A stretch of 64,000 nt of DNA from Bacteroidota bacterium (lineage in GTDB: Bacteria > Bacteroidota > Bacteroidia > Palsa-948). Under the pieces are notes generated by a model. The model was not told where the DNA came from. It did no database searches and worked only from the letters and a program-made list of their open reading frames with translations. The translations under genes and the position numbers were made by a program. The DNA is taken from NCBI GenBank assembly GCA_016213405.1, contig JACRAM010000057.1, positions 27,773 to 91,772 on the forward strand. The letters are read 5' to 3'. Below, piece by piece: positions 1 to 64,000 of the stretch (the first letter of the stretch is position 1; each line of letters opens with the position of its first letter).

Positions 1-150
1 GCCGATAGATTACGGATAGTTCATCGACAAAAACCCATCACTCGTCTAAATGTTAAGTAATTGTTGCTAAAACGCGGGATTTATGGCGTACACTTGCAAA
101 TTAATAATGTAAATTTATAGAGCAGGATTTTAATTTTTCCGCTATATGTA

Positions 151-3100
151 ATGATGAATTTTTACAAATCATATTTATTTACTGTTGTTTTCTCCTCATT
201 TATTTTTTGTAATTCGGGTTTTGCCACTGTCATTATTAATTCTGGCGTTGCAACAAACCCTAACGGAAGTTTTGAAAATGCAACCAGCACTCCAGCAGCC
301 AACGGATGGACTGCCGTAAACGATGCAAGGAATAAATGGATAGTAAACACCGCCACCGCTTTTGCAGGAACTAAAAGCATATATATAACTACTAATGCTG
401 GAACTACTAATGATTACGATAATACAGCTACTCGTGTATCACATTTTTACAGAGATGTTACCTTTCCTGCAGGCGAGACCTGCATTACACTAACATTTAA
501 CTGGAAAGGAGACGGAGAATCTTGTTGCGACCACCTAAAAGTTTATTTGACAAGCACTGCAACCGCTGTTACAGCGGGAACAGAGCAGGCATCGTTAGAT
601 TTAATTGGAGGACCTTATAATGCGCAAACAACTTGGCAAAGCGCTACTATCACAATTCCGGCATCAAATGCAGGAACAACAAAACGTTTGGTTTTCAGTT
701 GGAGAAATGATGCTTCAGTTGGAACAAATCCTCCGGCAGCAGTAGATAATATTTCACTTATTTCATTAGCTCCTGTAGTTCCAACTTATGCATCGCTTGG
801 CTACACACAAGACTTTGAATCATGGACAAGTTCATGCGGTGCTGGAATAAATGATATACCGAGTACCAATTGGGCTGCAAATCCTTCTACCGGAAATAAT
901 TCATGGCGCAGAGATGATGAAGGCGCGCTTGCTGCATGGGGTGTACCGGGTTCTTACATTTATTCTCCGGTATTTACCACCACTGCCCATTCAGCACGGT
1001 TTCACAGCGGAAACGCGACAAGCGGCTTGCAGGGTATTTTAGATTTATATGTTGACTGCAGCCCTGCCGGCACCAAAACTTTAACTTTCGATTATATAAA
1101 TACGAGCGGCACCGATGTGCTTGATGTGTTGCAATCTACCAACGGAGGCAGCACCTTTCCCACCACGCTGGGCTCTTATGCCGTTGCCGGAAGCTGGACA
1201 CAACAATCCATTAGTATTACAACCACTTCAGCCACCACGGTTATACGGTTCAGGGCTACTGCCGATTATGGTTCTACTGATATTGGAATTGATAATTTAA
1301 GATGTTTACTTCCCTGCTCCGGCACTCCCGCAGGCGGCACGGCTTCGGCTTCGCCTGCATCAATATGCCTCGGGCAGAGTTCTACCATTTCTGCATCGGG
1401 TTATACAGTTGCCGGTGGCATAACTTTTCAGTGGCAATCATCACCCAATCCTATTACTACATGGACAAATATTGCAGGGGCAACTTCATCCACCTACACA
1501 GCCACTCCTGGAGCGAGCACCAACTACCGCTGTGTAATTACCTGCTCGAACAGCGCATTATTCGCCTACTCGGCAAGCACCTTAGTAACCATTACCGGAA
1601 CACCTACTTATGCTACCATCCCTTACTCTCAGAGTTTTGAAGGTCCATGGATAAACCGTTGCGACACCCGCGATATTCCAACAAATGCATGGATAAACAC
1701 ACCTGCCACAGGAAATAATTCATGGCGAAGAGATGATGATGGAGCCGCTGCCGCATGGTCTACTCCGGCAGGAGGTGTCTATGCACCTACCAGCACTCTT
1801 GGCACCTATTCTGCCCGTTTCCATTCTGCCTGGGCTTCCAGCGGTTTGCAAGGAAATCTGGACTTATATGTTAACCTCAGCCCTGCCGGAACAAAGTCAT
1901 TGTGTTTTGATTATAATAATACCAGCGGAAGCGATGTGCTTGATGTGATGCTTTCAACAGATGGAGGCGCAACATTTCCTACTACTCTTTTAACTCTGCC
2001 ACCCAATTCAGGATGGACAAACCAAACTGTTAATATCACTTCAACCTCTGCTACCTGTGTACTACGATTCAGAGGCACTTCCGATTATGGCAGCACAGAT
2101 ATCGGCATTGATAATCTCTGGCTTGGAGTTCCCGGAGTTCCCGGCTGCGCTACCTATACTTCACCTGCAAATGGCGCATCGGGAATCACCTGCGGGATAA
2201 ATGCCATATTGAACTGGACTGCACCTGCCGTTACCGCCTGCAACCCTGCAACCAGTTATGATGTGTATTTTGGCACTGCTGCTGCTCCGCCATATCTTAC
2301 CAATGTTACTTCTTTATTCTATAATCCCGGAACGCTTTTGCCAAGCACTACTTATTACTGGAGAATAGTTCCGCGCAATGGCGGAGGCGCTGGCGCCTGT
2401 GCAACGGTTTGGTCATTTGCAACAGGCGCTTCATACACTCCTTCGCAAACCACACCGCCTATCACCGATGGTTTTGAAACCTGCACCGACTGGACAATAG
2501 TGAATGGCGCTCAACCCAATGTATGGATAAGAGGCACAAATACTTTTTATACAGGAGCCAATTCAATGTATATTCATAATGGGGGAGGTACAGATAATGA
2601 TTATGATATTACTGCAACATCAACCGTTCATTTTTATAAAGACATAACTTTTCCTGCGGGAAGCAATGATTATGCGTTGAGATTTTATTGGAAAGGAATG
2701 GGAGAAAGCGCTTCGTATGATTATCTGAGAGTATTTTTTGCTCCTACTTCGGTTACTCCGGTTGCCGGAACACAGGTAAGTTCCACTTATGAGTTAACTC
2801 CTTATGTATATAATCAATCGGCAACATGGCAGCAGTTTACAAATACATTGCCTGTTGCCTGCGGAGGAAACGAAACATGGCGGCTTATTTTCTCATGGTG
2901 GAATGATGGAGGCGGAGGCACACAACCGCCCATTGCCGTTGACGATATTCAGATAACCACCACCCCGCGCACAGGAACCACTTGCGCCAATCCTGTGAAC
3001 ATCACTTTGCCGTATTTAAAAACAGGAGAAACCACCGCCTGCATGGGCGATGATTACACCAATGCAAGTGTTGCTTCCTGCGGCTCAAGTTATGAATCAG

Positions 3101-6100
3101 ACAATGATAAGGTATATAAAGTATTGGTAGGCGCTGCCGGTTGTGTTAATGTTACACTCAGCAATACCAGTTCCACCTCTATCGGTTTTCAGGTTTATAA
3201 TGGCTGCCCGGATGTGAGCGGAAGCACCTGCATATTTAATTCTACCACCGGCACCATTGGCGGATTTCTTACTGCCGATATTAACATTCCTTCAGCCGGA
3301 TACTATTATGTTATTGTAGACAGTTGGTCGGTTCCGGGTGATTATGTAAATTATGATATTACCATCAGCGCACCAGGCGGAAATACAGCTAACGACCCTT
3401 GCAGCGGAGCCATACCCTTAACGCTTGGCGTGAGCGCAAATGGAGACAACACCTGCACCAACGCTATGGGTGAGCCGGTAGCCCCCGCCTGCTGGACAAC
3501 CGGAGCGATGAATACAATTTGGTACAGAGTTACTATACCTGCATCCAGAGACCTTGTCATAAAAACCACTGCCGGTTCATTATTGAAAACACAAATTGAT
3601 GTCTATAGAGGCAATTCCTGTGCTGGACTAACCTATGTTGACTGTAATCAGGATGCGGCATCCTGCGGAACACAATACGACCATTCTTATTTAAATCTTC
3701 AGAATATTGGCGCAGGCACTTATGCCTATATAAGAGTAGATGGCGAGGATAATCTCGTTGGTACTTTCTCCATTCTGGTTATTGATGGAAACAATATAGC
3801 CCTTCCTGTATTGCCTCCTGTAGTAGGTCAGGATTGCGGACCGGTTCTAACATATACAAATCCTATTTGCGGTCAAACCACCACGGTTGCCAATCCCGGT
3901 AATTTTGCATTCGGCAATATCTGTGATTTTACCGGCACCGGAATATGTCTTGCCAGCGGAGAAAAAAGTTCTACATGGTACACCATCAACATCAATGCAA
4001 ACGGAACTCTTGCATTTGATATTGTTCCCAATGATTATGGCAACCCGAACCCACTGACCGGACAATCCAATCCGGGGTATATCTCGCCTGGCGATGAAAC
4101 CGACTACGATTGGTCATTATGGAGATGGTCAGCCGCTTGTAATGGCACAGGTGATGGCACATGGTGTTGTACCGAAATTGCTGCTGCAACTGCTCCCTCT
4201 ACGCCCACTCGATGCAATTATAGTTATCTCGGAGTAACCGGACTGTATACAACAACAGGAACAGCCCCGCCTGCTTATGCGGGATTTGGTGGCGCATATG
4301 AAGCAAATTTAGCAGTCACCAATGGAGAAATTTATGTTCTTGCCGTCAGCAACTATGCGAATGATTATGTTTCAGGATACACACTAAAATTCAGCGGCAC
4401 TTCGCCCATTGCCTATTCTACACCGGGTTCCACCATGACTTGGGGAAGCAGCACAAGCAACGCGTGGGTTCAGGCAGGAAATTGGGGAGGATGCGGTCCG
4501 CCTAACTGCGGGATAAATGCCATCATTGCTTCAGGAGGAGCTCAGCCCATAATCAGTTCAAATGTAAACGTTCAGAATATTACTATCAATGCCGGAGCAA
4601 CTCTGATGATTAACCCAAACTGCACGCTGACTGTTTGCGGTGACTTTATCAATAACGGAACGCTTACGATGGCATCTACCGCAACACTGCTTTTTAATAA
4701 TGGCGCTGTTGTGCAGAACATCAGCGGCTCATTGACCGGAGCAAATAAAATCGGAAATCTTGTTATTAATAAAACAGGCGGCAGCCTTATACTGGCAGCA
4801 GCAACACCTCTTGACATAGGAGGAAATTTTGTAACTCAAAATACGACCAGTGTTTTCAATGGCAATAATAATGTGATAAAAATTGCCGGCAACTTCAGCA
4901 CGGCATCAAACGTAACCGTTACGAATTTCCCCAATGTTGAATTTAACGGAACCATTCCTCAAACGTATACCAACAGTGCCGGAACTATAACCTGGACCAA
5001 TGTTACTATGAATAATTCGGGCGGAGGAATGACATTGACAGGAACCGCCACCAGCAACTTAGTGATTGCAGGAATATTAACCTTAACCAATGGAATTATT
5101 TATACTGCCAATCCTCCATTATTAATAATGAATGCCGGCTCTTCAGTTCCTTCGCCCTACGGAAGTATTATAAGTTTTGTTGACGGACCGATGCAGAAAA
5201 TCGGAGCCACCGCTTTTGTATTTCCTGTTGGTGATGCTTTCAACCGTTGGGCAAGAATAGCGATTTCTGCCCCAACAGCTGCTTCCACTTTTCAGGCGCA
5301 ATATTTTTTCACGCCTTATACAAATATTACTTCTATGTGCGCTGCACCTCTTCCGGTGCTGAATAATGTAAGCGGATTTGAATATTGGCAACTTGACAGA
5401 CCTGCAGGCACAGGAAACGCAGCGGTTACTTTATATTGGGAAAATGCTGCCAGCAGTGGGATAAACAGTTGCACAGGCACTCCGGGTGATTTAGTAGTTG
5501 GGCGTTTCACGGGTGCTTGCTGGGAAAATAAAAATCTAGCAGCCGTTAATCCTTACACAGGTTCTTGCGCTGGTACTGCAGCAGGAACAGTAACTTCTGA
5601 TGTTGTTACTGCTTTCAGTCCTTTTACTTTTAGTTCAAAATCACCGGGAGTCAACCCGCTTCCTGCTGAACTTTTATCCTTCACAGGAAAAAGTAATGGG
5701 GAAGAAAATATTCTTGAATGGGTAACTGCTTCTGAAAGAAACAACGATTATTTTACGCTGGAACGCGGAACGGATGGATTTAACTTTGAAAAACTTGCAG
5801 TAGTGGATGGAGCGGGCAACAGCAGTACCACAAAGCATTATCAATCCATAGACAAAGAACCTTTTATCGGCATTAATTATTACCGGCTGAAGCAAACTGA
5901 TTTTGATGGTTCAGTAAAATACGCTGCAAATATTATTGTGATTGATTTCAAACAAGCGCCTCATTATCTGTTTTACCCTAACCCTGCAAATAATGAAATA
6001 ATGGTTTACACCACATCCTTGCAGGAAGAAAATATCGCCATTGATATAGCAGATGTTTTTGGAAGAAAAATGATGCAGCAAAAACAACTGACTGTGAAAG

Positions 6101-6219
6101 GAATCAATCAGGCGGAAAGCATTGACATCAGCAATTTTGCGGAAGGAATTTATTTTGTTATCATCAGCGATATGAATAACAAAACCATTTCTCAGCAAAA
6201 GTTTGTGAAGAGGAAGTAA
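151..6219 (+). CDS. Very large (2022 aa) secreted cell-surface/adhesin-like protein with a C-terminal T9SS (Por secretion) sorting domain. It contains duplicated N-terminal modules, two PPC-like beta-sandwich regions and an FN3-like region.
   Basis: N-terminal signal peptide (MMNFYKSYLFTVVFSSFIFC). Last ~80 aa (YPNPANNEIMVYTT...GIYFVIISDMNNKTISQQKFVKRK) match the Bacteroidota T9SS C-terminal domain pattern. Internal duplications: NSWRRDD-G-AAW...DYGSTDIGIDNL modules appear twice, and TFPAG...WKG-GES modules appear twice. Composition is Thr/Ser/Gly/Asn-rich. Confidence 0.7.
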   Translation: MMNFYKSYLFTVVFSSFIFCNSGFATVIINSGVATNPNGSFENATSTPAANGWTAVNDARNKWIVNTATAFAGTKSIYITTNAGTTNDYDNTATRVSHFYRDVTFPAGETCITLTFNWKGDGESCCDHLKVYLTSTATAVTAGTEQASLDLIGGPYNAQTTWQSATITIPASNAGTTKRLVFSWRNDASVGTNPPAAVDNISLISLAPVVPTYASLGYTQDFESWTSSCGAGINDIPSTNWAANPSTGNNSWRRDDEGALAAWGVPGSYIYSPVFTTTAHSARFHSGNATSGLQGILDLYVDCSPAGTKTLTFDYINTSGTDVLDVLQSTNGGSTFPTTLGSYAVAGSWTQQSISITTTSATTVIRFRATADYGSTDIGIDNLRCLLPCSGTPAGGTASASPASICLGQSSTISASGYTVAGGITFQWQSSPNPITTWTNIAGATSSTYTATPGASTNYRCVITCSNSALFAYSASTLVTITGTPTYATIPYSQSFEGPWINRCDTRDIPTNAWINTPATGNNSWRRDDDGAAAAWSTPAGGVYAPTSTLGTYSARFHSAWASSGLQGNLDLYVNLSPAGTKSLCFDYNNTSGSDVLDVMLSTDGGATFPTTLLTLPPNSGWTNQTVNITSTSATCVLRFRGTSDYGSTDIGIDNLWLGVPGVPGCATYTSPANGASGITCGINAILNWTAPAVTACNPATSYDVYFGTAAAPPYLTNVTSLFYNPGTLLPSTTYYWRIVPRNGGGAGACATVWSFATGASYTPSQTTPPITDGFETCTDWTIVNGAQPNVWIRGTNTFYTGANSMYIHNGGGTDNDYDITATSTVHFYKDITFPAGSNDYALRFYWKGMGESASYDYLRVFFAPTSVTPVAGTQVSSTYELTPYVYNQSATWQQFTNTLPVACGGNETWRLIFSWWNDGGGGTQPPIAVDDIQITTTPRTGTTCANPVNITLPYLKTGETTACMGDDYTNASVASCGSSYESDNDKVYKVLVGAAGCVNVTLSNTSSTSIGFQVYNGCPDVSGSTCIFNSTTGTIGGFLTADINIPSAGYYYVIVDSWSVPGDYVNYDITISAPGGNTANDPCSGAIPLTLGVSANGDNTCTNAMGEPVAPACWTTGAMNTIWYRVTIPASRDLVIKTTAGSLLKTQIDVYRGNSCAGLTYVDCNQDAASCGTQYDHSYLNLQNIGAGTYAYIRVDGEDNLVGTFSILVIDGNNIALPVLPPVVGQDCGPVLTYTNPICGQTTTVANPGNFAFGNICDFTGTGICLASGEKSSTWYTININANGTLAFDIVPNDYGNPNPLTGQSNPGYISPGDETDYDWSLWRWSAACNGTGDGTWCCTEIAAATAPSTPTRCNYSYLGVTGLYTTTGTAPPAYAGFGGAYEANLAVTNGEIYVLAVSNYANDYVSGYTLKFSGTSPIAYSTPGSTMTWGSSTSNAWVQAGNWGGCGPPNCGINAIIASGGAQPIISSNVNVQNITINAGATLMINPNCTLTVCGDFINNGTLTMASTATLLFNNGAVVQNISGSLTGANKIGNLVINKTGGSLILAAATPLDIGGNFVTQNTTSVFNGNNNVIKIAGNFSTASNVTVTNFPNVEFNGTIPQTYTNSAGTITWTNVTMNNSGGGMTLTGTATSNLVIAGILTLTNGIIYTANPPLLIMNAGSSVPSPYGSIISFVDGPMQKIGATAFVFPVGDAFNRWARIAISAPTAASTFQAQYFFTPYTNITSMCAAPLPVLNNVSGFEYWQLDRPAGTGNAAVTLYWENAASSGINSCTGTPGDLVVGRFTGACWENKNLAAVNPYTGSCAGTAAGTVTSDVVTAFSPFTFSSKSPGVNPLPAELLSFTGKSNGEENILEWVTASERNNDYFTLERGTDGFNFEKLAVVDGAGNSSTTKHYQSIDKEPFIGINYYRLKQTDFDGSVKYAANIIVIDFKQAPHYLFYPNPANNEIMVYTTSLQEENIAIDIADVFGRKMMQQKQLTVKGINQAESIDISNFAEGIYFVIISDMNNKTISQQKFVKRK
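328..2970 (+). repeat. Intragenic duplicated coding modules: module B at ~328-780 and ~2518-2970; module A at ~781-1305 and ~1618-2145
   Basis: Protein self-similarity. Module B: ...HFYRDVTFPAGETCITLTFNWKGDGES... versus ...HFYKDITFPAGSNDYALRFYWKGMGES.... Module A: ...TGNNSWRRDDEGALAAWG...DYGSTDIGIDNL... versus ...TGNNSWRRDDDGAAAAWS...DYGSTDIGIDNL.... Confidence 0.6.
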
Positions 6220-6337
6220 CGCCCTCTCTCTCCTTTTTCTTTTTATTCTTTCTTTCCTCTGTTTATTGCTGTGCTGCAACCGCGCTCAGTAAATAGAAAA
6301 GTTATATTTTCGCTTATCATCTCAAAAACACCTTATC

Positions 6338-7357
6338 ATGAAAATCGTTAAAGGAATATTAATTGCGCTGGTAGTTCTGGCAGCAATAGTTTCAATTGTC
6401 GGATTTCTTTCACCCAAACACGTGCATGTTGAGCGTTCGCTCACTATCAGTGCACCGGCAGAAATCATTCACGAGCAGATTAACAATCTTAAAAACTGGG
6501 AAAAGTGGTCGCCCTGGCAAAAGATGGACCCTGCCATGAAAACAGAATATAGCGGGAGCGAAGCAGGTGCGGGCGCCTCTTCAAAATGGACAAGCGAAAA
6601 TAAAAATGTAGGAAGCGGAGATATGACGATTACTTCCAGCACACCGGATTCTATTACTACTGCAATAAACTTTATGGAAAACGGAACCGCTACGGGAAAA
6701 TTTATTTTTGCAAAATCAGACAGTGGAATAAAAGTTACATGGAGCATGGAAAGCGATATGGGAATGAATCCTATCGGAAGAATCTTTGGTTTGTTCATGG
6801 ACAAAATGATGGGACCTGATTTTGAAAAGGGATTAGCGGGCATTAAAGAAGTAGCAGAAGCAATTCCAACAGGACCAAAAAAATACCGCGGCTTTGAAGT
6901 AATGGAAATGGATTCGCCCGAAATGGTTTACATCGGAAAAAAAGATTCTTTGGGCTGGGCTCAGATTTCGGAGTTCTACCAGAAAAATCTTCCCGCTATT
7001 TTTGAAGCGGTTGGAAAAGCAAAACTTGAACCAGCGGCTTCTCCTTCAGGATTATATTTCAGCTGGGACACGGTGAACAAAATCGCTGTAATGGCTGCCG
7101 CCATTCCCGTGAAAGGAGATTCAAAAACAAAAGTGAAAGGGTTTGAAACATTTATTCTTCCCGCAGGAAAAATGCTTCACATCGCCTACATGGGCGGCTA
7201 CAACGGAATTGGCACAGCGCACATGGCAATGGATGACTACATGCATGAAAAAGGATTCATGCAACTCACGCCCATTGCTGAAGAATATGTTACTGACCCG
7301 GGCAAAGAACCCGATTCAACCAAGTGGCTGACGAATGTGTATTACCCTGTGAAGTAA
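6338..7357 (+). CDS. Membrane-anchored hypothetical protein with an SRPBCC/START-like N-terminal half and a GyrI-like small-molecule-binding C-terminal half
   Basis: N-terminal TM helix (ILIALVVLAAIVSIVGFL). The sequence pattern resembles polyketide-cyclase/SRPBCC and GyrI-like folds. There is no catalytic motif I can anchor. Confidence 0.4.
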   Translation: MKIVKGILIALVVLAAIVSIVGFLSPKHVHVERSLTISAPAEIIHEQINNLKNWEKWSPWQKMDPAMKTEYSGSEAGAGASSKWTSENKNVGSGDMTITSSTPDSITTAINFMENGTATGKFIFAKSDSGIKVTWSMESDMGMNPIGRIFGLFMDKMMGPDFEKGLAGIKEVAEAIPTGPKKYRGFEVMEMDSPEMVYIGKKDSLGWAQISEFYQKNLPAIFEAVGKAKLEPAASPSGLYFSWDTVNKIAVMAAAIPVKGDSKTKVKGFETFILPAGKMLHIAYMGGYNGIGTAHMAMDDYMHEKGFMQLTPIAEEYVTDPGKEPDSTKWLTNVYYPVK

Positions 7358-7464
7358 TTAAAAGCTAAGAATTTGTAATACTGTGTAACTAATTACAGTT
7401 TGAAAACGTCCAAGCAATATTAAAAGAGTATTCTTCTTAAATTTACCTTTAAAACAATAATTAC

Positions 7465-8418
7465 ATGAAAAACAAATCAATCATTGTCATGCTTTCGATA
7501 GCAGCAATGAGCGTGTTGCTTGTTACAACAAGCTGCCGAAAAAGGAAAGAATTCAAAAATGAAAACGGGCAGTCATCGGAAGACAACCGCAACATTCAGA
7601 GCCAAACCGATCAGGGTGTAAGCGATGCCAACACAGCTATCGGCAATTATTCATCCATGTCAGGAAGAAGCACCCAGCTTCCTTCGGTTTTGACAACCAT
7701 TTGCGGTGCATCCATTGATAGTATAGGTCCAGGTATTGTCAAAATTAATTATGATGGTACCGTGTGCAACAACCGAAAAAGAGAGGGCTCCATCCGCCTC
7801 ACCATTCTGAATTATTCAAGCGGAGTGCGATGGAAAAATGCGGGTTGTGTTTTACAGGTTGAATATTTAAGTTATAAAGTAACACGCGCCTCTGACGACA
7901 AGAGCATTAAATTTGACGGCACTCACCTTGTGACCAACGTAAACGGTGGAACTTGGTTTGATTTGATTTTCTTAGGTCAGCCAAGTTTGATTCATACTGT
8001 TACTCCCAGCGGTGCGCTTACCTGCACGTTTGAAGACGGAAAATCTGCTACCTGCAACCTGAACCGAAAATTCACTTACGTATGGGCAAACAGTGTTCTT
8101 ACCTGCACAGGCGAAGGAACAGGCTCTTACAACAGTTTAAGTAATCTTGAAAACTACGGCACTACCCGCAATGGCGATGCATTCACTAGTCAGGTTACAA
8201 CCCCTGTTATCTGGAACACTACTTGCGGTGCATGGGCTCCTGTTCAGGGAGAAGTGAGCGTTGTTGTGGAGGGCAAAGAGTTCAACTTAATTTGCACATT
8301 TGGTGTGGATGCCAGCGGAAATCCAGTTCCGGTTGTGGCAAATGATTGCCCTTATGGATGGAAACTCTACTGGAAATACAAGAAAAAAGATAAAACAAAA
8401 ATATTCGGGTATCACTAA
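7465..8418 (+). CDS. Hypothetical lipoprotein
   Basis: Signal peptide ending LLVTTSC (lipobox-like Cys), Cys-rich. No recognisable family. Confidence 0.45.
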   Translation: MKNKSIIVMLSIAAMSVLLVTTSCRKRKEFKNENGQSSEDNRNIQSQTDQGVSDANTAIGNYSSMSGRSTQLPSVLTTICGASIDSIGPGIVKINYDGTVCNNRKREGSIRLTILNYSSGVRWKNAGCVLQVEYLSYKVTRASDDKSIKFDGTHLVTNVNGGTWFDLIFLGQPSLIHTVTPSGALTCTFEDGKSATCNLNRKFTYVWANSVLTCTGEGTGSYNSLSNLENYGTTRNGDAFTSQVTTPVIWNTTCGAWAPVQGEVSVVVEGKEFNLICTFGVDASGNPVPVVANDCPYGWKLYWKYKKKDKTKIFGYH

Positions 8419-8442
8419 AAATTAAAACCTTCAGTAATAATA

Positions 8443-8476
8443 AAACCCATTCCGCACTGCGCGGGATGGGTTTTTA
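8443..8476. terminator. Putative bidirectional rho-independent terminator between convergent genes
   Basis: AAACCCATTCCGCACTGCGCGGGATGGGTTTTT: imperfect GC stem followed by a T-run. It lies between the 3' ends of 7465..8418 (+) and 8509..9435 (-). Confidence 0.5.
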
Positions 8477-8508
8477 ATTTTTGATCTTTTCGGATAACCA
8501 GCTCTACC

Positions 8509-9435
8509 TTAATCTTTCACCTTTTCAAATACAATCCTGTAATGATCAAAGATGTGCCGGGTGAACACATGCAGGTTGGCTTGTATTTTAAACCTGCGCA
8601 TCCATTCTCTGAAAGTGGGGTCAAATAAATAATCGGGGATGAAAGATGCGAAAAGCAAATACTTGCGGAAACTGAATTTAGTAAATGCGGCTGTCCACCG
8701 GTGAATGGTTTCGATGTAATCGAACCTGCCGCTGTCAACCGATATTAATTTGAAATGTTCTTCGGTGGCGGGGTTAATCAATCCTTCTTTTCCATAGGGA
8801 AGCCATGAGCCGGGAAACACACGGCAGATGATATCCATGTATTCTTCGTTTGTAAATTCTTTTTTGCTTAAATCGGTTTTATCAAAGGGGATATCTTCGA
8901 ACTTCACCATATTAGGACCGAACACCATTGATTGGCAATAAAAACGTCCACCTACTGGAAGCAAACTGGCTACTTGCTTAAAATATTTTTTATAAATTTT
9001 TTCCTGCTCGCCTGCTGCATATTCTTCCACAGAACATAAATGTTCGGGGCTTCCCATTGCAGTTATGGCATCAAACTTTCCGAATGTTTCAGGAGTAATA
9101 TCTTTAGAGTTCATGTGTTTAACTTTCAAACCGTTTTTTATGCAGGCATCCGCCTGTCCTTTGGCTAATACCACACCATACGCATCTACTCCCATCCCGC
9201 CTAAATAATCTACAAAGTTGCCCCACCCGCATCCCATATCCAACACTTTTGAGCCGTTTTTGATATTACATCCATCAATAATGAACTGGTATTTTTTGAG
9301 TTGCGCTGCTTCCGTGGTCATGGAAAAATCTCCATCAAACCGGGCGCAGCTGTAAGCGCCTTTGTCGCCTAAGCTTAAACGGAATATTTTATCCATCCGT
9401 GTATAGTGCGCATCTAAGTGTTTTTGGTCTGCCAT
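8509..9435 (-). CDS. Class I SAM-dependent methyltransferase, cyclopropane-fatty-acyl-phospholipid-synthase-like (mycolic acid/CFA synthase family)
   Basis: Motif I VLDMGCGWGNFVDYL and overall CFA-synthase-like architecture (~308 aa). It is the last gene of a minus-strand block of secreted/membrane proteins. Confidence 0.6.
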   Translation of the reverse strand: MADQKHLDAHYTRMDKIFRLSLGDKGAYSCARFDGDFSMTTEAAQLKKYQFIIDGCNIKNGSKVLDMGCGWGNFVDYLGGMGVDAYGVVLAKGQADACIKNGLKVKHMNSKDITPETFGKFDAITAMGSPEHLCSVEEYAAGEQEKIYKKYFKQVASLLPVGGRFYCQSMVFGPNMVKFEDIPFDKTDLSKKEFTNEEYMDIICRVFPGSWLPYGKEGLINPATEEHFKLISVDSGRFDYIETIHRWTAAFTKFSFRKYLLFASFIPDYLFDPTFREWMRRFKIQANLHVFTRHIFDHYRIVFEKVKD

Positions 9436-9480
9436 GTTTTTTTATTTTTTATTTGTTCTATGGAGTAAATTTCTATCTGT

Positions 9481-10038
9481 TTATATGGAGAAGTAAAAAC
9501 CACTTAATGCCCTCGACAAAAGTGCTAAAAATACTACAATCACAATAATTACAAGTATGATTACAATAACTATTTTATTAGTAACAGAGCTATTATTTTC
9601 CTGCATTTGCTTGTCGGTTTTCGCTTTTGAATCCCAATTATAGGATGCTACATCTGTTCTTAAGATAGATTGTTCAACTTTGCTCATCGCAGAATCCTGC
9701 GAAACGGAAACTTCATTTTTTACATAGTAAATACGCACAGAAGTTTCTCTGATGATTTTGCAATGAATCGTATCACCTCTTTTTGTTATGATAATACCAT
9801 CGGCAACGCTTTTGTTTTCATTCAAGATTAAAGGTGGTTCGCTGAAAACTACAGGAGGTTTTTTCTTGAAGGAGATAGTTTGAATATCAGAGTTATTGTC
9901 AGCGCTTAATACATCTTCATTAAAAACAGTTTCTGTTTCTGCCTGCCCCGACAAAGCCTGGGTGTTTTCTTTTCTTGCTGTTTGTTTTTCTTCCGGATTA
10001 TTTCTCTTGCTGTTCCACTCAATATGATAACCGGGCAT
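9481..10038 (-). CDS. Hypothetical protein with C-terminal transmembrane anchor
   Basis: C-terminal IVIVIILVIIVIVVFLALL helix. No known motif. Confidence 0.35.
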   Translation of the reverse strand: MPGYHIEWNSKRNNPEEKQTARKENTQALSGQAETETVFNEDVLSADNNSDIQTISFKKKPPVVFSEPPLILNENKSVADGIIITKRGDTIHCKIIRETSVRIYYVKNEVSVSQDSAMSKVEQSILRTDVASYNWDSKAKTDKQMQENNSSVTNKIVIVIILVIIVIVVFLALLSRALSGFYFSI

Positions 10039-10389
10039 ATATTTTCTTTGTTCAATAGTGCACGAAGTAATAAATGAGAGAAGAAATAACAGGAGCAGGA
10101 GCTTTGTTTTTATTGTGTTTTATTTTTGTATAATGAATTTTTTTGTTGCTGTTTCTTGTTTAGTTTGAATTTGATCAGTTGTTTCATCTTTAATAACAAT
10201 CCTTGCTCTTGCACATTTTGAAAAGGAGATAGAATCTTTCTTCTCAACATTATTATGTGTTTTTTGTTTTTTTGTACTGTCATCTGTTTGTACAAACATA
10301 GGCACCCAAAGAAACATGGACAAACTTATAAACATATGTATTTTGAATAAGTTACGTATTGCTTTGTTTTTATTTCCATCATCCACCAC

Positions 10390-11412
10390 TTAAAGCCCTG
10401 CAGAAGCAAGAGCAATAAAAATTATAAAACCGATTATTCCTTTTGCCACGGATGCGCCACCCGCTGCTTTTTTTGTTCTCATTTTCACCATTTCATTTTC
10501 ATAACCATTGCGATATAATTTCTCATCCACACCCGAAGGAATTTTTTCAAACGACACTTTAGAATTTATTGCTGCGGATGAAACAAACGGAGAACCGAAA
10601 GTCATGCCCGTGCAAAAGCCACCAGCCGCCCAACCACCTTTGTAATTCCGAACAGCATCGCTCACTCCGCGCTGATAACTTTGATAATAATAAGATGACT
10701 GCATATTATTCCATTTTTCTTTTTCATCTACTTCTCCCAAAGGGACAGAAACCTGAAGTTTCTTTTTTGCATCATAATAATCATCTGCATTTGTTTGAGC
10801 AGGAATCGTTCTTTGTTCGTTTGCCACCAGCCCTAAAGGGTGCTGCGAAGTATCTGGTATTTCTTTCTTCATGTTCTTCCCTGCTTCTTCTCCCTTTAAG
10901 GTTGGGGCAGGCGTTTCAGGTTTTTGCTCGGGCCACTGCAAATAAGTTTTTACAGCACTCTTCGTGATGCTTTTCTTCGTATCGCTTCCGGCTGGCAGAT
11001 ATGAAATCACCCATTCATCTTCCTTTAGAATAAAACAGCGAATGGTGTCTCCATAATAGGGAACAATTAAATCATAATTTTTTTTCAGGATTTTTTTCTC
11101 TTCATTAAATGTAATGAGATAAGTGGGCGTTTCAATTTTTTTTACATCCGAAGTTTTTACATCCATAAGGTTTCCATTTATAACATATTCCACCTTTGTG
11201 GTATCAATTTTCCAGAGGCGAACATGTTTTATTTCCTTTCCTGAAAAAAGTTGAATGCGGCTATTGCCCTGGGGCAGGGTGCTATCTTGCGCCAGCAAGA
11301 CGTAAGATGTTCCGAAGGGATTGAGACCAAGCAGAAAGCAGATGGAAAGAAAAATTATGCTGATGACCGACAGCCGGTTGCTGATTACTGATATATATAA
11401 TATTATTTTCAT
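10390..11412 (-). CDS. Hypothetical secreted/membrane protein (N-terminal signal/TM, C-terminal Gly-zipper TM)
   Basis: N-terminal hydrophobic segment, C-terminal GIIGFIIFIALASAGL. Part of the minus-strand cluster. Confidence 0.4.
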   Translation of the reverse strand: MKIILYISVISNRLSVISIIFLSICFLLGLNPFGTSYVLLAQDSTLPQGNSRIQLFSGKEIKHVRLWKIDTTKVEYVINGNLMDVKTSDVKKIETPTYLITFNEEKKILKKNYDLIVPYYGDTIRCFILKEDEWVISYLPAGSDTKKSITKSAVKTYLQWPEQKPETPAPTLKGEEAGKNMKKEIPDTSQHPLGLVANEQRTIPAQTNADDYYDAKKKLQVSVPLGEVDEKEKWNNMQSSYYYQSYQRGVSDAVRNYKGGWAAGGFCTGMTFGSPFVSSAAINSKVSFEKIPSGVDEKLYRNGYENEMVKMRTKKAAGGASVAKGIIGFIIFIALASAGL

Positions 11413-11422
11413 GAAAATTAGT

Positions 11423-11743
11423 TTAGTAATTCAGATAATGCGTTTCGGGTTTGTTGTTATGAAATTCAAGCTTCAAGGGACCCCATTTGCTTTCAGTAAA
11501 TTCAATCCTGCTAATAACATCCATCATCTTATCATGTGTGCTTGAATTCTTTTCGTACACAATCCAGTATTCTTTTATTTCCAGAAGATTGATGTTCTTT
11601 ATTACAGAGTTATCCTTTTCAATAATTTTTCCTATTCCGAGTGCTTTTATGTCTTCCGGTTTGGTAAGGTCAGGCGCTTTGTTTTGCATGGCTGATGAAA
11701 AAGAGAACACCAGTGCAAATGAGAGGATAATTAAGTTAGACAT
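11423..11743 (-). CDS. Small secreted hypothetical protein
   Basis: Signal peptide MSNLIILSFALVFSFSSAMQ, 106 aa. Confidence 0.4.
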   Translation of the reverse strand: MSNLIILSFALVFSFSSAMQNKAPDLTKPEDIKALGIGKIIEKDNSVIKNINLLEIKEYWIVYEKNSSTHDKMMDVISRIEFTESKWGPLKLEFHNNKPETHYLNY

Positions 11744-11847
11744 GGTTTGTATTTTTTGATTGCACCGATTTTAAAAATGATTACACCGATTCTTTTGCTT
11801 TAATCGGTGTAATCATACTGTTTCTCATCGGTGAAATAGGTGAAGGT

Positions 11848-13017
11848 TTATTGAACTCTTGGTTTTTTATAAATATTAAACCCGAATGAAACGCCAACCG
11901 TTGTTCCTGCCTTATCAGGCACTACAAACACATTCACGGGAATATTCAGGTAACCAGATTTAAATGTTCTTCCTACAGCTAAAACCAATCGGGCGGACAG
12001 AGCAGAAGAACCGCGGCTGTCTAATCGTTTTTCAGTCGAATAGGGATTGGGTACAGGGCGAGGAATGCCGGCAACTGTATCCATAATATTCCACTCATTC
12101 TCTAAGTGCCATGCATCGTTGCCAGCACCTAAAGAATTATTTGTATCATAAAATCCTTTTGCTTTTTGAACAATTCTGAAACTGGGACCGAAAGCAAATT
12201 CCCATCCTCCTTTTCCAAATCTGAAGCCATTCATAAAAGTTACGGAAGGAATGAACTTACCCGATTCAAGCCCGCTGATCATAGGGATGAACTCCACCAG
12301 TGCCTGAAAATTTCCGGCACTCAGGTATTGCCATTCATGCTGCCATCCGCAATCGAACATTACAGGATACATATCAAAACCGCCTTTGTCAGCTGAAGGC
12401 TCCTGAAGAACTTTTGCTCCATCGCCAAACACCATTGAGCCGCCCATTCTTGGACCATTCAATCTCAGTTGCGTCTTCGGGCTTTCAACAGGCGTATCGT
12501 AATTGATAAGAAGGTTCACCAAGTTTTGGTCAGGCGTAATACCCATCATCTTCTGCACCGAAATAGCTATCATCTTCTGCAATTCGGGCTGTAGATTCAG
12601 ATACTCAGTCGCATCTTGTTTCTCAACCACTTCTGTTTTTACATCAATCACTTTAAGTGAGATCACAATCTTTTCTCCGAATCGCTCCACGCTTCCTGTA
12701 ATCATCTTGTCAACTCCCAGCGATTTTCCAGCCGCCACCACGCATGATTTTCCAAAACAGGTTTTCGCATCAATGTTGTTTTTCTTCACACCTTCTGCCA
12801 CATCGTATTTGTCCATTACATTGTACACGTTTGCTTTCTCCATTTCGAGCCGAACCATGTAGCCGACTGCTTCAGCATCTGATATAACGCCTTTGCTGTC
12901 AATACCCAGCACTGCTGCCACGGGCTTGGCTTGGTTTTGTGCACTTGAACTAATGATTGCCCCGCACATTATAATACCGAGCATCATTGTTTTGATTGTT
13001 TGATTTGTTGTTTTCAT
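11848..13017 (-). CDS. Hypothetical outer-membrane-associated protein (periplasmic lipoprotein-like N-terminal module plus beta-rich C-terminus)
   Basis: Signal peptide. The N-terminal module (VAAVLGIDSKGV...GKSLGVDKMITGSVERFGEKIVISLKVIDVKTE) resembles a CsgG/TolB-N-like periplasmic fold. The C-terminus is Gly/aromatic-rich. Confidence 0.4.
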   Translation of the reverse strand: MKTTNQTIKTMMLGIIMCGAIISSSAQNQAKPVAAVLGIDSKGVISDAEAVGYMVRLEMEKANVYNVMDKYDVAEGVKKNNIDAKTCFGKSCVVAAGKSLGVDKMITGSVERFGEKIVISLKVIDVKTEVVEKQDATEYLNLQPELQKMIAISVQKMMGITPDQNLVNLLINYDTPVESPKTQLRLNGPRMGGSMVFGDGAKVLQEPSADKGGFDMYPVMFDCGWQHEWQYLSAGNFQALVEFIPMISGLESGKFIPSVTFMNGFRFGKGGWEFAFGPSFRIVQKAKGFYDTNNSLGAGNDAWHLENEWNIMDTVAGIPRPVPNPYSTEKRLDSRGSSALSARLVLAVGRTFKSGYLNIPVNVFVVPDKAGTTVGVSFGFNIYKKPRVQ

Positions 13018-13062
13018 TGTTGTTGATTTTGATTTTAATTGTTATTGTTATAAAAATATTTC

Positions 13063-13749
13063 TTAGAAATAAAATCTCACGAGCAAGTTGGTTTCAGTCG
13101 TGATAGAAGTGGAGGCATAATCCTCCTCTTGGTAATAAGAACCAGACGGATAATCCGCATTGGATTTTGTGCGCAGTAATCCCACTTCGGTGCCAACGCT
13201 GAAATGCCCGCTTAAAAAATATTCTCCGCCCAGCACAAGCCCCACCGCGCTGTTAGTAAAGGTTGCGGTAGTTTTATTATATGTAGTTATAGTATTATAA
13301 GGAGGGTTGGGATTATAGGTTGTGGTTTGTTGCACACCCTCATCACTGTTTTTAGATGCTATGTATTTTAATCCCGCATATAAATTGGTTTTTTCTTTTT
13401 GCCACATTCCATACATGCCCGCTCCGTAGGCAAAACTTTTGTTGACTAAATCTTCTTTCAAATATTTATTGTAACTTTTCGTTTGAAAATAACCAACTTC
13501 AGGTTGTATTCTGAAATTCGGATGGGCGTTAATGGTTACCACTATCCTGTTGCCGGCAGGCATAACATATTCGTATTGGCTTTGTAATAAATCATTCAAC
13601 AGGTTGGATGATTTCAGCCCTATGCCTATGATTCTATCCTTCTGTTTTTTCTCATCAGCAGGTTTAGTGGGCGCTGTAGGAATTTCCTGTGCTTTTGTAA
13701 ATGCACTTGCTGCAAGCAACAGTGTAATGATTGTGAGTTTTGTTTTCAT
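13063..13749 (-). CDS. Outer membrane beta-barrel protein (porin-family-like)
   Basis: Signal peptide MKTKLTIITLLLAASAFTKAQ, alternating amphipathic strands, C-terminal ...LLVRFYF with terminal Phe. Confidence 0.55.
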   Translation of the reverse strand: MKTKLTIITLLLAASAFTKAQEIPTAPTKPADEKKQKDRIIGIGLKSSNLLNDLLQSQYEYVMPAGNRIVVTINAHPNFRIQPEVGYFQTKSYNKYLKEDLVNKSFAYGAGMYGMWQKEKTNLYAGLKYIASKNSDEGVQQTTTYNPNPPYNTITTYNKTTATFTNSAVGLVLGGEYFLSGHFSVGTEVGLLRTKSNADYPSGSYYQEEDYASTSITTETNLLVRFYF

Positions 13750-13786
13750 TTTAATTGATTTTGGTTTGTGTTTGTTTTCCGTTTGA

Positions 13787-13811
13787 CCCGTTGGATGTTA
13801 TCCTACGGGTT
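13787..13811. repeat. 25-nt hairpin motif CCCGTTGGATGTTATCCTACGGGTT (copy 1)
   Basis: Perfect stem CCCGT/ACGGG plus GGAT/ATCC. A near-identical copy lies at 15829-15853. Confidence 0.6.
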
Positions 13812-14000
13812 TTGATGAAACAAAGATGTGCCCTATTGGCGAAGAGAAAAAACGGATTTGAGATAGAGAGAAACTGAACTCTTAGCGATTTCTGCAAAAA
13901 GAGCGCGGTACTATGCTTGAAGGCAGGTGTTTTTGCATTTTATGCAAATGGAAAAAGTAAATTATTGAATACTGCAAAAGAATTTTCGCACAATGTTGAT

Positions 14001-14639
14001 TTAAACTAAACTTTCTTTGTATTTAAATGCACTTTTGTATTTGTGTTTTAACCCGAAATAGATAAAAAGCAAGCTAAATAACATTATCATATGCGAAATA
14101 TCATTATGATTAAACCATGAAGCAAGTGATATTTTTTTTGAATGAATATAAATGGTAGAAAAAGATATAATAAAACCAGAGAATATCATCGCTTTATATT
14201 TTCGGGTGCGGATTGATGTTGGAAAATACAATACAACAAGTTGCACTAAGCCAACTAATGAATTGACAGAAACAACCAAAAAGTTTTTAAAATAAAATAC
14301 GCAAGCGAAAAAAACAAATAGCTGCACCAGAGAAATAGTAAAAAATAATTTATGCTTGTTAACATCAGCTATTTCTTCTTTACATGCCGCTACTTGTGCA
14401 TAAAACAAAGAAACGCCTGCAATGCACTGCATGATAAGCCAAGTAATTATATAGTAGCCGGAAGTGTGTTCCCAAGGCAAGCCATGAACCACAACACCCA
14501 AAAAAGTGGATACACAAAGAAATAAAAAGAATAATCGCCATTGAGTAATGTAAGTATTCCCTATCCGCAGTTTTGACAATGATTTGTAACACCAAAAACA
14601 AAAAATTGCCAATAAAAGATCGGTGAAGGCGGTTACCAT
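14001..14639 (-). CDS. Polytopic integral membrane protein (about 6 TM), co-transcribed with the desaturase
   Basis: Multiple hydrophobic helices. 7-nt gap to the upstream desaturase gene on the same strand. Confidence 0.45.
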   Translation of the reverse strand: MVTAFTDLLLAIFCFWCYKSLSKLRIGNTYITQWRLFFLFLCVSTFLGVVVHGLPWEHTSGYYIITWLIMQCIAGVSLFYAQVAACKEEIADVNKHKLFFTISLVQLFVFFACVFYFKNFLVVSVNSLVGLVQLVVLYFPTSIRTRKYKAMIFSGFIISFSTIYIHSKKISLASWFNHNDISHMIMLFSLLFIYFGLKHKYKSAFKYKESLV

Positions 14640-14646
14640 AACTGAA

Positions 14647-15741
14647 TTATATTTTGCCTGCTAATTTTTCAGTTCTTCCCATAATCTTTAAAAGATTTAT
14701 ATGAGAAGATAATGCCTGAAAAATTGTATTTTCTCTAAACCTGATATTATGTTTTAAAGCAGTTGCCCGTATTATTTGAGTAAGATCAAAATAATGAATA
14801 TGGCAAACGGAAGAAAAAAGGTGATGAGCGATATGAGTGTTAAGCCCTCCGCTTAACCAAAATAATATCTTGTTATTAACGCCAAAGTTGGTAGTCACTT
14901 CTACCTGATGCACTGCCCAGCTATTATCTATTATGCCATTATCTGGTTCAGGAAATGGACTGTCATCTAACGCATGAACAGGAAAAAAGATGATGGCAAG
15001 AAACACGCCCAAAACAAAGTGCATTAAAAAAAAGCCGATTAATATTTTCCAGCAGACAAGATTTATAAAAACTAATGGAATGACCAAAGCATACGTAAAG
15101 TAAACCAGTTTAGAAACAAATAAAATCAGATATTCTTTTTTGGGATGATTATAAAAATTATTATTTCCGAATTTTTTTGTGGCGAACAGTTGAAAATCTT
15201 TTATGAAAATCATGTATAAACTTGTGACCGGATAGAGCAGCGGCACATAGATATGCTGATAGCGATAAAACCATTTTAGTTTAACATGGTTCACCAATCT
15301 TGCAATTTTTATTTGTTCAATATCCATATCATAACCAGGAACGTTGGTAAAAGAATGGTGAGAAACGTTATGCTTTATATCCCAAATATACCTGTTCACG
15401 CCTATTAAATTGAAAGAATATGAAAATAGTTTATTCAGTTTTGAATTACTAAACAGAGCATTGTGCGAAGCATCATGAGAAATATTAAAGGCAATTAATG
15501 CTTGTGAAAGTCCGAATAATAACGCAAGCAGCAGCAGGGTTTGTTCACTAAACCTGTTACTTAATAAAGCGGCATAGGAACCAAAGAATAAAAAAGCAAT
15601 AATTACCATTTTAAGAATCATGGCTCTATTCGCCTTTTTTCCATATCCTTTTGAAATAAAATAGTTATCAGTTTTTTCTTTAACCTCTTTGTAAAAAGGA
15701 GTATGTAATGGTCTGCCAAATTTGATTGTATTATTTTCCAT
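14647..15741 (-). CDS. Membrane fatty-acid desaturase (acyl-lipid/acyl-CoA desaturase family, three His boxes)
   Basis: His boxes HDASHNALF, HNVSHHSFTN and HIAHHLFSSVCHIHY, with TM segments between them. Confidence 0.8.
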   Translation of the reverse strand: MENNTIKFGRPLHTPFYKEVKEKTDNYFISKGYGKKANRAMILKMVIIAFLFFGSYAALLSNRFSEQTLLLLALLFGLSQALIAFNISHDASHNALFSNSKLNKLFSYSFNLIGVNRYIWDIKHNVSHHSFTNVPGYDMDIEQIKIARLVNHVKLKWFYRYQHIYVPLLYPVTSLYMIFIKDFQLFATKKFGNNNFYNHPKKEYLILFVSKLVYFTYALVIPLVFINLVCWKILIGFFLMHFVLGVFLAIIFFPVHALDDSPFPEPDNGIIDNSWAVHQVEVTTNFGVNNKILFWLSGGLNTHIAHHLFSSVCHIHYFDLTQIIRATALKHNIRFRENTIFQALSSHINLLKIMGRTEKLAGKI

Positions 15742-15828
15742 GACTTTTTTTATAAAAACCTTTCCAACCCGGTTTGATGCTGGGCTGGAAAAGTTTAAAA
15801 GATGTTTTCAACACGGCTGCGGCTTTAA

Positions 15829-15853
15829 CCCGTTGGATTTTATCCTACGGGTT
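15829..15853. repeat. 25-nt hairpin motif CCCGTTGGATTTTATCCTACGGGTT (copy 2)
   Basis: 24/25 identical to the copy at 13787-13811. Confidence 0.6.
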
Positions 15854-16772
15854 GGAGATTCACATCCTGAGTGAGGTCGCCTCCTTCGGGAATGTTAAGG
15901 GCTTTGGTGTCGGTGACGAATAATGGTTTTGCAAATTCCATATTGCCGGGTCCCACAAAACCGGTTACAAGTTCAAAGTCGCCATTGGCATCGGTTACTG
16001 CGCTTTCGTTGGTTTCAACCAGGCGCGCGCTCATTCCTGCAAGGGCGGCTGCGGTAACGGCATGGCGCCCTTTTCCGCGGATGGTTGTTTTCACAGTGCT
16101 GACATACACCAATCCCCATTCGCGGGCTTTGTTGCGCTTGCTGGTGATGGGTTCTTCATTAAAAAATGTTTCCACTTCGTCCCAAACTTTCAAAATTATT
16201 TTGTCGGCTTCTTCGCGCTGGTCTTCCACATCTTCCTGCGCGCTGTCATAATTATTTTTTGCCGTGCTCTGCGCAATGTTGGCATTCTTGAAGGCGTTGT
16301 ATTCAAAAGTTACTTCAGCAATAGTGGGCATCGCCATGGGCGCTCCGCCTGCGGCAATGCGCGCGGCATCTCCGTCAATCAATCGCTGCCACCACTGGGT
16401 GAGCAGGGGTTCGGTGCTGATGTCAGGGACGCTGTTTGAGTTCACATCCAACTGGTAAAATGCGCGGTGCGATGGGGGAAACATTCCTCTATCCACTCCA
16501 TTATTAAATGCCTGAATGAAATGCGATACGAACATGCGCGCTCTTGCCTGAGCGGTTTCTTTCACCGTGGTGGAATCGGTTTGCGCCTGAAGTTTGTTTG
16601 CCCGCGCCTGCATCAGCGATGAAAACAGCGGCTGCATGGCATCCAACCGTGTGATAGTGTTTGGAGTAATGGCGATGTTAGCCGGTGCGGTGTTGTCTTT
16701 TTTGGTTTTTGCTCCGCTCAGGGCGATGTTGCGCTTTTCGTCTGAGTCGGGAAGTTTTCTTGTTATGCTCAT
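15840..16772 (-). CDS. Hypothetical protein encoded by a GC-rich (~55% versus ~35% background) gene. The C-terminus resembles a carboxypeptidase-regulatory-like (CarbopepD_reg/Cna-B-like) beta-sandwich.
   Basis: Base composition is strikingly different from its neighbours. C-terminal VTDANGDFELVTGFVGPGNMEFAKP pattern. No signal peptide detected. Confidence 0.45.
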   Translation of the reverse strand: MSITRKLPDSDEKRNIALSGAKTKKDNTAPANIAITPNTITRLDAMQPLFSSLMQARANKLQAQTDSTTVKETAQARARMFVSHFIQAFNNGVDRGMFPPSHRAFYQLDVNSNSVPDISTEPLLTQWWQRLIDGDAARIAAGGAPMAMPTIAEVTFEYNAFKNANIAQSTAKNNYDSAQEDVEDQREEADKIILKVWDEVETFFNEEPITSKRNKAREWGLVYVSTVKTTIRGKGRHAVTAAALAGMSARLVETNESAVTDANGDFELVTGFVGPGNMEFAKPLFVTDTKALNIPEGGDLTQDVNLQPVG

Positions 16773-16826
16773 TGTGATTGATTATTGGTTATTGTTTAGT
16801 GATTATTTATTATTAGTTGTTTTTTT

Positions 16827-17121
16827 GCCTCTCGCATTTGTGCGATACTATGTTTTAAACTTTTTTACGCCTCTCGCATTTATGCGAACTAATGTTTCAA
16901 TCTTTTTTATACCTGTCGCATTTGTGCGAACTCATATTTTGAACTTTTTTATGCCCCTCTCATTTATACGAACCCATGTTTCAAACTTTTTTCTCCCTCT
17001 CGTATTTGTGCGAACCCATACTTCAAACTTTTTTCTACCCTTCGGATTTGTGAAAACCCATCTTTCAAACTTTGTTTTGCCCTTCGGATTTGCGCGAACC
17101 CATGCTTTAAACTTTTTTATG
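16827..17121. repeat. Seven head-to-tail tandem 42-bp repeats (units 42,42,42,42,43,42,42 bp), each with a palindromic core TCGCATTTGTGCGA. Repeats degenerate toward 17121.
   Basis: Direct reading: GCCTCTCGCATTTGTGCGATACTATGTTTTAAACTTTTTTAC / GCCTCTCGCATTTATGCGAACTAATGTTTCAATCTTTTTTAT / ACCTGTCGCATTTGTGCGAACTCATATTTTGAACTTTTTTAT / ... It lies upstream of the start of 15840..16772 (-) and downstream of the XRE gene stop. Confidence 0.9.
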
Positions 17122-17133
17122 CTCATTGTATTC

Positions 17134-17370
17134 TTAATTTATATCCATTAATATTCTGAGCGGAACACCCAATGCTTTTGCAATATCACGCACATACAAA
17201 AAACCAGGATTTACTACCCCGCGTTCTAACCGCTGTATGCTCGACTTGTCTCTATTCATTTCATAGGCAAGTTTCTCCTGGCTGTAACCCAATTGCCTTC
17301 TAATCCATTTAATCCTTGCTATAAGTTTCAGCAAATCGGCATCTATATATATGTGAGAACTTTTTGGCAT
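17134..17370 (-). CDS. XRE-family helix-turn-helix transcriptional regulator (78 aa)
   Basis: HTH_XRE signature LGYSQEKLAYEMNRDKSSIQRLERG. Confidence 0.75.
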   Translation of the reverse strand: MPKSSHIYIDADLLKLIARIKWIRRQLGYSQEKLAYEMNRDKSSIQRLERGVVNPGFLYVRDIAKALGVPLRILMDIN

Positions 17371-17654
17371 TGCTAATATCGGTTATAGTTATTAAAGGAT
17401 GGGCAACACATTTGTTGTCGGGTAGTTTGTATGATGACCTATTTTTATTTTCATACAACAAATGTAAGTCGGCTTATCCGGCAATAAAAACGGATTTGAA
17501 CTAAAAGAAATTAAAAACCAAATGGAATCTTGCAAAAGCTTGCCCGAAACTGTAAAACGAAATCACTTTTTGCATTTTTCGCCAATGCATAATTGATAAA
17601 AATCATATCTTGCAAAACATTTCTAATGAAATAATTACAATTCGATAAACTAAA

Positions 17655-18674
17655 ATGGAAGAAACCACAACAAAAAATCCTATCCAGTTAAAGTTTTTTG
17701 AAAAGTTAAAGCATCTTGCGCCTGCAAACATTTCGCTTGCCAATGAAATAGCCGATGTGCTTGAAATAAGTGCCGATGGCGCTTACCGCAGAATGCGCGG
17801 TGAAAGCGTGCTGAGCATGGATGAAATGGTGAAACTCTGCCGCCATTATAAAATTCCACCTGATGCCATTGTGGCTTCAGACGAAAATACTTCCGCCACT
17901 TTCCAGTTCCGAAAAATGATTCAGGATGAATCGGGGTTTGAAGATTACCTGAAAAATATTTACAATGATTTGCAGCGGATAAACGCCTCTCATCCCAAGC
18001 AGATTATTTATGCGGCAAGTGATATTCCCATCTTTCACCAGTTTTACCTTCCTGAATACGCGGCATTCAAAATGTATTGGTGGCAGAAAGCTATTTTGAA
18101 TTTACCATCCGTTGAAGGAAAAAAATTTGACCCTTCCGAAATCAGGAATGATTTCATTGAAACCTGTAAGCGCATCACCGATACCTATATTCAAATCCCT
18201 TCTATAGAAATCTGGCATAACGATACTTTTTCAAGCAACCTCGCCATGCTTGACTTTGCCTGGGAATCGGGCTGGTTTGATTCTAAGGAAAAAGCTTTCT
18301 TAGTTTGCGACAGCCTGACAAAAATTCTCAACTCGCTTGAAAAGCAGGCAGAAAAAAGTTCTAAATTCATTAAAGAAGAAAAGTGGGCTGAGAATGAGGG
18401 GAACTTTACCTTCTATCACAGCGAAGTGATTCTTACCAACAATCACATTTTTGTTACTGCGGGAAATGCACGGGTGCTTTATCTCACGCACAATACATTT
18501 AATTCCATGGCAACCACCAATAAAGTCTTCTGTGATGAAACCGAATCATGGCTGAAAAACCTGATGAAGAAATCTACTCAGATAAGCGGGATGGGAGAAA
18601 AGCAGCGCCACAAGTTTTTCAAAAAATGCCATGAAAAAGTTTCTGCTGTTGTTACCCGTATTTCAGAATCCTGA
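17655..18674 (+). CDS. Hypothetical protein with a putative N-terminal HTH-like domain
   Basis: N-terminal KFFEKLKHLAPANISLANEIADVLEISADGAYRRMRGE looks like a DNA-binding HTH. The rest is unassigned. Divergent from the XRE gene. Confidence 0.4.
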   Translation: MEETTTKNPIQLKFFEKLKHLAPANISLANEIADVLEISADGAYRRMRGESVLSMDEMVKLCRHYKIPPDAIVASDENTSATFQFRKMIQDESGFEDYLKNIYNDLQRINASHPKQIIYAASDIPIFHQFYLPEYAAFKMYWWQKAILNLPSVEGKKFDPSEIRNDFIETCKRITDTYIQIPSIEIWHNDTFSSNLAMLDFAWESGWFDSKEKAFLVCDSLTKILNSLEKQAEKSSKFIKEEKWAENEGNFTFYHSEVILTNNHIFVTAGNARVLYLTHNTFNSMATTNKVFCDETESWLKNLMKKSTQISGMGEKQRHKFFKKCHEKVSAVVTRISES

Positions 18675-18702
18675 CGGATAATCAAAGCAGGCAATACGGA
18701 GT

Positions 18703-19134
18703 TTACTTCTTTTTCTTCTTCGCTGTTGGTTTTTTAGCCGCAGTTTTTTTTGCCACAGGAGCCTTCTTCGCTACAGGTTTGCTAACTTTCTTTGCCGGGC
18801 TTTTCTCTTTTTTCTTAGTTGCTTTTGTTTCGGTATGGACTGGTGCTTCTCCGAAGGAGTCCTTATGGACAACCGCAGAGACTGTTTCTGCAACAACCGG
18901 TTTAACCACTTCAACTGCAGGAGTAACTACTTCTGCTACTTGCGGTTTAACTGCTTCAACAACCGGCTTTTTCACGATTTGTTCAGCGGCTATTTTCGGC
19001 AGGTCTTTCAACACTTTTACCTTACGAACCGGAGCAGCCGGGCGAATACCTTTGCTTTTTTTGCGAGGACGGCTAACTCCTGTAGTGCCTCTCCATATTT
19101 TTCCTCTTTTGGTGCGGATATCTCCTTTTCCCAT
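18703..19134 (-). CDS. Ribosomal protein THX (bTHX) homologue fused to a Lys/Ala/Pro-rich histone H1-like tail
   Basis: N-terminus [26 protein letters not shown] closely matches Thermus Thx ([25 protein letters not shown]). C-terminal tail ...[36 protein letters not shown]. Confidence 0.6.
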   Translation of the reverse strand: [143 protein letters not shown]

Positions 19135-19189
19135 GACTTTATATTTTTTTGTTACTATTTAATTGGGTCGCAAATATATGCAAATATCC

Positions 19190-19867
19190 CTACGAGGCTT
19201 TGGAAGAATTTCGGATAAAATCCTTTTCTAAAATTTCAGATTTCGGAACAGAATTTTTTAGCCACTGGAGGAGAATTTCCTGTTCTTCTTCAGGTGATAA
19301 CTTCCAGTTCACAGAAGTTTTTTTCAGGCGTGAAGCAAGCGTATAAAGCGTAACAGCAGCCGAAACAGAAATGTTTAAGCTCTCGGTAAATCCCACCATA
19401 GGAATTTTTACAAACCCATCTGCTTTTTCAAAGGCAACAGGAGTTGCACCCCGCATTTCTGTGCCAAAGAAAAGAGCAGTTTTATTTGTGATGTCGAGTT
19501 CTTCTATGGAGCAATCGTTTTTATGAGGAGAAGTGACAACGATTTTATATCCGTTCTTTTTCAAAAAAGCAATACAATCTTCTGTATTATTTTTTTTTGC
19601 GTTGTGTTTGATAAGCGTAATCCATTTTGCTGAACCCAATTCCACATCGGGGTTTGCTTCAAACTTGTTTTGATTTTCAATTACGTGTACATCCTGAATG
19701 CCGAAACAATCGCATGAACGGAGCACAGCAGCAGCATTGTGAGGCTGGTAGATGTCTTCAAGTACAACAGTAAGATGGCGAGTGCGGTGCTGAATAAGCG
19801 CATCAAACTTTTGCATGCGGCTCTCCGTGATGAAGGAGGAGAGATATTTTATTAGTTCTTGATTCAT
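19190..19867 (-). CDS. SpoU/TrmH-family RNA 2'-O-methyltransferase
   Basis: SPOUT motifs: ...LRSCDCFGIQDVHVIENQ..., ...ALFFGTEMRGATP..., ...FVKIPMVGFTESLNISVSAAVTLY. Confidence 0.75.
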   Translation of the reverse strand: MNQELIKYLSSFITESRMQKFDALIQHRTRHLTVVLEDIYQPHNAAAVLRSCDCFGIQDVHVIENQNKFEANPDVELGSAKWITLIKHNAKKNNTEDCIAFLKKNGYKIVVTSPHKNDCSIEELDITNKTALFFGTEMRGATPVAFEKADGFVKIPMVGFTESLNISVSAAVTLYTLASRLKKTSVNWKLSPEEEQEILLQWLKNSVPKSEILEKDFIRNSSKAS

Positions 19868-19880
19868 TGATTACTTTGGC

Positions 19881-19904
19881 TGTCACGCTGAGCGGAGTCG
19901 AAGC
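19881..19904. repeat. Right-hand inverted repeat flanking the GIY-YIG gene (GTCACGCTGAGCGGAGTCGAAGCG)
   Basis: The reverse complement of 20259-20281 is GTCATCCCGAGCGGAGTCGAGG, 19/22 identical. It overlaps the last codons (ALRLRSA*) of the GIY-YIG ORF. Confidence 0.7.
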
Positions 19905-20254
19905 GCTTTCACTTTTTTAGAATTCAAATGGCTTGTTTCATTTTTACAAATCGAAAGTTCCTTGAGGTCATCCCACTTATCTTGAATGATAGCCTCTTTC
20001 TTTTTTCTTGACCATTTTTTAATCTTCTTTTCTATGGCAATTGCCTGATGTATGTCATTATACATTTGATAAAAGACTATCTCTAAAGGTCGTCTTGAAA
20101 AAGTATAACATTCTGAATCAATTCCTTCTTCGTGTTCTATGAAACGCCTTTCCAGATTATTTGTAACGCCAGTATAATATGAATCATCAGAGCATTTGAG
20201 TATGTACACATAATAATTTTTCATTTCTCTATTTCTTTTTGACTTACTCTTCAA
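19883..20254 (-). CDS. GIY-YIG nuclease family protein (123 aa)
   Basis: YYVYILKCSDDSYYTGVTNNLERRFIEHEEG: GIY-YIG motif with the conserved Arg and Glu. Confidence 0.8.
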   Translation of the reverse strand: MKSKSKRNREMKNYYVYILKCSDDSYYTGVTNNLERRFIEHEEGIDSECYTFSRRPLEIVFYQMYNDIHQAIAIEKKIKKWSRKKKEAIIQDKWDDLKELSICKNETSHLNSKKVKALRLRSA

Positions 20255-20258
20255 CTCT

Positions 20259-20281
20259 CCCTCGACTCCGCTCGGGATGAC
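20259..20281. repeat. Left-hand inverted repeat flanking the GIY-YIG gene (CCTCGACTCCGCTCGGGATGAC)
   Basis: Inverted copy of 19881-19904, immediately upstream of the GIY-YIG start codon. Confidence 0.7.
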
Positions 20282-20288
20282 ATTGGAA

Positions 20289-21353
20289 TTATTGATTAAA
20301 TGTTGCTAAACCGTTTGATGCGGCTGCAAGATTGCACATCCTGAAAAGCATTCTTGCACCTACGTTTCCATTCCATTCATTATTTCCCGGAGCTACTTCG
20401 TTCAGGTCAAAACCAATGATTTTCTTTCCGGAGCGGGCAAGCATTTCAAACAAGAAAACTGCCTGCTCGAATTCCAAACCTCCGGGAACAGGTGTTCCGC
20501 TGTTCGGGCAAAGTTTAGGATCAAGCCCGTCAATATCAAAACTTATATAAACGTGTTTAGGCAGTTCCTGTATAATATCAGAGCAGATGGAAACCCAACT
20601 TCTGCTGCGATACAATTGCTCTTTCAGCTGAAAATCAAAAAATGTTTTCACTTTTCCATTCGAAGAATTGATATAATTATTTTCCTCTTCGCACCAGTCG
20701 CGGATTCCAACCTGAACGAGTTTTTTTATCTGAGGAATTCTTAATGCATTATACATAATGGAAGCATGGGAATACTTAAATCCTTCATATGCTTTTCTCA
20801 AATCACAGTGCGCATCTATTTGTAAAATACCAAACCCAGAATGTTTTTCAGCCAGCGCTTCCATTAATCCAAGCGGAGTACTGTGGTCTCCACCAACCAG
20901 TCCGACTAATTTATTTTTCTTCAGATGTTTTTCCGCAGATTTTTTTACCCATGACTTTAATTCTGTACAACCTTTATTTACCACAGTACAGATACTTTTC
21001 ATAGCAGGAGTATCCGTTGAAATACCTTTTTCAACGTTGCTGATATATTTGGAAGAAATTTTTCTCAGCGCAGTATTCTTTTTGAAAATCTCTTTTGAAA
21101 TTTCTTCCATTGCCACACCAATCTTCCAGGAATCTTTCACCAGCGGGTCAAACAAATCCACCTGAGCCGAAGCCTCAAAAATCGCCTGCGGACCGCATGA
21201 TGTTCCTTCAGCATACGAAACAGTTACATCCCAAGGCACGGGAATGAGAATGAGTTCCGCTTCATCGGTTGTGAATGGAAGTCCGAAAATATTTCCATCG
21301 CCTGTTGCGGGACTATTCGGGTCGAAGTTTTTAAATTTAGATTCTTTGCTCAT
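20289..21353 (-). CDS. Arginase-family metallohydrolase (agmatinase/formimidoylglutamase-like)
   Basis: Mn-binding motifs GGDHS, DAHCDLR and SFDIDGLDP are all present. Confidence 0.7.
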   Translation of the reverse strand: MSKESKFKNFDPNSPATGDGNIFGLPFTTDEAELILIPVPWDVTVSYAEGTSCGPQAIFEASAQVDLFDPLVKDSWKIGVAMEEISKEIFKKNTALRKISSKYISNVEKGISTDTPAMKSICTVVNKGCTELKSWVKKSAEKHLKKNKLVGLVGGDHSTPLGLMEALAEKHSGFGILQIDAHCDLRKAYEGFKYSHASIMYNALRIPQIKKLVQVGIRDWCEEENNYINSSNGKVKTFFDFQLKEQLYRSRSWVSICSDIIQELPKHVYISFDIDGLDPKLCPNSGTPVPGGLEFEQAVFLFEMLARSGKKIIGFDLNEVAPGNNEWNGNVGARMLFRMCNLAAASNGLATFNQ

Positions 21354-21354
21354 G

Positions 21355-22320
21355 CTATAGAATTATTTTCCATTCATTAAAATTAAAACCTCTTAGAAAT
21401 TCTTCAATGTTCATTTTTTTTCTTCCTGCTAATTGCAACTCCAAAAGATTAATAAATCCTTCTTTCACGGCAATCTTAACAAACAATTTTCCATCCGTTT
21501 GTATTGAGCCCAGTTCATTCTGATGATTGACTATTTCTTTTGAAGCGCTGAATATTTTTAAAGATAAAATTTCATTTTCTTTTTTGACTTCAGTCCATGC
21601 TGTAGGGTACGGGCTTAATCCGCGGATAAAATCATAAACATCTTCCGCTTTTTTCTTCCAGTTTATTTTGCAATCCTCTTTAAAAATCTTCGGGGCAAGT
21701 TTTGGTTTTTCACTGGGCTTCAGATAAGTTAACTGGTCTTCAGGAGTATAATTTCCTGATTCTATAGCCCGAACAGTTTTGAGCATCAGATCCGCACCGT
21801 CTTTCATTAAGCGTTCGTATAAATCTCCCGCGTTGTCTTCTTCCCGGATATTTTCTTTAGCGCGAAGAATTATTTTTCCAGTATCAATTTCGTCATCAAG
21901 AAAAAAAGTAGTGACACCGCTTTCTTTTTCCCCATTGATGATTGCCCAGTTGATAGGTGCGGCTCCGCGGTAATGTGGAAGAAGCGAGGCATGAAGATTA
22001 AATGTTCCAAGTGAAGGGAATGACCAAACTTTTTTCGGAAGTTTCCGAAACGCGACAACAATGCCAAGATTGGGATTCAGTTCTTTCATCTGACTGAGAA
22101 ATTCTTCGCTCTTTAAATTTTCTGGCTGGAGCACACTGATGTTTTTACTCATCGCGTACTCTTTCACTGCTGAAAACTTTAACTCAAGCCCTCTTCCCGC
22201 AGGTTTATCAGCAGCGGTGACAATTCCAACAACGTCATAATTATTTTTCATCAGCATATCTAAAGAAGCGACTGCAAATTCAGGAGTGCCGAAAAAAACT
22301 ATGCGTAGTTTTTCATCCAT
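21355..22320 (-). CDS. fmt: Methionyl-tRNA formyltransferase
   Basis: RIVFFGTPEFAV...NLHASLLPHYRGAAPINWAIINGEKESGVT, plus C-terminal domain. 1-nt spacing to the downstream gene. Confidence 0.9.
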   Translation of the reverse strand: MDEKLRIVFFGTPEFAVASLDMLMKNNYDVVGIVTAADKPAGRGLELKFSAVKEYAMSKNISVLQPENLKSEEFLSQMKELNPNLGIVVAFRKLPKKVWSFPSLGTFNLHASLLPHYRGAAPINWAIINGEKESGVTTFFLDDEIDTGKIILRAKENIREEDNAGDLYERLMKDGADLMLKTVRAIESGNYTPEDQLTYLKPSEKPKLAPKIFKEDCKINWKKKAEDVYDFIRGLSPYPTAWTEVKKENEILSLKIFSASKEIVNHQNELGSIQTDGKLFVKIAVKEGFINLLELQLAGRKKMNIEEFLRGFNFNEWKIIL

Positions 22321-22325
22321 AATTA

Positions 22326-22673
22326 TCAGCGTCCTTGAATATCGGTGAGTTCAACAATTTGCCCTGCCATACAAGTGCTCACGGCATTCTTTTTAGGAAT
22401 ATACTTTATCCAAACAGACAATAAGTCTTTCTTAAATCCCAAAGAAAGATTGGTCGGCTCTAATTTTTTTTCATCCTCCAGTTTGAGAATATATTCACAT
22501 CCGGAAACTTCATAATAAATCACAGTAGCTTTAGTATATCCTTCTTTTTCAAAATCTCTTTTTTGTTCAATGGAAGTTACTGTATCTGTGGTTGTTTTCT
22601 TTTTACAATGACAGGAGGAAAAGAACCAAGAACCACTACTCAACAATACAGAAATAAAAAATATTTTTTTCAT
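22326..22673 (-). CDS. Small hypothetical lipoprotein
   Basis: Signal peptide ending SSC. Sits in the rlmI-fmt operon. Confidence 0.4.
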   Translation of the reverse strand: MKKIFFISVLLSSGSWFFSSCHCKKKTTTDTVTSIEQKRDFEKEGYTKATVIYYEVSGCEYILKLEDEKKLEPTNLSLGFKKDLLSVWIKYIPKKNAVSTCMAGQIVELTDIQGR

Positions 22674-22709
22674 GAAAAATGTTTTGCCAAACTTACGAAG
22701 AAAGAATGT

Positions 22710-23903
22710 TCATTCGACAAAAAGCACAAGCCCTTTTAAGTATTCTCCTTCAGGATGGAAAATGTTTACAGCATGGTCGGGGGCTTGAGAAAGATGATGA
22801 AGCACGCGAACGTTTCTTCCGGCTATTATCGCTGCGGATAAAATTGTTTTTTCAAAAAGCGGGCGGTCAATCACCTGCGAGCAGGAAAAAGTGAAAAGAA
22901 TTCCTCCTGCCTTAATCTGTTTCAGCGCTTCAATGTTCAATCGTTTATATCCCATCAACGCATTGTGGCGAACATTAAAATGCTTGGCAAATGCGGGAGG
23001 ATCAAGCACCATCACATCATACACATCTTTTTTGTTTTTCAGAAAATCACAAACATCCGCAGCAAAGGATTTATGTTTGCCGGAAAAGGAATTCATCTTC
23101 ACATTTTTTTCAGCGAGTTCAATGGCTCGCTTTGAACTATCCACAGAATGAACTTCGTTTGCTCCTGCATTCAAAGCATAAACCGAAAATGCTCCCGTAT
23201 AGCAAAAAGCATTGAGAATATTTTTTTCTTGGGAGTAGCGCGCAAGCATCTGGCGGTTCTCACGCTGGTCAAGAAAGAACCCTGTTTTCTGACCGCCTTT
23301 CCAATCTGACCAGAAGGATAATCCGTTTTCAAAAATCAAATGTTGTTCATCGGTCCCTTTTCCAAAAAGATATTCGTTCTTTACGCCTTCGGCATATTTT
23401 TTAGGAAGGGTTTCCGCACTTTTATCGTAAACAGCTAATAGCTTTTCTCCATAAATTTCTTTCAGCGCTTCCACGATTTCATTTTTTGCAAGATGCATCC
23501 CGATAGAATGGCATTGCATTACACAGGTTCCGTTGTAATAATCAATGATGAGTCCGGGCAAACCGTCCCCTTCTGCGAAAACAAGCCGATAGCAATTAGT
23601 GGCAGGATTTTCTGCAAGCCCTATTTTTTTTCGAAAGTCGTAAGCGTTTTTAATTTTTGATTTCCAAAAATCAGAATCAGGATTTATCTTTTCAAAAGAA
23701 AAAATTCGCACAGCAATACTTGAATCCTGATAATGCCCTATGCCGAGGAATTCGTCTTTATTGTCGAACACTTCAACAATGTCTCCATCCTTAACCTCAA
23801 CCTTATCCTTCACCTTTTTTATCGCACCTGAAAAAACCCATGGGTGAAACCTGCGAAGCGATTGGTCTTTTCCTGAAGAGAGCGTGATTTTGAGGAATCC
23901 CAT
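22710..23903 (-). CDS. rlmI: Class I SAM-dependent 23S rRNA m5C methyltransferase, RlmI/RlmK-like (PUA domain plus methyltransferase domain)
   Basis: N-terminal PUA-like region. Methyltransferase motif NAFCYTGAFSVYALNAGANEVHSVDSS; ...VLDPPAF. Confidence 0.7.
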   Translation of the reverse strand: MGFLKITLSSGKDQSLRRFHPWVFSGAIKKVKDKVEVKDGDIVEVFDNKDEFLGIGHYQDSSIAVRIFSFEKINPDSDFWKSKIKNAYDFRKKIGLAENPATNCYRLVFAEGDGLPGLIIDYYNGTCVMQCHSIGMHLAKNEIVEALKEIYGEKLLAVYDKSAETLPKKYAEGVKNEYLFGKGTDEQHLIFENGLSFWSDWKGGQKTGFFLDQRENRQMLARYSQEKNILNAFCYTGAFSVYALNAGANEVHSVDSSKRAIELAEKNVKMNSFSGKHKSFAADVCDFLKNKKDVYDVMVLDPPAFAKHFNVRHNALMGYKRLNIEALKQIKAGGILFTFSCSQVIDRPLFEKTILSAAIIAGRNVRVLHHLSQAPDHAVNIFHPEGEYLKGLVLFVE

Positions 23904-24029
23904 AAAGTAAATCTACATATAAAAGGGCGCAAAGATAAGTTTTTGGCTTAGTATCCTATTATTTATCAAATTTGTGCAATAATATTTTTACTACATTTGC
24001 CATCAACTTAAACAAGACTAATAAATCCA

Positions 24030-24929
24030 ATGAAAAAACTAATTCTACTTGCCAATGCCTTAGTGCTGGCTGGTTTTCTTTCTTCTTGCGGAAATTCTAC
24101 AGACAAAACGGATAATAATGCAGTGGACTCAACCGCTGTGGATTCCTCCGCTATGAACGCTGTTCCTGAGCAACCTCAGGAATATATTTCTATTCCATCG
24201 CCCGATGAGATGTTTTCTTTTATGAAGGATGTTGGCGGTGAAGGAAAAAGTACTACCTACTTGAATAATCCTGACAATTACAAAAATTATGTAGAAACAA
24301 AATCCAAAGCACTCAATTTTGGAATTTACGCTACTGATTTTCTTTATTGCTCCACATTTGATTACGGAACAGAAGCTCTCAAGTATTTTGTGAATGTGAA
24401 AAAATTAGGCGATGATCTTGGTATTTCAAATGTTATCAGCCAATCCACAGCAGACCGTATTAAAAGCAATATCGGCAAAAATGATTCTTTAACTGATATT
24501 TCAAATACACTTTATTTTTCTGCTATTGCTGAATTGGAGAAAAGCGACAAAGCAAGTGTGCTTGCACTCGTTATTGTTGGCGGATGGATTGAAAGTATGA
24601 ATTTGGTTACTAACATGGTAAAAAAATATAAAGCTGATAACCCGGCTATTGACCGCATCGCAGAACAGAAATATACTTTAGATAATCTTTTGGGATACCT
24701 TGATAAATATAAAGAAGATGCAAATGTTGTTTCCGTCACTGGTCAATTGAACGAATTAAAAGGCGTTTATGACCAATTAAAAGAAGAAGCTACAAGTGGC
24801 ACGGTTTCTGCAAAAGGCGGTAAGAAGGTACTTGGAGGAGGAACAAAAATCACCATCACAGAAGCGCAGTACAAAGCGATTGCAGAAAAAGTAAAAAACA
24901 TACACGATAGTTTCACAATGCCAAAATAA
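24030..24929 (+). CDS. Hypothetical lipoprotein
   Basis: Signal peptide LAGFLSSCGNS. Confidence 0.45.
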   Translation: MKKLILLANALVLAGFLSSCGNSTDKTDNNAVDSTAVDSSAMNAVPEQPQEYISIPSPDEMFSFMKDVGGEGKSTTYLNNPDNYKNYVETKSKALNFGIYATDFLYCSTFDYGTEALKYFVNVKKLGDDLGISNVISQSTADRIKSNIGKNDSLTDISNTLYFSAIAELEKSDKASVLALVIVGGWIESMNLVTNMVKKYKADNPAIDRIAEQKYTLDNLLGYLDKYKEDANVVSVTGQLNELKGVYDQLKEEATSGTVSAKGGKKVLGGGTKITITEAQYKAIAEKVKNIHDSFTMPK

Positions 24930-24958
24930 TATCAGACAATAACTCAAAAAAAAATATC

Positions 24959-25471
24959 ATGAAAAAGTTTGCATCCCTCTCTCTCTCTCTCCTATTCAGC
25001 ATTGCATCATTTGTTGGAATGGCACAGCGATATGGAAATGTTCCAAAGGTTGCTGCTTCAAACCCCTGCACGGATTTTCACAGAAAATCCTGTCTCCGTT
25101 CGCCTGACGAAGGATTTGCTTATAACGGGCAATCCCGCAGCGGACTTTTCGCAAAAGGGCAGCAGTCAACCATAAAAGCAGTATTCTACAAAGGAATGGA
25201 TTATCATATTTCTGTTTGCACGGAAGATGAAACTCAGGCAAACTTCCTGATTAAAGATGCAAAAACAGGCGAAGTGTTATATGATAATACAACTGATAAT
25301 AATACTCAGGAGATTCAAATAAGTAACGAAAATACCCGAAGCGTAAACATTCAGGTTGTTCTTCCGGGTGGCGATGGAAAAGACGCGAAAAAAGATATGG
25401 TGAAAGGACAGGAAGGAATGTGCGCGGGATTGCTCATTGAACACCGAAGAAGCGACAAAACAGGTTTCTAA
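24959..25471 (+). CDS. Hypothetical secreted protein. Its 5' coding region contains a (CT)7 dinucleotide tract.
   Basis: Signal peptide MKKFASLSLSLLFSIASFVGMAQ. (CT)7 at 24975-24990 encodes SLSLSL. Confidence 0.4.
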   Translation: MKKFASLSLSLLFSIASFVGMAQRYGNVPKVAASNPCTDFHRKSCLRSPDEGFAYNGQSRSGLFAKGQQSTIKAVFYKGMDYHISVCTEDETQANFLIKDAKTGEVLYDNTTDNNTQEIQISNENTRSVNIQVVLPGGDGKDAKKDMVKGQEGMCAGLLIEHRRSDKTGF

Positions 25472-26043
25472 CTATTAACTAAAAATCTATAGGGCAACAA
25501 AGCATCAGCCCCTGCATAGTCAACACCTATGCGGGGGCTTTTTGTTATCTGCCTTTTGGAAACAATTACTCCTTTATCTTCAATCCATATTTTATTTCCG
25601 AGCAGATTTATTCCTGTGTGAGTTGTATTGATTCCTAACCCCTGTGAAACAGTTCCTGGTCCTGAACAGATATGAACATAGTTTTTTTTCTTTCCTCTCC
25701 TTATTAAAATTATTTCGATTCCCTCAAGTGGTTTAATTCCTCTGATCAGTACAGCATGTGGAATATTTTTTTCATTAGTAACCACATTAAATAAGTGATG
25801 CATCCCATAACAGAGATACACATAGGCAGTTCCGCCAACAGAATACATTGTTTCTGTCCGATTAGTTCTTCTGCCGCCATATGCATGAGAAGCACGGTCT
25901 GTTTCTCCTGCATAAGCTTCCGTTTCAGTGATAATACCAGCAGAAATTTTTTCATCAAACCTGGTATACAAAACTTTACCAAGAAGCTCTTTTGCTATGA
26001 GAACAGTATTTTGTCTCGTATAGAATTCGCGCGGGAGTTTCAT
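25468..26043 (-). CDS. mpg: DNA-3-methyladenine glycosylase (Mpg/AAG family)
   Basis: ...ITETEAYAGETDRASHAYGGRRTNRTETMY...GGTAYVYLCYGMHHLFNVV..., C-terminal PYRF. 4-nt start overlap with recQ. Confidence 0.8.
   Translation of the reverse strand: MKLPREFYTRQNTVLIAKELLGKVLYTRFDEKISAGIITETEAYAGETDRASHAYGGRRTNRTETMYSVGGTAYVYLCYGMHHLFNVVTNEKNIPHAVLIRGIKPLEGIEIILIRRGKKKNYVHICSGPGTVSQGLGINTTHTGINLLGNKIWIEDKGVIVSKRQITKSPRIGVDYAGADALLPYRFLVNS
25506..25545. terminator. Rho-independent terminator-like hairpin (CAGCCCCTGCATAG-N7-CTATGCGGGGGCT followed by TTTTT) embedded in the 3' coding end of the convergent mpg gene
   Basis: 13-bp perfect stem plus T5. It is downstream of the 24959..25471 (+) stop. 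The same bases encode ...SPRIGVDYAGADA... of the minus-strand gene. Confidence 0.5.
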
Positions 26044-27944
26044 TTATGCCAAGAAAGTTTGTTGCCCTCGTCATACACTAATTTATTATTATCTATCAGC
26101 CATTGAATCACCTTAATGCTTTTATCCTCTGACGAGTTTTTTATAGCATTAACCAATTCTGAAAGTGAAAGCGATCTTTTTGCAAGCAGGATTTTCAACT
26201 GTTCAGTCACTTTTTCAAATTCAAGATTACTCAATTCAAGTTTGTTTCTTTCAAGGCAGAAATCACAGATGCCGCATCGGTAAGAATCGGTTTCGCCAAA
26301 ATAAGAAAGGAGCATTACGTTTCGGCATTTAGTTTTTGATTCAACATAATGAAGCATCCCATCTTTCCGCTCAACTGATTTTTGTTTCCTTTTTTGAAAA
26401 TTCTCAGATGAGATATGAATGTTCTTTGCGTCAATTCTTTCTCTGAGAAAAATCATTTTTGGCATTTCAGTTTGAGGGAGATAAGAAAGCACCTCCAACT
26501 TTTCAAGTTCATTAAGAAGTGCTCTTATATTATCAACTGATTTTCCCATTCTCTTTCCGAGTTCCTGCTCAGCAATCTTTACGTACCCGTCAAAGACACC
26601 CGAATAAGATCGTAATAACAATTTTATGAATTCATCAAACCCAGTATGTTCTACCTGAAATTTATACAACTCTTCCTTATTAATGCTAAAATGAATCCGC
26701 GAGGGCTGATAAAAAGCATCTGTCATCGAGATGTATCCTTCCTTCTCAAGGAATTTTATGGCGTTAAAAGCAATAAGATGATTCAAACTATAATGCGAAC
26801 AGAAATCACTTATGTCAAATTCAAACATGCTGCCTTGCCCTGCTCCAATGGGAATCTGAAAATAGTTGGCAAGCGCCTGATATGTTTTTTTTATCTCTTC
26901 CATGGCAGGAAAACTCATCTGGAGATTGTGTTCCATTTCAATTTTATCTGAGTCATTATAAAGCAAAACCGCATATGATTTTTTTTCATCGCGCCCTGCC
27001 CTTCCCGCTTCCTGAAAATACGCTTCAATACAATCAGGTAAATCCATGTGAACCACAAAACGAACATCAGGCTTATCTATTCCCATACCGAAGGCATTGG
27101 TGCAAACAATCACACGTACTTTATTCTGAATCCACGATTCTTGTTTCGCATCGCGAATATGAGCTTCAAGTCCTGCGTGATAAAAATCCGCGCTGATTTT
27201 ACTACGATGAAGGAAATCTGCAATCTCCTGAGTTTTTTTTCGGTTACGCACATACACAATTCCAGTTCCCTTAATTTTTGCAATGATTTTTAAAAGACGA
27301 TTCATTTTATCTTCTTCCTTCACCACCACATAAGCAAGATTTTTTCTTTCAAAACTTTTTTTCAGAAGATTTTCCTTTTTAAATAAAAGTTTTTGCTGAA
27401 TGTCTTTTGCGACTTCAGGAGTAGCAGTAGCAGTAAGAGCCAGAATAGGAATTGCAGGAACAAGTTCCCGCAATTCAGCAATCTTCATATAGCTCGGACG
27501 GAAATCATATCCCCACTGAGAAATGCAATGTGCTTCATCCACTGCAATCAGGTTTACTTTCATTTTCTTAATTCTCTCACGCGCAATCTCAGTTTCCAGT
27601 CTTTCAGGAGAGAGATAAAGAAATTTATAATTGCCGTGCACGCAATTATCAAACGCAATGTCAATTTCCCTTTTGTTCATGGCGGATGTTATCGCCATTG
27701 CCTTAATTCCTTTCGCTTTCAGATTTTCTACCTGATCTTTCATTAAAGCGATGAGGGGAGAAATCACAAGGCAGGTTCCTTCTTTCACTAATGCGGGAAC
27801 CTGAAAACAAATTGACTTACCTCCACCTGTTGGCATCAGCGCAAGCGTATCATTTTCATCAAGAACAGAATTAATAATTTCTTCCTGTAAGGGACGAAAC
27901 TGACTGTAACCCCAGTGCTTAAGAAGTATTTGCTGAATAGTCAT
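26040..27944 (-). CDS. recQ: ATP-dependent DNA helicase RecQ
   Basis: LLKHWGYSQFRPLQEEII..., Walker A PTGGGKS, DEAH box (VDEAHCISQWGYDFRP), RQC and HRDC-length C-terminus. Confidence 0.9.
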   Translation of the reverse strand: MTIQQILLKHWGYSQFRPLQEEIINSVLDENDTLALMPTGGGKSICFQVPALVKEGTCLVISPLIALMKDQVENLKAKGIKAMAITSAMNKREIDIAFDNCVHGNYKFLYLSPERLETEIARERIKKMKVNLIAVDEAHCISQWGYDFRPSYMKIAELRELVPAIPILALTATATPEVAKDIQQKLLFKKENLLKKSFERKNLAYVVVKEEDKMNRLLKIIAKIKGTGIVYVRNRKKTQEIADFLHRSKISADFYHAGLEAHIRDAKQESWIQNKVRVIVCTNAFGMGIDKPDVRFVVHMDLPDCIEAYFQEAGRAGRDEKKSYAVLLYNDSDKIEMEHNLQMSFPAMEEIKKTYQALANYFQIPIGAGQGSMFEFDISDFCSHYSLNHLIAFNAIKFLEKEGYISMTDAFYQPSRIHFSINKEELYKFQVEHTGFDEFIKLLLRSYSGVFDGYVKIAEQELGKRMGKSVDNIRALLNELEKLEVLSYLPQTEMPKMIFLRERIDAKNIHISSENFQKRKQKSVERKDGMLHYVESKTKCRNVMLLSYFGETDSYRCGICDFCLERNKLELSNLEFEKVTEQLKILLAKRSLSLSELVNAIKNSSEDKSIKVIQWLIDNNKLVYDEGNKLSWHK

Positions 27945-27995
27945 TGTACAAATAGCTAATCAAGTACGAATATACGAATCGTACTTTTAGAAAAA

Positions 27996-30269
27996 TCACT
28001 CTAAGAGTCTGCGGAGTTTATCTATGGATTCACGGTTTTCAGGAAGGTCAATAGAGTTTGCAACTTTTTGTTTTTCGTGATTGGTAAGATGCCATGAAAG
28101 AGAAATCTTGTCTGGAACTTCATTCTTCAGGTCAAAATCAACAATATCAATCTGCCCGTTGAACCACGAGCTGATAAATTCAATTTCCTGGCTCTGAGTG
28201 AAATCCTGCATATAAAAAAGATTTCCGTAAAAACTTCCTAGAGGGCGGGTGAGAGCACCCATCATAGTGGGCAAAGGATTTTCTTCTATGGGAAACTCTT
28301 TGTGCCTGTCACGGATTTGTATGATGACAACTCCACTGGTATTTGTTTCTATCCAATTTTTGAAAACATATAAATATTTCAACGCCACTTCTATTCCGTA
28401 ATTATCACGCATGCCAGCATCCATTATTTCGATGGCGGGCTCGCTGGGCAGAGAAACTATCGGTGTGATGTAAGGAAAGGTTGAACTCATCCTCAAAACA
28501 CTTGTAAATAAAATGCTGTCGGCACTTTGTTTTCTGAAGAAGCGGGAAAACTCGATCCCATCATTCAGCTGTGTAACATGGAGATTTGCAGTTTTCGCGT
28601 TCTGCGTTAGAAATGAAACAGGAAGTGACGAAACAATAAGCTTTCTTCCGTCATTTACAATCGTTGGAGAAAAAATCATCATCGGCACAATCGCTTCTGA
28701 TTCTACTAATCGGTAATCAAATAATCGCTTTCCTTCAAAAACATTTCCCAGATTTTCATCCATCCGCTCTTCAAAAACATAACCTCTGTCCTTATTGTAC
28801 TTATATTTTCCATAGCTTACTTTTTGTAAAGAAAGAAACCAATCGCTGGTGGCAATGCTGAAGGCAACTGAATTCAAAATATCTTTTGAGACATCAGAGA
28901 GATAATTTTGGCTATAGAGATTTGCTTTGCCCGATTGACTTTGCCAGTAACGTTCACGCAAATAAGCAGCGCCAATCATTCCGCCAGAGGCACCGGTAAT
29001 GAGTGCAATATGTTTCATTAATTCACCTTGCAATAAACTATCTGCAAACTGCAAAGATTGAAAAGTCCACAGGGAAGAACGAAGTCCGCCACCGCTTGTG
29101 CATACTATTACAAACTTTGGTTTTTCATTTTTTTCTAACGTTGATTTCAGGTTTTTCAATCTCCATTTATTCAGAATCTCAATCATATTTTTGAAATCAG
29201 CAGCGGCTGTATCTTTCTGCGAAGCAAATTCATTCAGGCGTTTGTTGTTAAAAATAGCTTTTTCAGTTTCGTAATTTAAACCATATACTTTATTAATGTT
29301 ATTGAAAAAATCAAATTGATATAAATAATTCAGGACAACCATAAACAGAAGAAGTACTACCGGAGCCCATCCTTTAAAAATAGTATACAAGGGAACAGGA
29401 AGCATGATGAGCATAGTGAGCAAAAGAAAAACACTAGCACCTGCGGGGAACATGAGAAAAGGCACTTCACGAAAAAATCCAAATCCGAGCAGCGTGATTA
29501 TTGCAATGGAAGAATATATTCCAGCATTCCTGTAATTCTGGCTAAAAACCTTTTTAAGCATCTCGCGCTTATAGTGCCGCACAGCACGAACCAGACGGAC
29601 GCGAAATAAATTACTCAGATACGTTTCTACATACCAGTCGCGGGATTCTTTTATAAGGTAGGGGTTTTTCCACGAATCACTTCTTTTCTGAAAACGCTGA
29701 AGCAGTTTCGTATCTTTTTCTTCCTGTGGTTTCACACCAAACATTCTGTGAATGTCTTTATTCGTCCTGAAAAAATATAAAAGAGTTACCACCACAAATA
29801 AAGTAAACCCACCAAGAAATCCTCCAACAAAAGTCATAATCTCAGTGACAGAATAAATTTGTTCGCCTCTGAGAAATGAAATAATGTTCCACACATAAAC
29901 AAAAAGGAAAACACACGGAATAATGTAATTATTGATGCAATATTTTGTAAACGGGTGTGAAAGCGTGGCAAGAAAAGGAAAGCGAAAACTGTTAAGTATA
30001 TAACTGGCAATATTGAATGCCATGGTGAATCCTCCGCAGGCAAAGCCAACGATAAAATAAGAAAGTGCAGAAACCTCATCAAGATATTCAGGATTCAGGA
30101 ATAAATAAGGAATTCCATAGCGGGGAGCAAACGACTGGGTAACGATACCAAAAAGCAAACCCCAGATGGAAAGAAGGAGAATATTTTTTTTCAGATGAAG
30201 AAAAAGCAACTGGAATGGGAAAAAGAAAATAAACCGTCTAAAACTTGGATGCAGAAATAATTTTTTCAT
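27996..30269 (-). CDS. Patatin-like phospholipase with a large N-terminal polytopic membrane domain
   Basis: Oxyanion-hole motif CTSGGGLRS and GxSxG nucleophile ITGASGGMIGAAYL. About 350 aa of TM helices precede the patatin domain. Confidence 0.7.
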   Translation of the reverse strand: MKKLFLHPSFRRFIFFFPFQLLFLHLKKNILLLSIWGLLFGIVTQSFAPRYGIPYLFLNPEYLDEVSALSYFIVGFACGGFTMAFNIASYILNSFRFPFLATLSHPFTKYCINNYIIPCVFLFVYVWNIISFLRGEQIYSVTEIMTFVGGFLGGFTLFVVVTLLYFFRTNKDIHRMFGVKPQEEKDTKLLQRFQKRSDSWKNPYLIKESRDWYVETYLSNLFRVRLVRAVRHYKREMLKKVFSQNYRNAGIYSSIAIITLLGFGFFREVPFLMFPAGASVFLLLTMLIMLPVPLYTIFKGWAPVVLLLFMVVLNYLYQFDFFNNINKVYGLNYETEKAIFNNKRLNEFASQKDTAAADFKNMIEILNKWRLKNLKSTLEKNEKPKFVIVCTSGGGLRSSLWTFQSLQFADSLLQGELMKHIALITGASGGMIGAAYLRERYWQSQSGKANLYSQNYLSDVSKDILNSVAFSIATSDWFLSLQKVSYGKYKYNKDRGYVFEERMDENLGNVFEGKRLFDYRLVESEAIVPMMIFSPTIVNDGRKLIVSSLPVSFLTQNAKTANLHVTQLNDGIEFSRFFRKQSADSILFTSVLRMSSTFPYITPIVSLPSEPAIEIMDAGMRDNYGIEVALKYLYVFKNWIETNTSGVVIIQIRDRHKEFPIEENPLPTMMGALTRPLGSFYGNLFYMQDFTQSQEIEFISSWFNGQIDIVDFDLKNEVPDKISLSWHLTNHEKQKVANSIDLPENRESIDKLRRLLE

Positions 30270-30301
30270 ACTCTCTTTTACGGAACAAAACCGAATTAGT
30301 T

Positions 30302-31936
30302 TCAGATTTTCGCTCTGATAATGGCAAGAATTTTTATTTCCATTTTTTTCGCATTATCTTCAATTCTTTTGCCTTTCTGTACAATACTTCGCGCAAAATT
30401 CTTGTCCGATAAACCTTTTGCATTGATTTTCACGTTGAGGTAAGCACCCAGCACCGCGCTTCTAACACAGAGTGCTCCCACTCCTGCGTCAGAAATAGAA
30501 TTAGGATTTCCATATCGCACCATTGCTTCAATGATTTCCATTGACTCATAGCACAACTTCATTACACTGAAAGGAACTTCAGTTGCGTATTTCGTTGCAG
30601 ATTGAATTTCCTTTTCTCTCGCTTTCTTTTCTTCTGCACTGGCTCTCGGCAAACTGAATGCGCTCATGATTTTATTGAAAGCATTTGTATCTTCATCTAC
30701 TAGTTTCAAAAGTTCATCTTTTACTTTCTGCCCTTTCTCAGCCCATTTTGAAAATTCTTCCCACTGCTCGTCCCAGCCTTTCTTGTGTGAAGAAAGATTC
30801 GCCACCATTGTTCCGAGGGAAATTCCAAGCGCACCGATGTATGCTGAAATGCTTCCACCGCCCGGGGCAGGACTTTCACTTGCCGTTTCATCAGCGAAAT
30901 CGCTGAGAGACATTCCGATTAAATTCATTTTGTTTTTGTCTGTGAGTTGATATTCGATTATTCGTTCTTCCGGTTTGAAAGGTTTGAGTTCATCTAACCC
31001 GAGTGACTTCACAGCAATCTTTATTAATTCTTTTTCTGAAATACCGACAGAACGATTTTGTTTTTTCAGAAAATATTTTCCTGCATCAAGTAATGATTGC
31101 AATGGAATTAATCCTACAAGTTCAGAACCAGTCACACGCATTCCCCGATTGTTTGCGCTTTTTACGCATTCATCAAACGCAACGTGAACAGGAGTGATGT
31201 TGATGTTGGTGAGATTCATGCTTACCTGAGCGATTCCGTATTCCGCAATGTACCAGCCGATTCCTTTCACAGCTTTACATGTGCCAGGATGAACTACATC
31301 ATTTACTTTTCTTCCTGCCTCACGAACATCAAATGCAACAGAATTTGCTCTGCGAATAGAAGTCGTATTCAGATTCACATTGTACGCAACTAAAAATTCT
31401 CTTGCGCCAATTACAATTGCTCCTCGTTTTGGATCATATTCTGCCGGACCAAAATCAGGTTTCCATTCTGTTTTTTTAATCTTTTTAAAAAATCCTTCGT
31501 ACTCTCCTTCGCGGATGATAGCAAGATTTTTTCGGGCAGGATTCTTTTGAGCATGTTCATATAAATAAACAGGAATCTTCAATTCTTTTCCTACACGCTC
31601 GGCAAGTATCTGCGCGAACTTCGCAGTCTCTTCCATAGAAATTCCGAAAATGGGAATGAACGGGCAAACATCTGTTGCACCCATGCGGGGATGCTCACCT
31701 TTGTGCTTGCTCATGTCAATGAGTTCTCCTGCTTTTTTGATGGCGTTGAAACATGCTTCAACGCAGACATCGGGTGCTCCGACAAAAGTCACCACCGTTC
31801 TATTCGTTGTTTTGCCCGGATCAACATTCAGAAGTTTTGCACCTTCCACTTTTTTAATCTCGTCAGTGATTTGCTTGATGATGGACAAATCATTTCCTTC
31901 GGAAAAATTGGGAACACATTCAATAAGTTGTTTCAT
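30302..31936 (-). CDS. ftcD: Bifunctional glutamate formimidoyltransferase / formimidoyltetrahydrofolate cyclodeaminase
   Basis: N-terminal MKQLIECVPNFSEGND... formiminotransferase domain (~320 aa) plus a C-terminal cyclodeaminase-like helical domain. Confidence 0.8.
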   Translation of the reverse strand: MKQLIECVPNFSEGNDLSIIKQITDEIKKVEGAKLLNVDPGKTTNRTVVTFVGAPDVCVEACFNAIKKAGELIDMSKHKGEHPRMGATDVCPFIPIFGISMEETAKFAQILAERVGKELKIPVYLYEHAQKNPARKNLAIIREGEYEGFFKKIKKTEWKPDFGPAEYDPKRGAIVIGAREFLVAYNVNLNTTSIRRANSVAFDVREAGRKVNDVVHPGTCKAVKGIGWYIAEYGIAQVSMNLTNINITPVHVAFDECVKSANNRGMRVTGSELVGLIPLQSLLDAGKYFLKKQNRSVGISEKELIKIAVKSLGLDELKPFKPEERIIEYQLTDKNKMNLIGMSLSDFADETASESPAPGGGSISAYIGALGISLGTMVANLSSHKKGWDEQWEEFSKWAEKGQKVKDELLKLVDEDTNAFNKIMSAFSLPRASAEEKKAREKEIQSATKYATEVPFSVMKLCYESMEIIEAMVRYGNPNSISDAGVGALCVRSAVLGAYLNVKINAKGLSDKNFARSIVQKGKRIEDNAKKMEIKILAIIRAKI

Positions 31937-31948
31937 AGTGAAAAAATA

Positions 31949-33205
31949 TTATGCAAAACTAACTATAAATTTTCTCAGTGTATTGTAATTGGATTTTTTA
32001 AATAAAGAATATAATTTTGCTGCTGAAATAAGTGCTAAAAAAATCAACAACGGTTCAATAAGTAATCGGTGTCTTGTTTCAACATAAAAAAAAGCATGAA
32101 AAAGTGACAATGCTACAGGCATGGTCATCAGGATCCATGTTTTTCTAATAAAAAAGCAAGATGTAAATGCAAGAATCAAGATAGTCAAAAAGAAAAATTT
32201 ATAAAAAGGAATGAACTGCTGAATGAAAAATGGGTATTCATTCCCAATCAGTTTTCTGAACATCCAAAAATTCTTCAACTTAAGCAAATAAAGTTTCAAA
32301 TAACCAGATGGGTTTTCTTTAACATTTTTAACAAACTTATTAATAAAAAAATCATTTTGACCAGCTGGAGTAAGAGTGCCAATATAGTTCACGTCTTTTG
32401 TTGACAGCGCACTGTAATAATTCAAACCTGAGTTCAAATAATTACTGCCTTCTGAATCAGGAATTGATCCTTTCCATAAATCCCTGCCAGATGAAGCAAA
32501 TCCAACAATATTATCCTTGTGAAAATTTCTTATCAACCAGGGAGCATTGACAAAACCTGTCACTAAGAAAAGAATAAATGTATTTCGAGTCAAGCGCAAA
32601 AAACCAAAACGATTTTTACTGAGAATCAGAAAAGGCAGAATAGAAATTGCAAGCGTAGTTCTATCCATTACGGCAAAACCAAATGCAATTGCATACAAAA
32701 AAAGATTTTGAAAATTATTTTTTTCTAAAAATCTGAACATCAGAAAATTTAAAAGAGTAAAAAAGAAAAGATTTTCAATGAATGGATGGATTTTTAAAAA
32801 AATGTAATAATTAATAATGGGATGTAGGAGAAAAATAAGTACAGATATTTTCACAATAGTGCCTGAATATTTTTTTAAACTTTCATTCAAATTAAAGACA
32901 CCCAGCCATTTCTGAAATACACATGGCAGCATAAACGCAGTAAGCATGTTAAGAAAAATATGATACAGAATAACACAGAACAGGTTGATATTGCTGATCT
33001 TATAAATCATAAATAACATGAATGGGTAAATAGGAAACTGAAAACTGTAATGACGAGCGCCATCACAATCATAAAAAAAATTACCTGTTTTTAAAAGATT
33101 AACTGCAATATCATGGTCTTCGTAAAGAAAAATATCCTGCTTAATCAATAAACTAAAAATAATTTTTATCGCTGTTAATAATAAAATGATTAGAGTGAAT
33201 CTCAT
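31949..33205 (-). CDS. Polytopic membrane protein, ArnT/PMT-like (GT39/GT83-type) glycosyltransferase fold. Located between ftcD and hutI.
   Basis: More than 10 predicted TM helices, aromatic-rich. 4-nt overlap with hutI. No catalytic motif confirmed. Confidence 0.35.
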   Translation of the reverse strand: MRFTLIILLLTAIKIIFSLLIKQDIFLYEDHDIAVNLLKTGNFFYDCDGARHYSFQFPIYPFMLFMIYKISNINLFCVILYHIFLNMLTAFMLPCVFQKWLGVFNLNESLKKYSGTIVKISVLIFLLHPIINYYIFLKIHPFIENLFFFTLLNFLMFRFLEKNNFQNLFLYAIAFGFAVMDRTTLAISILPFLILSKNRFGFLRLTRNTFILFLVTGFVNAPWLIRNFHKDNIVGFASSGRDLWKGSIPDSEGSNYLNSGLNYYSALSTKDVNYIGTLTPAGQNDFFINKFVKNVKENPSGYLKLYLLKLKNFWMFRKLIGNEYPFFIQQFIPFYKFFFLTILILAFTSCFFIRKTWILMTMPVALSLFHAFFYVETRHRLLIEPLLIFLALISAAKLYSLFKKSNYNTLRKFIVSFA

Positions 33206-34443
33206 GTTTGGATTTTTCCATTAAGGATAACAATGCCAATTAAATCATTCGCAAAAGAATATGGAATGAATGAATAGTCAGGAATTTCTTTGGTAATGAA
33301 AATATTCGCCTGCTTTCCTATGGCAATGCTTCCGTGTGTTGCGGATAAATTCATTGCGAAAGCGGAATTTATTGTTGCTGCATTAATCGCTTCTTCAGGC
33401 GTGAGTTTATAATGAACGCAGGCATGAGCAACCATAAAGTTCATATTTCCGCTTGGAGATGAGCCAGGATTGTAATCAGAAGCAATAGCAAGAGGCAAAC
33501 CAGCGTCAATCATTTTGCGTGCAGGCGGATATTGCAGGCAGAGAAAATACTGCGCACCCGGAAGAATGGTTGGCATAGTTTCGGATTTTTTCAGAAGAGA
33601 AATATCATTGTCATTCACAAATTCAAGATGATCAACTGAAATACCACCGCATTCAACTCCTGCCTCAACTCCACCGCTGTGGCTCAACTGTTCCGCATGA
33701 ACTTTTCCTTTCAGTCCGAATTTATTTGCAGCTGTAAGAATTTTTATCGTGTCTTCTTTCATAAAATAATCTTTCTCGCAGAACACATCGCAATAGTCAG
33801 CCAGTTTTTCTTCTGCGATCTGCGGAAGCATTTCATTTATAATTGCATCAATATATTTTTCTTTTGTCGTGCCTGATGGAACTGCATGTGCACCTAAAAA
33901 AGTTGCTTTAATGGTGAGCGGGGAAAGTGTTTTCAGTTTTTTTATCACGCGCAGCATTTTCAATTCCGATTCAAGAGAAAGTCCGTAACCGCTTTTGATT
34001 TCCACTGCACTAGTTCCGGTCATCATGATTTCATTCAGCCGTTTCAAAGCGGATTGAATCAATTCTTCTTCCGAAGCTTCATTAAGTTTTTTTGCGGAGT
34101 TCAGAATTCCTCCACCACGTTTTGCAATTTCTTCATAACTCAAACCATTTATCCTGTCCACAAATTCTTTTTCGCGCGAGCCGGCAAAAACAATGTGCGT
34201 GTGTGAATCGCACCAGCAGGGAAAAACGAGTTTGTCGGTTGCGTCAATCACCTGCAGACTGCTCCAGTCAGTAATGCCGGGAAAATCTTTCATTTCGCCA
34301 AAATCTGCAATCTTATCATCTTTAATTGCCAGCCATGCGTTTTCAAGACAAGGAAGTTTTTTCATCTCAACGCCAGAAACTTTTTTAATTCCGCTTTCGC
34401 GAACTTGAACGAGTGATTTTATATTTTTTATTAAAATCTTCAT
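33202..34443 (-). CDS. hutI: Imidazolonepropionase
   Basis: Amidohydrolase motifs DSHTHIVFAG, ...HAEQL...DHLEFV... Confidence 0.85.
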   Translation of the reverse strand: MKILIKNIKSLVQVRESGIKKVSGVEMKKLPCLENAWLAIKDDKIADFGEMKDFPGITDWSSLQVIDATDKLVFPCWCDSHTHIVFAGSREKEFVDRINGLSYEEIAKRGGGILNSAKKLNEASEEELIQSALKRLNEIMMTGTSAVEIKSGYGLSLESELKMLRVIKKLKTLSPLTIKATFLGAHAVPSGTTKEKYIDAIINEMLPQIAEEKLADYCDVFCEKDYFMKEDTIKILTAANKFGLKGKVHAEQLSHSGGVEAGVECGGISVDHLEFVNDNDISLLKKSETMPTILPGAQYFLCLQYPPARKMIDAGLPLAIASDYNPGSSPSGNMNFMVAHACVHYKLTPEEAINAATINSAFAMNLSATHGSIAIGKQANIFITKEIPDYSFIPYSFANDLIGIVILNGKIQT

Positions 34444-34496
34444 AGCAGATTGAAGGCGAAGTTAATAAATAGAAGGGATTGTGTATTTTTGCTTCC

Positions 34497-35588
34497 ATGT
34501 CAAACACCCTCGGCAAAATATTTTCACTTACCACTTTTGGAGAATCGCACGGAGTTGCGTTGGGCGGTGTGATTGATGGCTGTCCTGCCGGGTTAGCAAT
34601 TGATTTGGATTTTATTCAATCCGAACTTGACCGCAGAAGACCGGGACAATCCAACATTGTTTCGCAGCGGAAAGAAGGCGACAAAGTAGAATTCCTCTCT
34701 GGAATTTTTGAGGGCAAGACCACAGGAACTCCTATTGGCTTCATCATCAAAAACGAAAATCAAAAACCTCTAGACTACGATCATCTGATTGATGCGTATC
34801 GTCCTTCACACGCAGATTTTACCTACGATAAAAAATACGGCATCCGCGATCACAAAGGCGGAGGAAGAGCATCGGCACGTGCTACTGTTTCAAGTGTTGT
34901 TGGAGGAGCGATTGCAAAACTTCTTCTTAATAAGTCAGGAATTAAAATTTCTGCTTACACTTCGCAAGTTGGAGATATAAAACTTTTGAAAGATTATCAC
35001 ACGCTTGATTTATCTAAGACAGATTCCAACGCAGTGCGTTGTCCCGATGAGTTGATTGCCGACACGATGATTAAAAAAATTGAGCAGGTGAGAAAAGATG
35101 GCGATACGATTGGTGGAGTAATTTCCTGCATCGCGCAAAATATTCCGGTTGGTTTGGGCGAACCCATCTTTGACAAACTTAACGCAGAGTTAGGAAAAGC
35201 AATGCTTGGCATTAACGCAGTGAAAGGTTTTGAAATAGGAAGCGGATTTGAAGGCGTGAAGATGAAAGGAAGCGAGCACAATGACCAATTTCAAATTACG
35301 AATGACAAATTACGAATGACGAATATAAGAACCAAAACAAATTTCTCAGGAGGAATTCAAGGAGGAATTTCCAACGGAGAAGATATTTTTTTCACAGTAG
35401 CGTTCAAACCTGTTGCAACAATTATGCAAAAGCAAATGACAGTGAATTCAAAAGGAGAAGAAGTGGAGTTGATGGGAAAAGGTCGGCATGACCCTTGCGT
35501 TCTTCCCCGTGCGGTGTCGATTGTGGAGGCGATGTGCGCTCTGGTTCTGGCTGACCATTTGCTAAGGCACAGATGCACACAGATGTAA
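34497..35588 (+). CDS. aroC: Chorismate synthase
   Basis: [33 protein letters not shown]...RRPGQS. The track ORF starts 18 nt earlier at 34479. The ATG at 34497 gives the canonical N-terminus. Confidence 0.9.
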
Positions 35589-35594
35589 ACTGAT

Positions 35595-36185
35595 TCAGAA
35601 GGATTTATTTATTAGCCAACTTTTTACAAATTCTTTCGCTTGAGGCAAAAACTGATTGAATTCATTTTCGAATTCGGAATAATACTTTTTCAAATCCTCC
35701 GAGGCAAATTCCATATTTGATTTGAAAGTAGTTCTCCTGCTCATTCCATAAAGCGCATCCCCTATTCCCTCAATGCTTGCATACGAAACAAACAAATTGG
35801 TCCTGAAAGCGTATTTCAGAAACATCAACGACTTTTCAGGAAAATGAAAAACATTTTTTAACATCAGCGAATGAACTTCGTCTGCGTATTGCTCCAGCGG
35901 TTTGCCGGAATAATCCATCCAGTTCTTTGCAAGGAAGTGGTCATAAAAAATATCCACGATAACGCCTGCGTACTTCCTGTAGTTGGGGCGCAGCCGCTCA
36001 ACACTTTTTAAAAATACAGGATGATTGTCAGAATAATAATCAATAGCTCGATGAAGCAGGATTCCTTTTTTGATTCCATCAGGAAACTTCTGATAAGCAC
36101 TTCCCTTCACCGAATCAGCAATGAAGTTGCCGATCATCAGTTGCTCATCGTTGCCGGAGAGATATAAATGCGCGAGGAAGTTCAT
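35595..36185 (-). CDS. acpH: Acyl carrier protein phosphodiesterase
   Basis: MNFLAHLYLSGNDEQLMIGNFIADSVKG is the characteristic AcpH N-terminus. Confidence 0.8.
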   Translation of the reverse strand: MNFLAHLYLSGNDEQLMIGNFIADSVKGSAYQKFPDGIKKGILLHRAIDYYSDNHPVFLKSVERLRPNYRKYAGVIVDIFYDHFLAKNWMDYSGKPLEQYADEVHSLMLKNVFHFPEKSLMFLKYAFRTNLFVSYASIEGIGDALYGMSRRTTFKSNMEFASEDLKKYYSEFENEFNQFLPQAKEFVKSWLINKSF

Positions 36186-36258
36186 AACTCTACGAATGTA
36201 CCATTTAACAAATATTAAATCTTAAATATTACATATTACTTTATATTCGCAAAGAATT

Positions 36259-36990
36259 ATGCTTACGCTTTTCAAAAAAGAAATTCGCGCTTTCCTGAGT
36301 TCCCTCATCGGCTATATTGCCATCTGCGTTTTTCTTTTACTCATCGGATTGTTTTTGTGGATACTTCCAACGGATTCAAACATTCTCAACAACGGATACG
36401 CAGGACTTGACGCACTTTTCTCCCTCGCTCCATGGGTTTTTCTTTTCCTGATTCCTGCCATCACCATGCGTTCATTTGCAGATGAAAAAAAAGCGGGTAC
36501 GATAGAATTTCTTTTAACAAAACCTCTCACCGACTTGCAAATCATCCTCGCAAAATATTTCGCAAGCGTTACACTGGTACTTGTTTCTTTGCTTCCTACT
36601 CTCATTTATTACTACACGATTTACAAACTCGGAAATCCTGTCGGCAATATTGATTCAGGCGGAACATGGGGCTCTTACATCGGGTTGTTTTTTCTGGCTT
36701 CTGCTTTCTCTGCTATAGGAATTTTTGCTTCCTCGCTATCCGATAACCAAATCGTTGCATTCATTCTCGCAGTGTTTCTTTGCTTTTTTCTCTACATCGG
36801 TTTTGAATACATCAGCATGCTTGATTTGTTCGGAAAGGTGGATGATTTTATTCTCTCGCTAGGTATCAACGACCATTATACATCCATGAGCCGCGGGGTA
36901 ATTGATACGCGCGATGTGATTTATTATCTAAGCATAATCGGGATTTTTATTTTACTCACGAAAACAACTCTTGAAAGCCGAAAGTGGTAA
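36259..36990 (+). CDS. gldF: Gliding motility ABC transporter permease GldF (ABC-2 type)
   Basis: Six-TM ABC-2 permease immediately upstream of gldG. Stop TAA overlaps the gldG ATG (TAATG). Confidence 0.75.
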   Translation: MLTLFKKEIRAFLSSLIGYIAICVFLLLIGLFLWILPTDSNILNNGYAGLDALFSLAPWVFLFLIPAITMRSFADEKKAGTIEFLLTKPLTDLQIILAKYFASVTLVLVSLLPTLIYYYTIYKLGNPVGNIDSGGTWGSYIGLFFLASAFSAIGIFASSLSDNQIVAFILAVFLCFFLYIGFEYISMLDLFGKVDDFILSLGINDHYTSMSRGVIDTRDVIYYLSIIGIFILLTKTTLESRKW

Positions 36991-38663
36991 TGAAAAAACG
37001 AAAAGACATAATTCAATTGTTCCTGAGCATCGCCATTATAGTGCTCGTGAATTTCATTGCTACATTTTTCTTTTCCCGCTTTGATTTAACTTCCGACAAA
37101 CGCTACACGCTTTCTCCCGCCACCAAAGCAATGCTCGGAAAACTGGATGACATTATTTATTTTAAAGTTTATTTAGACGGAGATTTGCCCGCAGCATTTG
37201 ACCGTCTGAAAACTTCTACAAAAGAAATGCTGGACGAAATGCGAGTGTACTCACACGGAAACATCGAGTATCAGTTCATAAACCCTCTCGAAAGCAACGA
37301 GAAGAAAAAACAGGATGACATTATCCGCCAGTTGATGCAGAAAGGTCTTGTGCCAACCGATATTCAATTGAATGAAAAGGCGGGAATGACTCAGCAGACA
37401 ATTTTCCCCGCTGCGCTCGCAACTTATCGCACGCGGGAATTTCCGGTGCAGCTCTTCAAAGAGCAAATAGGCACCCCGAGTGATTTACAGCTTAATAATT
37501 CCATCCAATCGCTGGAGTATGAACTCATTTCTGCCATCCGAAAGTTAACCATAAATGTAAAAGAAAAAATAGCTTTTACGGAAGGGCATGGAGAATTAGA
37601 CTCAACCGATGTGGCAGACATTACTACATCTCTTGCCGATTATTACACCATGAGCAGAATTAAACTTGAAGGAAAAATTAAAAATATAGAAGAAATAAAT
37701 AAACTGCAGACCATTATCATTGCGAAGCCTGATTCGGTTTTCTCAGAGCAGAACAAATTCATCATTGACCAGTTCATCATGCAAGGCGGAAAAGTACTTT
37801 GGCTGGTGGATGGCACCTATGCCAGCATGGATAGTTTGACCCGATCTCCGGAAACGTTCGCGCTTGCCATGCCCCTTAATCTCGAAAGCCAGCTCTTCAA
37901 ATACGGTGCGCGCATCAATGCAAACCTTGTGATGGACATGCGCTCTGGTGTTATACCGGTTCCTGTGAACAATAAATACCAACTGTTATCCTGGTTTCAT
38001 TTTCCGTTGCTTGCCCAAAGCAATAATCATCCGATTGTGAATAACATCAATCTTGTGAAAGGAGAATTTACAAGCACTGTTGATACGGTTAGCGTTTCAG
38101 GAATTAAGAAAACATTTTTACTATCAACTTCAAAATACACAAATGTTCAGAATGCTCCTGCGAGAATCGACATCCGAACTATTTTCAAGGAACCCGATGT
38201 CAGATTTTTTAATCAGGCATATAAAACCGTTGCCGTTCTGCTGGAAGGTGAATTTGAATCGCTATATAAAAATCACCCTCTGCCGGGAATTGATTCCATT
38301 CCGGAAATAAAATTCAGGGAAAAAAGTTCTCCCACTAAAATGATTGTAGTGGCAGATGGCGATGTGATAAAAAATGCCGTTCAACATTCCTCTGGCAGGG
38401 CTTATCCCTTGGGGTATGATATTTATTCCAAGCAAACGTATGGAAATAAAAATTTCATCCTGAATGCAGTTAATTATCTTTGCGATGATTCAGGATTGCT
38501 GGAAGTACGCTCACGCGAAATAAAATTAAGAATGATGGACAGGAAAAAAGTTACAGAAGAAAAATTCAAATGGCAGACGATGAATACCGCAGTGCCTCTT
38601 CTTCTTGTGATTGTTTTTGGAATTGTTCAGGCAATTATCCGTAAAAGAAAATTTGCAAATTAA
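36990..38663 (+). CDS. gldG: Gliding motility-associated ABC transporter accessory/substrate-binding protein GldG
   Basis: About 558 aa with N- and C-terminal TM anchors and a large periplasmic domain, in the gldF-gldG arrangement. The track start GTG at 36984 is likely the ATG at 36990. Confidence 0.75.
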   Translation: MKKRKDIIQLFLSIAIIVLVNFIATFFFSRFDLTSDKRYTLSPATKAMLGKLDDIIYFKVYLDGDLPAAFDRLKTSTKEMLDEMRVYSHGNIEYQFINPLESNEKKKQDDIIRQLMQKGLVPTDIQLNEKAGMTQQTIFPAALATYRTREFPVQLFKEQIGTPSDLQLNNSIQSLEYELISAIRKLTINVKEKIAFTEGHGELDSTDVADITTSLADYYTMSRIKLEGKIKNIEEINKLQTIIIAKPDSVFSEQNKFIIDQFIMQGGKVLWLVDGTYASMDSLTRSPETFALAMPLNLESQLFKYGARINANLVMDMRSGVIPVPVNNKYQLLSWFHFPLLAQSNNHPIVNNINLVKGEFTSTVDTVSVSGIKKTFLLSTSKYTNVQNAPARIDIRTIFKEPDVRFFNQAYKTVAVLLEGEFESLYKNHPLPGIDSIPEIKFREKSSPTKMIVVADGDVIKNAVQHSSGRAYPLGYDIYSKQTYGNKNFILNAVNYLCDDSGLLEVRSREIKLRMMDRKKVTEEKFKWQTMNTAVPLLLVIVFGIVQAIIRKRKFAN

Positions 38664-38665
38664 AT

Positions 38666-39736
38666 ATGAAATCAAAAAGAAGAATTCGCGTTGCTGCAGT
38701 AATGGTGATTATCCTTTCATCTCTGTCTTTCTGGATGATTTCACACAATGGCAAAGGAACCATCCGCAAGGAACTCTTTGATTTCGCAGTAGCCGATACT
38801 GCTTCTATCTCTAAAATTTACATGGCAAACACAGGTGGAAAACAAATTACAATTGAGAAAGAAAAACCGGGCGAGTGGAAAGTGAACGGGAAATTTAAAG
38901 CGAGAACCGAAGCAGTGAAAAATCTTCTTACCTGCATAAAAGACTTGCAGGTGAGAAACCCGGTGGCTAAAAGCGCTATTGAAAATATTTCCAAACAGAT
39001 GGCAACCTCCTCAACCAAAATTGAGATTTATAACGGAGAAAATTTAATAAAGACGTATTATGTGGGAAGCGACACGCAGGACGGACTCGGCACATTCATG
39101 CTTCTTGTTGACGCGGAGACCGGAGAAAACTCTACCCTGCCTTTTGTAATGTTCATTCCCGGCTTCAACGGATTTCTTTCCGTGAGATACTTTATGGATG
39201 AAGATTTGTGGCGTGACAGAAGCATCTTTTCTTTTTACCCGGATCAGATTTCATCCATATCCGTTGAGTATACCCGCTACAGGGATTCATCCTTCACTAT
39301 TTATTTTTCTGATAAAAATGAAATTTCAATCGCAGACAGCAAGGGTGCCAATCTTCCCAGCTTCGATACCCTCAAAGCAAAACGCTATATTACCTACTAC
39401 TCAAACATCCAGTATGATGCTTTGAAAAATCAGTTGCGTGATTCTTTTAAAGATTCAGTTATTGCAAAAGGACCGGTGCACATTATCAAACTTAAAGACC
39501 GGAAAGGTAAAATTCATGTTGTGAAAACATTTTCAAAACAACCGGATAATCCCGGGCAAATTGATGAAGTTACCGGCAAGCCGATAGTCGAAGACCTTGA
39601 GCGCATGTTTGTATTAATCAATGACGATAAAGATTTTGCGCTCATTCAATATTATGTCTTTGGAAAACTTTTTATTGGCATTTCCTACTTCAAAACTCCC
39701 GTTTCGTCCGACAAAGCAATTGGTGTTAAGAAATAG
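38666..39736 (+). CDS. DUF4340-like hypothetical protein co-transcribed with gldFG
   Basis: N-terminal TM. 2-nt spacing after gldG. Confidence 0.45.
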   Translation: MKSKRRIRVAAVMVIILSSLSFWMISHNGKGTIRKELFDFAVADTASISKIYMANTGGKQITIEKEKPGEWKVNGKFKARTEAVKNLLTCIKDLQVRNPVAKSAIENISKQMATSSTKIEIYNGENLIKTYYVGSDTQDGLGTFMLLVDAETGENSTLPFVMFIPGFNGFLSVRYFMDEDLWRDRSIFSFYPDQISSISVEYTRYRDSSFTIYFSDKNEISIADSKGANLPSFDTLKAKRYITYYSNIQYDALKNQLRDSFKDSVIAKGPVHIIKLKDRKGKIHVVKTFSKQPDNPGQIDEVTGKPIVEDLERMFVLINDDKDFALIQYYVFGKLFIGISYFKTPVSSDKAIGVKK

Positions 39737-39836
39737 TGAAGAAGTTGTGTAAAAGTATGCTCTCAGGAGGTAATTTTTTTATCCTTATTAATTACTTTCG
39801 TTCCCCATTCAACCTAACAAATAATTTATAACAAAA

Positions 39837-40955
39837 ATGAAATTCATCGTCTCCAGTTCAGCATTATTAAAACAGCTTTCTGCGCTCAGCGGAGTGCTCA
39901 GCACCAGCAACGCGCTTCCCATTCTTGATAATTTTCTTTTTCAGATAAATAAAGGAGAATTAAAAATTTCTGCTTCCGATCTGGAAACAACCATGACTGC
40001 CTCGCTTCCTGTTGAATCAAAAGATTCAGGAACGATTGCGGTTCCTGCACGATTGCTTTTGGATACATTAAAAACCTTTCCGGAACAGCCATTGACATTC
40101 ACTATTGATAAGAAAAAATTCGCCATAGAAATTTCCTCTGACTACGGAAAATACAAACTCACCGGTCATGACGGAGAAGATTTTCCGAAGATTGCGGAAA
40201 TAGAATCTCCTTCTTCTTTTGAAATGGAAGCCGATACGCTGAACAAAGCCATCAGCAAAACATTATTTGCAGTGGGAAATGACGAACTCCGCCCGGTGAT
40301 GTGCGGTGTGTTTGTACAATTGGAATCAAACGGAATCACGTTTGTTTCTACAGACGCGCATAAATTGGTACGTTACAAACGCAGTGATGCGAAATCAAAA
40401 AAAGCAAGTTCATACATTATTCCCAGAAAGCCGCTCACGCTTCTTAAAAATGTTTTAGCAGGAGATGGAAAAGTGAAAGTGGAATACAACAACACGAATG
40501 TTTCTTTCTCTTTCGGAAATTCTCATCTGATTTCCCGCCTCATTGATGGTAAATATCCAAACTATGATGCCGTGATTCCGAAAGAAAATCCAAATAAACT
40601 TATAGTGGACCGTGAAGCTTTTTTGAATTCCATTCGCAGAGTTTCCATCTTCGCTAATAAAACAACTCACCAGGTTCGGCTGAAAGTAAAAGGAAGCGAG
40701 CTAAATGTTTCAGCGGAAGATTTGGATTTCTCCAACGAAGCCAGCGAGCGCCTCACCTGCAATTATAAAGGAGAGGATATGGAAATAGGCTTTAACTCAA
40801 AATTTCTTGCCGAAATGCTCAGCAACATGGACAGCGAAGAAGTGCAATTTGAAATGAGCAGTCCGAACCGCGCGGGAGTGATGATTCCGGCAAAGAACGG
40901 AAACAAAGAGGAGGACATCCTCATGCTGGTGATGCCGGTGATGCTCAATAACTAA
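39837..40955 (+). CDS. dnaN: DNA polymerase III beta sliding clamp
   Basis: MKFIVSSSALLKQLSALSGVLSTSNALPILDNFLFQINKGELKISASDLETTM, three-domain length (372 aa). Confidence 0.9.
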   Translation: MKFIVSSSALLKQLSALSGVLSTSNALPILDNFLFQINKGELKISASDLETTMTASLPVESKDSGTIAVPARLLLDTLKTFPEQPLTFTIDKKKFAIEISSDYGKYKLTGHDGEDFPKIAEIESPSSFEMEADTLNKAISKTLFAVGNDELRPVMCGVFVQLESNGITFVSTDAHKLVRYKRSDAKSKKASSYIIPRKPLTLLKNVLAGDGKVKVEYNNTNVSFSFGNSHLISRLIDGKYPNYDAVIPKENPNKLIVDREAFLNSIRRVSIFANKTTHQVRLKVKGSELNVSAEDLDFSNEASERLTCNYKGEDMEIGFNSKFLAEMLSNMDSEEVQFEMSSPNRAGVMIPAKNGNKEEDILMLVMPVMLNN

Positions 40956-41056
40956 TTTTTGTATTCTGCTTTGCATCGAATTTCCAAGATTGAGTTAAAA
41001 AATATTTTGACTTTCTTAATCTATTACTTACGTTTACATATTAATTTCTCTATGGA

Positions 41057-42415
41057 ATGAAAAAACATTTTCTTTTTTTGCTTCTCATTTCTCAATTCTC
41101 TTTTTTTCCTCCTGCATTTGCTCAATCTCAAATTTGCTTAGACATCGGTCAGCCCATCGATAACTTGACAGGGCAGATTTATGTGAACTACGGTGTGATA
41201 GCAAATACCTGCACGCCAAATGTTCGTTTGAATTTTATTCTCGGTCCGTGGAATTCTCCCGATGACGTTACTCTACACAACGGAAAAACATGGAAACAGA
41301 CATACGATGAAATTGTAGACAGCCTGATAAACCGCGGAATAACTATTTACGGTTTAATTGGCGCACAGATTTCATACAATGCCATAGGAGATTTTCTTAT
41401 TAATTACCCGAGTGACACACAAGCTGATTCCGCTCAGGCATCTCAATGGGAGCAGGATTATGTTTACAATTTTGTTAGCGTGGTGGATAAATTTAAAGAC
41501 CGTATTCGCTCATTTGAATCTTATAACGAGCCAAACAACTGGGACAACGGCTGGACTTCTGTTGTCTGCGCGAAATGGTTTGCATTAATGCTTCAGGATA
41601 TTTATCTCAACACAAAATATTTCAACGGACATGCAACGGATCCACTATGGCAGGTAAATTTAATTTCCGGTCCGCTTTTCACTTTTGATTTAAATGACGG
41701 TTCTTCTTATCTGAATGACACCTACAATTACGGAAAAAATATCTGGGCATGGGACTGGACGCACGCGCAAACAGGAAGTTATCCGCTGGATGGAATCGGA
41801 ATGCATATTTATTGCGCGCAGGGAACCAATGATTCAGCAACAGTTGTAAATGCAATGTCGGCAAACATCAATGCGATGTACAGTGCCATTACAAACTGGG
41901 AAGGAGTCACAAATAAACAAATCTGGATTTCTGAATTTGGCTGGGAATCATTAACAATAACCGAACAAGGACAAGCAGATAATTTGAAAAATGCATTTAA
42001 TCTTTTGCTGAACGATACACGAATTGGTCTTGCAACATTTTTTACAATCCGCGACTGGCCCGGTTATTACTGGGGAATGTATTATTGGGGAAATTTTTCT
42101 GCTGCTGACAGAAAACTTGCCTACTATGAATTTCTGAATATTACGAATTGCAGCCCAACATCTGTTGCTGAAATGGCTAATGAAAAACCAACTCTTTTGT
42201 TTGACGCCTCAACAGGGAACTATATGTTGAATTTTTCCGGGAATGAAAAAATAAAAATTGAAATCTGGAATTCACTTGGGGAAAAGATTTCTGAAATAGA
42301 AAATAAATCTCCTTCTATATCTATTAGCAAAAATTCTCTTGGAGTAAATTCAGGAATATATTTCCTGCGTGTAGAAAGAGAAAGCTATTCTTCAGTTTTT
42401 AAACTTATCTTCTGA
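41057..42415 (+). CDS. Secreted clan GH-A (GH5-like) glycoside hydrolase with T9SS C-terminal sorting domain
   Basis: Signal peptide. NEP (acid/base) in ESYNEPNNWDN and nucleophile-like WISEFGWES. C-terminal ...GIYFLRVERESYSSVFKLIF is a T9SS CTD. Confidence 0.55.
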   Translation: MKKHFLFLLLISQFSFFPPAFAQSQICLDIGQPIDNLTGQIYVNYGVIANTCTPNVRLNFILGPWNSPDDVTLHNGKTWKQTYDEIVDSLINRGITIYGLIGAQISYNAIGDFLINYPSDTQADSAQASQWEQDYVYNFVSVVDKFKDRIRSFESYNEPNNWDNGWTSVVCAKWFALMLQDIYLNTKYFNGHATDPLWQVNLISGPLFTFDLNDGSSYLNDTYNYGKNIWAWDWTHAQTGSYPLDGIGMHIYCAQGTNDSATVVNAMSANINAMYSAITNWEGVTNKQIWISEFGWESLTITEQGQADNLKNAFNLLLNDTRIGLATFFTIRDWPGYYWGMYYWGNFSAADRKLAYYEFLNITNCSPTSVAEMANEKPTLLFDASTGNYMLNFSGNEKIKIEIWNSLGEKISEIENKSPSISISKNSLGVNSGIYFLRVERESYSSVFKLIF

Positions 42416-42457
42416 TTGCCCACTTTCTGGTAAGCCGGAGGGCGCTTGGTTTTTATT

Positions 42458-43108
42458 TTATATCTTCCATTCTCCGTTATCCTCTTCCTCCTCATTCCAC
42501 TCAAATTTTTTTGCCTGCGGGCCTTCTTTGCGAAAATAAAATGCGGTGATGATTCCTGCCAGCGAGCCGAGCAAATGTGATTCCCATGAAATCTCGCGAT
42601 GAATCGGAAAAATTCCCCACACTAAACTTCCATAGAGAAAAACTACCAGAAGCGAAAGCACCATTAATGATCTTTCTTTTCTGAAAATCCCACTGAAGAA
42701 AAGAAATGAAGCGAAGCCGTATACCAATCCGCTTGCGCCAATGTGATAGGCTTCTCTTCCAGCCGCCCATAGCCATATACCGCTCATAAGATACACCCAG
42801 AAGAAAACTGAAAAAGCAATAGGGCGGTAAAAATAAAAGGTCATTCCTCCGAGAACAAGAAGCGGAATACTGTTGGAAGAAAGATGATTGAATGAACTAT
42901 GGACTAATGGACATGTTAAAATGCCGATAAGCCCGCTGTATGCGCGTGGATACAATCCAAACAGGATAAAGTCTGTGTTAAAAATAATTTCAGCCAACTT
43001 TACTGCCCATAATAGAGCAACGAATAACACAGGATAAAGTATGCTTCGGAATATTTTTTGTTTTTCAGAATTGTCCATAAGTCCGGTTTTAGTCAATGAC
43101 CGTTCCAA
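42458..43108 (-). CDS. Rhomboid-family intramembrane serine protease
   Basis: GxSG (HIGASGLVYGF) and downstream His (WESHLLGSLAGII) within 6 TM helices. Confidence 0.7.
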   Translation of the reverse strand: MERSLTKTGLMDNSEKQKIFRSILYPVLFVALLWAVKLAEIIFNTDFILFGLYPRAYSGLIGILTCPLVHSSFNHLSSNSIPLLVLGGMTFYFYRPIAFSVFFWVYLMSGIWLWAAGREAYHIGASGLVYGFASFLFFSGIFRKERSLMVLSLLVVFLYGSLVWGIFPIHREISWESHLLGSLAGIITAFYFRKEGPQAKKFEWNEEEEDNGEWKI

Positions 43109-43151
43109 TTGCGAAGTTATGACATTGAGTCAGATTGTTTACATTTGACCT

Positions 43152-43667
43152 ATGAAACGAATTGTATCCATAGCACTTCTTTCACTCTTCCTCTTCAGCA
43201 TAGTGGGATATTATATTCTGTTTCTTGCGATGGATTCACAGAATAGAAATGAAATACAAAGCAGTTTGTTTCAGAATACTTCTCTTGAGACATTGCGGAT
43301 TCACAAATCAGAACTCAAAAACATACTTTTAAAAGATAACGGCAAAGAAATTTCATTCAATGGAGAAATGTATGATGTGAGCGGTGAATCTTTTGATGGT
43401 GATTATATTACCTTTCATTGCAAGCATGACCAGAAAGAAACCACACTCCTCGCAGGACTTGACAAACAAGTGAAGAATAATTCAGATTCAAAATCATCTT
43501 CTGAGAAAAAACAAAACGGCAAAAAACCTGTGAAGGATTTATTCTTTCATCAAAACAAAATGACTGTGATTTCATCTGCCGCATTTGAATTTCCATCTGC
43601 CATCTGCCATTTTACATCTTACATCTCCTCTACCGTTTCTCTTCCTCCCGAAGTTTCTATTGTTTAG
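43152..43667 (+). CDS. Hypothetical membrane-anchored protein
   Basis: N-terminal TM helix only. Confidence 0.35.
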   Translation: MKRIVSIALLSLFLFSIVGYYILFLAMDSQNRNEIQSSLFQNTSLETLRIHKSELKNILLKDNGKEISFNGEMYDVSGESFDGDYITFHCKHDQKETTLLAGLDKQVKNNSDSKSSSEKKQNGKKPVKDLFFHQNKMTVISSAAFEFPSAICHFTSYISSTVSLPPEVSIV

Positions 43668-43732
43668 TTCCGGCAAATTCAACCGTTCTCCGAAAATTCG
43701 GAAGAACATATTCAACTCGTTAAATTCTTATT

Positions 43733-45997
43733 ATGAAAAAGATTACAATGTTATTCTCATCAGCATTTATTTTCATGAATGTTTTTGCGCAAGACAACGA
43801 TACCATCAATAAAGTCATTCAGTTGAATGAAATGGTGATTTCGGCAAATAAATCAGAAGAAAAAAAATCTGACATACCGCAAACGATCGAAATCATTAAA
43901 AGTAGGGATGTAGAGTTCAATAATCCGCAGACATCAGCTGATATGCTTCAGAGCACGGGAAATGTTTTCGTGCAGAAAAGTCAGGCAGGCGGAGGAAGTC
44001 CGGTGCTGAGGGGTTTTGAAGCGAACAGAGTTTTAATTGTAATTGACGGAATACGAATGAACAATGCTATTTACCGCGCTGGGCATTTGCAGGACGTAAT
44101 CACCGTTGACAACATGATGCTCGATAGAACGGAAGTTCTTTTTGGTCCAGCTTCCGTGATGTACGGGAGCGATGCACTGGGAGGCGTGATGCACTTCTAC
44201 ACAAAAAATCCTGAACTCGTCCGCAAGGACTCCTTCGGAGGAGATACTTCTGGCGTGAATACGAAAATAAATATCGGGCTTCGCTATTCAAGTGCGAACA
44301 GGGAAAACACCGCACATATCAATTTGAATCTTGGATACAAAAAAGTTGCTTTCCTCACCGGCATAACTTCGAGTGATTTTTCTGATTTAAGAAGCGGAAG
44401 TGTCCGTCCGCCATTTGACAAGCCATTCGGCAAGTGCAATTATTATGTGGTGCAATTGGACAGTCTGGATACGCTCATCAGAAACTCTGACCCGAATGTT
44501 CAGCGGTTTTCAGGATACAAACAATTTGACGTGATGCAGAAAATTCTTTTCCGGCAAAACAGCAGTGTTTCTCATCTTGTGAATTTTCAGTATTCCAATT
44601 CATCTGACATTCCGCGCTATGATCGCCTTCAGCAGTTTCAGCCCAACGCGGAACCCGTGTATGCAAAATGGCATTACGGTCCGCAGAAAAGAATTCTCGC
44701 TTCTCTGAAAACAAAAATTCTTTCGGAAGGAAAATTTTTTAATGACATGAACATCATTCTTGCCTGGCAGAATATTGAGCAAGAACGCGTGAGCAGAAAA
44801 TATAAAAAGACGAGCGAGAAAGACCAGCTGGAAAATGTGGGCGTTTATTCCGCGAACATTGATTTCAGAAAAGAGATAAATCCCGTAGGAACTTCTTCCA
44901 ACGGGATAAAAGAAAAACACGAACTGCATTACGGCATTGAAGGAACTTACAACGATGTGCAGTCCTCCGCCACGATGACGGATATTTTTACAAAAGTTGA
45001 AACCGCTACCGCACCTCGCTATCCCGATGGAGGAAGCACAATGATGACTTCCGCCATGTATCTTTCTCACAGCTGGGAGATAAATGAAAAATATATTCTC
45101 ACCGATGGCATTCGGTTTAACTATGTTGATTTGAAATCGCAGTGGAAAGACACCTCACTTTTTCATTTCCCGTTTTCTTCCATTGAACAAAAAAACAATG
45201 CTCTTAATGGGAATATTGGTTTCGTTGCCATGCCGGGATTCGGATGGAGATTCACTCTCCTTGGCTCAAGCGGGTTCCGCGCGCCAAATGTGGATGACAT
45301 GGGAAAAGTGAATGAGTCTGCTCAGGGACAACTCATTGTTCCGAATCCCGTTCTGAAACCCGAGTTCGCTTACAGCAGTGAAGCGGGGATTTCAAAAAAC
45401 TTCAGCGGGAAAGTAAAAATGGAAGCAGTTTATTTCTACACGCTTCTTCAAAATGCTATCGTGGTGAAAGACGATAAGTTTAACGGAGCCGATTCTGTTT
45501 TGTACGATGGCGTGATGAGCAAAGTGCAGTCGGCACAAAACGCAGATGAAGCATACATACAAGGATTTTCTGCAAACTTCATGGCAGACTTTGATGAAAA
45601 TTTTTCTCTGAAGAGTTCGATAAATTACACATACGGAATGTATAAAGACAAAGCAAACGATACGCTTGTTCCGATGGATCACATTCCGCCTGTGTTCGGG
45701 CAGACCACATTAATATATCACTATAAAAGAATTGAAACTGAATTTAACGTTCGATACAACGGATGGAAGCGCCTCGAAGATTACAGTCCGAGCGGAGAAG
45801 ATAATCTGGCACAAGCAACCGCTTATGGAATGCCGGCATGGTACACACTCAATTTTAAAACTGCGTTCGAAATAAATCCGCACATGAAAATCATCGTTGG
45901 AATGGATAATATCCTCGACATGCACTATCGCACTTTTGCTTCAGGCGTGAGCGCTCCCGGAAGAAATTTCATTTTTGCGATAAGAGCCAAACTATAA
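43733..45997 (+). CDS. TonB-dependent outer membrane receptor
   Basis: Signal peptide, plug-domain motifs (...NRVLIVIDGIRMNNA...), about 754 aa beta-barrel. Confidence 0.75.
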   Translation: MKKITMLFSSAFIFMNVFAQDNDTINKVIQLNEMVISANKSEEKKSDIPQTIEIIKSRDVEFNNPQTSADMLQSTGNVFVQKSQAGGGSPVLRGFEANRVLIVIDGIRMNNAIYRAGHLQDVITVDNMMLDRTEVLFGPASVMYGSDALGGVMHFYTKNPELVRKDSFGGDTSGVNTKINIGLRYSSANRENTAHINLNLGYKKVAFLTGITSSDFSDLRSGSVRPPFDKPFGKCNYYVVQLDSLDTLIRNSDPNVQRFSGYKQFDVMQKILFRQNSSVSHLVNFQYSNSSDIPRYDRLQQFQPNAEPVYAKWHYGPQKRILASLKTKILSEGKFFNDMNIILAWQNIEQERVSRKYKKTSEKDQLENVGVYSANIDFRKEINPVGTSSNGIKEKHELHYGIEGTYNDVQSSATMTDIFTKVETATAPRYPDGGSTMMTSAMYLSHSWEINEKYILTDGIRFNYVDLKSQWKDTSLFHFPFSSIEQKNNALNGNIGFVAMPGFGWRFTLLGSSGFRAPNVDDMGKVNESAQGQLIVPNPVLKPEFAYSSEAGISKNFSGKVKMEAVYFYTLLQNAIVVKDDKFNGADSVLYDGVMSKVQSAQNADEAYIQGFSANFMADFDENFSLKSSINYTYGMYKDKANDTLVPMDHIPPVFGQTTLIYHYKRIETEFNVRYNGWKRLEDYSPSGEDNLAQATAYGMPAWYTLNFKTAFEINPHMKIIVGMDNILDMHYRTFASGVSAPGRNFIFAIRAKL

Positions 45998-46086
45998 GAA
46001 GCCCCACCCCTTCCCTCCCCATTAGGGAGGGAGAAAGTAATGCAAGTCCTCCCCAATGGGGAGGATTTAGGAGGGGCTTTTTTATT
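45998..46086. repeat. GC-rich nested-palindrome element (family exemplar). It also functions as a terminator-like structure after the TonB receptor gene.
   Basis: GAAGCCCCACCCCTTCCCTCCCCATTAGGGAGGGAGAAAGTAATGCAAGTCCTCCCCAATGGGGAGGATTTAGGAGGGGCTTTTTTATTTT. Stems CCCTCCCC/GGGAGGG, CCTCCCC/GGGGAGG, GCCCC/GGGGC, then a T-run. Core repeated at 53341-53378 (reverse complement) and 63916-63950. Confidence 0.75.
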
Positions 46087-46092
46087 TTACAT

Positions 46093-46974
46093 TTGTATAT
46101 GTACAACGAACTCATGCTCAACCCAAATTCCCTCAAAGACAAAATCATCATTGTTACTGGAGGAGGAACAGGACTTGGAAAATCAATGGTGAAATGTTTT
46201 CTCCAGCTGGGAGCAAAGGTTGCCATCGCCAGCAGAAAAGAAGATGTGCTAAAAAAAACTGCCGAGGAACTTGCAAAAGAAACAGGCGGAGAAATTCTTC
46301 CAGTAAAATGCGATGTGCGCAATTACGAAGAAGTGGAAGCGATGATGAAAACTGTAATTGAAAAATTCGGAAGCTTTAATGTGCTTGTGAATAATGCCGC
46401 AGGAAATTTCATCAGCCCCACGGAAAGATTATCTCACCGCGCATTTGATACTGTAGTTGATATTGTTCTCAAAGGTTCTTACAACTGCGCGCTCGCTGCC
46501 GGAAAATACTGGATAAAAGAAAAAATAAAAGGAAACGTTCTCAGCACACTTGCCGCGTATGCATTCACGGGTTCAGGATATGTAGTGCCTTCCGCCTGCG
46601 GAAAAGCAGGAGTGCTTGCGCTCACGCAATCGCTCGCAGTGGAATGGGGAAAATTTGGAATTCGTTTGAATGCAGTTACACCCGGACCATTTCCTTCTGA
46701 AGGAGCGTGGTCTCGCTTAATGCCGGGAGAAATGTTTAAAAAGTTTGACCCGGCAAATACCACCGCGCTCGGCAGAATGGGCGAACATCAGGAACTCGCC
46801 AACCTATGCTCTTTTCTTGTTTCTGATTTCTCCTCGTACATCACCGGAGAAAATATTGTGATTGATGCGGGGCAATGGCTCAAAGGCGCAGGGCAATTCA
46901 ACGCGCTCGATATGGTTCCCAAAGAGATGTGGGATACCATTGAACAGCTTACACGCAAAGGAAAATCTTCGTAG
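46093..46974 (+). CDS. SDR-family oxidoreductase (2,4-dienoyl-CoA reductase / trans-2-enoyl-CoA reductase-like)
   Basis: TGGGTGLGKSM NAD(P)-binding motif, NNAAGNF, catalytic region ...YVVPSACGKAG... Confidence 0.8.
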   Translation: MYMYNELMLNPNSLKDKIIIVTGGGTGLGKSMVKCFLQLGAKVAIASRKEDVLKKTAEELAKETGGEILPVKCDVRNYEEVEAMMKTVIEKFGSFNVLVNNAAGNFISPTERLSHRAFDTVVDIVLKGSYNCALAAGKYWIKEKIKGNVLSTLAAYAFTGSGYVVPSACGKAGVLALTQSLAVEWGKFGIRLNAVTPGPFPSEGAWSRLMPGEMFKKFDPANTTALGRMGEHQELANLCSFLVSDFSSYITGENIVIDAGQWLKGAGQFNALDMVPKEMWDTIEQLTRKGKSS

Positions 46975-46976
46975 AA

Positions 46977-47020
46977 CCGCCCCCTCCAGACCTGTCCCGA
47001 TCGTAGCATCGGGAGGGGGA
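46977..47020. repeat. GC-rich palindromic element (CCCCTCC...CCCGATCGTAGCATCGGG...GGGAGGGGG) downstream of the SDR gene
   Basis: Nested palindromes CCCGAT/ATCGGG within CCCCTCC/GGGAGGGG. Intergenic. Confidence 0.5.
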
Positions 47021-47064
47021 CAAACACACTCACGGCACAAACCCCGTTGAACAAAAAACTATTT

Positions 47065-48024
47065 CTACGGGGTAAACTCCCACACCTCATGCAGGCAGAA
47101 GAAATAACATTTTCCCTGAAGGACAAACGCAGGAGAAAAATATTTTGATGGCAATTGAGAATCTTTTTTCTCTGTCCATGAGTCAGAAGACGGATTGTAT
47201 TCAAGCAAATTATTTTTTCCGCGAATAACATATCCTTTCCCACCAACAGAAAACGCACACAACGTGTCGTTTCCGGCAATAGGAAGGTCATTCTTATTTA
47301 TCCATTCAAGAGTGCGCGGATTAAATTCCCATAGCTGGTTGATGCAAACCCTTTTCTTATAGATGGAAGTAATGATGAATTCCCTTCCTCCCGCAGAAAA
47401 ATCAATATTGCTCCCGTTAATGTCAGAGTAACCGGGAGCAAGCGCCTTCTTTCCCCATTCGCTCTCAGTCCATGTATCGGTTAAAGGATTATACTTTTTT
47501 AAAACCCTGTATTCAGCATTCACACTCCAGGCAGTATCGTTTACCCCGTTGGATGAATCTCCTGCGGGGTGAAGCACAAAACAAATATCGCGGTCGGCTA
47601 AATAGTTATCGTTCCTTTTCGACCAGGTGTTTGCCAAAGGGTCAAACTCATACAGGTCCGGCTTGTAATCATTGCCTCCTGCGTTGGCTCCATACGGCAT
47701 AATGAAATAACCATAGCCAACATATCCTTTGCCGTTCAGGGAAAAACCCTTGGCGCCCAATCGCCCGCCATTCGGGAATTCCGCTTTCTGAGTCCAGGTG
47801 TTTTCTTCCGCGTCATACTCCCAAAAGTCATTGTATACTTTGTAAGTAAAAACCTCAATTTGTTTTTGCCCCATTCCGTAATATCCTTTGTTGCCTATTG
47901 AAAAGCTCACGGCAAAAAACCGCGAAGAGCCCGGAAAATCTTTTTTCTTTGTCCATTGCGAAAAACAGCTGGCAGCAGGCAAGAGGCAACAGGCAAAAAG
48001 GAAAAGAAGAAGTTTTGCTTTCAC
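47065..48024 (-). CDS. Kelch-repeat / beta-propeller secreted protein
   Basis: Repeated ...G.GY...WEYD...W motifs. A signal peptide (V/M)KAKLLLFLFACCLLPAASCFSQ follows a GTG at 48024. The track ORF (to 48213) probably over-extends into the neighbouring gene. Confidence 0.5.
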   Translation of the reverse strand: MKAKLLLFLFACCLLPAASCFSQWTKKKDFPGSSRFFAVSFSIGNKGYYGMGQKQIEVFTYKVYNDFWEYDAEENTWTQKAEFPNGGRLGAKGFSLNGKGYVGYGYFIMPYGANAGGNDYKPDLYEFDPLANTWSKRNDNYLADRDICFVLHPAGDSSNGVNDTAWSVNAEYRVLKKYNPLTDTWTESEWGKKALAPGYSDINGSNIDFSAGGREFIITSIYKKRVCINQLWEFNPRTLEWINKNDLPIAGNDTLCAFSVGGKGYVIRGKNNLLEYNPSSDSWTEKKDSQLPSKYFSPAFVLQGKCYFFCLHEVWEFTP

Positions 48025-48124
48025 ATAACAAAGATAATTTTTTGAATAAGTCCAGTGAATGGAGATTGCACTTCTCGAAAATGCATTAAAATAAGAATAG
48101 GATTGTAAAAGTGGGGGACAAACA

Positions 48125-49330
48125 TCAAAACATTTTTCGGTAACACCGCTTACGCTTGTGCTGAATATGCTCGTAACTCTTCCAGTTGGAAATGGCGTTG
48201 AGGTTGGTTTCAAAAATGCCGGTGGTCTCTATGTGCTTCATCCCCTTGCTCACCATTTCTTTCTGTATCTCTGCCATGAGAACCACACCCGCGCCTGTGT
48301 ACATCACTTCTTTTTTCACGCCTGTGAGCAGTTGGTCCATCACATCCTTGCCTTTGCGTGCCTTGAGGATGTGCAAAAAACCGAACGGGAAAAGTTTTCC
48401 GTTTGCTTTTTGCATGGCTTCGGATAAAGAAGGAAGACCTACGATGAATCCAACCAAAGCCCCCCTTAATCCCCCCGAAAGGGGGAAACTTGCGGATGCT
48501 TTTCCTGTGCTCCCCCCTTTGGGGGGAGGGGCTATTACCATCTTTACAAATTCAGGATTGAGAAGCTTGATATATTTCTCTTTGTAGAACGCCATCATCT
48601 TAGGAGAAAACTCTGAAACGAACGGGAGTTCGCTGAACGCGTCATTAAGTATCTTGAAAATAGTATCGGAATGCGGAAGCAGTTCATTCATTGTTTTAAA
48701 ATGAAGCACTTCTATGCCGTAGCGTTTCTGAATCAGTGCAGCACCGCGGGTTACTTTATCCACGATTCTCGGGTTGACAGTGAGGCGGAACTCGAGCCAG
48801 TCAATTTCTTTTACGTAGCCGAGTTTTTCTAAGTGCCGGTGATAATATTCATGATGATACACCGAACCGATAGATTGCAGATGGTTAAAACCTTCCACCA
48901 ACATTCCCTGCGTATCTAAATTCGCAAAGCCAAGCGGACCGTGAATGCCGATGGCTCCGTTTTCTTTTGCCCATGCTTCAACAGTGGAAATAAGCTTTGC
49001 GATTACTTCTGGAGAACCTGTGGTGAGCGGAGTCGAACCATCAAAGAATTCCAAGCGCGAGAAGCGCGCCATCTTTTCGTCTGTCTTTTTATTGTACTCT
49101 TCATTGATGATGGCTCCGATCCTTCCAACGCACTTGCCGTTCTTATAGGCTAACCAGAACTTTGCCTTGCAGAAATCAAACGCAGGATTTGTTTCCGCGA
49201 AAAGCGATTTCATTTCTCCTGCCTTCAATGGAGGAACCCAAAATTTATTGCCTTTGTAAATGTCAAACGGAAGATTTACAAACTGCTTTGCGTCACTCTT
49301 TGATTTAACTTGCTTTATTTCTATTGACAT
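48125..49330 (-). CDS. Hypothetical protein (possibly GNAT-fold acyltransferase-like) carrying an in-frame GC-rich element insertion
   Basis: No secure motif. The product contains the Pro/Gly-rich segment PPPKGGSTGKASASFPLSGGLRGA encoded by the palindromic element at 48458-48533. Confidence 0.35.
   Translation of the reverse strand: MSIEIKQVKSKSDAKQFVNLPFDIYKGNKFWVPPLKAGEMKSLFAETNPAFDFCKAKFWLAYKNGKCVGRIGAIINEEYNKKTDEKMARFSRLEFFDGSTPLTTGSPEVIAKLISTVEAWAKENGAIGIHGPLGFANLDTQGMLVEGFNHLQSIGSVYHHEYYHRHLEKLGYVKEIDWLEFRLTVNPRIVDKVTRGAALIQKRYGIEVLHFKTMNELLPHSDTIFKILNDAFSELPFVSEFSPKMMAFYKEKYIKLLNPEFVKMVIAPPPKGGSTGKASASFPLSGGLRGALVGFIVGLPSLSEAMQKANGKLFPFGFLHILKARKGKDVMDQLLTGVKKEVMYTGAGVVLMAEIQKEMVSKGMKHIETTGIFETNLNAISNWKSYEHIQHKRKRCYRKMF
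48458..48533. repeat. GC-rich palindromic element inserted in-frame in gene 48125..49330
   Basis: AGCCCCCCTTAATCCCCCCGAAAGGGGGAAACTTGC...CTCCCCCCTTTGGGGGGAGGGGCT. Stems CCCCC/GGGGG and CTCCCCCC/GGGGGGAG. The host reading frame is preserved. Confidence 0.6.
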
Positions 49331-49376
49331 AATTCTTTCTAACGGACAAATGTAATTCTATTTAATAAAATTCCAA

Positions 49377-49455
49377 CGAAGTACAAATCGTTACGAACTA
49401 CGAACGAATGTATTATTCGCTCTTCGTATGTTCGTGAATTTTTGTTCGTACTTCG
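49377..49455. promoter_or_regulatory. Composite imperfect inverted repeat built from TACGAAC/GTTCGTA half-sites upstream of gene 48125..49330 (-)
   Basis: CGAAGTACAAATCGTTACGAACTACGAACGAATG...TTCGTATGTTCGTGAATTTTTGTTCGTACTTCG. Two direct plus two inverted copies of TACGAAC, with outer arms CGAAGTAC/GTACTTCG. Confidence 0.4.
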
Positions 49456-49463
49456 ATGGGGTT

Positions 49464-50225
49464 TTAATTCAATCCCCGCTTCTTCTTAATATTCTCATAG
49501 GCTTCCTGCACCTTTTTAAATTTTTCGGTTGCCGAGCGCTGAACTTCTTCGCCTTCCTGTGCCACTTTATCGGGATGAAACTTGAGCGCCATCTTGCGGT
49601 ATGCCTTTTTTATTTCTTCATCGGTTGCCTTTTCATCCGTTTCAAGAATTTTGTAATCGCTGGTTGCATCGCGGTAATACATCGCCTTGATGGAATGCAT
49701 GTCGGCAGAATTAATTCCCATGTAATAGGCAATCTGTTCGATGGTAGAAATTTCGGCAGGGTGAATGGTTCCGTCAGCGTTGGAAAGTCCGTAGAGATAA
49801 TGAATGAGCTGCAGGCGCGAAGCAATGGGCATGAACTGTTTTATCTGTGCGCACACTTCGCGAATATCAATATCGCGCTTGAGAATTTCTTTGAGCAGAA
49901 GCATGTCGGCATTTGCTTTTGCTTCTCCGAACTGCCGGACGAAAAACCTTCTAACAAACTCCAACTCTGATTTCATTACAGCGCCATCGCTTTTCATCAC
50001 TGCGCCTGAAAGCACAAGAAGGGAAGCGGTGAAATCATTCACGGTGGCGGAAGCATAGGATGATGAAGTGGTTGTTCTTCCGCGCGTAACGGTTACTTCG
50101 CTTTCATCCAGCAAGGAGCCGAGTCCAAATCCAATGAGCGCTCCTATGGGTCCGCCAAGCGCCCAACCGAGTCCTCCACCTAACCATTTTCCAAAAGCCA
50201 TTTTCAGTCTGTAAATAAGCTCCAA
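49464..50225 (-). CDS. djlA: DjlA-like co-chaperone (N-terminal TM, TerB-like domain, C-terminal J domain)
   Basis: C-terminal J-domain YKILETDEKATDEEIKKAYRKMALKFHPDKV, N-terminal Gly-zipper TM, central TerB-like region. Confidence 0.65.
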   Translation of the reverse strand: MELIYRLKMAFGKWLGGGLGWALGGPIGALIGFGLGSLLDESEVTVTRGRTTTSSSYASATVNDFTASLLVLSGAVMKSDGAVMKSELEFVRRFFVRQFGEAKANADMLLLKEILKRDIDIREVCAQIKQFMPIASRLQLIHYLYGLSNADGTIHPAEISTIEQIAYYMGINSADMHSIKAMYYRDATSDYKILETDEKATDEEIKKAYRKMALKFHPDKVAQEGEEVQRSATEKFKKVQEAYENIKKKRGLN

Positions 50226-50353
50226 AGGAGTTCCTTCGGGAGAAAGCGAATGTACGAAACTCCTTTTCTCACTATGGTAAATTAAATTATCTTTGCGTCC
50301 CTTTTACCCGTAGGAAAATTTTCAACAGGTTTAACAGTAAATAAAAAATTCAA

Positions 50354-50914
50354 ATGGATACCACACAAGACATCAGCCTCGGCTCGGTGATCCGCTACAA
50401 CGGAGACCTTTGCCAGATAACCGAATTACAGCACCGCACACCGGGAAATAAACGTGCGTTCGTTCAGGTAAGAATGCGCAACCTCCGCACAGGAAAAACA
50501 CTTGACCAGCGCTACCGTTCTGGCGAACAACTTGAGATCGCGCGCCTCGAATATAAAATGATGCAATACCTCTATCCCGAAGGTGAAACGCTTGTTTGCA
50601 TGGATCCGATTACGTTTGAACAGATTTATGTTCCGAAAATGCTTTTCGGTGAAGGCACAAAGTTTCTGAAAGAGAACATGGAAGTGAAAATCGGAATTGA
50701 AAGCGATATTGCCATTTATGCCGAACCACCCACTTTTGTTGAAGTGGAAATCACTCACACCGAACCCGGAGTGAAAGGCAACACCGCCACCAACGCAATG
50801 AAACCTGCCACGGTTGAAACAGGCGCAACGGTTAACGTTCCTTTGTTCGTGAATCAAGGTGACAAAATCCGCATTGACACACGCACGAGCGAATATGTGG
50901 AGAGGGTAAAATAA
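50354..50914 (+). CDS. efp: Elongation factor P
   Basis: ...GSVIRYNGDLCQITELQHRTPGNKRAFVQVRMRNLRTGK... (KOW-like), 186 aa. Confidence 0.9.
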   Translation: MDTTQDISLGSVIRYNGDLCQITELQHRTPGNKRAFVQVRMRNLRTGKTLDQRYRSGEQLEIARLEYKMMQYLYPEGETLVCMDPITFEQIYVPKMLFGEGTKFLKENMEVKIGIESDIAIYAEPPTFVEVEITHTEPGVKGNTATNAMKPATVETGATVNVPLFVNQGDKIRIDTRTSEYVERVK

Positions 50915-51077
50915 TTTTTGGGCGCGTCCCTTCGGGTCACGCTTTCCGCTTCAATCGTTCGCGCAACAGCCACATGTCACTCCTACGGAGTTTAAATATT
51001 TTTTCGGAATGTATTTCTATTAACATATCGCTCCTGCGGAGCGAAGAAAATACAAATGCAAAATTTTATGGCTGTGC

Positions 51078-51180
51078 TTCCCCGTAGGGGAAAATGTTAA
51101 TAGCCCCGACCTTTAGGACGGGGGCAATTGCGCCACCACACAAACTCCCCTCTCCTGTTTTAGGAGAGGGTTTGGGGGTG
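51078..51180. repeat. Cluster of GC-rich hairpins in the efp-downstream intergenic region
   Basis: TTCCCCGTAGGGGAA, GCCCCGACCTTTAGGACGGGGGC, CCCCTCTCCTGTTTTAGGAGAGGGG (perfect 10-bp stem). The same family as the other GC-rich elements. Also TCGCTCCTGCGGAGCGA at 51035-51051. Confidence 0.55.
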
Positions 51181-51205
51181 AGGTCTATTTACTTTTATCT
51201 TTGCA

Positions 51206-52465
51206 TTGATGACCACTCCTTGGATTATAGTTTTAGTAATGCTAGTCCTCTCTGCATTTTTTTCAGGACTTGAAATCGCTTTTCTCACCGCCAACAAATT
51301 ACGGATTGAATTAATGAGCAAGCGAAATATTTTTCCTGCACAGATTCTCTCTTACTTCATAAAAAATTCTTCGCATTACATCAGTACCATGTTGGTAGGA
51401 AATTGCATTTCACTCGTAGTGTTCAGTATCTTCATGGCTCAGATTCTCCAACCGCATTTGATACAATACATTCAGTCTCCGATATTAATTCTTCTGCTAA
51501 CAACCGTTCTCTCCACAATTTTTATTCTTGTCACGGCTGAGTTTCTCCCCAAAAACCTTTTCAGAATAAATCCAAACCGAACGCTTTCCGTGTTTGCCGT
51601 TCCACTAATGCTCGTTTATCTGGCTTTGTTCCCGATCGTTTTCATCACCAATAAAATCGCTCGTTTCATTCTTACTTTTTTTCTCGGAACAAAATTCCCC
51701 GAGAAGAAACTTGCCTTCGGAAGAATTGACCTGCACCATTACATTCAGGAAAGCACTTCGCCAAACGTGGAGAGGAAGGAATTAGAAAACGAAGTGAAGA
51801 TATTTAAACGCGCCATGGGTTTTTCAAAAGTAAAAGCCCGCGACTGCATGATTCCAAGAACAGAAATCGTTGCAGTGAATGTGGAAGATTCGGTGGAAGA
51901 ACTTAAAAAAACTTTTATTGAAACCCGCCTCTCAAAAATTCTTGTCTTCCGCGACAGCGTGGATAATATCATCGGCTATACACACTCGTATGAAATCTTC
52001 AAGAAGCCGGAAAACATTTTATCGGTGCTTCTTCCTGTGATAATTGTTCCCGAATCCATGTCAGCAAACGAAGTGCTCACGCTTTTCATTCAACAACACA
52101 AGAGCGTTGCGCTGGTGGTAGATGAGTTTGGGGGAACATCGGGCATGCTCACGATGGAAGATATCATTGAAGAAATTTTCGGAGAGATCGAGGACGAGCA
52201 CGACAAAGATGAAATGGTGGAGAAGCAAATATCCGAGAATGAATTTGTTTTTTCAGGCCGGCACGAAATTGATTTCCTGAATGAAAAATACAAGTTGAGT
52301 TTACCGCAATCGGATGAATACACTACACTTGCAGGATTAATTCTTCACATCCGTCAGAGCCTTCCGAAAAATAATGAGATTGTGGTGATAAGTCCGTATG
52401 TTTTCAAAATCATCAGTACTTCAGATACTATGATTGAACAGGTTCAAGTGAAAATTCTCGACTAA
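51206..52465 (+). CDS. CNNM/CorC-HlyC family membrane protein (DUF21 + CBS pair + CorC_HlyC; GldE-like)
   Basis: Four N-terminal TM helices, tandem CBS region, C-terminal transporter-associated domain. Similar architecture to gliding motility protein GldE and hemolysin-family proteins. Confidence 0.65.
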   Translation: MMTTPWIIVLVMLVLSAFFSGLEIAFLTANKLRIELMSKRNIFPAQILSYFIKNSSHYISTMLVGNCISLVVFSIFMAQILQPHLIQYIQSPILILLLTTVLSTIFILVTAEFLPKNLFRINPNRTLSVFAVPLMLVYLALFPIVFITNKIARFILTFFLGTKFPEKKLAFGRIDLHHYIQESTSPNVERKELENEVKIFKRAMGFSKVKARDCMIPRTEIVAVNVEDSVEELKKTFIETRLSKILVFRDSVDNIIGYTHSYEIFKKPENILSVLLPVIIVPESMSANEVLTLFIQQHKSVALVVDEFGGTSGMLTMEDIIEEIFGEIEDEHDKDEMVEKQISENEFVFSGRHEIDFLNEKYKLSLPQSDEYTTLAGLILHIRQSLPKNNEIVVISPYVFKIISTSDTMIEQVQVKILD

Positions 52466-52507
52466 AATATTTTTCCAAAACAATCTTTTCATTCCAAACA
52501 GCAGACC

Positions 52508-52654
52508 TATGTTAAAATTACTTCCTCCTAAAAAGAATCTAAGAATAATTCTCTGCTTTTCTTTCCTGATTACTTGTCTTGTATTTTCTTCCTGTCACAC
52601 TCACAGAAAATGCAATGGAAAAAAAGCCATCATGACACCGATGGGACCGATGTA
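52508..52654 (+). CDS. Possible small ORF (48 aa, signal-peptide-like plus Cys) in the 322-nt leader region upstream of lysC
   Basis: MLKLLPPKKNLRIILCFSFLITCLVFSSCHTHRKCNGKKAIMTPMGPM. Not in the ORF track (under 60 aa). Could equally be non-coding leader. Confidence 0.2.
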
Positions 52655-52787
52655 AAAATTGTGATTTCGACCAAAGCGAGCAGTCTCCTCAAGTGAAGCA
52701 GAAATTATAAGAAGATTCTTCGCTTTGCTCAGACTGACAATTTACCTTCATTCGTATATTCGCAAACCTTAATTCGTTATTCGAAAA

Positions 52788-54173
52788 ATGAAAGTTTTAA
52801 AATTCGGTGGGACATCGCTTGGATCGGCAGAACGGATGAAAAATCTTGTTCAGCTTATCGTGAATGATGAGCCAAAGATTGTTGTTCTTTCTGCCATGAG
52901 CGGAACCACCAATGCATTGGTTGAAATCGCAAATGCACTTTACGAAAGAGAAAACAACAAAGCAAAGCAGCTCATTGACGCACTGGAAAAAAAATACGAA
53001 TTAGTTCTGAAAGAACTTTATTCAAAAGAATCTTCGCTTAACAAAGGAAAAGAGCTAGTAAAGAATCATTTTGAGTTTATCCGCTCTTTCACGCTGGATA
53101 TGTTCACCGCGAATGAGGAAAAAGCCATTCTCGCGCAGGGTGAACTTCTTTCCACCGCTATGGAACATTTTTATCTGGAAGAAATCGGGGTTGATTCTGT
53201 TCTGCTTCCTGCACTCAACTTTATGCGTATTGACGAGAACGATGAACCGGATCTGAAATACATTGAAGAGAACTTAAAAGCGGAATTAAAGAAATACCAA
53301 GCCCTACCTAAATCCTCCCCATCGGGGAGGACTTCAGAAAATACTCCCTCCCTAACGGGGAGGGTTGGGGAGGGGCTCTTATTTATCACACAGGGATATA
53401 TCTGCCGAAATGCATTCGGAGAAATTGATAATCTGAAACGTGGCGGAAGCGATTACACTGCAACGCTCATCGGTGCAGCACTTACTGCGGAAGAAATTCA
53501 AATCTGGACAGATATTGACGGCATGCACAACAATGACCCACGCATTGTTGACAAAACTTTTCCCGTCACTGATTTGTCATTTGAAGAAGCGGCAGAGCTT
53601 GCATATTTTGGAGCGAAGATTCTTCATCCTACCTGCGTAATTCCTGCAAAGAAGAGGAATGTTCCTGTTCGATTGCTGAACACAATGGAACCAAATGCAA
53701 AAGGAACGGTCATAACAAAAAAATCCCCGGGCGATAGAATCACGGCAGTTGCAGCCAAAGACGGAATCATCGCCATCAATATTAAATCTGCTCGAATGCT
53801 TTTAGCTTATGGGTTCCTGAGAAGCGTATTTGAAATTTTTGAGCGCTACAAAACTCCGATCGATATGATTACTACTTCGGAGGTAGCAGTATCGGTTACA
53901 ATTGATAACGACAAAAACTTAGAAGCTATTCTGAAAGAGCTGAAAGAATTTTGTTCTGTTGAAACAGATAAAGACCAAACTATTATTTGCATTGTAGGAA
54001 GTTTCACTGCAGAAAAACAAGGTGTAGCAGTAAAAATTTTTGCTGCGCTATCAACTATTCCTCTGAGAATGATTTCGTATGGCGGCAGCGAGAACAATGT
54101 TTCGGTGCTGGTGGAATCAAAATATAAAAAGGATGCGCTGGTTGCGCTTAATAAAGGATTGTTCAACTTATAA
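52788..54173 (+). CDS. lysC: Aspartate kinase (with C-terminal ACT domains) carrying an in-frame GC-rich element insertion
   Basis: MKVLKFGGTSLGSAERM... N-terminus, LKRGGSDYTATLIGAAL, C-terminal ACT repeats. Insert ALPKSSPSGRTSENTPSLTGRVGEGL immediately before the conserved ITQGY strand. Confidence 0.85.
   Translation: MKVLKFGGTSLGSAERMKNLVQLIVNDEPKIVVLSAMSGTTNALVEIANALYERENNKAKQLIDALEKKYELVLKELYSKESSLNKGKELVKNHFEFIRSFTLDMFTANEEKAILAQGELLSTAMEHFYLEEIGVDSVLLPALNFMRIDENDEPDLKYIEENLKAELKKYQALPKSSPSGRTSENTPSLTGRVGEGLLFITQGYICRNAFGEIDNLKRGGSDYTATLIGAALTAEEIQIWTDIDGMHNNDPRIVDKTFPVTDLSFEEAAELAYFGAKILHPTCVIPAKKRNVPVRLLNTMEPNAKGTVITKKSPGDRITAVAAKDGIIAINIKSARMLLAYGFLRSVFEIFERYKTPIDMITTSEVAVSVTIDNDKNLEAILKELKEFCSVETDKDQTIICIVGSFTAEKQGVAVKIFAALSTIPLRMISYGGSENNVSVLVESKYKKDALVALNKGLFNL
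53312..53378. repeat. GC-rich palindromic element inserted in-frame in lysC
   Basis: CCTCCCCATCGGGGAGG plus ACTCCCTCCCTAACGGGGAGGGTTGGGGAGGGGCTC. The second part is the reverse complement of the core at 63916-63950 and 45998-46034. Confidence 0.7.
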
Positions 54174-54181
54174 TGTATTAA

Positions 54182-54729
54182 CCCCATGCTTCAGCATGGG
54201 GGATAAAAACGGAAAACAAAAAGGGCTTTAGCCCTGAATTGAAAACGAGAATGTCATTTGTAAAAATATGGGTGCATGCAGTATGGGGTACTAAAAACCG
54301 TACTCCTGTTCTTTCGAAAGAGATTCGAATGAAATTGTTTCAGCACATAAGAGAAAATGCAAAGGAAAAAGAAATCTATATTGATTTTATTAATGGACAT
54401 CTTGACCATGTTCATTGTTTGCTTGCATTGAATGCCGAAATGAGCATTTCAAAAGCAATTCAATTGCTTAAAGGCGAATCAGCATTCTGGGCAAACAAAA
54501 ATAAATTAACAGAAGCAAAATTAGAGTGGGCAGACGAATACTTCGCTGTTTCCGTCAGCGAATCTTTGATTGACAAAGTCAGAGATTACATAAAAAATCA
54601 GGAACAACATCATGCAAAAATTACATTCATGCAGGAGTATGAAAATTTTATGCAGAAATATGAATTTATAAATCATGGCTAAAGCCCTTTTAATACGATT
54701 ATGATATACTCCACACTTAAGTGCGGAGT
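54182..54729 (+). mobile_element. REP-associated tyrosine transposase (RAYT)-like unit: Y1 HUH transposase gene flanked by small inverted hairpins. Inserted between lysC and lysA.
   Basis: Flanks: CCCCATGCTTCAGCATGGGGG (54182-54202) and AGGGCTTTAGCCCT (54222-54235) upstream; GGCTAAAGCCC (54678-54688) and ACTCCACACTTAAGTGCGGAGT (54708-54729) downstream. Confidence 0.55.
54239..54682 (+). CDS. IS200/IS605-type Y1 (HUH) transposase, REP-associated tyrosine transposase (RAYT)-like
   Basis: MKTRMSFVKIWVHAVWGTKNRTPVLS... and HUH motif in GHLDHVHCLLAL. 147 aa, typical size. Single-domain Y1 transposase. Confidence 0.6.
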   Translation: MKTRMSFVKIWVHAVWGTKNRTPVLSKEIRMKLFQHIRENAKEKEIYIDFINGHLDHVHCLLALNAEMSISKAIQLLKGESAFWANKNKLTEAKLEWADEYFAVSVSESLIDKVRDYIKNQEQHHAKITFMQEYENFMQKYEFINHG

Positions 54730-54738
54730 TAAAACAAA

Positions 54739-55926
54739 ATGTTCAGCAAAGAAACCATACAAAAATTCCAGAGCACTCCTACTCCATTTTATTATTATGA
54801 TTTGGATTTGCTGAATCGTACCATTGAAGCACTGAAAAAAGAATCGGAGAAATATAGCTACCACATTCATTACGCTCTCAAAGCAAATGCGAATGATGAA
54901 ATACTTTCTGTGATTAAAAAATCAGGATTAGGTGCAGACTGCGTGAGCGGAAATGAGGTGAAGAAAGCCAGCGAACACAAGTTTGAAAAAATATTTTTTG
55001 CAGGAGTCGGAAAAAGCGATGAAGAAATAAATACCGCACTGGATTGCAACATTACTTGTTTCAATTGTGAAAGTTTGCAGGAGATTGAAGTAATAAATGA
55101 ACTTGCGAAGAAAAAAAGCAAAATCGCGCAAATCGCTTTCCGCATAAATCCGAATGTGAACGCGAATACGCATAAATACATTACTACAGGATTGGAAGAA
55201 AATAAATTCGGAATTAATATCTGGGAACTGGAAGAAGTGGTGAAGAGAACACAGCAACTGAAGAATATAAAAATTTCAGGAATTCATTTTCACATCGGGT
55301 CGCAGATTACGGATTTGAGCGCATTCAAATCACTTTGCTTGCGCGCGAATGAAATTCAGAGTTGGTTTGTGAGTCACAAGGTTTCATTGGAACATATAAA
55401 TGTCGGAGGCGGTCTAGGTGTGGATTACCACTACCCCGACAAAAATTCAATACCTGATTTTTCTTCTTACTTTGGCTTGTTCAAACAATTTTTAGAACTA
55501 CGCCCGAAACAAATTCTCCATTTTGAAATCGGCAGAGCCATTGTGGCACAATGCGGAAGCTTGATTTCAAAAGTGCTCTATGTAAAAAAAGGAGTGAGCA
55601 CAAGTTTTGTAATTCTTGATGCAGGAATGACAGAATTGATTCGTCCTGCACTGTATCAATCGTATCACAAAATACAGAAGTTAGGAGTTGGGGGTTCGGA
55701 GTTGGGAGCAACAGCCAACTCCTCCGAACTCCACACTCCACACTCCGCACTAATGAAATATGATGTGGTGGGTCCCATCTGCGAATCATCCGACTGTTTT
55801 GGCAAAGCGGTAATGCTTCCTGAAACAAAGCGTGGGGATTTAGTTGCTATCCGTACAACTGGCGCGTACGGTGAAGTAATGGCTTCGCAATATAATTTAA
55901 GAGAGAAGGTGAAGGCATTTTATTAG
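54739..55926 (+). CDS. lysA: Diaminopimelate decarboxylase carrying an in-frame GC-rich element insertion
   Basis: PLP fold-III decarboxylase: ...YHIHYALKANAN..., ...GGGLGVDY..., C-terminal ...ESSDCFGK...GAYG.... Insert LGVGGSELGATANSSELHTPHSA between conserved blocks. Confidence 0.85.
   Translation: MFSKETIQKFQSTPTPFYYYDLDLLNRTIEALKKESEKYSYHIHYALKANANDEILSVIKKSGLGADCVSGNEVKKASEHKFEKIFFAGVGKSDEEINTALDCNITCFNCESLQEIEVINELAKKKSKIAQIAFRINPNVNANTHKYITTGLEENKFGINIWELEEVVKRTQQLKNIKISGIHFHIGSQITDLSAFKSLCLRANEIQSWFVSHKVSLEHINVGGGLGVDYHYPDKNSIPDFSSYFGLFKQFLELRPKQILHFEIGRAIVAQCGSLISKVLYVKKGVSTSFVILDAGMTELIRPALYQSYHKIQKLGVGGSELGATANSSELHTPHSALMKYDVVGPICESSDCFGKAVMLPETKRGDLVAIRTTGAYGEVMASQYNLREKVKAFY
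55684..55750. repeat. GC-rich palindromic element inserted in-frame in lysA
   Basis: GGAGTTGGGGGTTCGGAGTTGGGAGCAACAGCCAACTCCTCCGAACTCCACACTCCACACTCCGCAC. Arms TTCGGAGTTGG / CCAACTCC(TC)CGAA. ACTCCACACT is shared with the hairpin at 54708. Confidence 0.6.
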
Positions 55927-56588
55927 TGTTTCAGCTTTCCTTTGAAAACTTTCTGAAACTTTTCCACTTTGGGTTTTATCACAAACTGGCAGTAAGATTC
56001 TTCACCGTTATTATTGTAATAGTTTGAATGATAATCTTCAGCTTTGTAAAAAACAGTGAATGGTGAAATTTCTGTTACTACAGGAGAATTATAAACCTTT
56101 TCATCGTTCAGTTTTTTCTTGTAGAGTTCGGCAAGTTTTTTCTGATTTTCGTTGTGATAAAAAATTGCAGAACGGTACTGTGTGCCGATATCGTTACCCT
56201 GCCTGTTCAATTGCGTAGGGTCATGCGTTTGCCAAAAAGCGTACAGCATTTCTTCGTAAGAAATTTTTTTCGAATCAAAAACAATATTGCAAACCTCAGC
56301 ATGTCCGGTATTTCCGTTGCAGACTTCTTTATAAGAAGGATTCTTAATGCTTCCACCAGAAAATCCTGACTCCACTTTCACCACACCGTCAAGCATCTGA
56401 AATTGCGCTTCCACACACCAGAAACATCCGGCACCGAATGTTGCGGTGTCAAGATTTGAAGCTTGAGATTTAGCGGTAGTTGTTGAATCAGTTTTTGTTT
56501 CCATAGTTGGTACTTCTTTATTTTGATTCTGCACGCAGGAAGTAAGAGAAATGATTCCCATCACTGCGTTAAAAAAATTTGATTTCAT
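55923..56588 (-). CDS. msrA: Peptide methionine sulfoxide reductase MsrA (with lipoprotein-type signal)
   Basis: Catalytic GAGCFWCVEAQF motif. N-terminal signal ending TSC. 4-nt overlap with lysA stop (convergent). Confidence 0.85.
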   Translation of the reverse strand: MKSNFFNAVMGIISLTSCVQNQNKEVPTMETKTDSTTTAKSQASNLDTATFGAGCFWCVEAQFQMLDGVVKVESGFSGGSIKNPSYKEVCNGNTGHAEVCNIVFDSKKISYEEMLYAFWQTHDPTQLNRQGNDIGTQYRSAIFYHNENQKKLAELYKKKLNDEKVYNSPVVTEISPFTVFYKAEDYHSNYYNNNGEESYCQFVIKPKVEKFQKVFKGKLKH

Positions 56589-56759
56589 AAATTGAATTTT
56601 AAAGGTAGAAATGTTTTCAATAGTTATTACTTTCTATTCAGAGAAAAGGTTTCGTTAAATATTGTTAAACAACCGAGATTCAGACGAAAAAAAACACGAA
56701 TGCAAACGGATAAATCTGTCTAAATCTTTCTTCGTATTATTGCGTTCCGAATCATCTAT

Positions 56760-59297
56760 ATGAAAAAACCCTTTTTTGTTGTTGCATTCGTTATTTGTCA
56801 TTCGTTATTCGCCATTCATTCCTACGCACAATCTAAGACTCGCTCATATATAAATGATCCCCTTCTCGCTCCGCGCGAACACATGGTGGATTTTCAGCAT
56901 CTGAAGTTGGAAGTTTCCTTTGAGCCGACAAAAAATCTGGTAAAAGGAAAAGTTACGCATACATTTATTCCTCTCCTGCAAAAAACCGATTCTATTGTTC
57001 TTGACGGAATCAACATGAATATAAAAGAAGTTTCGCTTAACGGAAAACCGGCAAAATTTCGTTCTGATAGTGAAACTGTTGTCATCTACACACCTTCTCT
57101 TGCGTGGGAACAAAAAGATTCCATGACAATTACTTACGAATGCACTCCGCGCCAAGGACTTTATTTCATCGGATGGAATGACAAAACCGGAATTTGCCGC
57201 AGACAAATCTGGTCGCAGGGACAAGGCATTGAAAACCGCAACTGGATTCCGATGTACGATGAGATGAACGATAAAATCATAACTGAAATGTTTGTTATTT
57301 TCGACACAGCGTACAAAGTTCTGTCTAACGGAAAAATGATCGACAAAAAAACAAACAAGAACGGAACCTACACATGGCATTATAAAATGTCTCACCCCCA
57401 CGCTTCTTACCTCATCATGCTTGGAATTGGAAAATATGAAATTGACAAACGATTTTCAAAATCGGGTGTGCCCGTCAATCTTTATTACTATCCCGAATGG
57501 AAAGACAGAGTTCAGAACACTTACCGATGGAGCGAAAACATGATTGATTTTTATGAAAAAGAAATTGGGGTTCCATATCAATGGGAATCGTATTCGCAAA
57601 TTCCTGTTCAGGACTTCATGTATGGTGCAATGGAAAATACTACAGCTACTGTGTTCGGAGATTTTTTCTTCTGTGATGAGCGCGGGAGCATGGAGCGGGA
57701 TTATGTTTCAGTGAACGCGCACGAACTCGCTCATCAGTGGTTCGGAGATTTTATCACCGCCCGAAGCGATGCGCATCACTGGCTACAGGAAAGTTTTGCC
57801 ACCTATTACAACTGGCTTTTTGAACGAGAAGTGTTTGGCAAAAATCATTACGACTGGGGAAGAAGAATTGCTCAAAATAATTCCATAGAAGAATCAAAAA
57901 AAAATTCTTATCCCATCGCGCACAGCGAAGCAGGAACGGTACGCCATTATCCCAAAGGAGCATTCGTGTTAAGTATGTTAAAAAATATTCTCGGCGGGAG
58001 AGAAGTTTACAACAAATGCATCAAACATTATCTTGAAACTCATCCATACACCAATGTAGATTCTGAAGATTTTCTCATCGCCTGCGAAGAAGTTACGGGT
58101 ATTCAGTTGGATTGGTTCTGGGAAGAATGGATTTACAAAGGAGGAGAGCCGAACTACAAAGTTTCTTTTCGTGACATAACGGAGAATGCCGGAGAAAAAA
58201 ATTCTTCGCACTATTCAGAATTTTTAGTTCAGCAGGTGCAAGAGCAATCAGAAGTAACCGGGCTTCCGCAGTCAGGAGGAAATAAAACTAACGCGGTGAA
58301 TACTGACCCGTTTGTTCAGGAGACAGATAATCATTTCCCTTCTCCAGCAGGTCTTTGGAAAATGCCGATATGGTTTGAAGTTCATTATACCGATGGAACC
58401 GTTGAGAAAAAACAGGTATGGATTGAAAAGCAAACTGAAATTGTTCACCTGCCGATTCCAGCAGGAAAAAAAATTGACTTCGCTTTGTTTGACCCCGATA
58501 ACGAAGTGCTGAAATCCGTTTCGTTCAATAAAAGTTTTGATATGCTGAAATCACAAGCTATGAAATCCGTCAGCCTGCTGGACAGATATGACGCACTCGT
58601 TGCAATGGAGGATATTGACATTGAGCGCAAGCGTGATTTTCTGGTTGCGTATTATAAAACAGAGGACAAAGCAAACTTCCATGCGCTGAAAGCAGAAATC
58701 GTAAAACAGCTTTCTCACGATAACAATAAGCAGTCGGAAGAAATTATAAAACTTGCTTTGGAGGACACAGATGCCCCTGTGCGAAAATCAGTGCTCGATA
58801 ATTTCAAACTTCTTCCCGAAGAATTATTGCCCAGTGTAGAAAAATTATTGAAAGACCCTTCGTACGATATTATTGCAACCGTTCTTGAAAATCTTTCGTT
58901 CGCAAATCCTGATAAAATCGGTTTCTATCTTGAGCAGACAAAAGACGTGGAAGGAATGCCCGGAAGAAACGTGAAAATAAAATGGCTGGAGATTTCTTCT
59001 CTGATAAATCCAAAATATGTTGACCAGCTCGTGAGTTTGTGCAGCGATGCGTATGAATTCCGCACGCGTACAAACGCGATGAACTCGCTTAAGAAATTAA
59101 ACTACCTTGATGAAATTGAAATAGAATATTTGACAAACGCAATGCTCAGCTCTAACACCCGCCTGAGCGGACCGGCCTCTGATGCACTCTCATTTTTTTA
59201 TCTGCAATCTGCGTATAAGCGGATCATCATTAATTACGTTGAATCAAAAGAATGGAAACCATGGGAAAATAAAATCATCAAACAAGTTGTTAAGTAA
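56760..59297 (+). CDS. M1-family zinc aminopeptidase (aminopeptidase N-like) with C-terminal HEAT/ARM-like repeats
   Basis: GAMEN (YGAMENT) and HEXXH-(18)-E (HELAHQWFGD...ESFATY). Signal peptide. Confidence 0.85.
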   Translation: MKKPFFVVAFVICHSLFAIHSYAQSKTRSYINDPLLAPREHMVDFQHLKLEVSFEPTKNLVKGKVTHTFIPLLQKTDSIVLDGINMNIKEVSLNGKPAKFRSDSETVVIYTPSLAWEQKDSMTITYECTPRQGLYFIGWNDKTGICRRQIWSQGQGIENRNWIPMYDEMNDKIITEMFVIFDTAYKVLSNGKMIDKKTNKNGTYTWHYKMSHPHASYLIMLGIGKYEIDKRFSKSGVPVNLYYYPEWKDRVQNTYRWSENMIDFYEKEIGVPYQWESYSQIPVQDFMYGAMENTTATVFGDFFFCDERGSMERDYVSVNAHELAHQWFGDFITARSDAHHWLQESFATYYNWLFEREVFGKNHYDWGRRIAQNNSIEESKKNSYPIAHSEAGTVRHYPKGAFVLSMLKNILGGREVYNKCIKHYLETHPYTNVDSEDFLIACEEVTGIQLDWFWEEWIYKGGEPNYKVSFRDITENAGEKNSSHYSEFLVQQVQEQSEVTGLPQSGGNKTNAVNTDPFVQETDNHFPSPAGLWKMPIWFEVHYTDGTVEKKQVWIEKQTEIVHLPIPAGKKIDFALFDPDNEVLKSVSFNKSFDMLKSQAMKSVSLLDRYDALVAMEDIDIERKRDFLVAYYKTEDKANFHALKAEIVKQLSHDNNKQSEEIIKLALEDTDAPVRKSVLDNFKLLPEELLPSVEKLLKDPSYDIIATVLENLSFANPDKIGFYLEQTKDVEGMPGRNVKIKWLEISSLINPKYVDQLVSLCSDAYEFRTRTNAMNSLKKLNYLDEIEIEYLTNAMLSSNTRLSGPASDALSFFYLQSAYKRIIINYVESKEWKPWENKIIKQVVK

Positions 59298-59399
59298 TGA
59301 AAATTATTTTTGCCTTGCCTCCAACTCTCGAGAAACCTCCTGTCGATGTGAAAGAAAATAAATTGAGAAATATAAAAAGTAAGATTACGTTTTAGAGAA

Positions 59400-61466
59400 A
59401 TGAATTTTGTTTATCCCCAGTTTTTGTTCGCGCTGTTTGCAGTTTCCATTCCCATTATCATTCATCTTTTCAATTTTCGCAGATTCAAGAAAGTTTATTT
59501 TTCTGACATACGTTTTCTTAAGGAAGTAAAACAACAAACGCAGAACAGGAATCGTATTAAACATATTCTTATTTTGATTTCACGGATATTTGCTGTTTCA
59601 TTTCTGGTGTTTGCTTTTGCCCAACCTTATATTCCATCCGATAAAAAAAATGCAGTGGCAGGAATTCAGGCGGTGAGCGTATATGTGGATAATTCCTTCA
59701 GCATGGAAAATATCAGCAAGAACGGAATGCTCTTTGACGAAGCAAAAAAAATAGCTCATGAGATCGCCCAAACACACTCGCAGACAGATTTGTTTCAACT
59801 CCTCACTAACGATTTTGAAGGCAAACATCAGCGATTAGTCAGCCGTGAAGAATTTTTCACCCTGCTGGACGAAGTAAAAGTAAGTCCTGCCGTGAAAACT
59901 GTTTCTGAAATTTCAGCTAGACAAACTGACGTTCTAAGCAAAACAGAAGAAAAAAATAAAAAAGCATTCATTGTTTCTGATTTTCAAAAATCTATTTCTG
60001 ATTTTGAAAATGTGAAGAACGATACAAGCATCAAAACAATTCTTCTTCCCGTTCCTTCCAACCAGCAAAGTAATCTCTATATTGATTCCTGCTGGTTTGA
60101 ATCGCCAGTACACCAATTAAACCAAACTGAAAAATTAAATGTCAGAATCAAAAATATTTCTGAAAATAATTCGGAAAACGTTCCCGTAAAACTCTTCCTT
60201 AACAACCAGCAAAAAACTCCTGCTTCCTTCTCCATTGCATCAAACGAAAGCAAAGACATTCAACTTTCTTTCGTGATTAAAGAACATGGCATTCAACAGG
60301 GAAGGATTGAAATCACAGATTATCCGGTGACATATGATGATAAATTTTATTTCTCTTTTAATGTGGCAAAAAATATTTCTATCACCTGCATTTCGGCTGC
60401 TTCTCCCCCTATGGAGAGGGGCAATAGGGAAGACTCTAAGAAATCAATTCAATCATTGTTCGGCAAGGATTCTCTTTTTATTCTGACAAACCAAGACGAA
60501 AATAATATTGACTACGCATCTCTCACTTCACAGCAAGTGATCGTTTTATCCGAACTAAAAAATATTTCGTCAGGACTTGCACAGGAACTCGACCGCTTTG
60601 TACAGAATGGAGGAAGCTTGATCGTGTTTCCTTCCACAGAAACAGATACCGGATCTTACAAATCATTTCTTTCTTCACTCGGAACAAATTTTTATTTACG
60701 ACAAGATACCACCAACACAAAAATCGACTGGGTAAATTTTGAAAATGAAATTTTTGCAGATGTATTCGAGAAAAGGGGAGAGAATTTAGATTTGCCCGTT
60801 TTACAATCTCATTACACGCAGTCACACTCCAATCATACCAGCGAAGAAGTTCTTCTGAAAATGAGAAACGGAAATCCTTTCTTTTCAAAATACACTTTCA
60901 AAAAAGGAAAAGTTTATCTGAGTGCTGTCCCGTTGAACTCCGACTGGAGTAATTTCGCCAAGCACGCAATCTTTGTTCCATTGATGTATAAGATTGCGAT
61001 AAACAGTCAGCCCTCTTCAGAATTGTTTTATACTGTTGGCGAAGACAACTCCATTCCCGTTACTCCCAAACTCACAGGAGAAAGTGTTTTCAAAATAAAA
61101 GGTGAAAATAATTTTGAAATAATTCCGGAAAACAGGATCGTTGACCTGCAGCCTACCATTTTCGTGCATGACCAGATAAAAAATGCAGGCAACTATAATC
61201 TCTTTGCAGGAGTAGAAAACATTTCAGGAATTTCTTTCAACTACAACAGAAAAGAATCAGACCTCAGCCGGTATTCTCCTGATGAACTTATTTCACTCTA
61301 TGAAAAATCAAATCTCAAAAACTTTTCTCTCATTGATGCGGGAGAGAACGACATCAGCAAAGTGTTGGCAGACATCAGGCAAGGCAAAAAGCTTTGGAAG
61401 TGGTGTATTCTTCTCGTTCTCATTTTCCTAGCGACAGAAACTGCTCTTCTCAGGTTGTGGAAATAA
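59400..61466 (+). CDS. Hypothetical membrane protein with BatA-type N-terminal double-TM domain
   Basis: MNFVYPQFLFALFAVSIPIIIHLFNFRRFKKVYFSDIRFL matches the aerotolerance-related N-terminal domain. C-terminal TM. Contains a possible small GC-palindrome insert (AASPPMERGNRED). Confidence 0.5.
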   Translation: MNFVYPQFLFALFAVSIPIIIHLFNFRRFKKVYFSDIRFLKEVKQQTQNRNRIKHILILISRIFAVSFLVFAFAQPYIPSDKKNAVAGIQAVSVYVDNSFSMENISKNGMLFDEAKKIAHEIAQTHSQTDLFQLLTNDFEGKHQRLVSREEFFTLLDEVKVSPAVKTVSEISARQTDVLSKTEEKNKKAFIVSDFQKSISDFENVKNDTSIKTILLPVPSNQQSNLYIDSCWFESPVHQLNQTEKLNVRIKNISENNSENVPVKLFLNNQQKTPASFSIASNESKDIQLSFVIKEHGIQQGRIEITDYPVTYDDKFYFSFNVAKNISITCISAASPPMERGNREDSKKSIQSLFGKDSLFILTNQDENNIDYASLTSQQVIVLSELKNISSGLAQELDRFVQNGGSLIVFPSTETDTGSYKSFLSSLGTNFYLRQDTTNTKIDWVNFENEIFADVFEKRGENLDLPVLQSHYTQSHSNHTSEEVLLKMRNGNPFFSKYTFKKGKVYLSAVPLNSDWSNFAKHAIFVPLMYKIAINSQPSSELFYTVGEDNSIPVTPKLTGESVFKIKGENNFEIIPENRIVDLQPTIFVHDQIKNAGNYNLFAGVENISGISFNYNRKESDLSRYSPDELISLYEKSNLKNFSLIDAGENDISKVLADIRQGKKLWKWCILLVLIFLATETALLRLWK
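60400..60432. repeat. Small GC-rich palindrome (CCCTAT-GGAGAGGGGCA-ATAGGG) in-frame in gene 59400..61466
   Basis: TCTCCCCCTATGGAGAGGGGCAATAGGG. Compositionally aberrant in AT-rich coding sequence. Weaker member of the family. Confidence 0.35.
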
Positions 61467-61475
61467 ATTCTATCT

Positions 61476-62756
61476 TTGCCACTTGAAATGCAATTGCTCA
61501 TAAAGTCCGCGAAAGTTGTAGACCCTTCCTCGCCTTACACCGGCAAAACAGTCAGCATTTTTATTGAGAACGGAATCATCAGGCAAATCACAAGTGCCAA
61601 GTTAGAAGTCACAAGCAATACAAAAGTCATTGACATAGATGGTTTGCATGTAGCGCCAGGTTTTTTTGACATGCAGGTGAACTTCCGCGACCCTGGTCAC
61701 GAGTACAAAGAAGATCTGCTTAGCGGTTGCGCTTCGGCTTCGGCTGGCGGATTCACGGGTGTTGCGGTGATGCCCGGCACTCACCCTCCCATTGACAATA
61801 AATCGCAGATAGAATATGTAAAGAAAAAATCTGCGGGCAATATTGTGGATGTTTTTCCTGTGGGTGCGATAACGCATAACACTGACGGAAAAGAACTTTC
61901 AGAAATGTTTGACATGCACACGGCTGGCGCAGTTGCTTTCTCGGATGACAAGAAACCGGTTGCTGACGCTGGACTTTTAATGCGCGCCCTTCTCTATGCA
62001 AAAAATTTCAAAGGACTGCTGATGCCTTTCTGCGATGAGAAAACAATTTCTCTGAATGGGCACATGAACGAAGAAAAAATTTCCACTTCTCTTGGGCTGA
62101 AAGGGATTCCTGCACTGGCGGAAGAAGTGATGGTGGCACGGAATCTTTTCCTCTGCGAATACACGAACGGGAAAATTCACTTTCCTTCCGTCTCCACAAA
62201 AAAATCTGTTGAACTTATCCGCGAAGCGAAGAAAAAAGGACTGAAAGTAACTGCTTCCGTTAATGCATACAATATAGCACTGGATGATTCTGCACTGAAA
62301 GATTTTGATACGAACTGCAAAGTAAATCCTCCGCTCCGCACAAAAGAAGATATGGGCGCCCTGAAAAAATGTTTAGCGGATGGAACAATCGATGCGATTA
62401 CTTCCGATCACTCGCCAGAGGATGTAGAAAATAAAAATGTGGAGTTTGATTACGCTTCGTTCGGAATGATTGGGCTGGAAACCTGTTTCACGCTGGCGAA
62501 TACCTACAGCAATCTCAGACTTATAGACCTCATTAAAAAATTCTCTGTCGCCCCGCGGCAGATACTTGGCTTGCCTGTTCCGAAAATAAAAGTGAAAGAA
62601 AAAGCCAACCTCACGCTCTTCCTTCCAAACAAAGAATGGAAGCTCGATGAGACATCTATTCGCTCCAAATCCAAAAACACGCCTTTCATCGGCAAGAAAC
62701 TGAAAGGGAAAATTGTGGGTGTTGTCAATAACGGGAAGTTAGAAACATCCCTTTAA
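61476..62756 (+). CDS. Dihydroorotase-like protein with the N-terminal metal-binding HxH motif replaced (DMQVNFRDPG instead of DxHVHxRxPG). Possibly a non-catalytic PyrC-prime type.
   Basis: Strong DHOase similarity (GFFDMQVNFRDPGHEYKEDLLSGCASASAGGFTGVAVMPGTHPPIDN; later TSDHSPE). His-x-His substituted by Gln-x-Asn. Confidence 0.7.
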   Translation: MPLEMQLLIKSAKVVDPSSPYTGKTVSIFIENGIIRQITSAKLEVTSNTKVIDIDGLHVAPGFFDMQVNFRDPGHEYKEDLLSGCASASAGGFTGVAVMPGTHPPIDNKSQIEYVKKKSAGNIVDVFPVGAITHNTDGKELSEMFDMHTAGAVAFSDDKKPVADAGLLMRALLYAKNFKGLLMPFCDEKTISLNGHMNEEKISTSLGLKGIPALAEEVMVARNLFLCEYTNGKIHFPSVSTKKSVELIREAKKKGLKVTASVNAYNIALDDSALKDFDTNCKVNPPLRTKEDMGALKKCLADGTIDAITSDHSPEDVENKNVEFDYASFGMIGLETCFTLANTYSNLRLIDLIKKFSVAPRQILGLPVPKIKVKEKANLTLFLPNKEWKLDETSIRSKSKNTPFIGKKLKGKIVGVVNNGKLETSL

Positions 62757-62800
62757 GGTTATACCTCTTTTTGTATATTCGTATCCCTTCATTTAAGCAG

Positions 62801-63916
62801 ATGGAAAACTTCATTGTATCAGCACGAAAGTATCGTCCTCAGACGTTTGACACCGTTGTCGGGCAGGCGCATATTACGAGCACTTTAATAAATGCTATTA
62901 AAACAAACCACGTTTCCCAGGCGTATTTGTTCTGCGGTCCACGCGGAGTAGGAAAAACTACCTGCGCGCGAATTCTGGCGAAGACAATCAACTGCTTTAA
63001 CCGAACAACAAATATTGAAGCGTGCGATGAATGTGATTCATGCAAATCATTTAATACAGGTAACTCATTAAATATTTTTGAACTTGATGCAGCATCAAAT
63101 AATTCGGTGGAAGATATCCGCAATCTGATTAATCAGGTGAGTTTTGCCCCACAAATCGGAACTCACAAAGTATATATTATTGATGAGGTTCATATGCTTT
63201 CGTCAAATGCGTTCAATGCTTTTCTGAAAACGCTGGAAGAGCCGCCAAAACACGCAATTTTCATTCTGGCGACTACGGAAAAACATAAAATTATTCCTAC
63301 GATACTTTCCCGATGCCAGATCTTTGATTTCAACCGGATAAAGATTGATGATATTGTCGGACATCTTTCAACTATTTCAAAAAAAGAAAAAGTAAAATCC
63401 GAAGAAGAAGCGCTGCACACCATCGCCCAAAAAGTAGATGGGTCCATGCGCGATGCACTGAGTATTTTCGACCAGATGGTTTCGCTGTCGGGAGATGTGA
63501 TTACGTATAAATCGGTCATCGACAATCTCAGCATTCTGGATTATGATTATTATTTCAAGGTGACGGATGCATTGCTGGAAAAAAATACTTCTTCATCGCT
63601 TCTCATCTTCAACGAAATACTGAACAAAGGTTTTGACGGACATCATTTCATCAACGGATTAGCAGAGCATTTGAGAAATCTCTTGGTATGCCGAGATGAA
63701 ATTACGCTACAACTTTTAGAAGTAAGTACGAGCATTCGCGGACTCTACAAAACGCAGAGCAAAAAAACAGAACCTGATTTTCTCCTTCGTTGCCTGAGCA
63801 TTCTCAACAAAGCGGATGTGCAGTACAAAGCCAGCCGAAACCAGCGCTTGTTGGTGGAACTTACACTTCTTCAGTTGTGTTCGCTACAAGGCGCTGAAAA
63901 AAAAAATGATATACTG
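62801..63916 (+). CDS. dnaX: DNA polymerase III subunit gamma/tau, zero-frame product (371 aa, domains I-III). Tau-type extension continues in the -1 frame after an A9 run.
   Basis: MENFIVSARKYRPQTFDTVVGQAHIT...GPRGVGKTT...DEVHML...SRCQIFDF...QRLLVELTLLQLCSLQGAEKKMIY then TGA at 63914-63916. Frame verified at several motifs. This ORF is absent from the supplied track. The -1 frame is open to the window end. Confidence 0.75.
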
Positions 63917-63950
63917 AGCCCCACCCCTGCCCTCCCCGTTAGGGAGGGAG
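63897..63950 (+). other. Candidate recoding site in dnaX: A9 slippery run (63897-63905) followed by GC-rich stem-loop element (63916-63950)
   Basis: GCT GAA AAA AAA ATG ATA TAC TGA in zero frame. After a -1 shift or one extra A: ...KKNDILSPTPALPVREGENKTISSKIVSEVKEEQ. Stem CCCTCCC(63929-63935)/GGGAGGG(63941-63947). Confidence 0.55.
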
Positions 63951-64000
63951 AAAATAAAACCATTTCTTCAAAAATAGTTTCGGAAGTAAAAGAAGAGCAA

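Follow-up and report, generated by a model that had tools for sequence, protein, structure and literature searches.

The tandem array of 42-bp units that precedes a 310-aa protein gene in the 64,000-nucleotide stretch of DNA analysed here (the window) belongs, judging from its homologous loci, to the family of that downstream gene and not to the neighbouring XRE-family gene. Nearly every member of the family carries a 42-bp, hairpin-bearing array just upstream, and it is on this ground that the array is assigned to the gene. Comparison of the loci demonstrates the linkage of gene and array, a 42-bp ruler, compensatory changes in the dyads, copy-number steps of 42 bp, two classes of orientation, and the absence of a conserved neighbouring gene. 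As a tentative reading, held at less than even confidence, the array would be a dedicated cis element of this gene family, a helically phased double-stranded DNA platform upstream of the promoter; we slightly favour it over a repeat-RNA partner or an mRNA leader. The features of the window are collected in Table 1.

Table 1. Features of the array locus in the window (TRF, Tandem Repeats Finder; unit scores are from cmsearch)
Feature	Coordinates	Strand	Evidence
Conserved partner gene, 310 aa; novel helical N-domain (residues 1–225) and C-terminal transthyretin/CarboxypepD_reg-like domain	15840..16772	-	
A-rich, G-poor leader, from the last unit to the ATG; starts as partial unit GGCAAAAAAAC; 7-nt periodicity	16773..16829	-	
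Tandem array of 42-bp units, 7.2 copies	16820..17122	-	TRF, stacked units, covariance model R1
Gene-strand unit: GGCAUAAAAAAGUUUGAAACAUGGGU, stem UCGCA, CAAA, stem UGCGA, GA	window array	-	
Unit 1, gene-proximal; perfect dyad TCGCATTTGTGCGA at 16832-16845 (+ strand)	16830..16871	-	37.5 bits
Unit 2; perfect dyad at 16874-16887	16872..16913	-	31.0 bits
Unit 3; perfect dyad at 16916-16929	16914..16955	-	37.3 bits
Unit 4; broken dyad (TCTCATTTATACGA)	16956..16997	-	34.4 bits
Unit 5; one-mismatch dyad at 17000-17013	16998..17039	-	30.8 bits
Unit 6, degenerate	17040..17081	-	25.1 bits
Unit 7, distal, degenerate, abutting the XRE stop codon	17082..17123	-	27.3 bits
XRE-family HTH gene, 78 aa, co-oriented, lineage-specific neighbour	17134..17370	-	Pfam HTH_3
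Candidate promoter of a transcript of XRE gene, array and partner gene: on the gene strand, the closest −7 box of the canonical Bacteroidetes type (TACATTTG), 96 nt before the XRE ATG	17459..17466	-	

The array is by far the strongest repeat detected by TRF in the 64-kb window, with 78% matches, 0% indels and a score of 319. A sequence-only reading of this DNA had described it as a real, non-CRISPR, non-coding 42-bp array in a regulatory position, and the description holds, the TRF period being 42 and the units contiguous, without spacers. The same reading assigned 43 bp to one unit, but all seven units keep the 42-bp register when stacked. It also placed a palindrome in each unit; TCGCA-N4-TGCGA is indeed perfect in three of the seven, all at the 16827 end, but one unit (at 17000) carries a mismatch and three distal units are degenerate. 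The best-preserved units are the gene-proximal ones, and the decay toward 17121 reported earlier is evident in the stacked units of the window; across arrays, the polarity of decay is not significant (19 vs 14). The array occupies the space from the stop codon of the XRE gene to an A-rich leader of 48–57 nt, which precedes the start codon of the partner gene. Its specificity to the locus is confirmed within the window, where covariance model R1 of the unit matches the seven array units only and the dyad recurs solely as one chance-level match with one mismatch. The window array has no convincing flanking inverted repeats, and a 21-bp sub-periodicity is absent.

A coding repeat of 14 residues was considered and rejected. 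All six frames are closed in arrays L013, L026, L005, L022, L032, and L048. In the window array, the stops per frame number 4, 1, and 0 on the gene strand and 7, 8, and 2 on the + strand, with five of the six frames closed. An ORF on the + strand (16594..17151) spans the window array, and the + strand listing of the units contains no in-frame stop, which disagrees with the frame count as to the strand that is open. This ORF cannot rescue the coding reading, since the six other arrays close every frame.

For comparison, 153 homologous loci were fetched and all of them were run through TRF; the relatives all come from uncultured genomes. Within 1.2 kb upstream of the family gene, TRF reports 97 rows of period 42, 19 of period 84, 13 of period 126, and one of period 43, and in about 0.9 Mb of flanks outside this region there is a single row of period 42. 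With the array-less clade excluded, 84 loci extend at least 500 nt upstream of the gene. A 42-bp tandem array of 2–14 copies precedes the gene in 78 of them, and four of the other six retain a decayed signal, their upstream sequence being most similar to itself at a lag of 42. The array is always located 5′ of the gene, with a median array-to-ATG distance of 106 nt. The exception is a Paludibacter clade, in which the protein consists of the N-domain only (234 aa), synteny is conserved, and there is no array. Outside this clade, no conserved neighbouring gene was found beside the arrays, and the module formed by array and gene appears in unrelated genomic contexts, in several copies per genome.

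The length of the unit is far more stable than its sequence. The period stays at 42 though most unit consensuses can no longer be aligned between loci. Units within an array are 78–98% alike in the stacked arrays, with TRF matches as low as 68% in the most decayed ones, and the four arrays for which figures are available have 0–3% indels and 78–94% matches. The comparison of copy number that the sequence-only reading had proposed reveals variation among relatives: the window has seven units and its 85%-identical relative L085 has two, and loci L123 and L125, which are 99.9% identical across the gene, are offset by exactly one 42-bp unit. Four independent assemblies of one locus contain 7.6 copies each.

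In the relatives of the window locus, the unit consists of GGCAUAAAAAAGUUUGAAACAUGGGU and, after it, a 5–7-bp stem around a 4-nt centre. These loci conserve the flank, whereas each has a stem of its own. Among proteins that are 60–85% identical, the stems are TCGCA/TGCGA, CCTGCT/AGCAGG, CATCCT/AGGATG, CTTACG/CGTAAG, CTGCG/CGCAG, and CTTCCA/TGGAAG, and TCTGCA/TGCAGA is a further complementary stem among the window relatives. In a covariance-model alignment of 82 units, which was fitted to the model and in which units of the same array are not independent observations, pairing is found in 89.3% of cells as opposed to 65.1% in shuffles, and 121 cells contain double changes where 40.7 are expected; none of 500 shuffles is as high in either respect, and all six pairs are affected. 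Pairing in slid controls does not exceed 54%. Perfect stems of at least 5 bp are present in 67% of the 78 distinct unit consensuses and in 21% of shuffles, and 37 of 52 such stems have a 4-nt centre. In about a third of the unit consensuses, the perfect stems are just 3–4 bp long.

Covarying stems beside conserved flanks are a classic signature of single-stranded structure, and they argue against a sequence-specific operator in double-stranded DNA. On the gene strand, G:U wobbles within arrays number 43 and A:C mismatches 69; in the sense of the unit, the values are 23 and 10, becoming 7 and 7 without the outermost pair. Stable GNRA/UNCG tetraloops are not enriched among the 4-nt centres (1/37), and five of the 37 are self-complementary. 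The whole-array RNA fold of the window has no extra stability on the sense strand compared with shuffles (z = +0.55). A search of the window and of 20 loci with Rfam 15 gives no match at the gathering threshold and, over the array, nothing relevant at E <= 10; a known RNA family was rejected on this ground. A Shine-Dalgarno-like sponge was rejected as well, GGAG, GAGG, and AGGA being equally common on either strand. The 5′ arm of the stems has a real bias toward pyrimidines (37 vs 7), which cannot name the functional strand, because a palindrome displays it on both.

Both orientations of the unit relative to the gene are found. Model R1, built from window-type units, matches eleven units of L103 solely on the strand opposite the gene (minus). 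A signed all-vs-all comparison of units yields one component of 34 arrays, with 54 of 55 edges consistent, 21 arrays window-like, and 13 flipped; nine arrays added by nhmmer bring these classes to 25 and 18. These calls are based on similarities over 42 nt and extend to 43 of the 78 arrays; for the L018 and L022/L023 arrays, the orientation is ambiguous and the call is regarded as unreliable. The gene-strand GC skew agrees with the two classes, with medians of +0.24 for window-like arrays and −0.165 for flipped ones. No divergent family gene that would explain the flipped arrays was found. The nearest protein neighbour shares the orientation of the array in 38 of 43 cases, and since orientation largely follows the protein phylogeny, a few old inversions seem to have taken place, with both states maintained at the same 42-bp period. 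Flipped arrays are never closer than 70 nt to the ATG, whereas window-like ones can be 38–48 nt away, and the mRNA-sense leaders of flipped arrays are C/U-rich rather than A/G-rich.

A hypothetical protein identical to the 310-aa product of the partner gene is encoded in a Bacteroidetes metagenome-assembled genome, and close homologues of this product number more than 180; a search with just its N-terminal 225 residues yields 709 cluster representatives. In AlphaFold models (pLDDT 92–93), the base of the N-domain is formed by two helices of ~55 residues, and the C-terminal sandwich is transthyretin/CarboxypepD_reg-like. The N-domain has no significant fold match in the PDB or in BFVD, a viral structure library, and no family in Pfam, NCBIfam, PHROGs, or PADLOC. 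Homologues are about 235, 310, 400, or 470 aa long, which points to 0–3 copies per protein of the C-terminal domain, itself variable. The protein is acidic (median pI 5.0) and contains no cysteine. No recognisable DNA-binding fold was found in the partner protein, and a ribbon-helix-helix reading of its N-terminal 'RRLP' strand-helix is unsupported by Pfam even at E <= 10. An origin in a mobile element, phage, or plasmid was rejected, the family having no matches in phage, plasmid, and IMG/VR collections, and so was a defence system, the partner protein having no PADLOC match.

The sequence-only reading took this gene, at about 55% GC in a genome of about 35%, to be foreign. The measured values are 51.4% for the gene and 40.1% for the window, though the gene is still the most GC-rich ORF of the window (the remaining ORFs range from 29% to 48%). 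In all 62 array-bearing loci compared, the family gene exceeds its flanks in GC content, by a median of 7.6 points, whatever the flanking GC of the host, which extends from 31% to 60%; in the array-less clade, the gene displays no such shift. In the window gene, third codon positions are shifted from T to C (C3 34% vs 21%, T3 19% vs 33%), with GAA (100%) and AAA (82%) kept. This pattern fits codon selection and amino-acid composition, so that the gene is not read as an import; its GC shift would instead reflect codon selection together with an Ala/Thr-rich composition. The codon bias and the context of the start codon, with A at −3 and −6, suggest that the gene is highly expressed, and the protein family is probably abundant in the cell. 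Further adenines of the window leader are located at −11, −13, and −14, and rules on adenines upstream of start codons have been described for Bacteroidetes (PMC6847099). Of 77 loci, 63 have a spacer between array and gene that is rich in A and poor in G.

Promoters were inferred by an exact-motif scan for the canonical Bacteroidetes −7 box (PMC6847099). In this organism, TAnnTTTG occurs 1.5 times per kb upstream of genes and 0.42 times per kb overall, mostly 11–44 nt before the ATG. No canonical −7 box is present within 200 nt upstream of the partner gene, and across loci neither the arrays nor the sequence on either side of them show an enrichment of exact −7 boxes. The minus strand of the window has no terminator between the XRE gene, the array, and the partner gene, and a hairpin with a T-run separates array and gene in three of 78 loci. 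Because the window has neither a −7 box within 200 nt of the gene nor terminators in between, its array is probably transcribed together with the XRE gene. The gap between array and ATG is merely 38–48 nt in the window, L002, and L100, and in the window and L002 the co-oriented upstream gene ends 0–14 nt before the array; in such loci a promoter has hardly any space, if any, and transcription of the array is probable.

Three functions in transcription were considered for the units themselves and rejected. Tandem promoters inside the units are contradicted by AAAGTTTG of the window-type unit, which has a G that is excluded from the −7 box (PMC6847099); moreover, the motif is not conserved, TAnnTTTG is not enriched, and the promoters would face away from the gene in flipped arrays. 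A sigma-54 promoter (−24/−12) in the GGCA...TTTGC segment has the wrong spacing, as judged by eye, and the stems lack the adjoining T-runs of terminators.

In the phased DNA platform that we tentatively propose, each unit would have two parts, an asymmetric segment of moderate conservation and a short dyad (5–7-bp arms, 4-bp centre) that is free to change as long as its arms stay complementary, and we infer that the array acts as double-stranded DNA. Since 42 bp is exactly four helical turns (4 × 10.5 bp), all units would face the same side of the helix, and their many in-phase sites, just upstream of the core promoter, could jointly serve as a platform for an architectural factor or for one that recognises the dyads. 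Protein binding and a transcriptional effect being presumed, the platform would set the transcription of a highly expressed gene, and the number of units, stepping by whole 42 bp, might act as a rheostat. Helical phasing predicts the period that remains fixed despite near-complete divergence of the units, and the asymmetric sequence of the unit is kept in either orientation relative to the gene. The lack of a clear RNA-type wobble bias, the ordinary frequency of tetraloops, and the ordinary RNA stability of the window array are also consistent with a function as DNA, as is the position of the array, always 5′ of the gene, with period-42 rows concentrated there and a median gap that leaves room for promoters with short leaders. 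On the other hand, a dyad that differs between close relatives with strong covariation would need a dedicated binder that co-evolves rapidly, no conserved DNA-binding protein is encoded nearby, and the adjacent protein is acidic. The room for a promoter is scant in the window, L002, and L100, where the array is probably transcribed, the spacers have no canonical −7 box, and a spacing of 42 bp between dyads is too long for direct contacts of small dimers. The earlier idea of iterated dyads bound by a protein survives here as one of the two readings still in play, but close relatives have different dyad sequences, and this weakens it.

The other such reading, which we judge rather unlikely, is that the array encodes a repeat RNA, transcribed separately or co-transcribed in the sense of the unit, whose 42-nt stem-loops bind a protein with a footprint of constant size, in the simplest case the one encoded by the adjacent gene. 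By analogy with ToxI-ToxN or with RNA sponges, the outcome could be beads on a string or a processed ribonucleoprotein. Free covariation of the stems beside conserved unpaired sequence is what such an RNA predicts, and a fixed protein footprint would give a strict unit length. The protein is the only conserved genetic partner of the array, and the module recurs in unrelated contexts and in multiple copies per genome. An independently transcribed RNA gene would also tolerate inversion relative to its neighbour, and flipped arrays keep their distance from the ATG as if the gene needed a promoter of its own. Against this reading, there is no clear wobble bias and no Rfam match, a terminator between array and gene is rare, a promoter motif is found at neither end of the arrays, and the acidic protein resembles no RNA-binding protein, by family or by fold, in Pfam, NCBIfam, PHROGs, PADLOC, the PDB, or BFVD. 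A length equal to four turns of DNA is left without explanation.

A precedent for an RNA partner is provided by type III toxin-antitoxin loci (toxIN, cptIN, tenpIN), in which repeats of 31–62 nt, in 1.9–5.6 copies, lie upstream of one gene and give an RNA that is cut into units and neutralises the protein (Blower et al. 2012, PMC3401426). Common to both are short tandem repeats directly upstream of a single protein gene, a repeat sequence that diverges fast while the architecture stays, varied contexts, and often several copies per genome. Type III toxins are endoribonucleases of the ToxN/AbiQ/CptN/TenpN type, of about 45–290 aa (PMC3401426), whereas the protein described here, of 310 aa, is acidic, helical plus Ig-like, unlike any of these, and has no PADLOC match. 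The two systems also differ in the terminator between array and gene, which is present here in so few loci and not at all on the gene strand of the window, and in the period, which varies within type III families and is invariant at 42 here. In addition, the arrays described here reach 14 copies and occur in both orientations, without the co-orientation of type III loci, and no member of the family turned up in the plasmid, phage, and viral collections that were searched.

A third reading, a structured 5′ leader of the mRNA, is less likely still. Long leaders stabilise mRNA or tune translation for other abundant structural proteins, and the hairpins of the array could do the same, the window array being the intercistronic part of a transcript that runs from the XRE gene through the array into the gene. 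This would suit the window and L002, which have no room for a promoter or a terminator on either side of the array, and the way in which the partial last unit passes directly into the A-rich, G-poor leader with its favourable adenines at −3 and −6. The high expression suggested by the codon bias is compatible with it, and palindromic hairpins would survive inversion. A leader provides, however, no reason for the invariant 42-nt period, nor does it account for the conserved asymmetric sequence in flipped arrays, the leaders of which are C/U-rich. The RNA stability of the window array is ordinary, and about a third of the unit consensuses have perfect stems of no more than 3–4 bp.

It is very unlikely that the array is a contingency or switch element, in which unstable unit number or inversion of the whole array between its own dyads would switch or grade the expression of a surface or structural protein. 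The exact one-unit difference between L123 and L125, the range of 2 to 14 copies across loci, the occurrence of both orientations, and the variable C-terminal domain would be in keeping with such an element. Orientation, however, tracks the protein phylogeny, which makes inversion a rare event and not a switch, the window array is not flanked by inverted repeats, and the copy number is the same in all four assemblies of one locus. The fixed period and the dyads would also be unexplained.

The proposal of the sequence-only reading that the array consists of operators for the adjacent XRE repressor is already largely refuted by the comparative data, and we regard it as extremely improbable. XRE gene and array are adjacent and co-oriented in the window and in L085, and the 5-N4-5 geometry of the dyad suits an HTH dimer. 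An XRE homologue is nevertheless found beside the array in just one of about 150 homologous loci, L085, and the others keep the array without it, the array-less Paludibacter clade aside; the XRE gene is not a conserved partner of the array. Even L085, whose XRE gene is 76% identical, retains only two units with an imperfect dyad. In the promoter region of the XRE gene itself, an 11-nt inverted repeat (17455-17465) overlaps the −7 box and is a better candidate operator.

Among repeats that act as DNA, the closest counterpart is sopC of the F plasmid, with 12 direct 43-bp repeats that each contain a 16-bp inverted repeat and are bound by SopB (PMC3177203). In both cases, units of about four helical turns with one short inverted repeat each lie next to the gene of a presumed partner, and sopC functions independently of the direction of transcription. 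The loci described here differ in having no ParA/ParB genes and not being on a plasmid, in an inverted repeat that is not conserved between relatives, and in the position of the array, upstream of the gene instead of downstream of an operon; neither a ParB-like fold nor any other fold that binds DNA is present in the adjacent protein. Sponges of the CsrB/RsmZ type and the cis-regulatory leaders of Rfam resemble the array in their iterated small stem-loops, conserved unpaired sequence, and compensatory stem changes, but those RNAs lack the strict 42-nt period and the near-identical units within an array, and the array described here has an orientation that is not fixed and no Rfam match, clear wobble bias, or tetraloop enrichment. 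In turn, CRISPR loci share palindrome-bearing direct repeats next to a protein gene, in either orientation, but the units described here are contiguous, without unique spacers, and no Cas domains are detected by Pfam among eight neighbouring ORFs. On these comparisons, the array appears to be an undescribed element, a variant of gene-linked repeat arrays.

We can speculate, while considering it somewhat improbable, that array and protein constitute a new two-part system, in which a novel coiled-coil/Ig-like family is associated with a length-locked 42-nt repeat that is read unit by unit, by the protein or by a dedicated factor. The repeats would function either as processed hairpin RNAs, in a ribonucleoprotein unrelated to ToxIN and CRISPR, or as a DNA scaffold of four turns per unit, and the cassette would co-evolve across Bacteroidota, Ignavibacteriota, and Kapaibacteria.

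To our knowledge, Bacteroidota have unusual promoters and no initiation led by Shine-Dalgarno sequences, and few of their cis elements have been described; the array would offer a defined and testable element of gene control in this phylum. In some 80 independent arrays, the 42-unit ruler has outlasted a near-complete turnover of sequence. Nature seldom offers such a case of selection acting on the length of a repeat as such, and this one lets DNA phasing and RNA structure be separated cleanly by experiment. The array also flags an uncharacterised protein family of 709 cluster representatives, with no Pfam model and with an N-domain without a fold match, and supplies it with a built-in genetic handle. 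The arrays themselves leave traces in sequence databases: many homologues are located on contigs of 1–2 kb, so that the arrays probably break short-read assemblies, and they also produce spurious ORF calls.

The homologues of the gene at 15840..16772 (-) in the Paludibacter clade (loci L034-L084; for example, L069 3992-4696) comprise 234 residues that correspond to the N-domain only. The Paludibacter homologue lies in conserved synteny, 46 nt past a polyprenyl synthase gene, and is accompanied by neither an array nor a GC shift. Because the Paludibacter homologue lacks the C-terminal Ig-like domain as well, this domain, the array and the codon shift co-occur in the other clade. Several genomes carry at least two array-plus-gene modules (locus pairs L018/L020, L021/L025 and L026/L027), and for P0086/P0093 both modules are located on a single 688-kb contig. 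A nearly identical unit is common to L026 and L027, and paralogous arrays are therefore sometimes not distinct.

The XRE gene, 17134..17370 (-), and a BetR-like HTH gene are divergent, and their intergenic region (17371-17654) includes a perfect inverted repeat, which overlaps a canonical -7 box, as well as two direct repeats (see the table). As operators of the XRE/HTH proteins, these repeats are likelier candidates than the 42-bp array. In the product of the gene at 18703..19134 (-), residues 1-26 are a ribosomal protein Thx domain, to which a Lys/Ala/Pro/Val-rich tail of ~117 residues is fused, an unusually long extension.

Because the period of the array equals 14 codons, the arrays give rise to long spurious ORFs, and gene callers have placed such ORFs in public records as genes of 96 and 116 aa. 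The A/C/T-rich leader of the window, 16777-16814, has a 7-nt periodicity (TRF: period 7, 5.4 copies), and some homologous leaders (loci L104, L123 and L101, just 5' of the ATG) show (CCTAAAT)n-like runs directly before the start codon. Repeats of longer period are present in two loci, positioned either 5' of the 42-bp array or between the array and the gene. In L093, a MITE-like insertion of ~170 bp (~2755-2925), which includes a long inverted repeat, lies between the array and the conserved leader.

Rfam RNA motifs found in three loci are separate from the 42-bp arrays; two of these loci have DUF805b motifs close to the homologous gene, directly 3' of it in L007 and L103, and Flavo-1 is found in the third. 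Several arrays flipped relative to the homologous gene have a response-regulator-like gene just upstream, its receiver domain judged by eye.

Positions of repeats, RNA motifs and reading frames in the window and in homologous loci (L numbers)
Feature	Locus	Position
Inverted repeat, 11 nt, ACATTTGTTGT/ACAACAAATGT	window	17408-17418 / 17455-17465
-7 box, TACATTTG	window	17459-17466
Direct repeats of ATCTTGCAAAA	window	17527-17539; 17607-17617
Array-derived spurious ORFs	window	16594..17151 (+); 16932..17126 (-)
Array-derived spurious ORF	L002	1765-2055
Array-derived spurious ORF	L003	4437-4787
Repeat, 126 bp x 4.3	L048	-1056..-512
Repeat, 194 bp x 2	L138	-505..-121
DUF805b RNA motifs (Rfam)	L007	2762-2797; 4986-5021; 5322-5357
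DUF805b RNA motif (Rfam)	L103	4117-4151
Flavo-1 RNA (Rfam)	L027	5443-5525
Response-regulator-like gene	L103	1788-2216
Response-regulator-like gene	L012	2452-3204
Response-regulator-like gene	L101	1532-2272

Follow-up and report, generated by a model that had tools for sequence, protein, structure and literature searches.

Hairpin elements dispersed in a Bacteroidota genome and their association with DUF559 endonuclease genes

RESULTS

Elements in the window

The window, by which we mean the whole 64-kb stretch of DNA analyzed here, carries short, GC-rich hairpin elements both between genes and within them, as well as one IS200-like Y1 gene. The DNA is of metagenomic origin, with a matching contig of 3.8 kb in SRR12113407. 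The features are as follows.

46000..46078, + strand: full doublet, 79 bp, in the spacer between a TonB-dependent receptor gene and an SDR gene
46000-46033, + strand: A-unit of this doublet, AGCCCCACCCCTT-CCCTCCCC-ATTA-GGGAGGG-AG
46034-46043: spacer of this doublet
46044-46078, + strand: B-unit of this doublet, AAGT-CCTCCCC-AAT-GGGGAGG-ATTTAGGAGGGGCT, with TTTTTT directly after
48458..48533, - strand: sister-family doublet, in frame in a GNAT-like gene (48125-49330, minus strand)
51147..51186, - strand: single unit, reversed, in the efp-CNNM spacer, CCCCTCTCC-TGTTTTA-GGAGAGGG-TTT-GGGGGTGAGGTCT
53300..53377, - strand: full doublet, 78 bp, in frame in lysC (52788-54173), encoding ALPKSSPSGRTSENTPSLTGRVGEG; read as reverse complements, 53344-53377 is the A-unit and 53300-53334 the B-unit
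54239..54682, + strand: IS200-like Y1 gene, not part of the element family (Pfam Y1_Tnp, E = 1.7e-27)
60400..60432, + strand: decayed unit remnant inside a BatA-family gene (59400-61466); fold z = -0.6, not significant
63917..63950, + strand: single A-unit, 34 nt, in frame in the dnaX linker region, encoding SPTPALPVREGE

A core sequence, CCCTCCCCRTTAGGGAGGG, occurs at 46013 (+), 53346 (-), and 63930 (+), in agreement with the three sites named in the first-pass annotation, and had 0 matches in 100 shuffles. One sequence family is common to the copies at 46000-46078, 53300-53377 (lysC), and 63917-63950 (dnaX), and the repetition is beyond chance, with near-identical stretches of 34 to 79 nt at unrelated loci where 0 are expected. 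The coordinates first assigned need adjustment: the lysC copy is the doublet at 53300-53377 and not only the interval 53341-53378. With thresholds of a stem of at least 6 and a GC count of at least 5, the window contains seven hairpins that run from pyrimidine to purine, against none in shuffles and none of the opposite polarity, and all seven are confined to 45998-63950.

The initial count of at least eight copies stands in part. It retains the three core copies, the sister doublet, the efp-CNNM unit, and the BatA remnant, and it loses two sites: the hairpin insert at 55684-55750 is strong (z = -4.1) but of opposite polarity and had no relatives among 1.65 Mb of loci, and the fold of the sequence at 46977-47020 is no more stable than that of shuffles (z = -0.8). 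The sister doublet (AGCCCC-CCTTAA-TCCCCCC-GAAA-GGGGGAA...CTCCCCCC-TTT-GGGGGGAG-GGGCT; fold z = -3.3) shares its architecture and its AGCCCC/GGGGCT termini with the core family; it had no sequence relatives in the fetched loci, and its match to the family is one of architecture and termini only. The efp-CNNM unit belongs to a hairpin cluster (51078-51186) that also contains TTCCCCGTAGGGGAA (51078-51092) and AGCCCCGACCTTTAGGACGGGGGC (51103-51126) and that as a whole folds at only z = -1.8. Its tail has a match of 22 to 23 nt in each of two other loci (L025 and L038), and the spacer in which it lies, 291 bp long in the window, is 52 bp long in the related locus L122. At the position of the BatA remnant, another relative (L124) has a clear unit, CCCCTCTTCC-GT-GGGAGAGGGG-TC-GGGGGTGAGG. 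The dnaX and BatA copies are orthologous in relatives and are older.

Unit structure, conservation, and spread

The unit is about 35 nt long (34 to 35), with sharp bounds, and consists of a C-rich tail (AGCCCCACCCC; consensus AGCCC[C/A][A/T]CC..) followed by a hairpin with only pyrimidines in its 5' arm and only purines in its 3' arm. The hairpin arms contain no stop codons in any frame, and the B-unit is open in 4 of its 6 frames. Two inverted units, one of the A type and one of the B type, form a doublet of ~80 bp that has terminal inverted repeats (AGCCCCACC.. and ..GGAGGGGCT) in addition to the inverted hairpin units. Doublets were also found in JACRAL, Fibrella, Spirosoma, and Prevotella loci. 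Among the matches listed, ~40% of B-units had an A-unit within 115 nt, and ~60% were singletons.

Conservation extends beyond the pattern used for searching. The part of the B-unit outside that pattern, AAGTCCTTCCCTTYG, was ~90 to 96% conserved except at a variable Y position and had a sharp left edge in the 108 unique copies among the matches listed, which come from contigs of 29 to 46% GC. A G.T mismatch is conserved at the base of the B-unit stem. The A-unit hairpin covaries: 96.3% of cells were paired, and 25 double-change cells were counted, compared to 7.1 ± 2.0 in shuffles (0 of 500 reached 25), with lower values in slid controls. The dnaX copy in L122 likewise shows a compensatory stem change (CCCTCCCC/GGGAGGG versus CCTTTCCC/GGGAAGG).

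We scanned public sequence with both unit types, and these scans set lower bounds on copy number and taxonomic range. The A-unit hairpin returned at least 120 stretches from species genomes, mostly of Bacteroidota among the matches listed (Fibrella, Spirosoma, Prevotella, Mucilaginibacter, Sphingobacteriales, Saprospiraceae, and Aequorivita), and the B-unit tail returned at least 120 stretches from metagenome contigs, which carry no taxon labels. The unit sequence is conserved across orders, not merely within a species or genus. Searches of 2.9 million viral contigs and of PLSDB plasmids both gave 0 matches, and carriage by phage or plasmid was rejected on this basis. The family is widespread in Bacteroidota and apparently new to the literature: as the first-pass annotation had supposed, no description of it was found in searchable sources.

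Insertion sites and empty alleles

The lysC and GNAT inserts are absent from close orthologues (80 to 92% identical; ~80% DNA identity in relatives), and these sequences are therefore insertions; the empty sites anticipated in related strains do exist. Orthologues of lysC that are 85 to 92% identical have PGKK or SGKK in place of the insert, and the position corresponds to a gap in E. coli LysC (2j0w). In the AF2 model of lysC, residues 173 to 195, between a helix and a strand, have a pLDDT of <50, and the insert is predicted to fall in a low-confidence surface loop. The filled lysC alleles all carry the insert at one site, in one frame and one orientation, and a neighbor-joining tree places them at scattered positions among the empty alleles. 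The GNAT insert is absent in the syntenic relatives L122, L123, and L124, which have ~16 nt there instead, so that the net gain is 63 nt. At both lysC and GNAT, insertion replaced 12 to 16 nt of the empty allele, and no direct repeats indicative of target-site duplication were found at the junctions of the lysC, GNAT, and 46000-46078 sites. The 46000-46078 doublet follows the stop codon of the TonB-dependent receptor gene (45995-45997). L126 has an empty allele at this site, and L122 has a filled one with the insert in the opposite orientation. The proposal that intragenic copies preserve the host reading frame was borne out for lysC, the GNAT-like gene, and dnaX, and distant homologues without the segments count against ancestral protein sequence.

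RNA and G-quadruplex readings

The 46000-46078 copy is predicted to fold as RNA at -50.3 kcal/mol (z = -5.2) into a three-way junction in which AAGAAGCCCC and GGGGCUUUUUU pair as the outer stem. Intergenic copies had been described as followed by T-runs and thus able to act as terminators. This is true of the 46000-46078 copy but not in general, since four or more T occur in the 6 nt directly after only 34 of 114 metagenome B-units among the matches listed, and a terminator role, read from the sequence, is plausible for that copy only. A generic terminator scan of the window, which misses the branched structure of this copy, gave no excess over shuffles. No tRNA genes were found in the window. 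Rfam returned nothing over the window at the gathering score, and a known RNA family was rejected; the element itself gave only sub-threshold, miRNA-like hairpin matches.

Only three canonical G-quadruplex motifs occur in the window (0.16 expected), and they are the three A-units. We rejected a G-quadruplex function: the motif is kept in only 15 of 45 metagenome A-units among the matches listed, so it is not the conserved feature. Downstream of genes, units lie on the strand that makes the conserved G.T an A.C mismatch 42 times, compared to 20 times on the other, and an explanation of the conserved pair as an RNA G.U pair is thus not supported. Orientation bias relative to genes was also set aside, being weak for singletons (p = 0.05) and not significant for doublets.

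DUF559 genes are bracketed by units

DUF559 was the only gene found to be consistently bracketed by units. We obtained 18 tblastn hits in 12 independent loci, 10 of which are bracketed by inverted units and 2 of which have a unit on one side. A hairpin lay within 260 nt on both sides of 15 of the 18 hits, on one side of 3, and on neither side of none; for random intervals in the same loci, the corresponding values were 8% for both sides and 70% for neither. Most fetched loci had been chosen for containing a unit, but three DUF559 locus groups were picked by protein homology alone (L247, from Prevotella sp. E9-3, CP091786.1; L249; and L250-255), and all three are flanked. The full-length form consists of two inverted units around a DUF559 gene of ~100 to 160 codons (Vsr-like PD-(D/E)XK). 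Its units tie it to the window: L249 has the same B-unit, L121 has the exact A-unit hairpin (CCCTCCCC-ATTA-GGGAGGGAG), and L007 has a closely related, CCCCACCCC-tailed A-type hairpin. Inverted unit pairs 250 to 4000 bp apart were found only in L007 and L093, and L007 later proved to hold DUF559. DUF559 matches PDB entry 3hrl (E = 1e-20) and the homing endonuclease I-Bth0305I (3r3p; E = 0.004); the clade grouping is taken from PMC3424549.

At one syntenic site, the lysC-lysA spacer, both a full-length and a miniature form were found: a unit-DUF559-unit copy in L123 and, in L124, a doublet that lacks an ORF and whose termini are orthologous to those of the L123 copy (CCTCAT[C/T]CCC...GGGGT[G/A]AG). 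Overall similarity between the L124 spacer and the DUF559 ORF was not significant against shuffles, and the difference could reflect deletion of the ORF or its insertion into an existing doublet. Pfam searches revealed four in-frame fusions of DUF559, to IleRS, MetH, RNase HI, and MurF-Alr ORFs. In these, Pfam shows only DUF559 (with MTES_1575) and host domains; no Hint or other splicing domain and no intron were detected, and the host protein would thus retain the insert.

On balance, we lean toward the view that the elements in the window are ORF-less miniatures of a family of selfish elements, widespread in Bacteroidota, whose full-length form carries DUF559, which would mobilize them in trans. 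No DUF559 gene is present in the 64-kb window, and a trans-acting copy elsewhere in the organism is therefore assumed. Because ~60% of B-units are singletons, a model in which miniatures arise purely by deletion needs further decay.

Alternatively, the units could be an independent REP-like repeat, spread by a mobilizer other than DUF559 or by gene conversion, with DUF559 as a parasite that homes into doublet spacers and so marks doublets without moving them. DUF559 sits between two inverted units (10 of 12 loci), singleton units are common, the ORF-less L124 doublet could be ancestral, and the spacer has no significant homology to the ORF; insertion of IS elements into REPs, documented in work cited in PMC3733652, offers a precedent. 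We nevertheless judge this alternative unlikely. No other candidate mobilizer was found in 1.65 Mb of loci, and the DUF559 frame stops in L249 at a TAG inside the B-unit and in the in-frame fusions reads through the unit, which suggests that ORF and units are integrated. Moreover, all 10 of 10 sense-strand in-ORF B-units are in the frame that continues a DUF559 ORF.

The neighboring Y1 gene

The first-pass annotation had proposed the neighboring Y1 gene, as a RAYT, for the mobilizing function. More broadly, the units might be REP/REPIN-type repeats moved as single-stranded DNA by an HUH Y1 enzyme, encoded either by this gene or by a RAYT elsewhere in the genome. The tail-plus-hairpin unit and the inverted doublets do resemble REP/BIME/REPIN sequences, the lack of target-site duplication and the conserved G.T mismatch at the B-unit stem base would fit, the gene is 860 bp from the lysC copy, and singletons downstream of genes are weakly biased in orientation (26 versus 13, p = 0.05). 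However, the motifs DHVH and YIKNQEQHH place the gene in TnpA-Y1 subclass 1.2, for which no REP association has been reported (Quentin et al. 2018, PMC6006769). It is flanked by its own inverted hairpins (54222-54235 and 54675-54688; AGGGCTTTAGCCCT), which are unrelated to the units and occur nowhere else in the window, and a second subclass 1.2 gene (L117) is likewise bracketed by its own, different hairpins. There is no Y1 gene between lysC and lysA in L122. The published RAYT-associated REPs of Bacteroidetes (subclass 2.6, e.g., Spirosoma linguale) are unrelated in sequence to the units, which also lack a GTAG or CGTC foot. Finally, Y1 genes show no enrichment near the units: 1.65 Mb of unit-bearing loci contained 2 to 3 matches, 0 of them flanked by units. 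The subclass of the gene and its unrelated flanking hairpins leave the RAYT link unsupported, and we consider movement by a Y1 enzyme improbable; DUF559 appears to be the better candidate mobilizer.

That the elements are not mobile at all is scarcely credible. On this reading they would be ancestral protein sequence or would have arisen in place by convergence, as GC-rich terminator hairpins and low-complexity Pro/Gly linkers. The intergenic copy is terminator-like, sites 46977 and 60400 fold no better than shuffles, and the bare 19-mer hairpin is also found in GC-rich phyla in other contexts, but empty sites among close orthologues, distant homologues without the segments, near-identical copies of 34 to 79 nt at unrelated loci, and sharply bounded, ~90 to 96% conserved units (108 copies among the matches listed) in contigs of 29 to 46% GC already contradict this reading.

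DISCUSSION

In the explanation that we favor, a DUF559 endonuclease encoded elsewhere in the genome would mobilize the miniatures in trans. Insertion may proceed through a DNA break repaired by copying, which would explain why there is no target-site duplication and why 12 to 16 target nt are lost. Given that the hairpin arms are free of stop codons and the B-unit is open in 4 of 6 frames, in-frame inserts in tolerant loops would survive as Pro/Ser/Gly-rich peptides, while intergenic copies would form very stable stem-loops, some of which could end transcription.

The resemblance to Rickettsia palindromic elements (RPE) and REP sequences that was noted at the outset has held up, with dispersed palindromes, in-frame inserts, and empty sites in close orthologues. 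Like REP/BIME/REPIN sequences, the units are imperfect palindromes, GC-rich and short (34 to 35 nt, compared with 20 to 40 nt), that are dispersed in many copies and have a conserved 5' foot. They are found alone or as inverted pairs of two subtypes, as are the Y and Z palindromic units of E. coli BIMEs; both are mostly intergenic, with some copies within ORFs, and lack target-site duplication. The foot of REP hairpins, however, is a conserved GTAG (or CGTC) tetranucleotide (PMC3733652, PMC6006769), whereas that of the units is AGCCC[C/A][A/T]CC.. or ..GGGGCT. Furthermore, REPs are conserved within a species or genus and the present units across orders, and, unlike in the REP/RAYT system (REPtron), there was no unit-flanked Y1 or RAYT gene in the window or in 1.65 Mb of loci; the units associate consistently with a PD-(D/E)XK (DUF559) endonuclease and not with an HUH enzyme. 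As with RPEs, palindromes lie in frame in conserved protein genes (here lysC, the GNAT-like gene, and dnaX) and add a peptide at tolerant sites, and orthologues without the insert exist. RPEs, by description, have no associated protein gene, whereas the present family has endonuclease-bearing full-length members; the Bacteroidota host and the much shorter unit also set it apart, and homology to the Rickettsia families is therefore not expected.

Bacterial MITEs (e.g., Correia/NEMIS, Nezha, and RUP) are similarly small, noncoding, and dispersed, with inverted ends and termini common to a larger coding partner. The units differ in that they lack target-site duplication and cost the target nucleotides on insertion, and in that the unit-DUF559-unit partner encodes a Vsr-like putative endonuclease of ~100 to 160 amino acids and not a known IS transposase. 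DUF559 is related in sequence to the catalytic domain of I-Bth0305I, a Vsr-like (EDxHD) homing endonuclease, and there are parallels to homing endonuclease genes, in that close relatives differ in whether they carry the lysC insert, whose site and orientation are constant, and to inteins, in that the endonuclease domain lies in frame inside essential genes. Unlike either, the copies in the window are ORF-less, the endonuclease ORF being found only in full-length relatives; no intron or Hint domain was detected; and copies occupy many unrelated sites, which makes a strictly site-specific homing endonuclease a poor fit. Known homing endonuclease genes also lack hairpin-unit flanks and miniature derivatives.

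Fungal mitochondrial GC clusters, or double-hairpin elements, are likewise GC-rich sequences in an AT-rich genome, lie in both intergenic and coding DNA, and are polymorphic for presence. They are organellar and unrelated in sequence, and we know of no associated endonuclease gene of this kind.

We put forward, more tentatively, the idea that these elements constitute an undescribed class of selfish DNA, in which a DUF559 gene lies between largely stop-free inverted hairpin modules, inserts in frame in essential genes (those for IleRS, MetH, RNase HI, and MurF-Alr) without being spliced, much as an intein would if it did not splice, and spawns many ORF-less miniatures. If so, DUF559, a very common "endonuclease domain-containing protein," would acquire a role in the mobility of elements, with the hairpin units as its candidate DNA substrate. 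The class would represent a bacterial selfish endonuclease cassette that resides in essential genes and is translated through, not spliced out. It would also account for many unusual insertions rich in Pro/Ser/Gly, as well as for length polymorphisms and split gene calls, among the proteins of Bacteroidota, gut Prevotella included. The units themselves are sharp markers for strain typing and likely sources of assembly and annotation artifacts.

RESULTS

A modular hairpin repeat in the final 18 kb of the window

The window has a GC content of ~40%, its nearest relatives are uncultured Bacteroidota MAGs, and its only exact match in public contigs is a 3.8-kb one from metagenome run Logan SRR12113407. 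A scan for GC-rich hairpins in which the 5' arm consists only of pyrimidines and the 3' arm only of purines returned seven in the window, all confined to the final 18 kb, and none in shuffles; the same scan of the window returned no GC-rich hairpin of the opposite polarity. The core CCCTCCCCRTTAGGGAGGG is present in three copies, at 46013(+), 53346(-), and 63930(+), compared with 0 matches in 100 shuffles. The repeat is modular and is built from A-units (AGCCCCACCCC-NN-CCCTCCCC-RTTA-GGGAGGG-AG), B-units (AAGT-CCTCCCC-NNN-GGGGAGG-ATTTAGGAGGGGCT), and doublets, in which an A-unit is followed, after a short spacer, by a B-unit and the tails of the two units are mutually complementary.

Copies of the repeat in the window
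46000-46078: doublet, directly 3' of the TonB-dependent receptor gene stop codon
48458-48533: sister doublet, sharing architecture and AGCCCC/GGGGCT ends with the family
51147-51186: single reversed unit, part of a hairpin cluster in the efp-CNNM spacer
53300-53377: doublet in reverse orientation, within lysC
60400-60432: decayed unit remnant, BatA gene
63917-63950: lone A-unit, within dnaX

RNA folds of the doublets (-50.3, -46.7, and -49.6 kcal/mol; z = -5.2, -4.0, and -3.3) were far better than those of shuffles. The first-pass annotation had located all three core copies, although the range that it gave in lysC (53341-53378) covered only the right half of that doublet. Among its further sites, 48458-48533 counts as a sister doublet, and 51147-51186 and 60400-60432 are a unit and a unit remnant. 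The hairpin at 55684-55750 falls outside the family, its polarity being opposite and the 1.65 Mb of fetched loci containing no relatives, and 46977-47020 folds no better than shuffles.

The 64 kb contain only three canonical G-quadruplex motifs (0.16 expected), at 46002-46020, 53357-53375, and 63919-63937; each is the G-rich strand of one of the three A-units, and the motif is kept in only one-third of A-units elsewhere. Other repeats in the window are a tandem array at 16778-17122 (~8 copies, 42-nt period, 66 to 84% identity); internal repeats 819 nt apart (883-2115) in a 2022-aa ORF (151-6219), which suggest duplicated domains; a small repeat of another kind, which has an ACCCGT...ACGGGT hairpin (13782-13811, 15824-15853, and 50302-50331; two copies 93% identical); and a 32-nt inverted repeat (35287-35318/56785-56816), 84% complementary, whose arms lie in two intergenic regions and are built by reiteration of a ATTACGAATGACAAATT-like motif.

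The elements are insertions

Comparison with orthologous genes of relatives, the check recommended in the first-pass annotation, revealed empty sites: lysC and a GNAT-like gene lack the element in some syntenic relatives. Across five syntenic loci (L122 to L126), the lysC alignment has 81 nt in the window and 12 nt in L122 and L125, and the GNAT-like gene has 79 nt in the window and 16 nt in three relatives. The net gains of 69 and 63 nt preserve the reading frame despite element lengths of 78 and 76 nt, respectively. Insertion cost a few target nucleotides and occurred without target-site duplication, none being present at the lysC or GNAT-like gene junctions.

LysC homologues of 85 to 92% identity have a length of 438 aa and read PGKK or SGKK where the insert lies, and further homologues carry inserts differing in length and sequence at exactly the same site. 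The insert (residues 173 to 195) is modeled by AlphaFold as coil with pLDDT <50, between a helix (156 to 171) and a strand (198 to 202), and Escherichia coli LysC has a gap at this position. The filled lysC alleles (window, L123, L124, and L126) agree in position, frame, and orientation and are intermixed with empty ones in a neighbor-joining tree of the flanking protein, which fits both a single insertion spread by recombination or homing and repeated insertion at one preferred site. The TonB-receptor/SDR spacer is filled in opposite orientations in the window and L122 and is empty in L126; the efp-CNNM spacer is enlarged in the window (291 bp versus 52 bp in L122). Two copies are older: the dnaX unit, which has an ortholog in L122 that differs by a compensatory stem change, and the BatA copy, of which L124 still has a clear unit.

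A second LysC site with in-frame insertions of hairpin type (SPPFKGGQGGF or a longer variant) is present in orthologues P0042, P0046, P0051, and P0054 (columns 112 to 128 of orthologue alignment A1), and one orthologue of this set has an element-like C-terminal extension, SSPALLPRGEGSEKQP. The window's lysA carries an 82-nt in-frame insert (55674-55755) with a strong, purine-arm-first hairpin (z = -4.1); at this site L124 has an unrelated, pyrimidine-first hairpin.

The units are conserved, covary, and are widespread in Bacteroidota

Searching one genome per species with the A-unit hairpin gave at least 120 stretches. The matches listed are mostly from Bacteroidota (Fibrella, Spirosoma, other Cytophagales, Sphingobacteriales, Mucilaginibacter, Prevotella, other Bacteroidales, Saprospiraceae, and Aequorivita), and most of them include the tail CCCCACCCC, yet the tail was outside the search pattern. 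The element takes the form of a near-perfect inverted doublet in both Fibrella and Spirosoma. Searching metagenome contigs, which carry no taxon labels, with the B-unit tail also gave at least 120 stretches, on contigs of 29 to 46% GC. In 108 unique copies among the matches listed, the unforced part of the B-unit, AAGTCCTTCCCTTYG, is ~90 to 96% conserved except at a variable Y position, and conservation drops abruptly one base beyond it. Also among the matches listed, an A-unit lies no more than 115 nt from ~40% of B-units, and 82 of 107 copies are intergenic, the other 25 falling within ORFs of 120 aa or more. Viral contigs and plasmids were searched for the element, with no match in either.

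In 36 A-unit hairpins, 96.3% of cells are paired and 25 show double changes, compared with 7.1 ± 2.0 in shuffles (0 of 500 reach 25); every slid control was lower.

An Armatimonadota MAG of ~67% GC (SMAG_U4746; L045, L099, L103, L111, and L120) has its own repeat around a hairpin, CCCCTCCCC-TTTA-GGGAGGGG, as in the family. One DUF559 gene of this MAG (L045, 2979-3251) lies between long inverted repeats with a related CCCCTCCC/GGGAGGGG hairpin whose loops differ.

Inverted units bracket DUF559 endonuclease genes

Small selfish DNA has a hot spot in the short lysC-lysA spacer.

Contents of the lysC-lysA spacer
Window, 54174-54738: Y1 gene
L122: nothing inserted
L123, 5465-5939: DUF559 cassette
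L124, 8946-9080: ORF-less doublet
L125, 6130-6199: other hairpins
L126, 11390-11445: other hairpins

Neighboring spacers in L125 and L126 hold toxin genes (ParE and Zeta). In L123, the slot of the window's Y1 gene is occupied by a 99-aa DUF559 gene between two inverted family units, and both ends of the L124 doublet are orthologous to the ends of this full-length copy. One orthologous site thus carries a full-length copy in one relative and a miniature in another.

DUF559 queries (tblastn, all fetched loci) gave 18 hits at 12 independent loci. A unit-type hairpin lay within 260 nt on both sides of 15 hits, on one side of 3, and on neither side of none; random intervals drawn from these loci gave 8%, 22%, and 70%, respectively. 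Since most of these loci had originally been selected for the presence of a unit, we used contexts picked by the DUF559 protein alone as a control. The domain had 277 protein database hits, mostly stand-alone proteins of ~125 aa, and all three contexts picked in this way are flanked by inverted units.

DUF559 contexts selected by protein, with inverted units on both sides
L247: Prevotella sp. E9-3, CP091786.1
L249: has the window's B-unit; splits a GH94 gene
L250-255: downstream of GlnRS

DUF559 is tightly associated, physically, with inverted unit pairs. At four loci the host ORF continues through unit, DUF559, and unit; according to Pfam, DUF559 lies between host domains in all four, and none of them has a splicing domain.

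In-frame fusions
L243: RNase HI
L203: IleRS
L198: MetH
L007: MurF-alanine racemase fusion

DUF559 matches PDB entry 3hrl (E = 1e-20) and, more weakly, the catalytic domain of homing endonuclease I-Bth0305I (3r3p; E = 0.004); Vsr, DUF559, and I-Bth0305I form one clade (Steczkiewicz et al. 2012, PMC3424549).

The neighboring Y1 gene

The first-pass annotation named the neighboring RAYT gene as a candidate mobilizing function. This gene (54239-54682; Y1_Tnp, E = 1.7e-27), an insertion relative to L122, which has none between lysC and lysA, encodes the motifs DHVH and YIKNQEQHH. These are the signature of TnpA-Y1 subclass 1.2, a low-copy group of Cyanobacteria and Bacteroidetes without REPs (Quentin et al. 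2018, PMC6006769). It lies (54219-54691) between inverted copies of its own 14-nt hairpin, AGGGCTTTAGCCCT, which is found nowhere else in the window or the fetched loci. The published REPs of Bacteroidetes RAYT subclass 2.6 (for example, GCTGGCGCGAGCATATGCTCGTGCC of Spirosoma linguale) are unrelated to the units, and the 1.65 Mb of unit-bearing loci show no enrichment of Y1 genes. The RAYT link is therefore unsupported. A second subclass 1.2 gene (L117, 38-487) is flanked by a different private hairpin, CTGGCTTCCAGCCAG; the published description has subclass 1.2 generally without terminal structures (PMC6006769).

DISCUSSION

We propose that the miniatures are related to the DUF559 cassette and are themselves non-autonomous: a break made by the endonuclease would lead to copying of the element into new or empty sites, and the lost target bases would reflect resection preceding repair. 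Several features fit such a mechanism. Stop codons are impossible within the hairpin arms, and four of the six frames of the B-unit are open. In L249 the DUF559 ORF ends at a TAG internal to the B-unit, and all 10 sense B-unit copies within ORFs are read in a single frame, (K/Q)VLPFGKDLGWA, which continues a DUF559 ORF. Vsr nicks at T:G mismatches, and it is intriguing, if speculative, that a G.T mismatch is conserved at the base of the B-unit stem. The main rival explanation is that DUF559 genes may merely home into doublets already there, a reading compatible with the common occurrence of singleton units and with the L124 spacer, whose similarity to the DUF559 ORF is not significant.

The first-pass annotation likened the elements to REP and Rickettsia palindromic elements (RPE). 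They do work like REP/REPIN, RPE, and also MITEs, but defining features of each are lacking. In contrast with REP/REPIN, the hairpins have no GTAG foot, and the fetched loci contain no REPtron; unlike MITEs, the elements leave no target-site duplication, and their coding partner specifies an endonuclease rather than a known transposase. In its full-length form the element recalls a homing endonuclease gene, whether free-standing or intein-like, but it lacks a splicing module and is present at many different sites. Searchable full text, whose coverage leaves out most subscription journals, yielded no description of this family or of a DUF559-based mobile element, and there is a substantial chance that the family deserves the name of a new class.

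Follow-up and report, generated by a model that had tools for sequence, protein, structure and literature searches.

Several families of short bacterial repeats resemble the sequence described here. Rickettsia palindromic elements (RPEs; Ogata et al. 2000 Science 290:347) are short palindromes dispersed through intergenic regions and, in-frame, through unrelated housekeeping genes whose frames stay open; according to the passages of PMC10969869 and PMC3733652 that deal with them, a large fraction is intragenic and these inserts are thought to sit where the protein fold tolerates them. RPEs are reported to measure ~150 bp and belong to AT-rich, obligate intracellular Alphaproteobacteria (PMC10969869). 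REPs are GC-rich imperfect palindromes, and REPINs are inverted pairs of them, described as extragenic (Bertels and Rainey 2011, PMC3116915; Nunvar et al.). Di Nocera et al. 2013 described REPs of the GTAG/CGTC type, and dimers of them, that lie wholly inside ORFs and encode 20-30 amino acids; these intragenic repeats, which reach their highest numbers in Opitutus terrae and R. conorii and have replication and repair genes among their hosts, were read as neutral inserts in loops or linkers (PMC3733652). Small, non-autonomous miniature transposons (MITEs) that make in-frame fusions, and that can be intragenic and translated, include the QMITEs of Coxiella (PMC5896051) and the ERIC/RU elements (PMC2759123). 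The in-frame insertion of palindromic sequences is a phenomenon already known, best from Rickettsia, and the case in the aspartate kinase gene lysC presented here is a new example of it.

Enzymes of the LysC type are characterised by an amino-acid kinase domain followed by C-terminal ACT domains and by motifs of the KFGGTS and GRGGSD type. The window analysed, a stretch of 64,000 nucleotides from a Bacteroidota metagenome-assembled genome, contains one such gene on the forward strand, within which the first-pass annotation had read an in-frame, GC-rich palindromic insertion devoid of stop codons. The ORF is indeed open over 461 codons and reads ...ELKKYQ-ALPKSSPSGRTSENTPSLTGRVGEGL-LFITQGYICRNAFGEIDNLKRGGSDYTA... 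as quoted there. Its product matches NCBIfam TIGR00657 with 285 bits (cutoff 208.7) and PRK09084 with 380 bits, under the equivalog cutoff of 455, and aligns with the E. coli enzyme AKIII (2J0W) at E=2e-59 (phmmer), AKIII showing a gap of 17 columns at the insert. The motifs KFGGTS, RGGSDYTA, WTDIDG, and FGAKILHP are all conserved, and PF00696 and PF22468 are found in the orthologues. In the AlphaFold model (mean pLDDT 81.7), the protein resembles 2J0W and 3C1N with Foldseek TM scores of 0.72-0.79. The host is an aspartate kinase of the lysine-sensitive AKIII type, likely an ordinary enzyme merely loaded with a passenger. The gene and the parts of its insert are as follows:

52788..54173, + strand: lysC, intact, encoding an aspartate kinase of 461 aa, host of the insert (ORF translation, TIGR00657, PRK09084, 2J0W match, predicted aspartokinase fold).
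53298..53378, + strand: 27 codons (171-197 of the gene, 81 nt, QALPKSSPSGRTSENTPSLTGRVGEGL) replacing the 4 codons (TCC/CCC GGC AAG AAA) of empty sites (codon comparison with the empty alleles L031 and L033 and the occupied alleles L032 and L113-L116; survey of 119 orthologues).
53299..53377, - strand (family orientation): 79-nt palindromic element core, with two hairpins set between terminal inverted repeats (family profile in nhmmer: 75 bits, E=3e-21).
53299..53308, + strand: left terminal inverted repeat AAGCCCTACC, pairing with 53368-53377 in DNA and RNA folds.
53313..53331, + strand: hairpin TCCTCCCC-ATC-GGGGAGGA (hairpin scans, DNA fold, covariation).
53346..53364, + strand: hairpin CCCTCCC-TAACG-GGGAGGG (hairpin scans, DNA fold, covariation).
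53367..53377, + strand: right terminal inverted repeat GGGGAGGGGCT, then CTCTTATTTA (DNA fold; included in a sense-strand terminator-like match).

The insertion of a palindromic element, as first read, is supported by these data, with two corrections. The start had been placed at 53312 and the left terminal repeat overlooked; the core is 79 nt long and begins at 53299; and the 26 residues thought to be added are 27 codons that substitute for four, a net gain of 23. The insert has 59% GC against 40% in the remainder of lysC, its ends read AAGCCCC...GGGGCTT, and its junctions are TAC C|element|C TTA, compared with TAT TCC GGC AAG AAA TTA at an empty site. The DNA fold of this copy has a z of -2.6, and the copy is open in two of six reading frames (four of six for the near-consensus intergenic copy). 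An intein, intron or other removable sequence was rejected, as 81 nt leave no room for a splicing domain and the sequence is homologous to intergenic repeats. It is hardly credible that the repeat was joined to lysC by a chimeric assembly or by binning: the window does come from a metagenome-assembled genome, and assemblies classically go wrong at repeats, but a 3783-nt contig of the independent Logan assembly of run SRR12113407, produced by a second assembler, is 100% identical to positions 51823-55605 of the window, insert included, and comparable in-frame inserts occur at the same lysC codon in independent datasets from other sites.

Further copies are present in the window, which lists:

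45999..46079, + strand: full-length intergenic copy, then TTTTTTATTTT, with a TonB-receptor-like ORF stopping at 45997 on one side and an SDR gene starting at 46093 on the other (nhmmer 86 bits).
48459..48535, - strand: variant copy that shares this architecture and lies in-frame within a GNAT/YghO-like ORF (48125-49330, minus), encoding IAPPPKGGSTGKASASFPLSGGLRGA instead of KMKGE.
63916..63950, + strand: half copy (one hairpin with its terminal repeat), in-frame in the linker that follows domain III of dnaX, encoding SPTPALPVREGE.
51148..51190, - strand: intergenic half-element variant CCCTCTCC...GGAGAGGG, then TTTGGGGGTGAGGT, tentatively placed in the family by its architecture alone, with no score against the family profile.

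The reverse-complement kinship claimed between the lysC insert and the cores at 45998 and 63916 holds: complementarity is 91% between 53344-53378 and 63916-63950, 88% between 53344-53377 and 46000-46033, and 92% between 53299-53334 and 46044-46079. The lysC copy is 83% identical to the intergenic copy 45999-46079, which has a DNA fold of -23.8 kcal/mol (z -4.0) and 35-nt arms (45996-46030 and 46048-46082) that are 77% complementary. The hairpin core has ten matches in the window, with 0.02 expected from shuffles; the elements escape a GC-window scan (>=68% GC in 40 nt) and were found by hairpin-based scans. Beyond the window, two other groundwater Bacteroidota genomes (the MAG JACRAL01 and L025 of nzgw125) contain nine copies of this subfamily at unrelated loci, to which the lysC copy is 76-84% identical, and at least 20 copies of the element occur in the ~0.9 Mb of sequence examined. 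About nine of the 20 sampled copies lie deep within long ORFs, with Pfam domains spanning the insert. Outside the window, these hosts are PriA, MeaB, a Mur ligase-alanine racemase (MurF-Alr), CinA, an enoyl-CoA hydratase, and LpxK; inside it, dnaX and the GNAT-like gene accompany lysC.

What the copies have in common is base pairing. Across 19 copies, the hairpin at 53313-53331 is paired in 92.8% of cells, with compensatory changes at six of eight pairs, that at 53346-53364 in 85.5%, with seven of eight, and the terminal helix of 7-9 bp in 74.5%; compensatory changes affect 13 of the 16 hairpin pairs in total, and none of 500 shuffles matched the observed values. The repeat unit can be written GCCCCACCCC-NN-CCCTCCCC-RTTA-GGGAGGGAG, and the unit GCCCCACCCC-NN-CCCTCCCCRTTAGGGAGGGAG recurs with hardly a letter changed in groundwater Bacteroidota as well as in Prevotella, Bacteroidaceae, Saprospiraceae, Chitinophagaceae, and Fibrella, in many of these lineages in-frame within genes. 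An Rfam search gave nothing at gathering thresholds; the weak matches to mir-188 and mir-500 (17-35 bits against cutoffs of 72-78) were rejected as chance resemblance of a long GC hairpin.

With RPEs, as these are described, the family shares the presence of a palindromic repeat in-frame in functional housekeeping ORFs at permissive sites. It differs from them in its length of 79 nt, its 57-59% GC in a 40% GC genome, its two discrete hairpins, and its hosts, which are apparently free-living groundwater Bacteroidota. The likeness to the REP/REPIN-RAYT system lies in the GC-rich imperfect palindromic unit with two hairpins of 7-8 bp, the folding of two inverted units into one long hairpin as in REPINs, the occurrence as singlets and doublets, the lack of target duplication, and the compensatory changes in the hairpins. 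REPINs are described as extragenic, whereas about half of the sampled copies are intragenic, as noted above; moreover, no RAYT flanked by the element was found in the ~0.9 Mb examined, and the REP unit of the element is conserved across distant Bacteroidota families. The dimers of 26-27 residues, with PriA and dnaX among their hosts, are a close fit to the intragenic dimers of Di Nocera et al., although the element ends carry no GTAG or CGTC tetranucleotide as in those super-families. Like MITEs, the element is small, non-coding, and multi-copy, with terminal inverted repeats, and it is sometimes intragenic. Bacterial MITEs that give rise to in-frame fusions also include the Correia elements of Neisseria. 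MITEs usually measure 100-170 bp and have target-site duplications and a recognisable parent IS, whereas our element has 79 nt and no parent element was seen in the sequence examined. The architecture looks like that of a REPIN or of a miniature transposon, in which short terminal inverted repeats enclose two inverted REP-like GC hairpins.

No target-site duplication was seen beside any of 20 copies, just an A-rich left and a T-rich right flank; instead, 10-15 nt of the target were removed in the lysC and GNAT events. As a possible mover we put forward, as a guess held with fairly low confidence, a single-strand-DNA HUH/Y1 (RAYT-like) transposase, because the ends are hairpins and target duplication is lacking. 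A Y1 transposase gene does stand beside lysC (54239-54682), scoring 72.7 bits against IS200 (cutoff 55) and 21.9 bits against RAYT (cutoff 80). As a mobiliser it was rejected, since it has flanking repeats of its own at its two ends only, unrelated to the element, and a tblastn search with it found no Y1 transposase near any copy in the ~0.9 Mb examined. The element motif was likewise absent from the viral contigs and phage records searched, which gave no sign of a phage vector.

The history of the site can be read by comparing lysC alleles. Among 119 close orthologues (73-92% identical), about 105 have just a four-residue turn, S/P-G-K-K, at the insert site, in keeping with the gap that the first-pass annotation had expected; this includes P0005, the closest insert-free orthologue, at 92% identity. 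Where orthologues carry additional segments there, the DNA is palindromic, rich in GC and of this element's type, not the AT-rich homologous sequence that would have spoken against an insertion. The extra length ranges from 6 to 31 residues and the peptides have little sequence in common between lineages, the window and its near relative P0001 sharing 8 of 27 residues (the inserts of P0001, P0003, P0007, and P0010 were compared as protein only). A search for LysC in metagenome contigs returned 80 loci, L033 alone being closely related (87% identical, with an empty site); the others, at 58-72%, are uninformative on junctions.

Some features of these alleles would suit a single ancient insertion into the lysC of this clade's ancestor, passed on vertically with its palindrome kept by gene conversion from other copies or by compensation, most lineages having since lost it or exchanged it for an empty allele through recombination. 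The window, L032, L113, and L114 agree in their left junction (Tyr/His codon, one base, AAGCCCC), the lysC copies all have one orientation, and between the window and L032 the right junction is identical too, with the same turn missing. The left junction shared by most lysC alleles could reflect such an event or some targeting mechanism. Yet the insert-bearing alleles are scattered over the tree of roughly 75 lineages, each beside an empty S/P-G-K-K allele, and deletion without a template cannot rebuild this turn, so that the empty sister alleles count against ancient insertion. The right junction also varies by lineage (the window and L032 lack GKK, which L115 retains as GKR), and the window copy is nearer to copies at unrelated loci (82-84% identical) than to lysC copies at the same position (57-67%). 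Sliding-window DNA identity along lysC gave no clear signal of a recombination block around the insert. In the GNAT-like gene (orthologue baseline 372 aa), inserts occupy the same loop in 7 of 55 orthologues, the window copy being oriented opposite to the others and encoding an unrelated peptide. With these observations, a single ancient event is rather unlikely. The alleles fit repeated insertion into a permissive lysC loop filtered by selection, and insertion hot-spot loops re-used across lineages are found in lysC, lysA, and the GNAT-like gene.

We consider it very probable that a dispersed, non-coding palindromic repeat of ~79 nt has left one of its copies in a permissive turn of lysC, where it is tolerated as a passenger loop. 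Of this reading, the data show the family membership, the empty sites of orthologues, the conserved hairpins, the intact host ORF and the modelled loop position; that the element moves, and that the insert is translated and neutral, is inferred. The element would have entered between a helix and the ITQGY strand, and the frame would have been kept by the gain of 79 nt plus two junction bases and the loss of the 12-nt turn, the net change being a multiple of three. lysC would have stayed open because the element is rich in C and G and has few stop codons, and because of this length change. Selection would purge insertions at non-permissive positions, and different lineages would carry different copies in the same loop because of this removal. 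The insertion was not clean, ~10 nt of the target turn being missing.

Most likely, transcription and translation run through the insert and give a disordered surface loop, rich in Pro, Ser and Gly and tolerated by the enzyme, presumably a neutral or slightly costly passenger and no functional module. The structural model agrees with the loop predicted by the first-pass annotation: residues 174-195 form a coil without secondary structure, at pLDDT <50, between helix 156-171 and strand 198-202. One may ask whether the peptide has instead been recruited as a flexible regulatory or interaction loop under selection, considering that the ORF is open and that inserts persist at the site in several lineages. 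What is conserved, however, is DNA base pairing, not amino acids: the little-shared peptides, their variable length, the opposite orientations with unrelated peptides in the GNAT-like gene, the low-confidence coil, and the absence of the insert from most orthologues all argue against recruitment, which we regard as most unlikely.

A role at the level of nucleic acid is suggested by the sense RNA, which can fold into one long hairpin (-46.7 kcal/mol, z -4.2) with CUCUUAUUUAUC directly after it. A scan of 11 kb for terminator-like matches lists the insert at the top, and the intergenic copy 45999-46079 has a stop codon immediately before it and a T-run behind it, in a terminator-like arrangement. 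An intragenic attenuator, pause site or mRNA-stability hairpin could in this way tune lysC and the downstream lysA. But a consensus match is no proof of function, a strong terminator inside lysC would be harmful if the gene is needed, as we assume, the T-rich tail consists of Leu-Phe-Ile codons also present in empty alleles, and the family occurs in many unrelated genes in either orientation. Such a dedicated role appears very unlikely, although the very stable sense-strand hairpin and U-rich run brought by the insert may affect lysC expression.

The lysC insert extends a behaviour so far known mostly from Rickettsia, with scattered cases elsewhere, namely the in-frame colonisation of housekeeping genes, to groundwater Bacteroidota, and its repeat unit is also present in gut and soil relatives. 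It is distinctly unlikely, but worth stating, that the element is phylum-wide and still active, with a conserved partner enzyme and a preference for entering, or replacing, short A/T-flanked turns of housekeeping genes; if true, it would be a general engine adding disordered loops to the proteins of free-living bacteria, and targeting, beyond selection alone, would account for the common junctions. The element also calls for caution in the annotation and alignment-based phylogeny of these Bacteroidota genomes. The re-used loops show, as a map drawn by nature, where well-studied enzymes tolerate insertions, and the set of occupied and empty alleles provides material for the mechanism of REP-like mobility outside Proteobacteria.

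The aspartate kinase gene lysC carries, in frame, one copy of a 79-nt GC-rich palindromic element with terminal inverted repeats and two hairpins. This copy and the related features lie in the window as follows:

52788-54173, + strand: lysC, aspartate kinase, one open reading frame of 461 codons
53299-53377, + strand as read: 79-nt element copy in lysC
45999-46079: full intergenic copy, immediately 3' of a stop codon and just ahead of a T-run
48459-48535: variant copy, in frame in a GNAT/YghO-like gene, 26 residues in place of KMKGE
63916-63950: half copy, in frame in the dnaX linker
54239-54682: IS200-like Y1 transposase gene, between lysC and lysA, immediately 3' of lysC

Read on the + strand, the lysC copy consists of AAGCCCTACC, TAAA, a hairpin TCCTCCCC-ATC-GGGGAGGA, a 14-nt spacer, a second hairpin CCCTCCC-TAACG-GGGAGGG, TT, and GGGGAGGGGCT. 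The first-pass annotation, which quoted the insert peptide correctly from the reading frame, started the element at 53312 and thereby missed the left terminal repeat. It had also described the insert as the reverse complement of the copies at 45998 and 63916, and the repeat finder bears this out, with complementarity of 92% (53299-53334 and 46044-46079), 91% (53344-53378 and 63916-63950), and 88% (53344-53377 and 46000-46033). The hairpin core has 10 matches in the window versus 0.02 in shuffled sequences, and the element reaches 59% GC, against 40% in the remainder of lysC. As single-stranded DNA it is predicted to fold into a terminal stem closing the two hairpins (-19.4 kcal/mol, z -2.6), and its sense RNA could form one long hairpin (-46.7 kcal/mol, z -4.2). 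The insert is not an assembly artefact: the identical 461-aa LysC occurs on a Logan contig from run SRR12113407, produced by a separate pipeline, which matches window positions 51823-55605 at 100% identity over 3783 nt, and the GNAT-like neighbour protein is 100% identical to the NCBI MAG protein HY841_06890.

Thousands of aspartate kinases were retrieved from 5.8 billion proteins, and the best 119 (73-92% identical) were compared with LysC. About 105 of these 119 have only a four-residue turn at the insert site, typically S/P-G-K-K between ELKKY and LFITQGY, and measure 436-438 aa. The gap predicted in orthologues by the first-pass annotation is thus present, though its size is not the anticipated 26 or so residues, since 27 codons replace four for a net gain of 23. 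Empty sites read AAA AAA TAT TCC GGC AAG AAA TTA TTC (loci L031 and L033) and the window gene AAG AAA TAC C/AAGCCC...GGGGCT/C TTA TTT; as the original turn has lost ~10 nt, this was not a clean insertion.

LysC matches TIGR00657 well above the cutoff (285 versus 208.7 bits), and lysine-sensitive aspartokinase 3 is its top equivalog, the 380 bits falling below the strict cutoff of 455. It aligns over its full length with E. coli AKIII (2J0W; phmmer, E=2e-59), with a 17-column gap on the E. coli side exactly at the insert peptide, and all the catalytic signatures KFGGTS, RGGSDYTA, WTDIDG, and FGAKILHP are found. An AlphaFold2 model built with 46 orthologues as input (mean pLDDT 81.7, pTM 0.76) is closest to aspartokinases (2J0W, TM 0.72; 3C1N, TM 0.79). 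Between helix 156-171 and strand 198-202, residues 174-195 form no secondary structure and score below 50 in pLDDT, so that in the model the insert is a disordered excursion from the turn, in line with the surface loop that the first-pass annotation had proposed to look for. The enzyme itself is most likely normal, with a putatively translated passenger loop.

The element belongs to a wider family. Its 21-mer CCCTCCCCRTTAGGGAGGGAG occurs at 30 loci in GTDB (one genome per species), ten in the groundwater Bacteroidota MAG JACRAL01 (39% GC) and two in another, nzgw125, the others being in Prevotella, Bacteroidaceae, Bacteroidales, Saprospiraceae, Chitinophagaceae, Fibrella, and one alphaproteobacterial MAG. 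GCCCC(A/T)CCCC precedes it at nearly all loci, and in JACRAL01 and nzgw125 it usually continues into a spacer, then a second hairpin (either TCCTCCCC-AAT-GGGGAGGA or, with compensated stems, TCCTTCCC-AAA-GGGAAGGA), and finally TTTAGGAGGGGCT, an arrangement identical to the 79-nt doublet of the window. The lysC copy scores 75 bits against a profile of the groundwater-MAG copies, equal to the level of intergenic copies, and is 76-84% identical to nine copies of the same subfamily at unrelated loci in these two MAGs. In an alignment of 19 copies, divergent ones included, 85.5% and 92.8% of cells in the two hairpins are paired and 13 of the 16 hairpin pairs have changes on both sides, values reached by none of 500 shuffles; sliding the partners by 1-3 columns lowers pairing to 50-64%. 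What is maintained is the palindromic structure rather than the exact sequence. Element flanks are A-rich on the left and T-rich on the right, with no target-site duplication. Some copies in other genomes (L010 7683-7784, L022 7205-7302, and L024 2864-2978) are interrupted by 20-35 nt of extra sequence, sometimes a small hairpin nested within the second hairpin.

Approximately nine of the ~20 full-length copies in the window, JACRAL01, and nzgw125 lie deep inside long reading frames, with hosts including PriA, MeaB, a Mur ligase-alanine racemase fusion, CinA, enoyl-CoA hydratase, and LpxK, whose Pfam domain matches run across the inserts. In a Prevotella MAG (L028 7618-7725), two inverted repeat units starting 69 nt apart are in frame in an ORF bearing a B12-binding (methionine-synthase-like) motif, which extends the in-frame habit to gut Bacteroidota. 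Four of six reading frames are open in the near-consensus intergenic copy and two of six in the lysC copy, so that surviving in-frame copies are expected once selection purges frame-breaking events.

The same loops have been re-used. Seven other LysC orthologues (P0001, P0002, P0003, P0004, P0010, P0029, and P0050) have full-length inserts at this site and at least five more have short ones; in a neighbour-joining tree computed without the insert columns, occupied alleles are scattered, each with an empty close neighbour. All five occupied orthologue alleles with available DNA contain this type of element, oriented as in the window gene but with different hairpin sequences, rather than the AT-rich homologous segment that the first-pass annotation named as counter-evidence. 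The window copy is 57-67% identical to these positional counterparts versus 82-84% to copies at unrelated loci, and the right junction varies, the ancestral GKK being gone in the window and L032 and kept as GKR in L115. The left junction, shared within lysC, would also fit a single ancient insertion plus recombination, or some target preference of the element; a sliding-window comparison along lysC gave no clear recombination signal around the insert. In the GNAT-like gene, seven of 55 orthologues have inserts in the same loop, and the window copy, being oppositely oriented to theirs, can only be an independent event. Repeated insertion is the simplest explanation, selection having spared hits in permissive loops only. 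lysA (54739-55926, +) contains a different palindromic insert at 55680-55750, a long hairpin GGAGTTGGGGGTTCGGAGTTGG...CCAACTCCTCCGAACTCC (DNA fold z -3.7) adding 14 residues in frame relative to L031; this loop, after HKIENL, has variable inserts in five of the seven orthologues compared and is a hot spot comparable to that of lysC.

Other variable sites occur in the same proteins. GC-hairpin-like inserts such as SPPYKGGRGGF are found at a second lysC site (~residues 78-85) in one orthologue subclade (P0042, P0046, P0051, and P0054), the window gene being empty there. In addition to the full element, the GNAT/YghO-like protein (48125-49330, -) gains a short stretch, GSTPLTTG, at another variable site near residue 98; a few alignment columns further downstream, at a neighbouring variable site, P0123 and P0152 carry full-length inserts.

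The window also holds other repeats. Three intergenic GC-rich hairpins lie upstream of a CNNM/CorC gene (51060-51190), the last (51148-51190) built like a half-element, with stems of CCTCTCC/GGAGAGG and a tail of GGGGGTGAGG. A GC-rich palindrome, CCCCCTCC...CCCGATCGTAGCATCGGGAGGGGG (46977-47020), directly 3' of an SDR gene stop, is terminator-like or of another repeat type. A tandem array at 16778-17122, in which a 42-nt unit recurs ~6-8 times at 66-84% identity to the reference copy, begins 6 nt upstream of the start of a minus-strand ORF (15840-16772) and is not CRISPR-like, since the entire unit is repeated. Several direct repeats spaced exactly 819 nt apart (883-2115; 71-82% identical) suggest tandem duplication of a gene or domain.

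The Y1 transposase next to lysC (Pfam Y1_Tnp, 96 bits; NCBIfam IS200, 72.7 bits, and RAYT, 21.9 bits) has its own 27-nt inverted repeats (54219-54245 and 54665-54691, 85% complementary), which are unrelated to the element and confined to these two places in the window. In related lineages the spacer between lysC and lysA is either empty or holds a DUF559 endonuclease-like gene, and these differing contents mark the spacer itself as an insertion hot spot. In ~0.9 Mb examined, no Y1 transposase was found near any other element copy, and the motif was absent from the viral contigs and phage records searched. Single-strand HUH transposases use hairpin ends without target duplication, and the element resembles their substrates in this respect.

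No Rfam family matches the element, and no description of this Bacteroidota family was found in the full-text papers searched, an incomplete set that makes this weak evidence of novelty. Lying in frame within housekeeping genes is characteristic of the Rickettsia palindromic elements (PMC10969869, PMC3733652), from which our element differs in length, composition, and host. It matches the intragenic REPs described by Di Nocera et al. (PMC3733652), in which REPs or REP dimers located within ORFs of Opitutus terrae, R. conorii, and others contribute 20-30 residues, have replication and repair genes among their hosts, and are interpreted as neutral loop inserts, although it lacks the GTAG or CGTC tags defining their two super-families. 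The insertion noticed in the first-pass annotation is confirmed and its interpretation supported; the interest of the family lies in a repeat unit conserved across the phylum, in the re-use of the same loops, and in junctions that are not clean.
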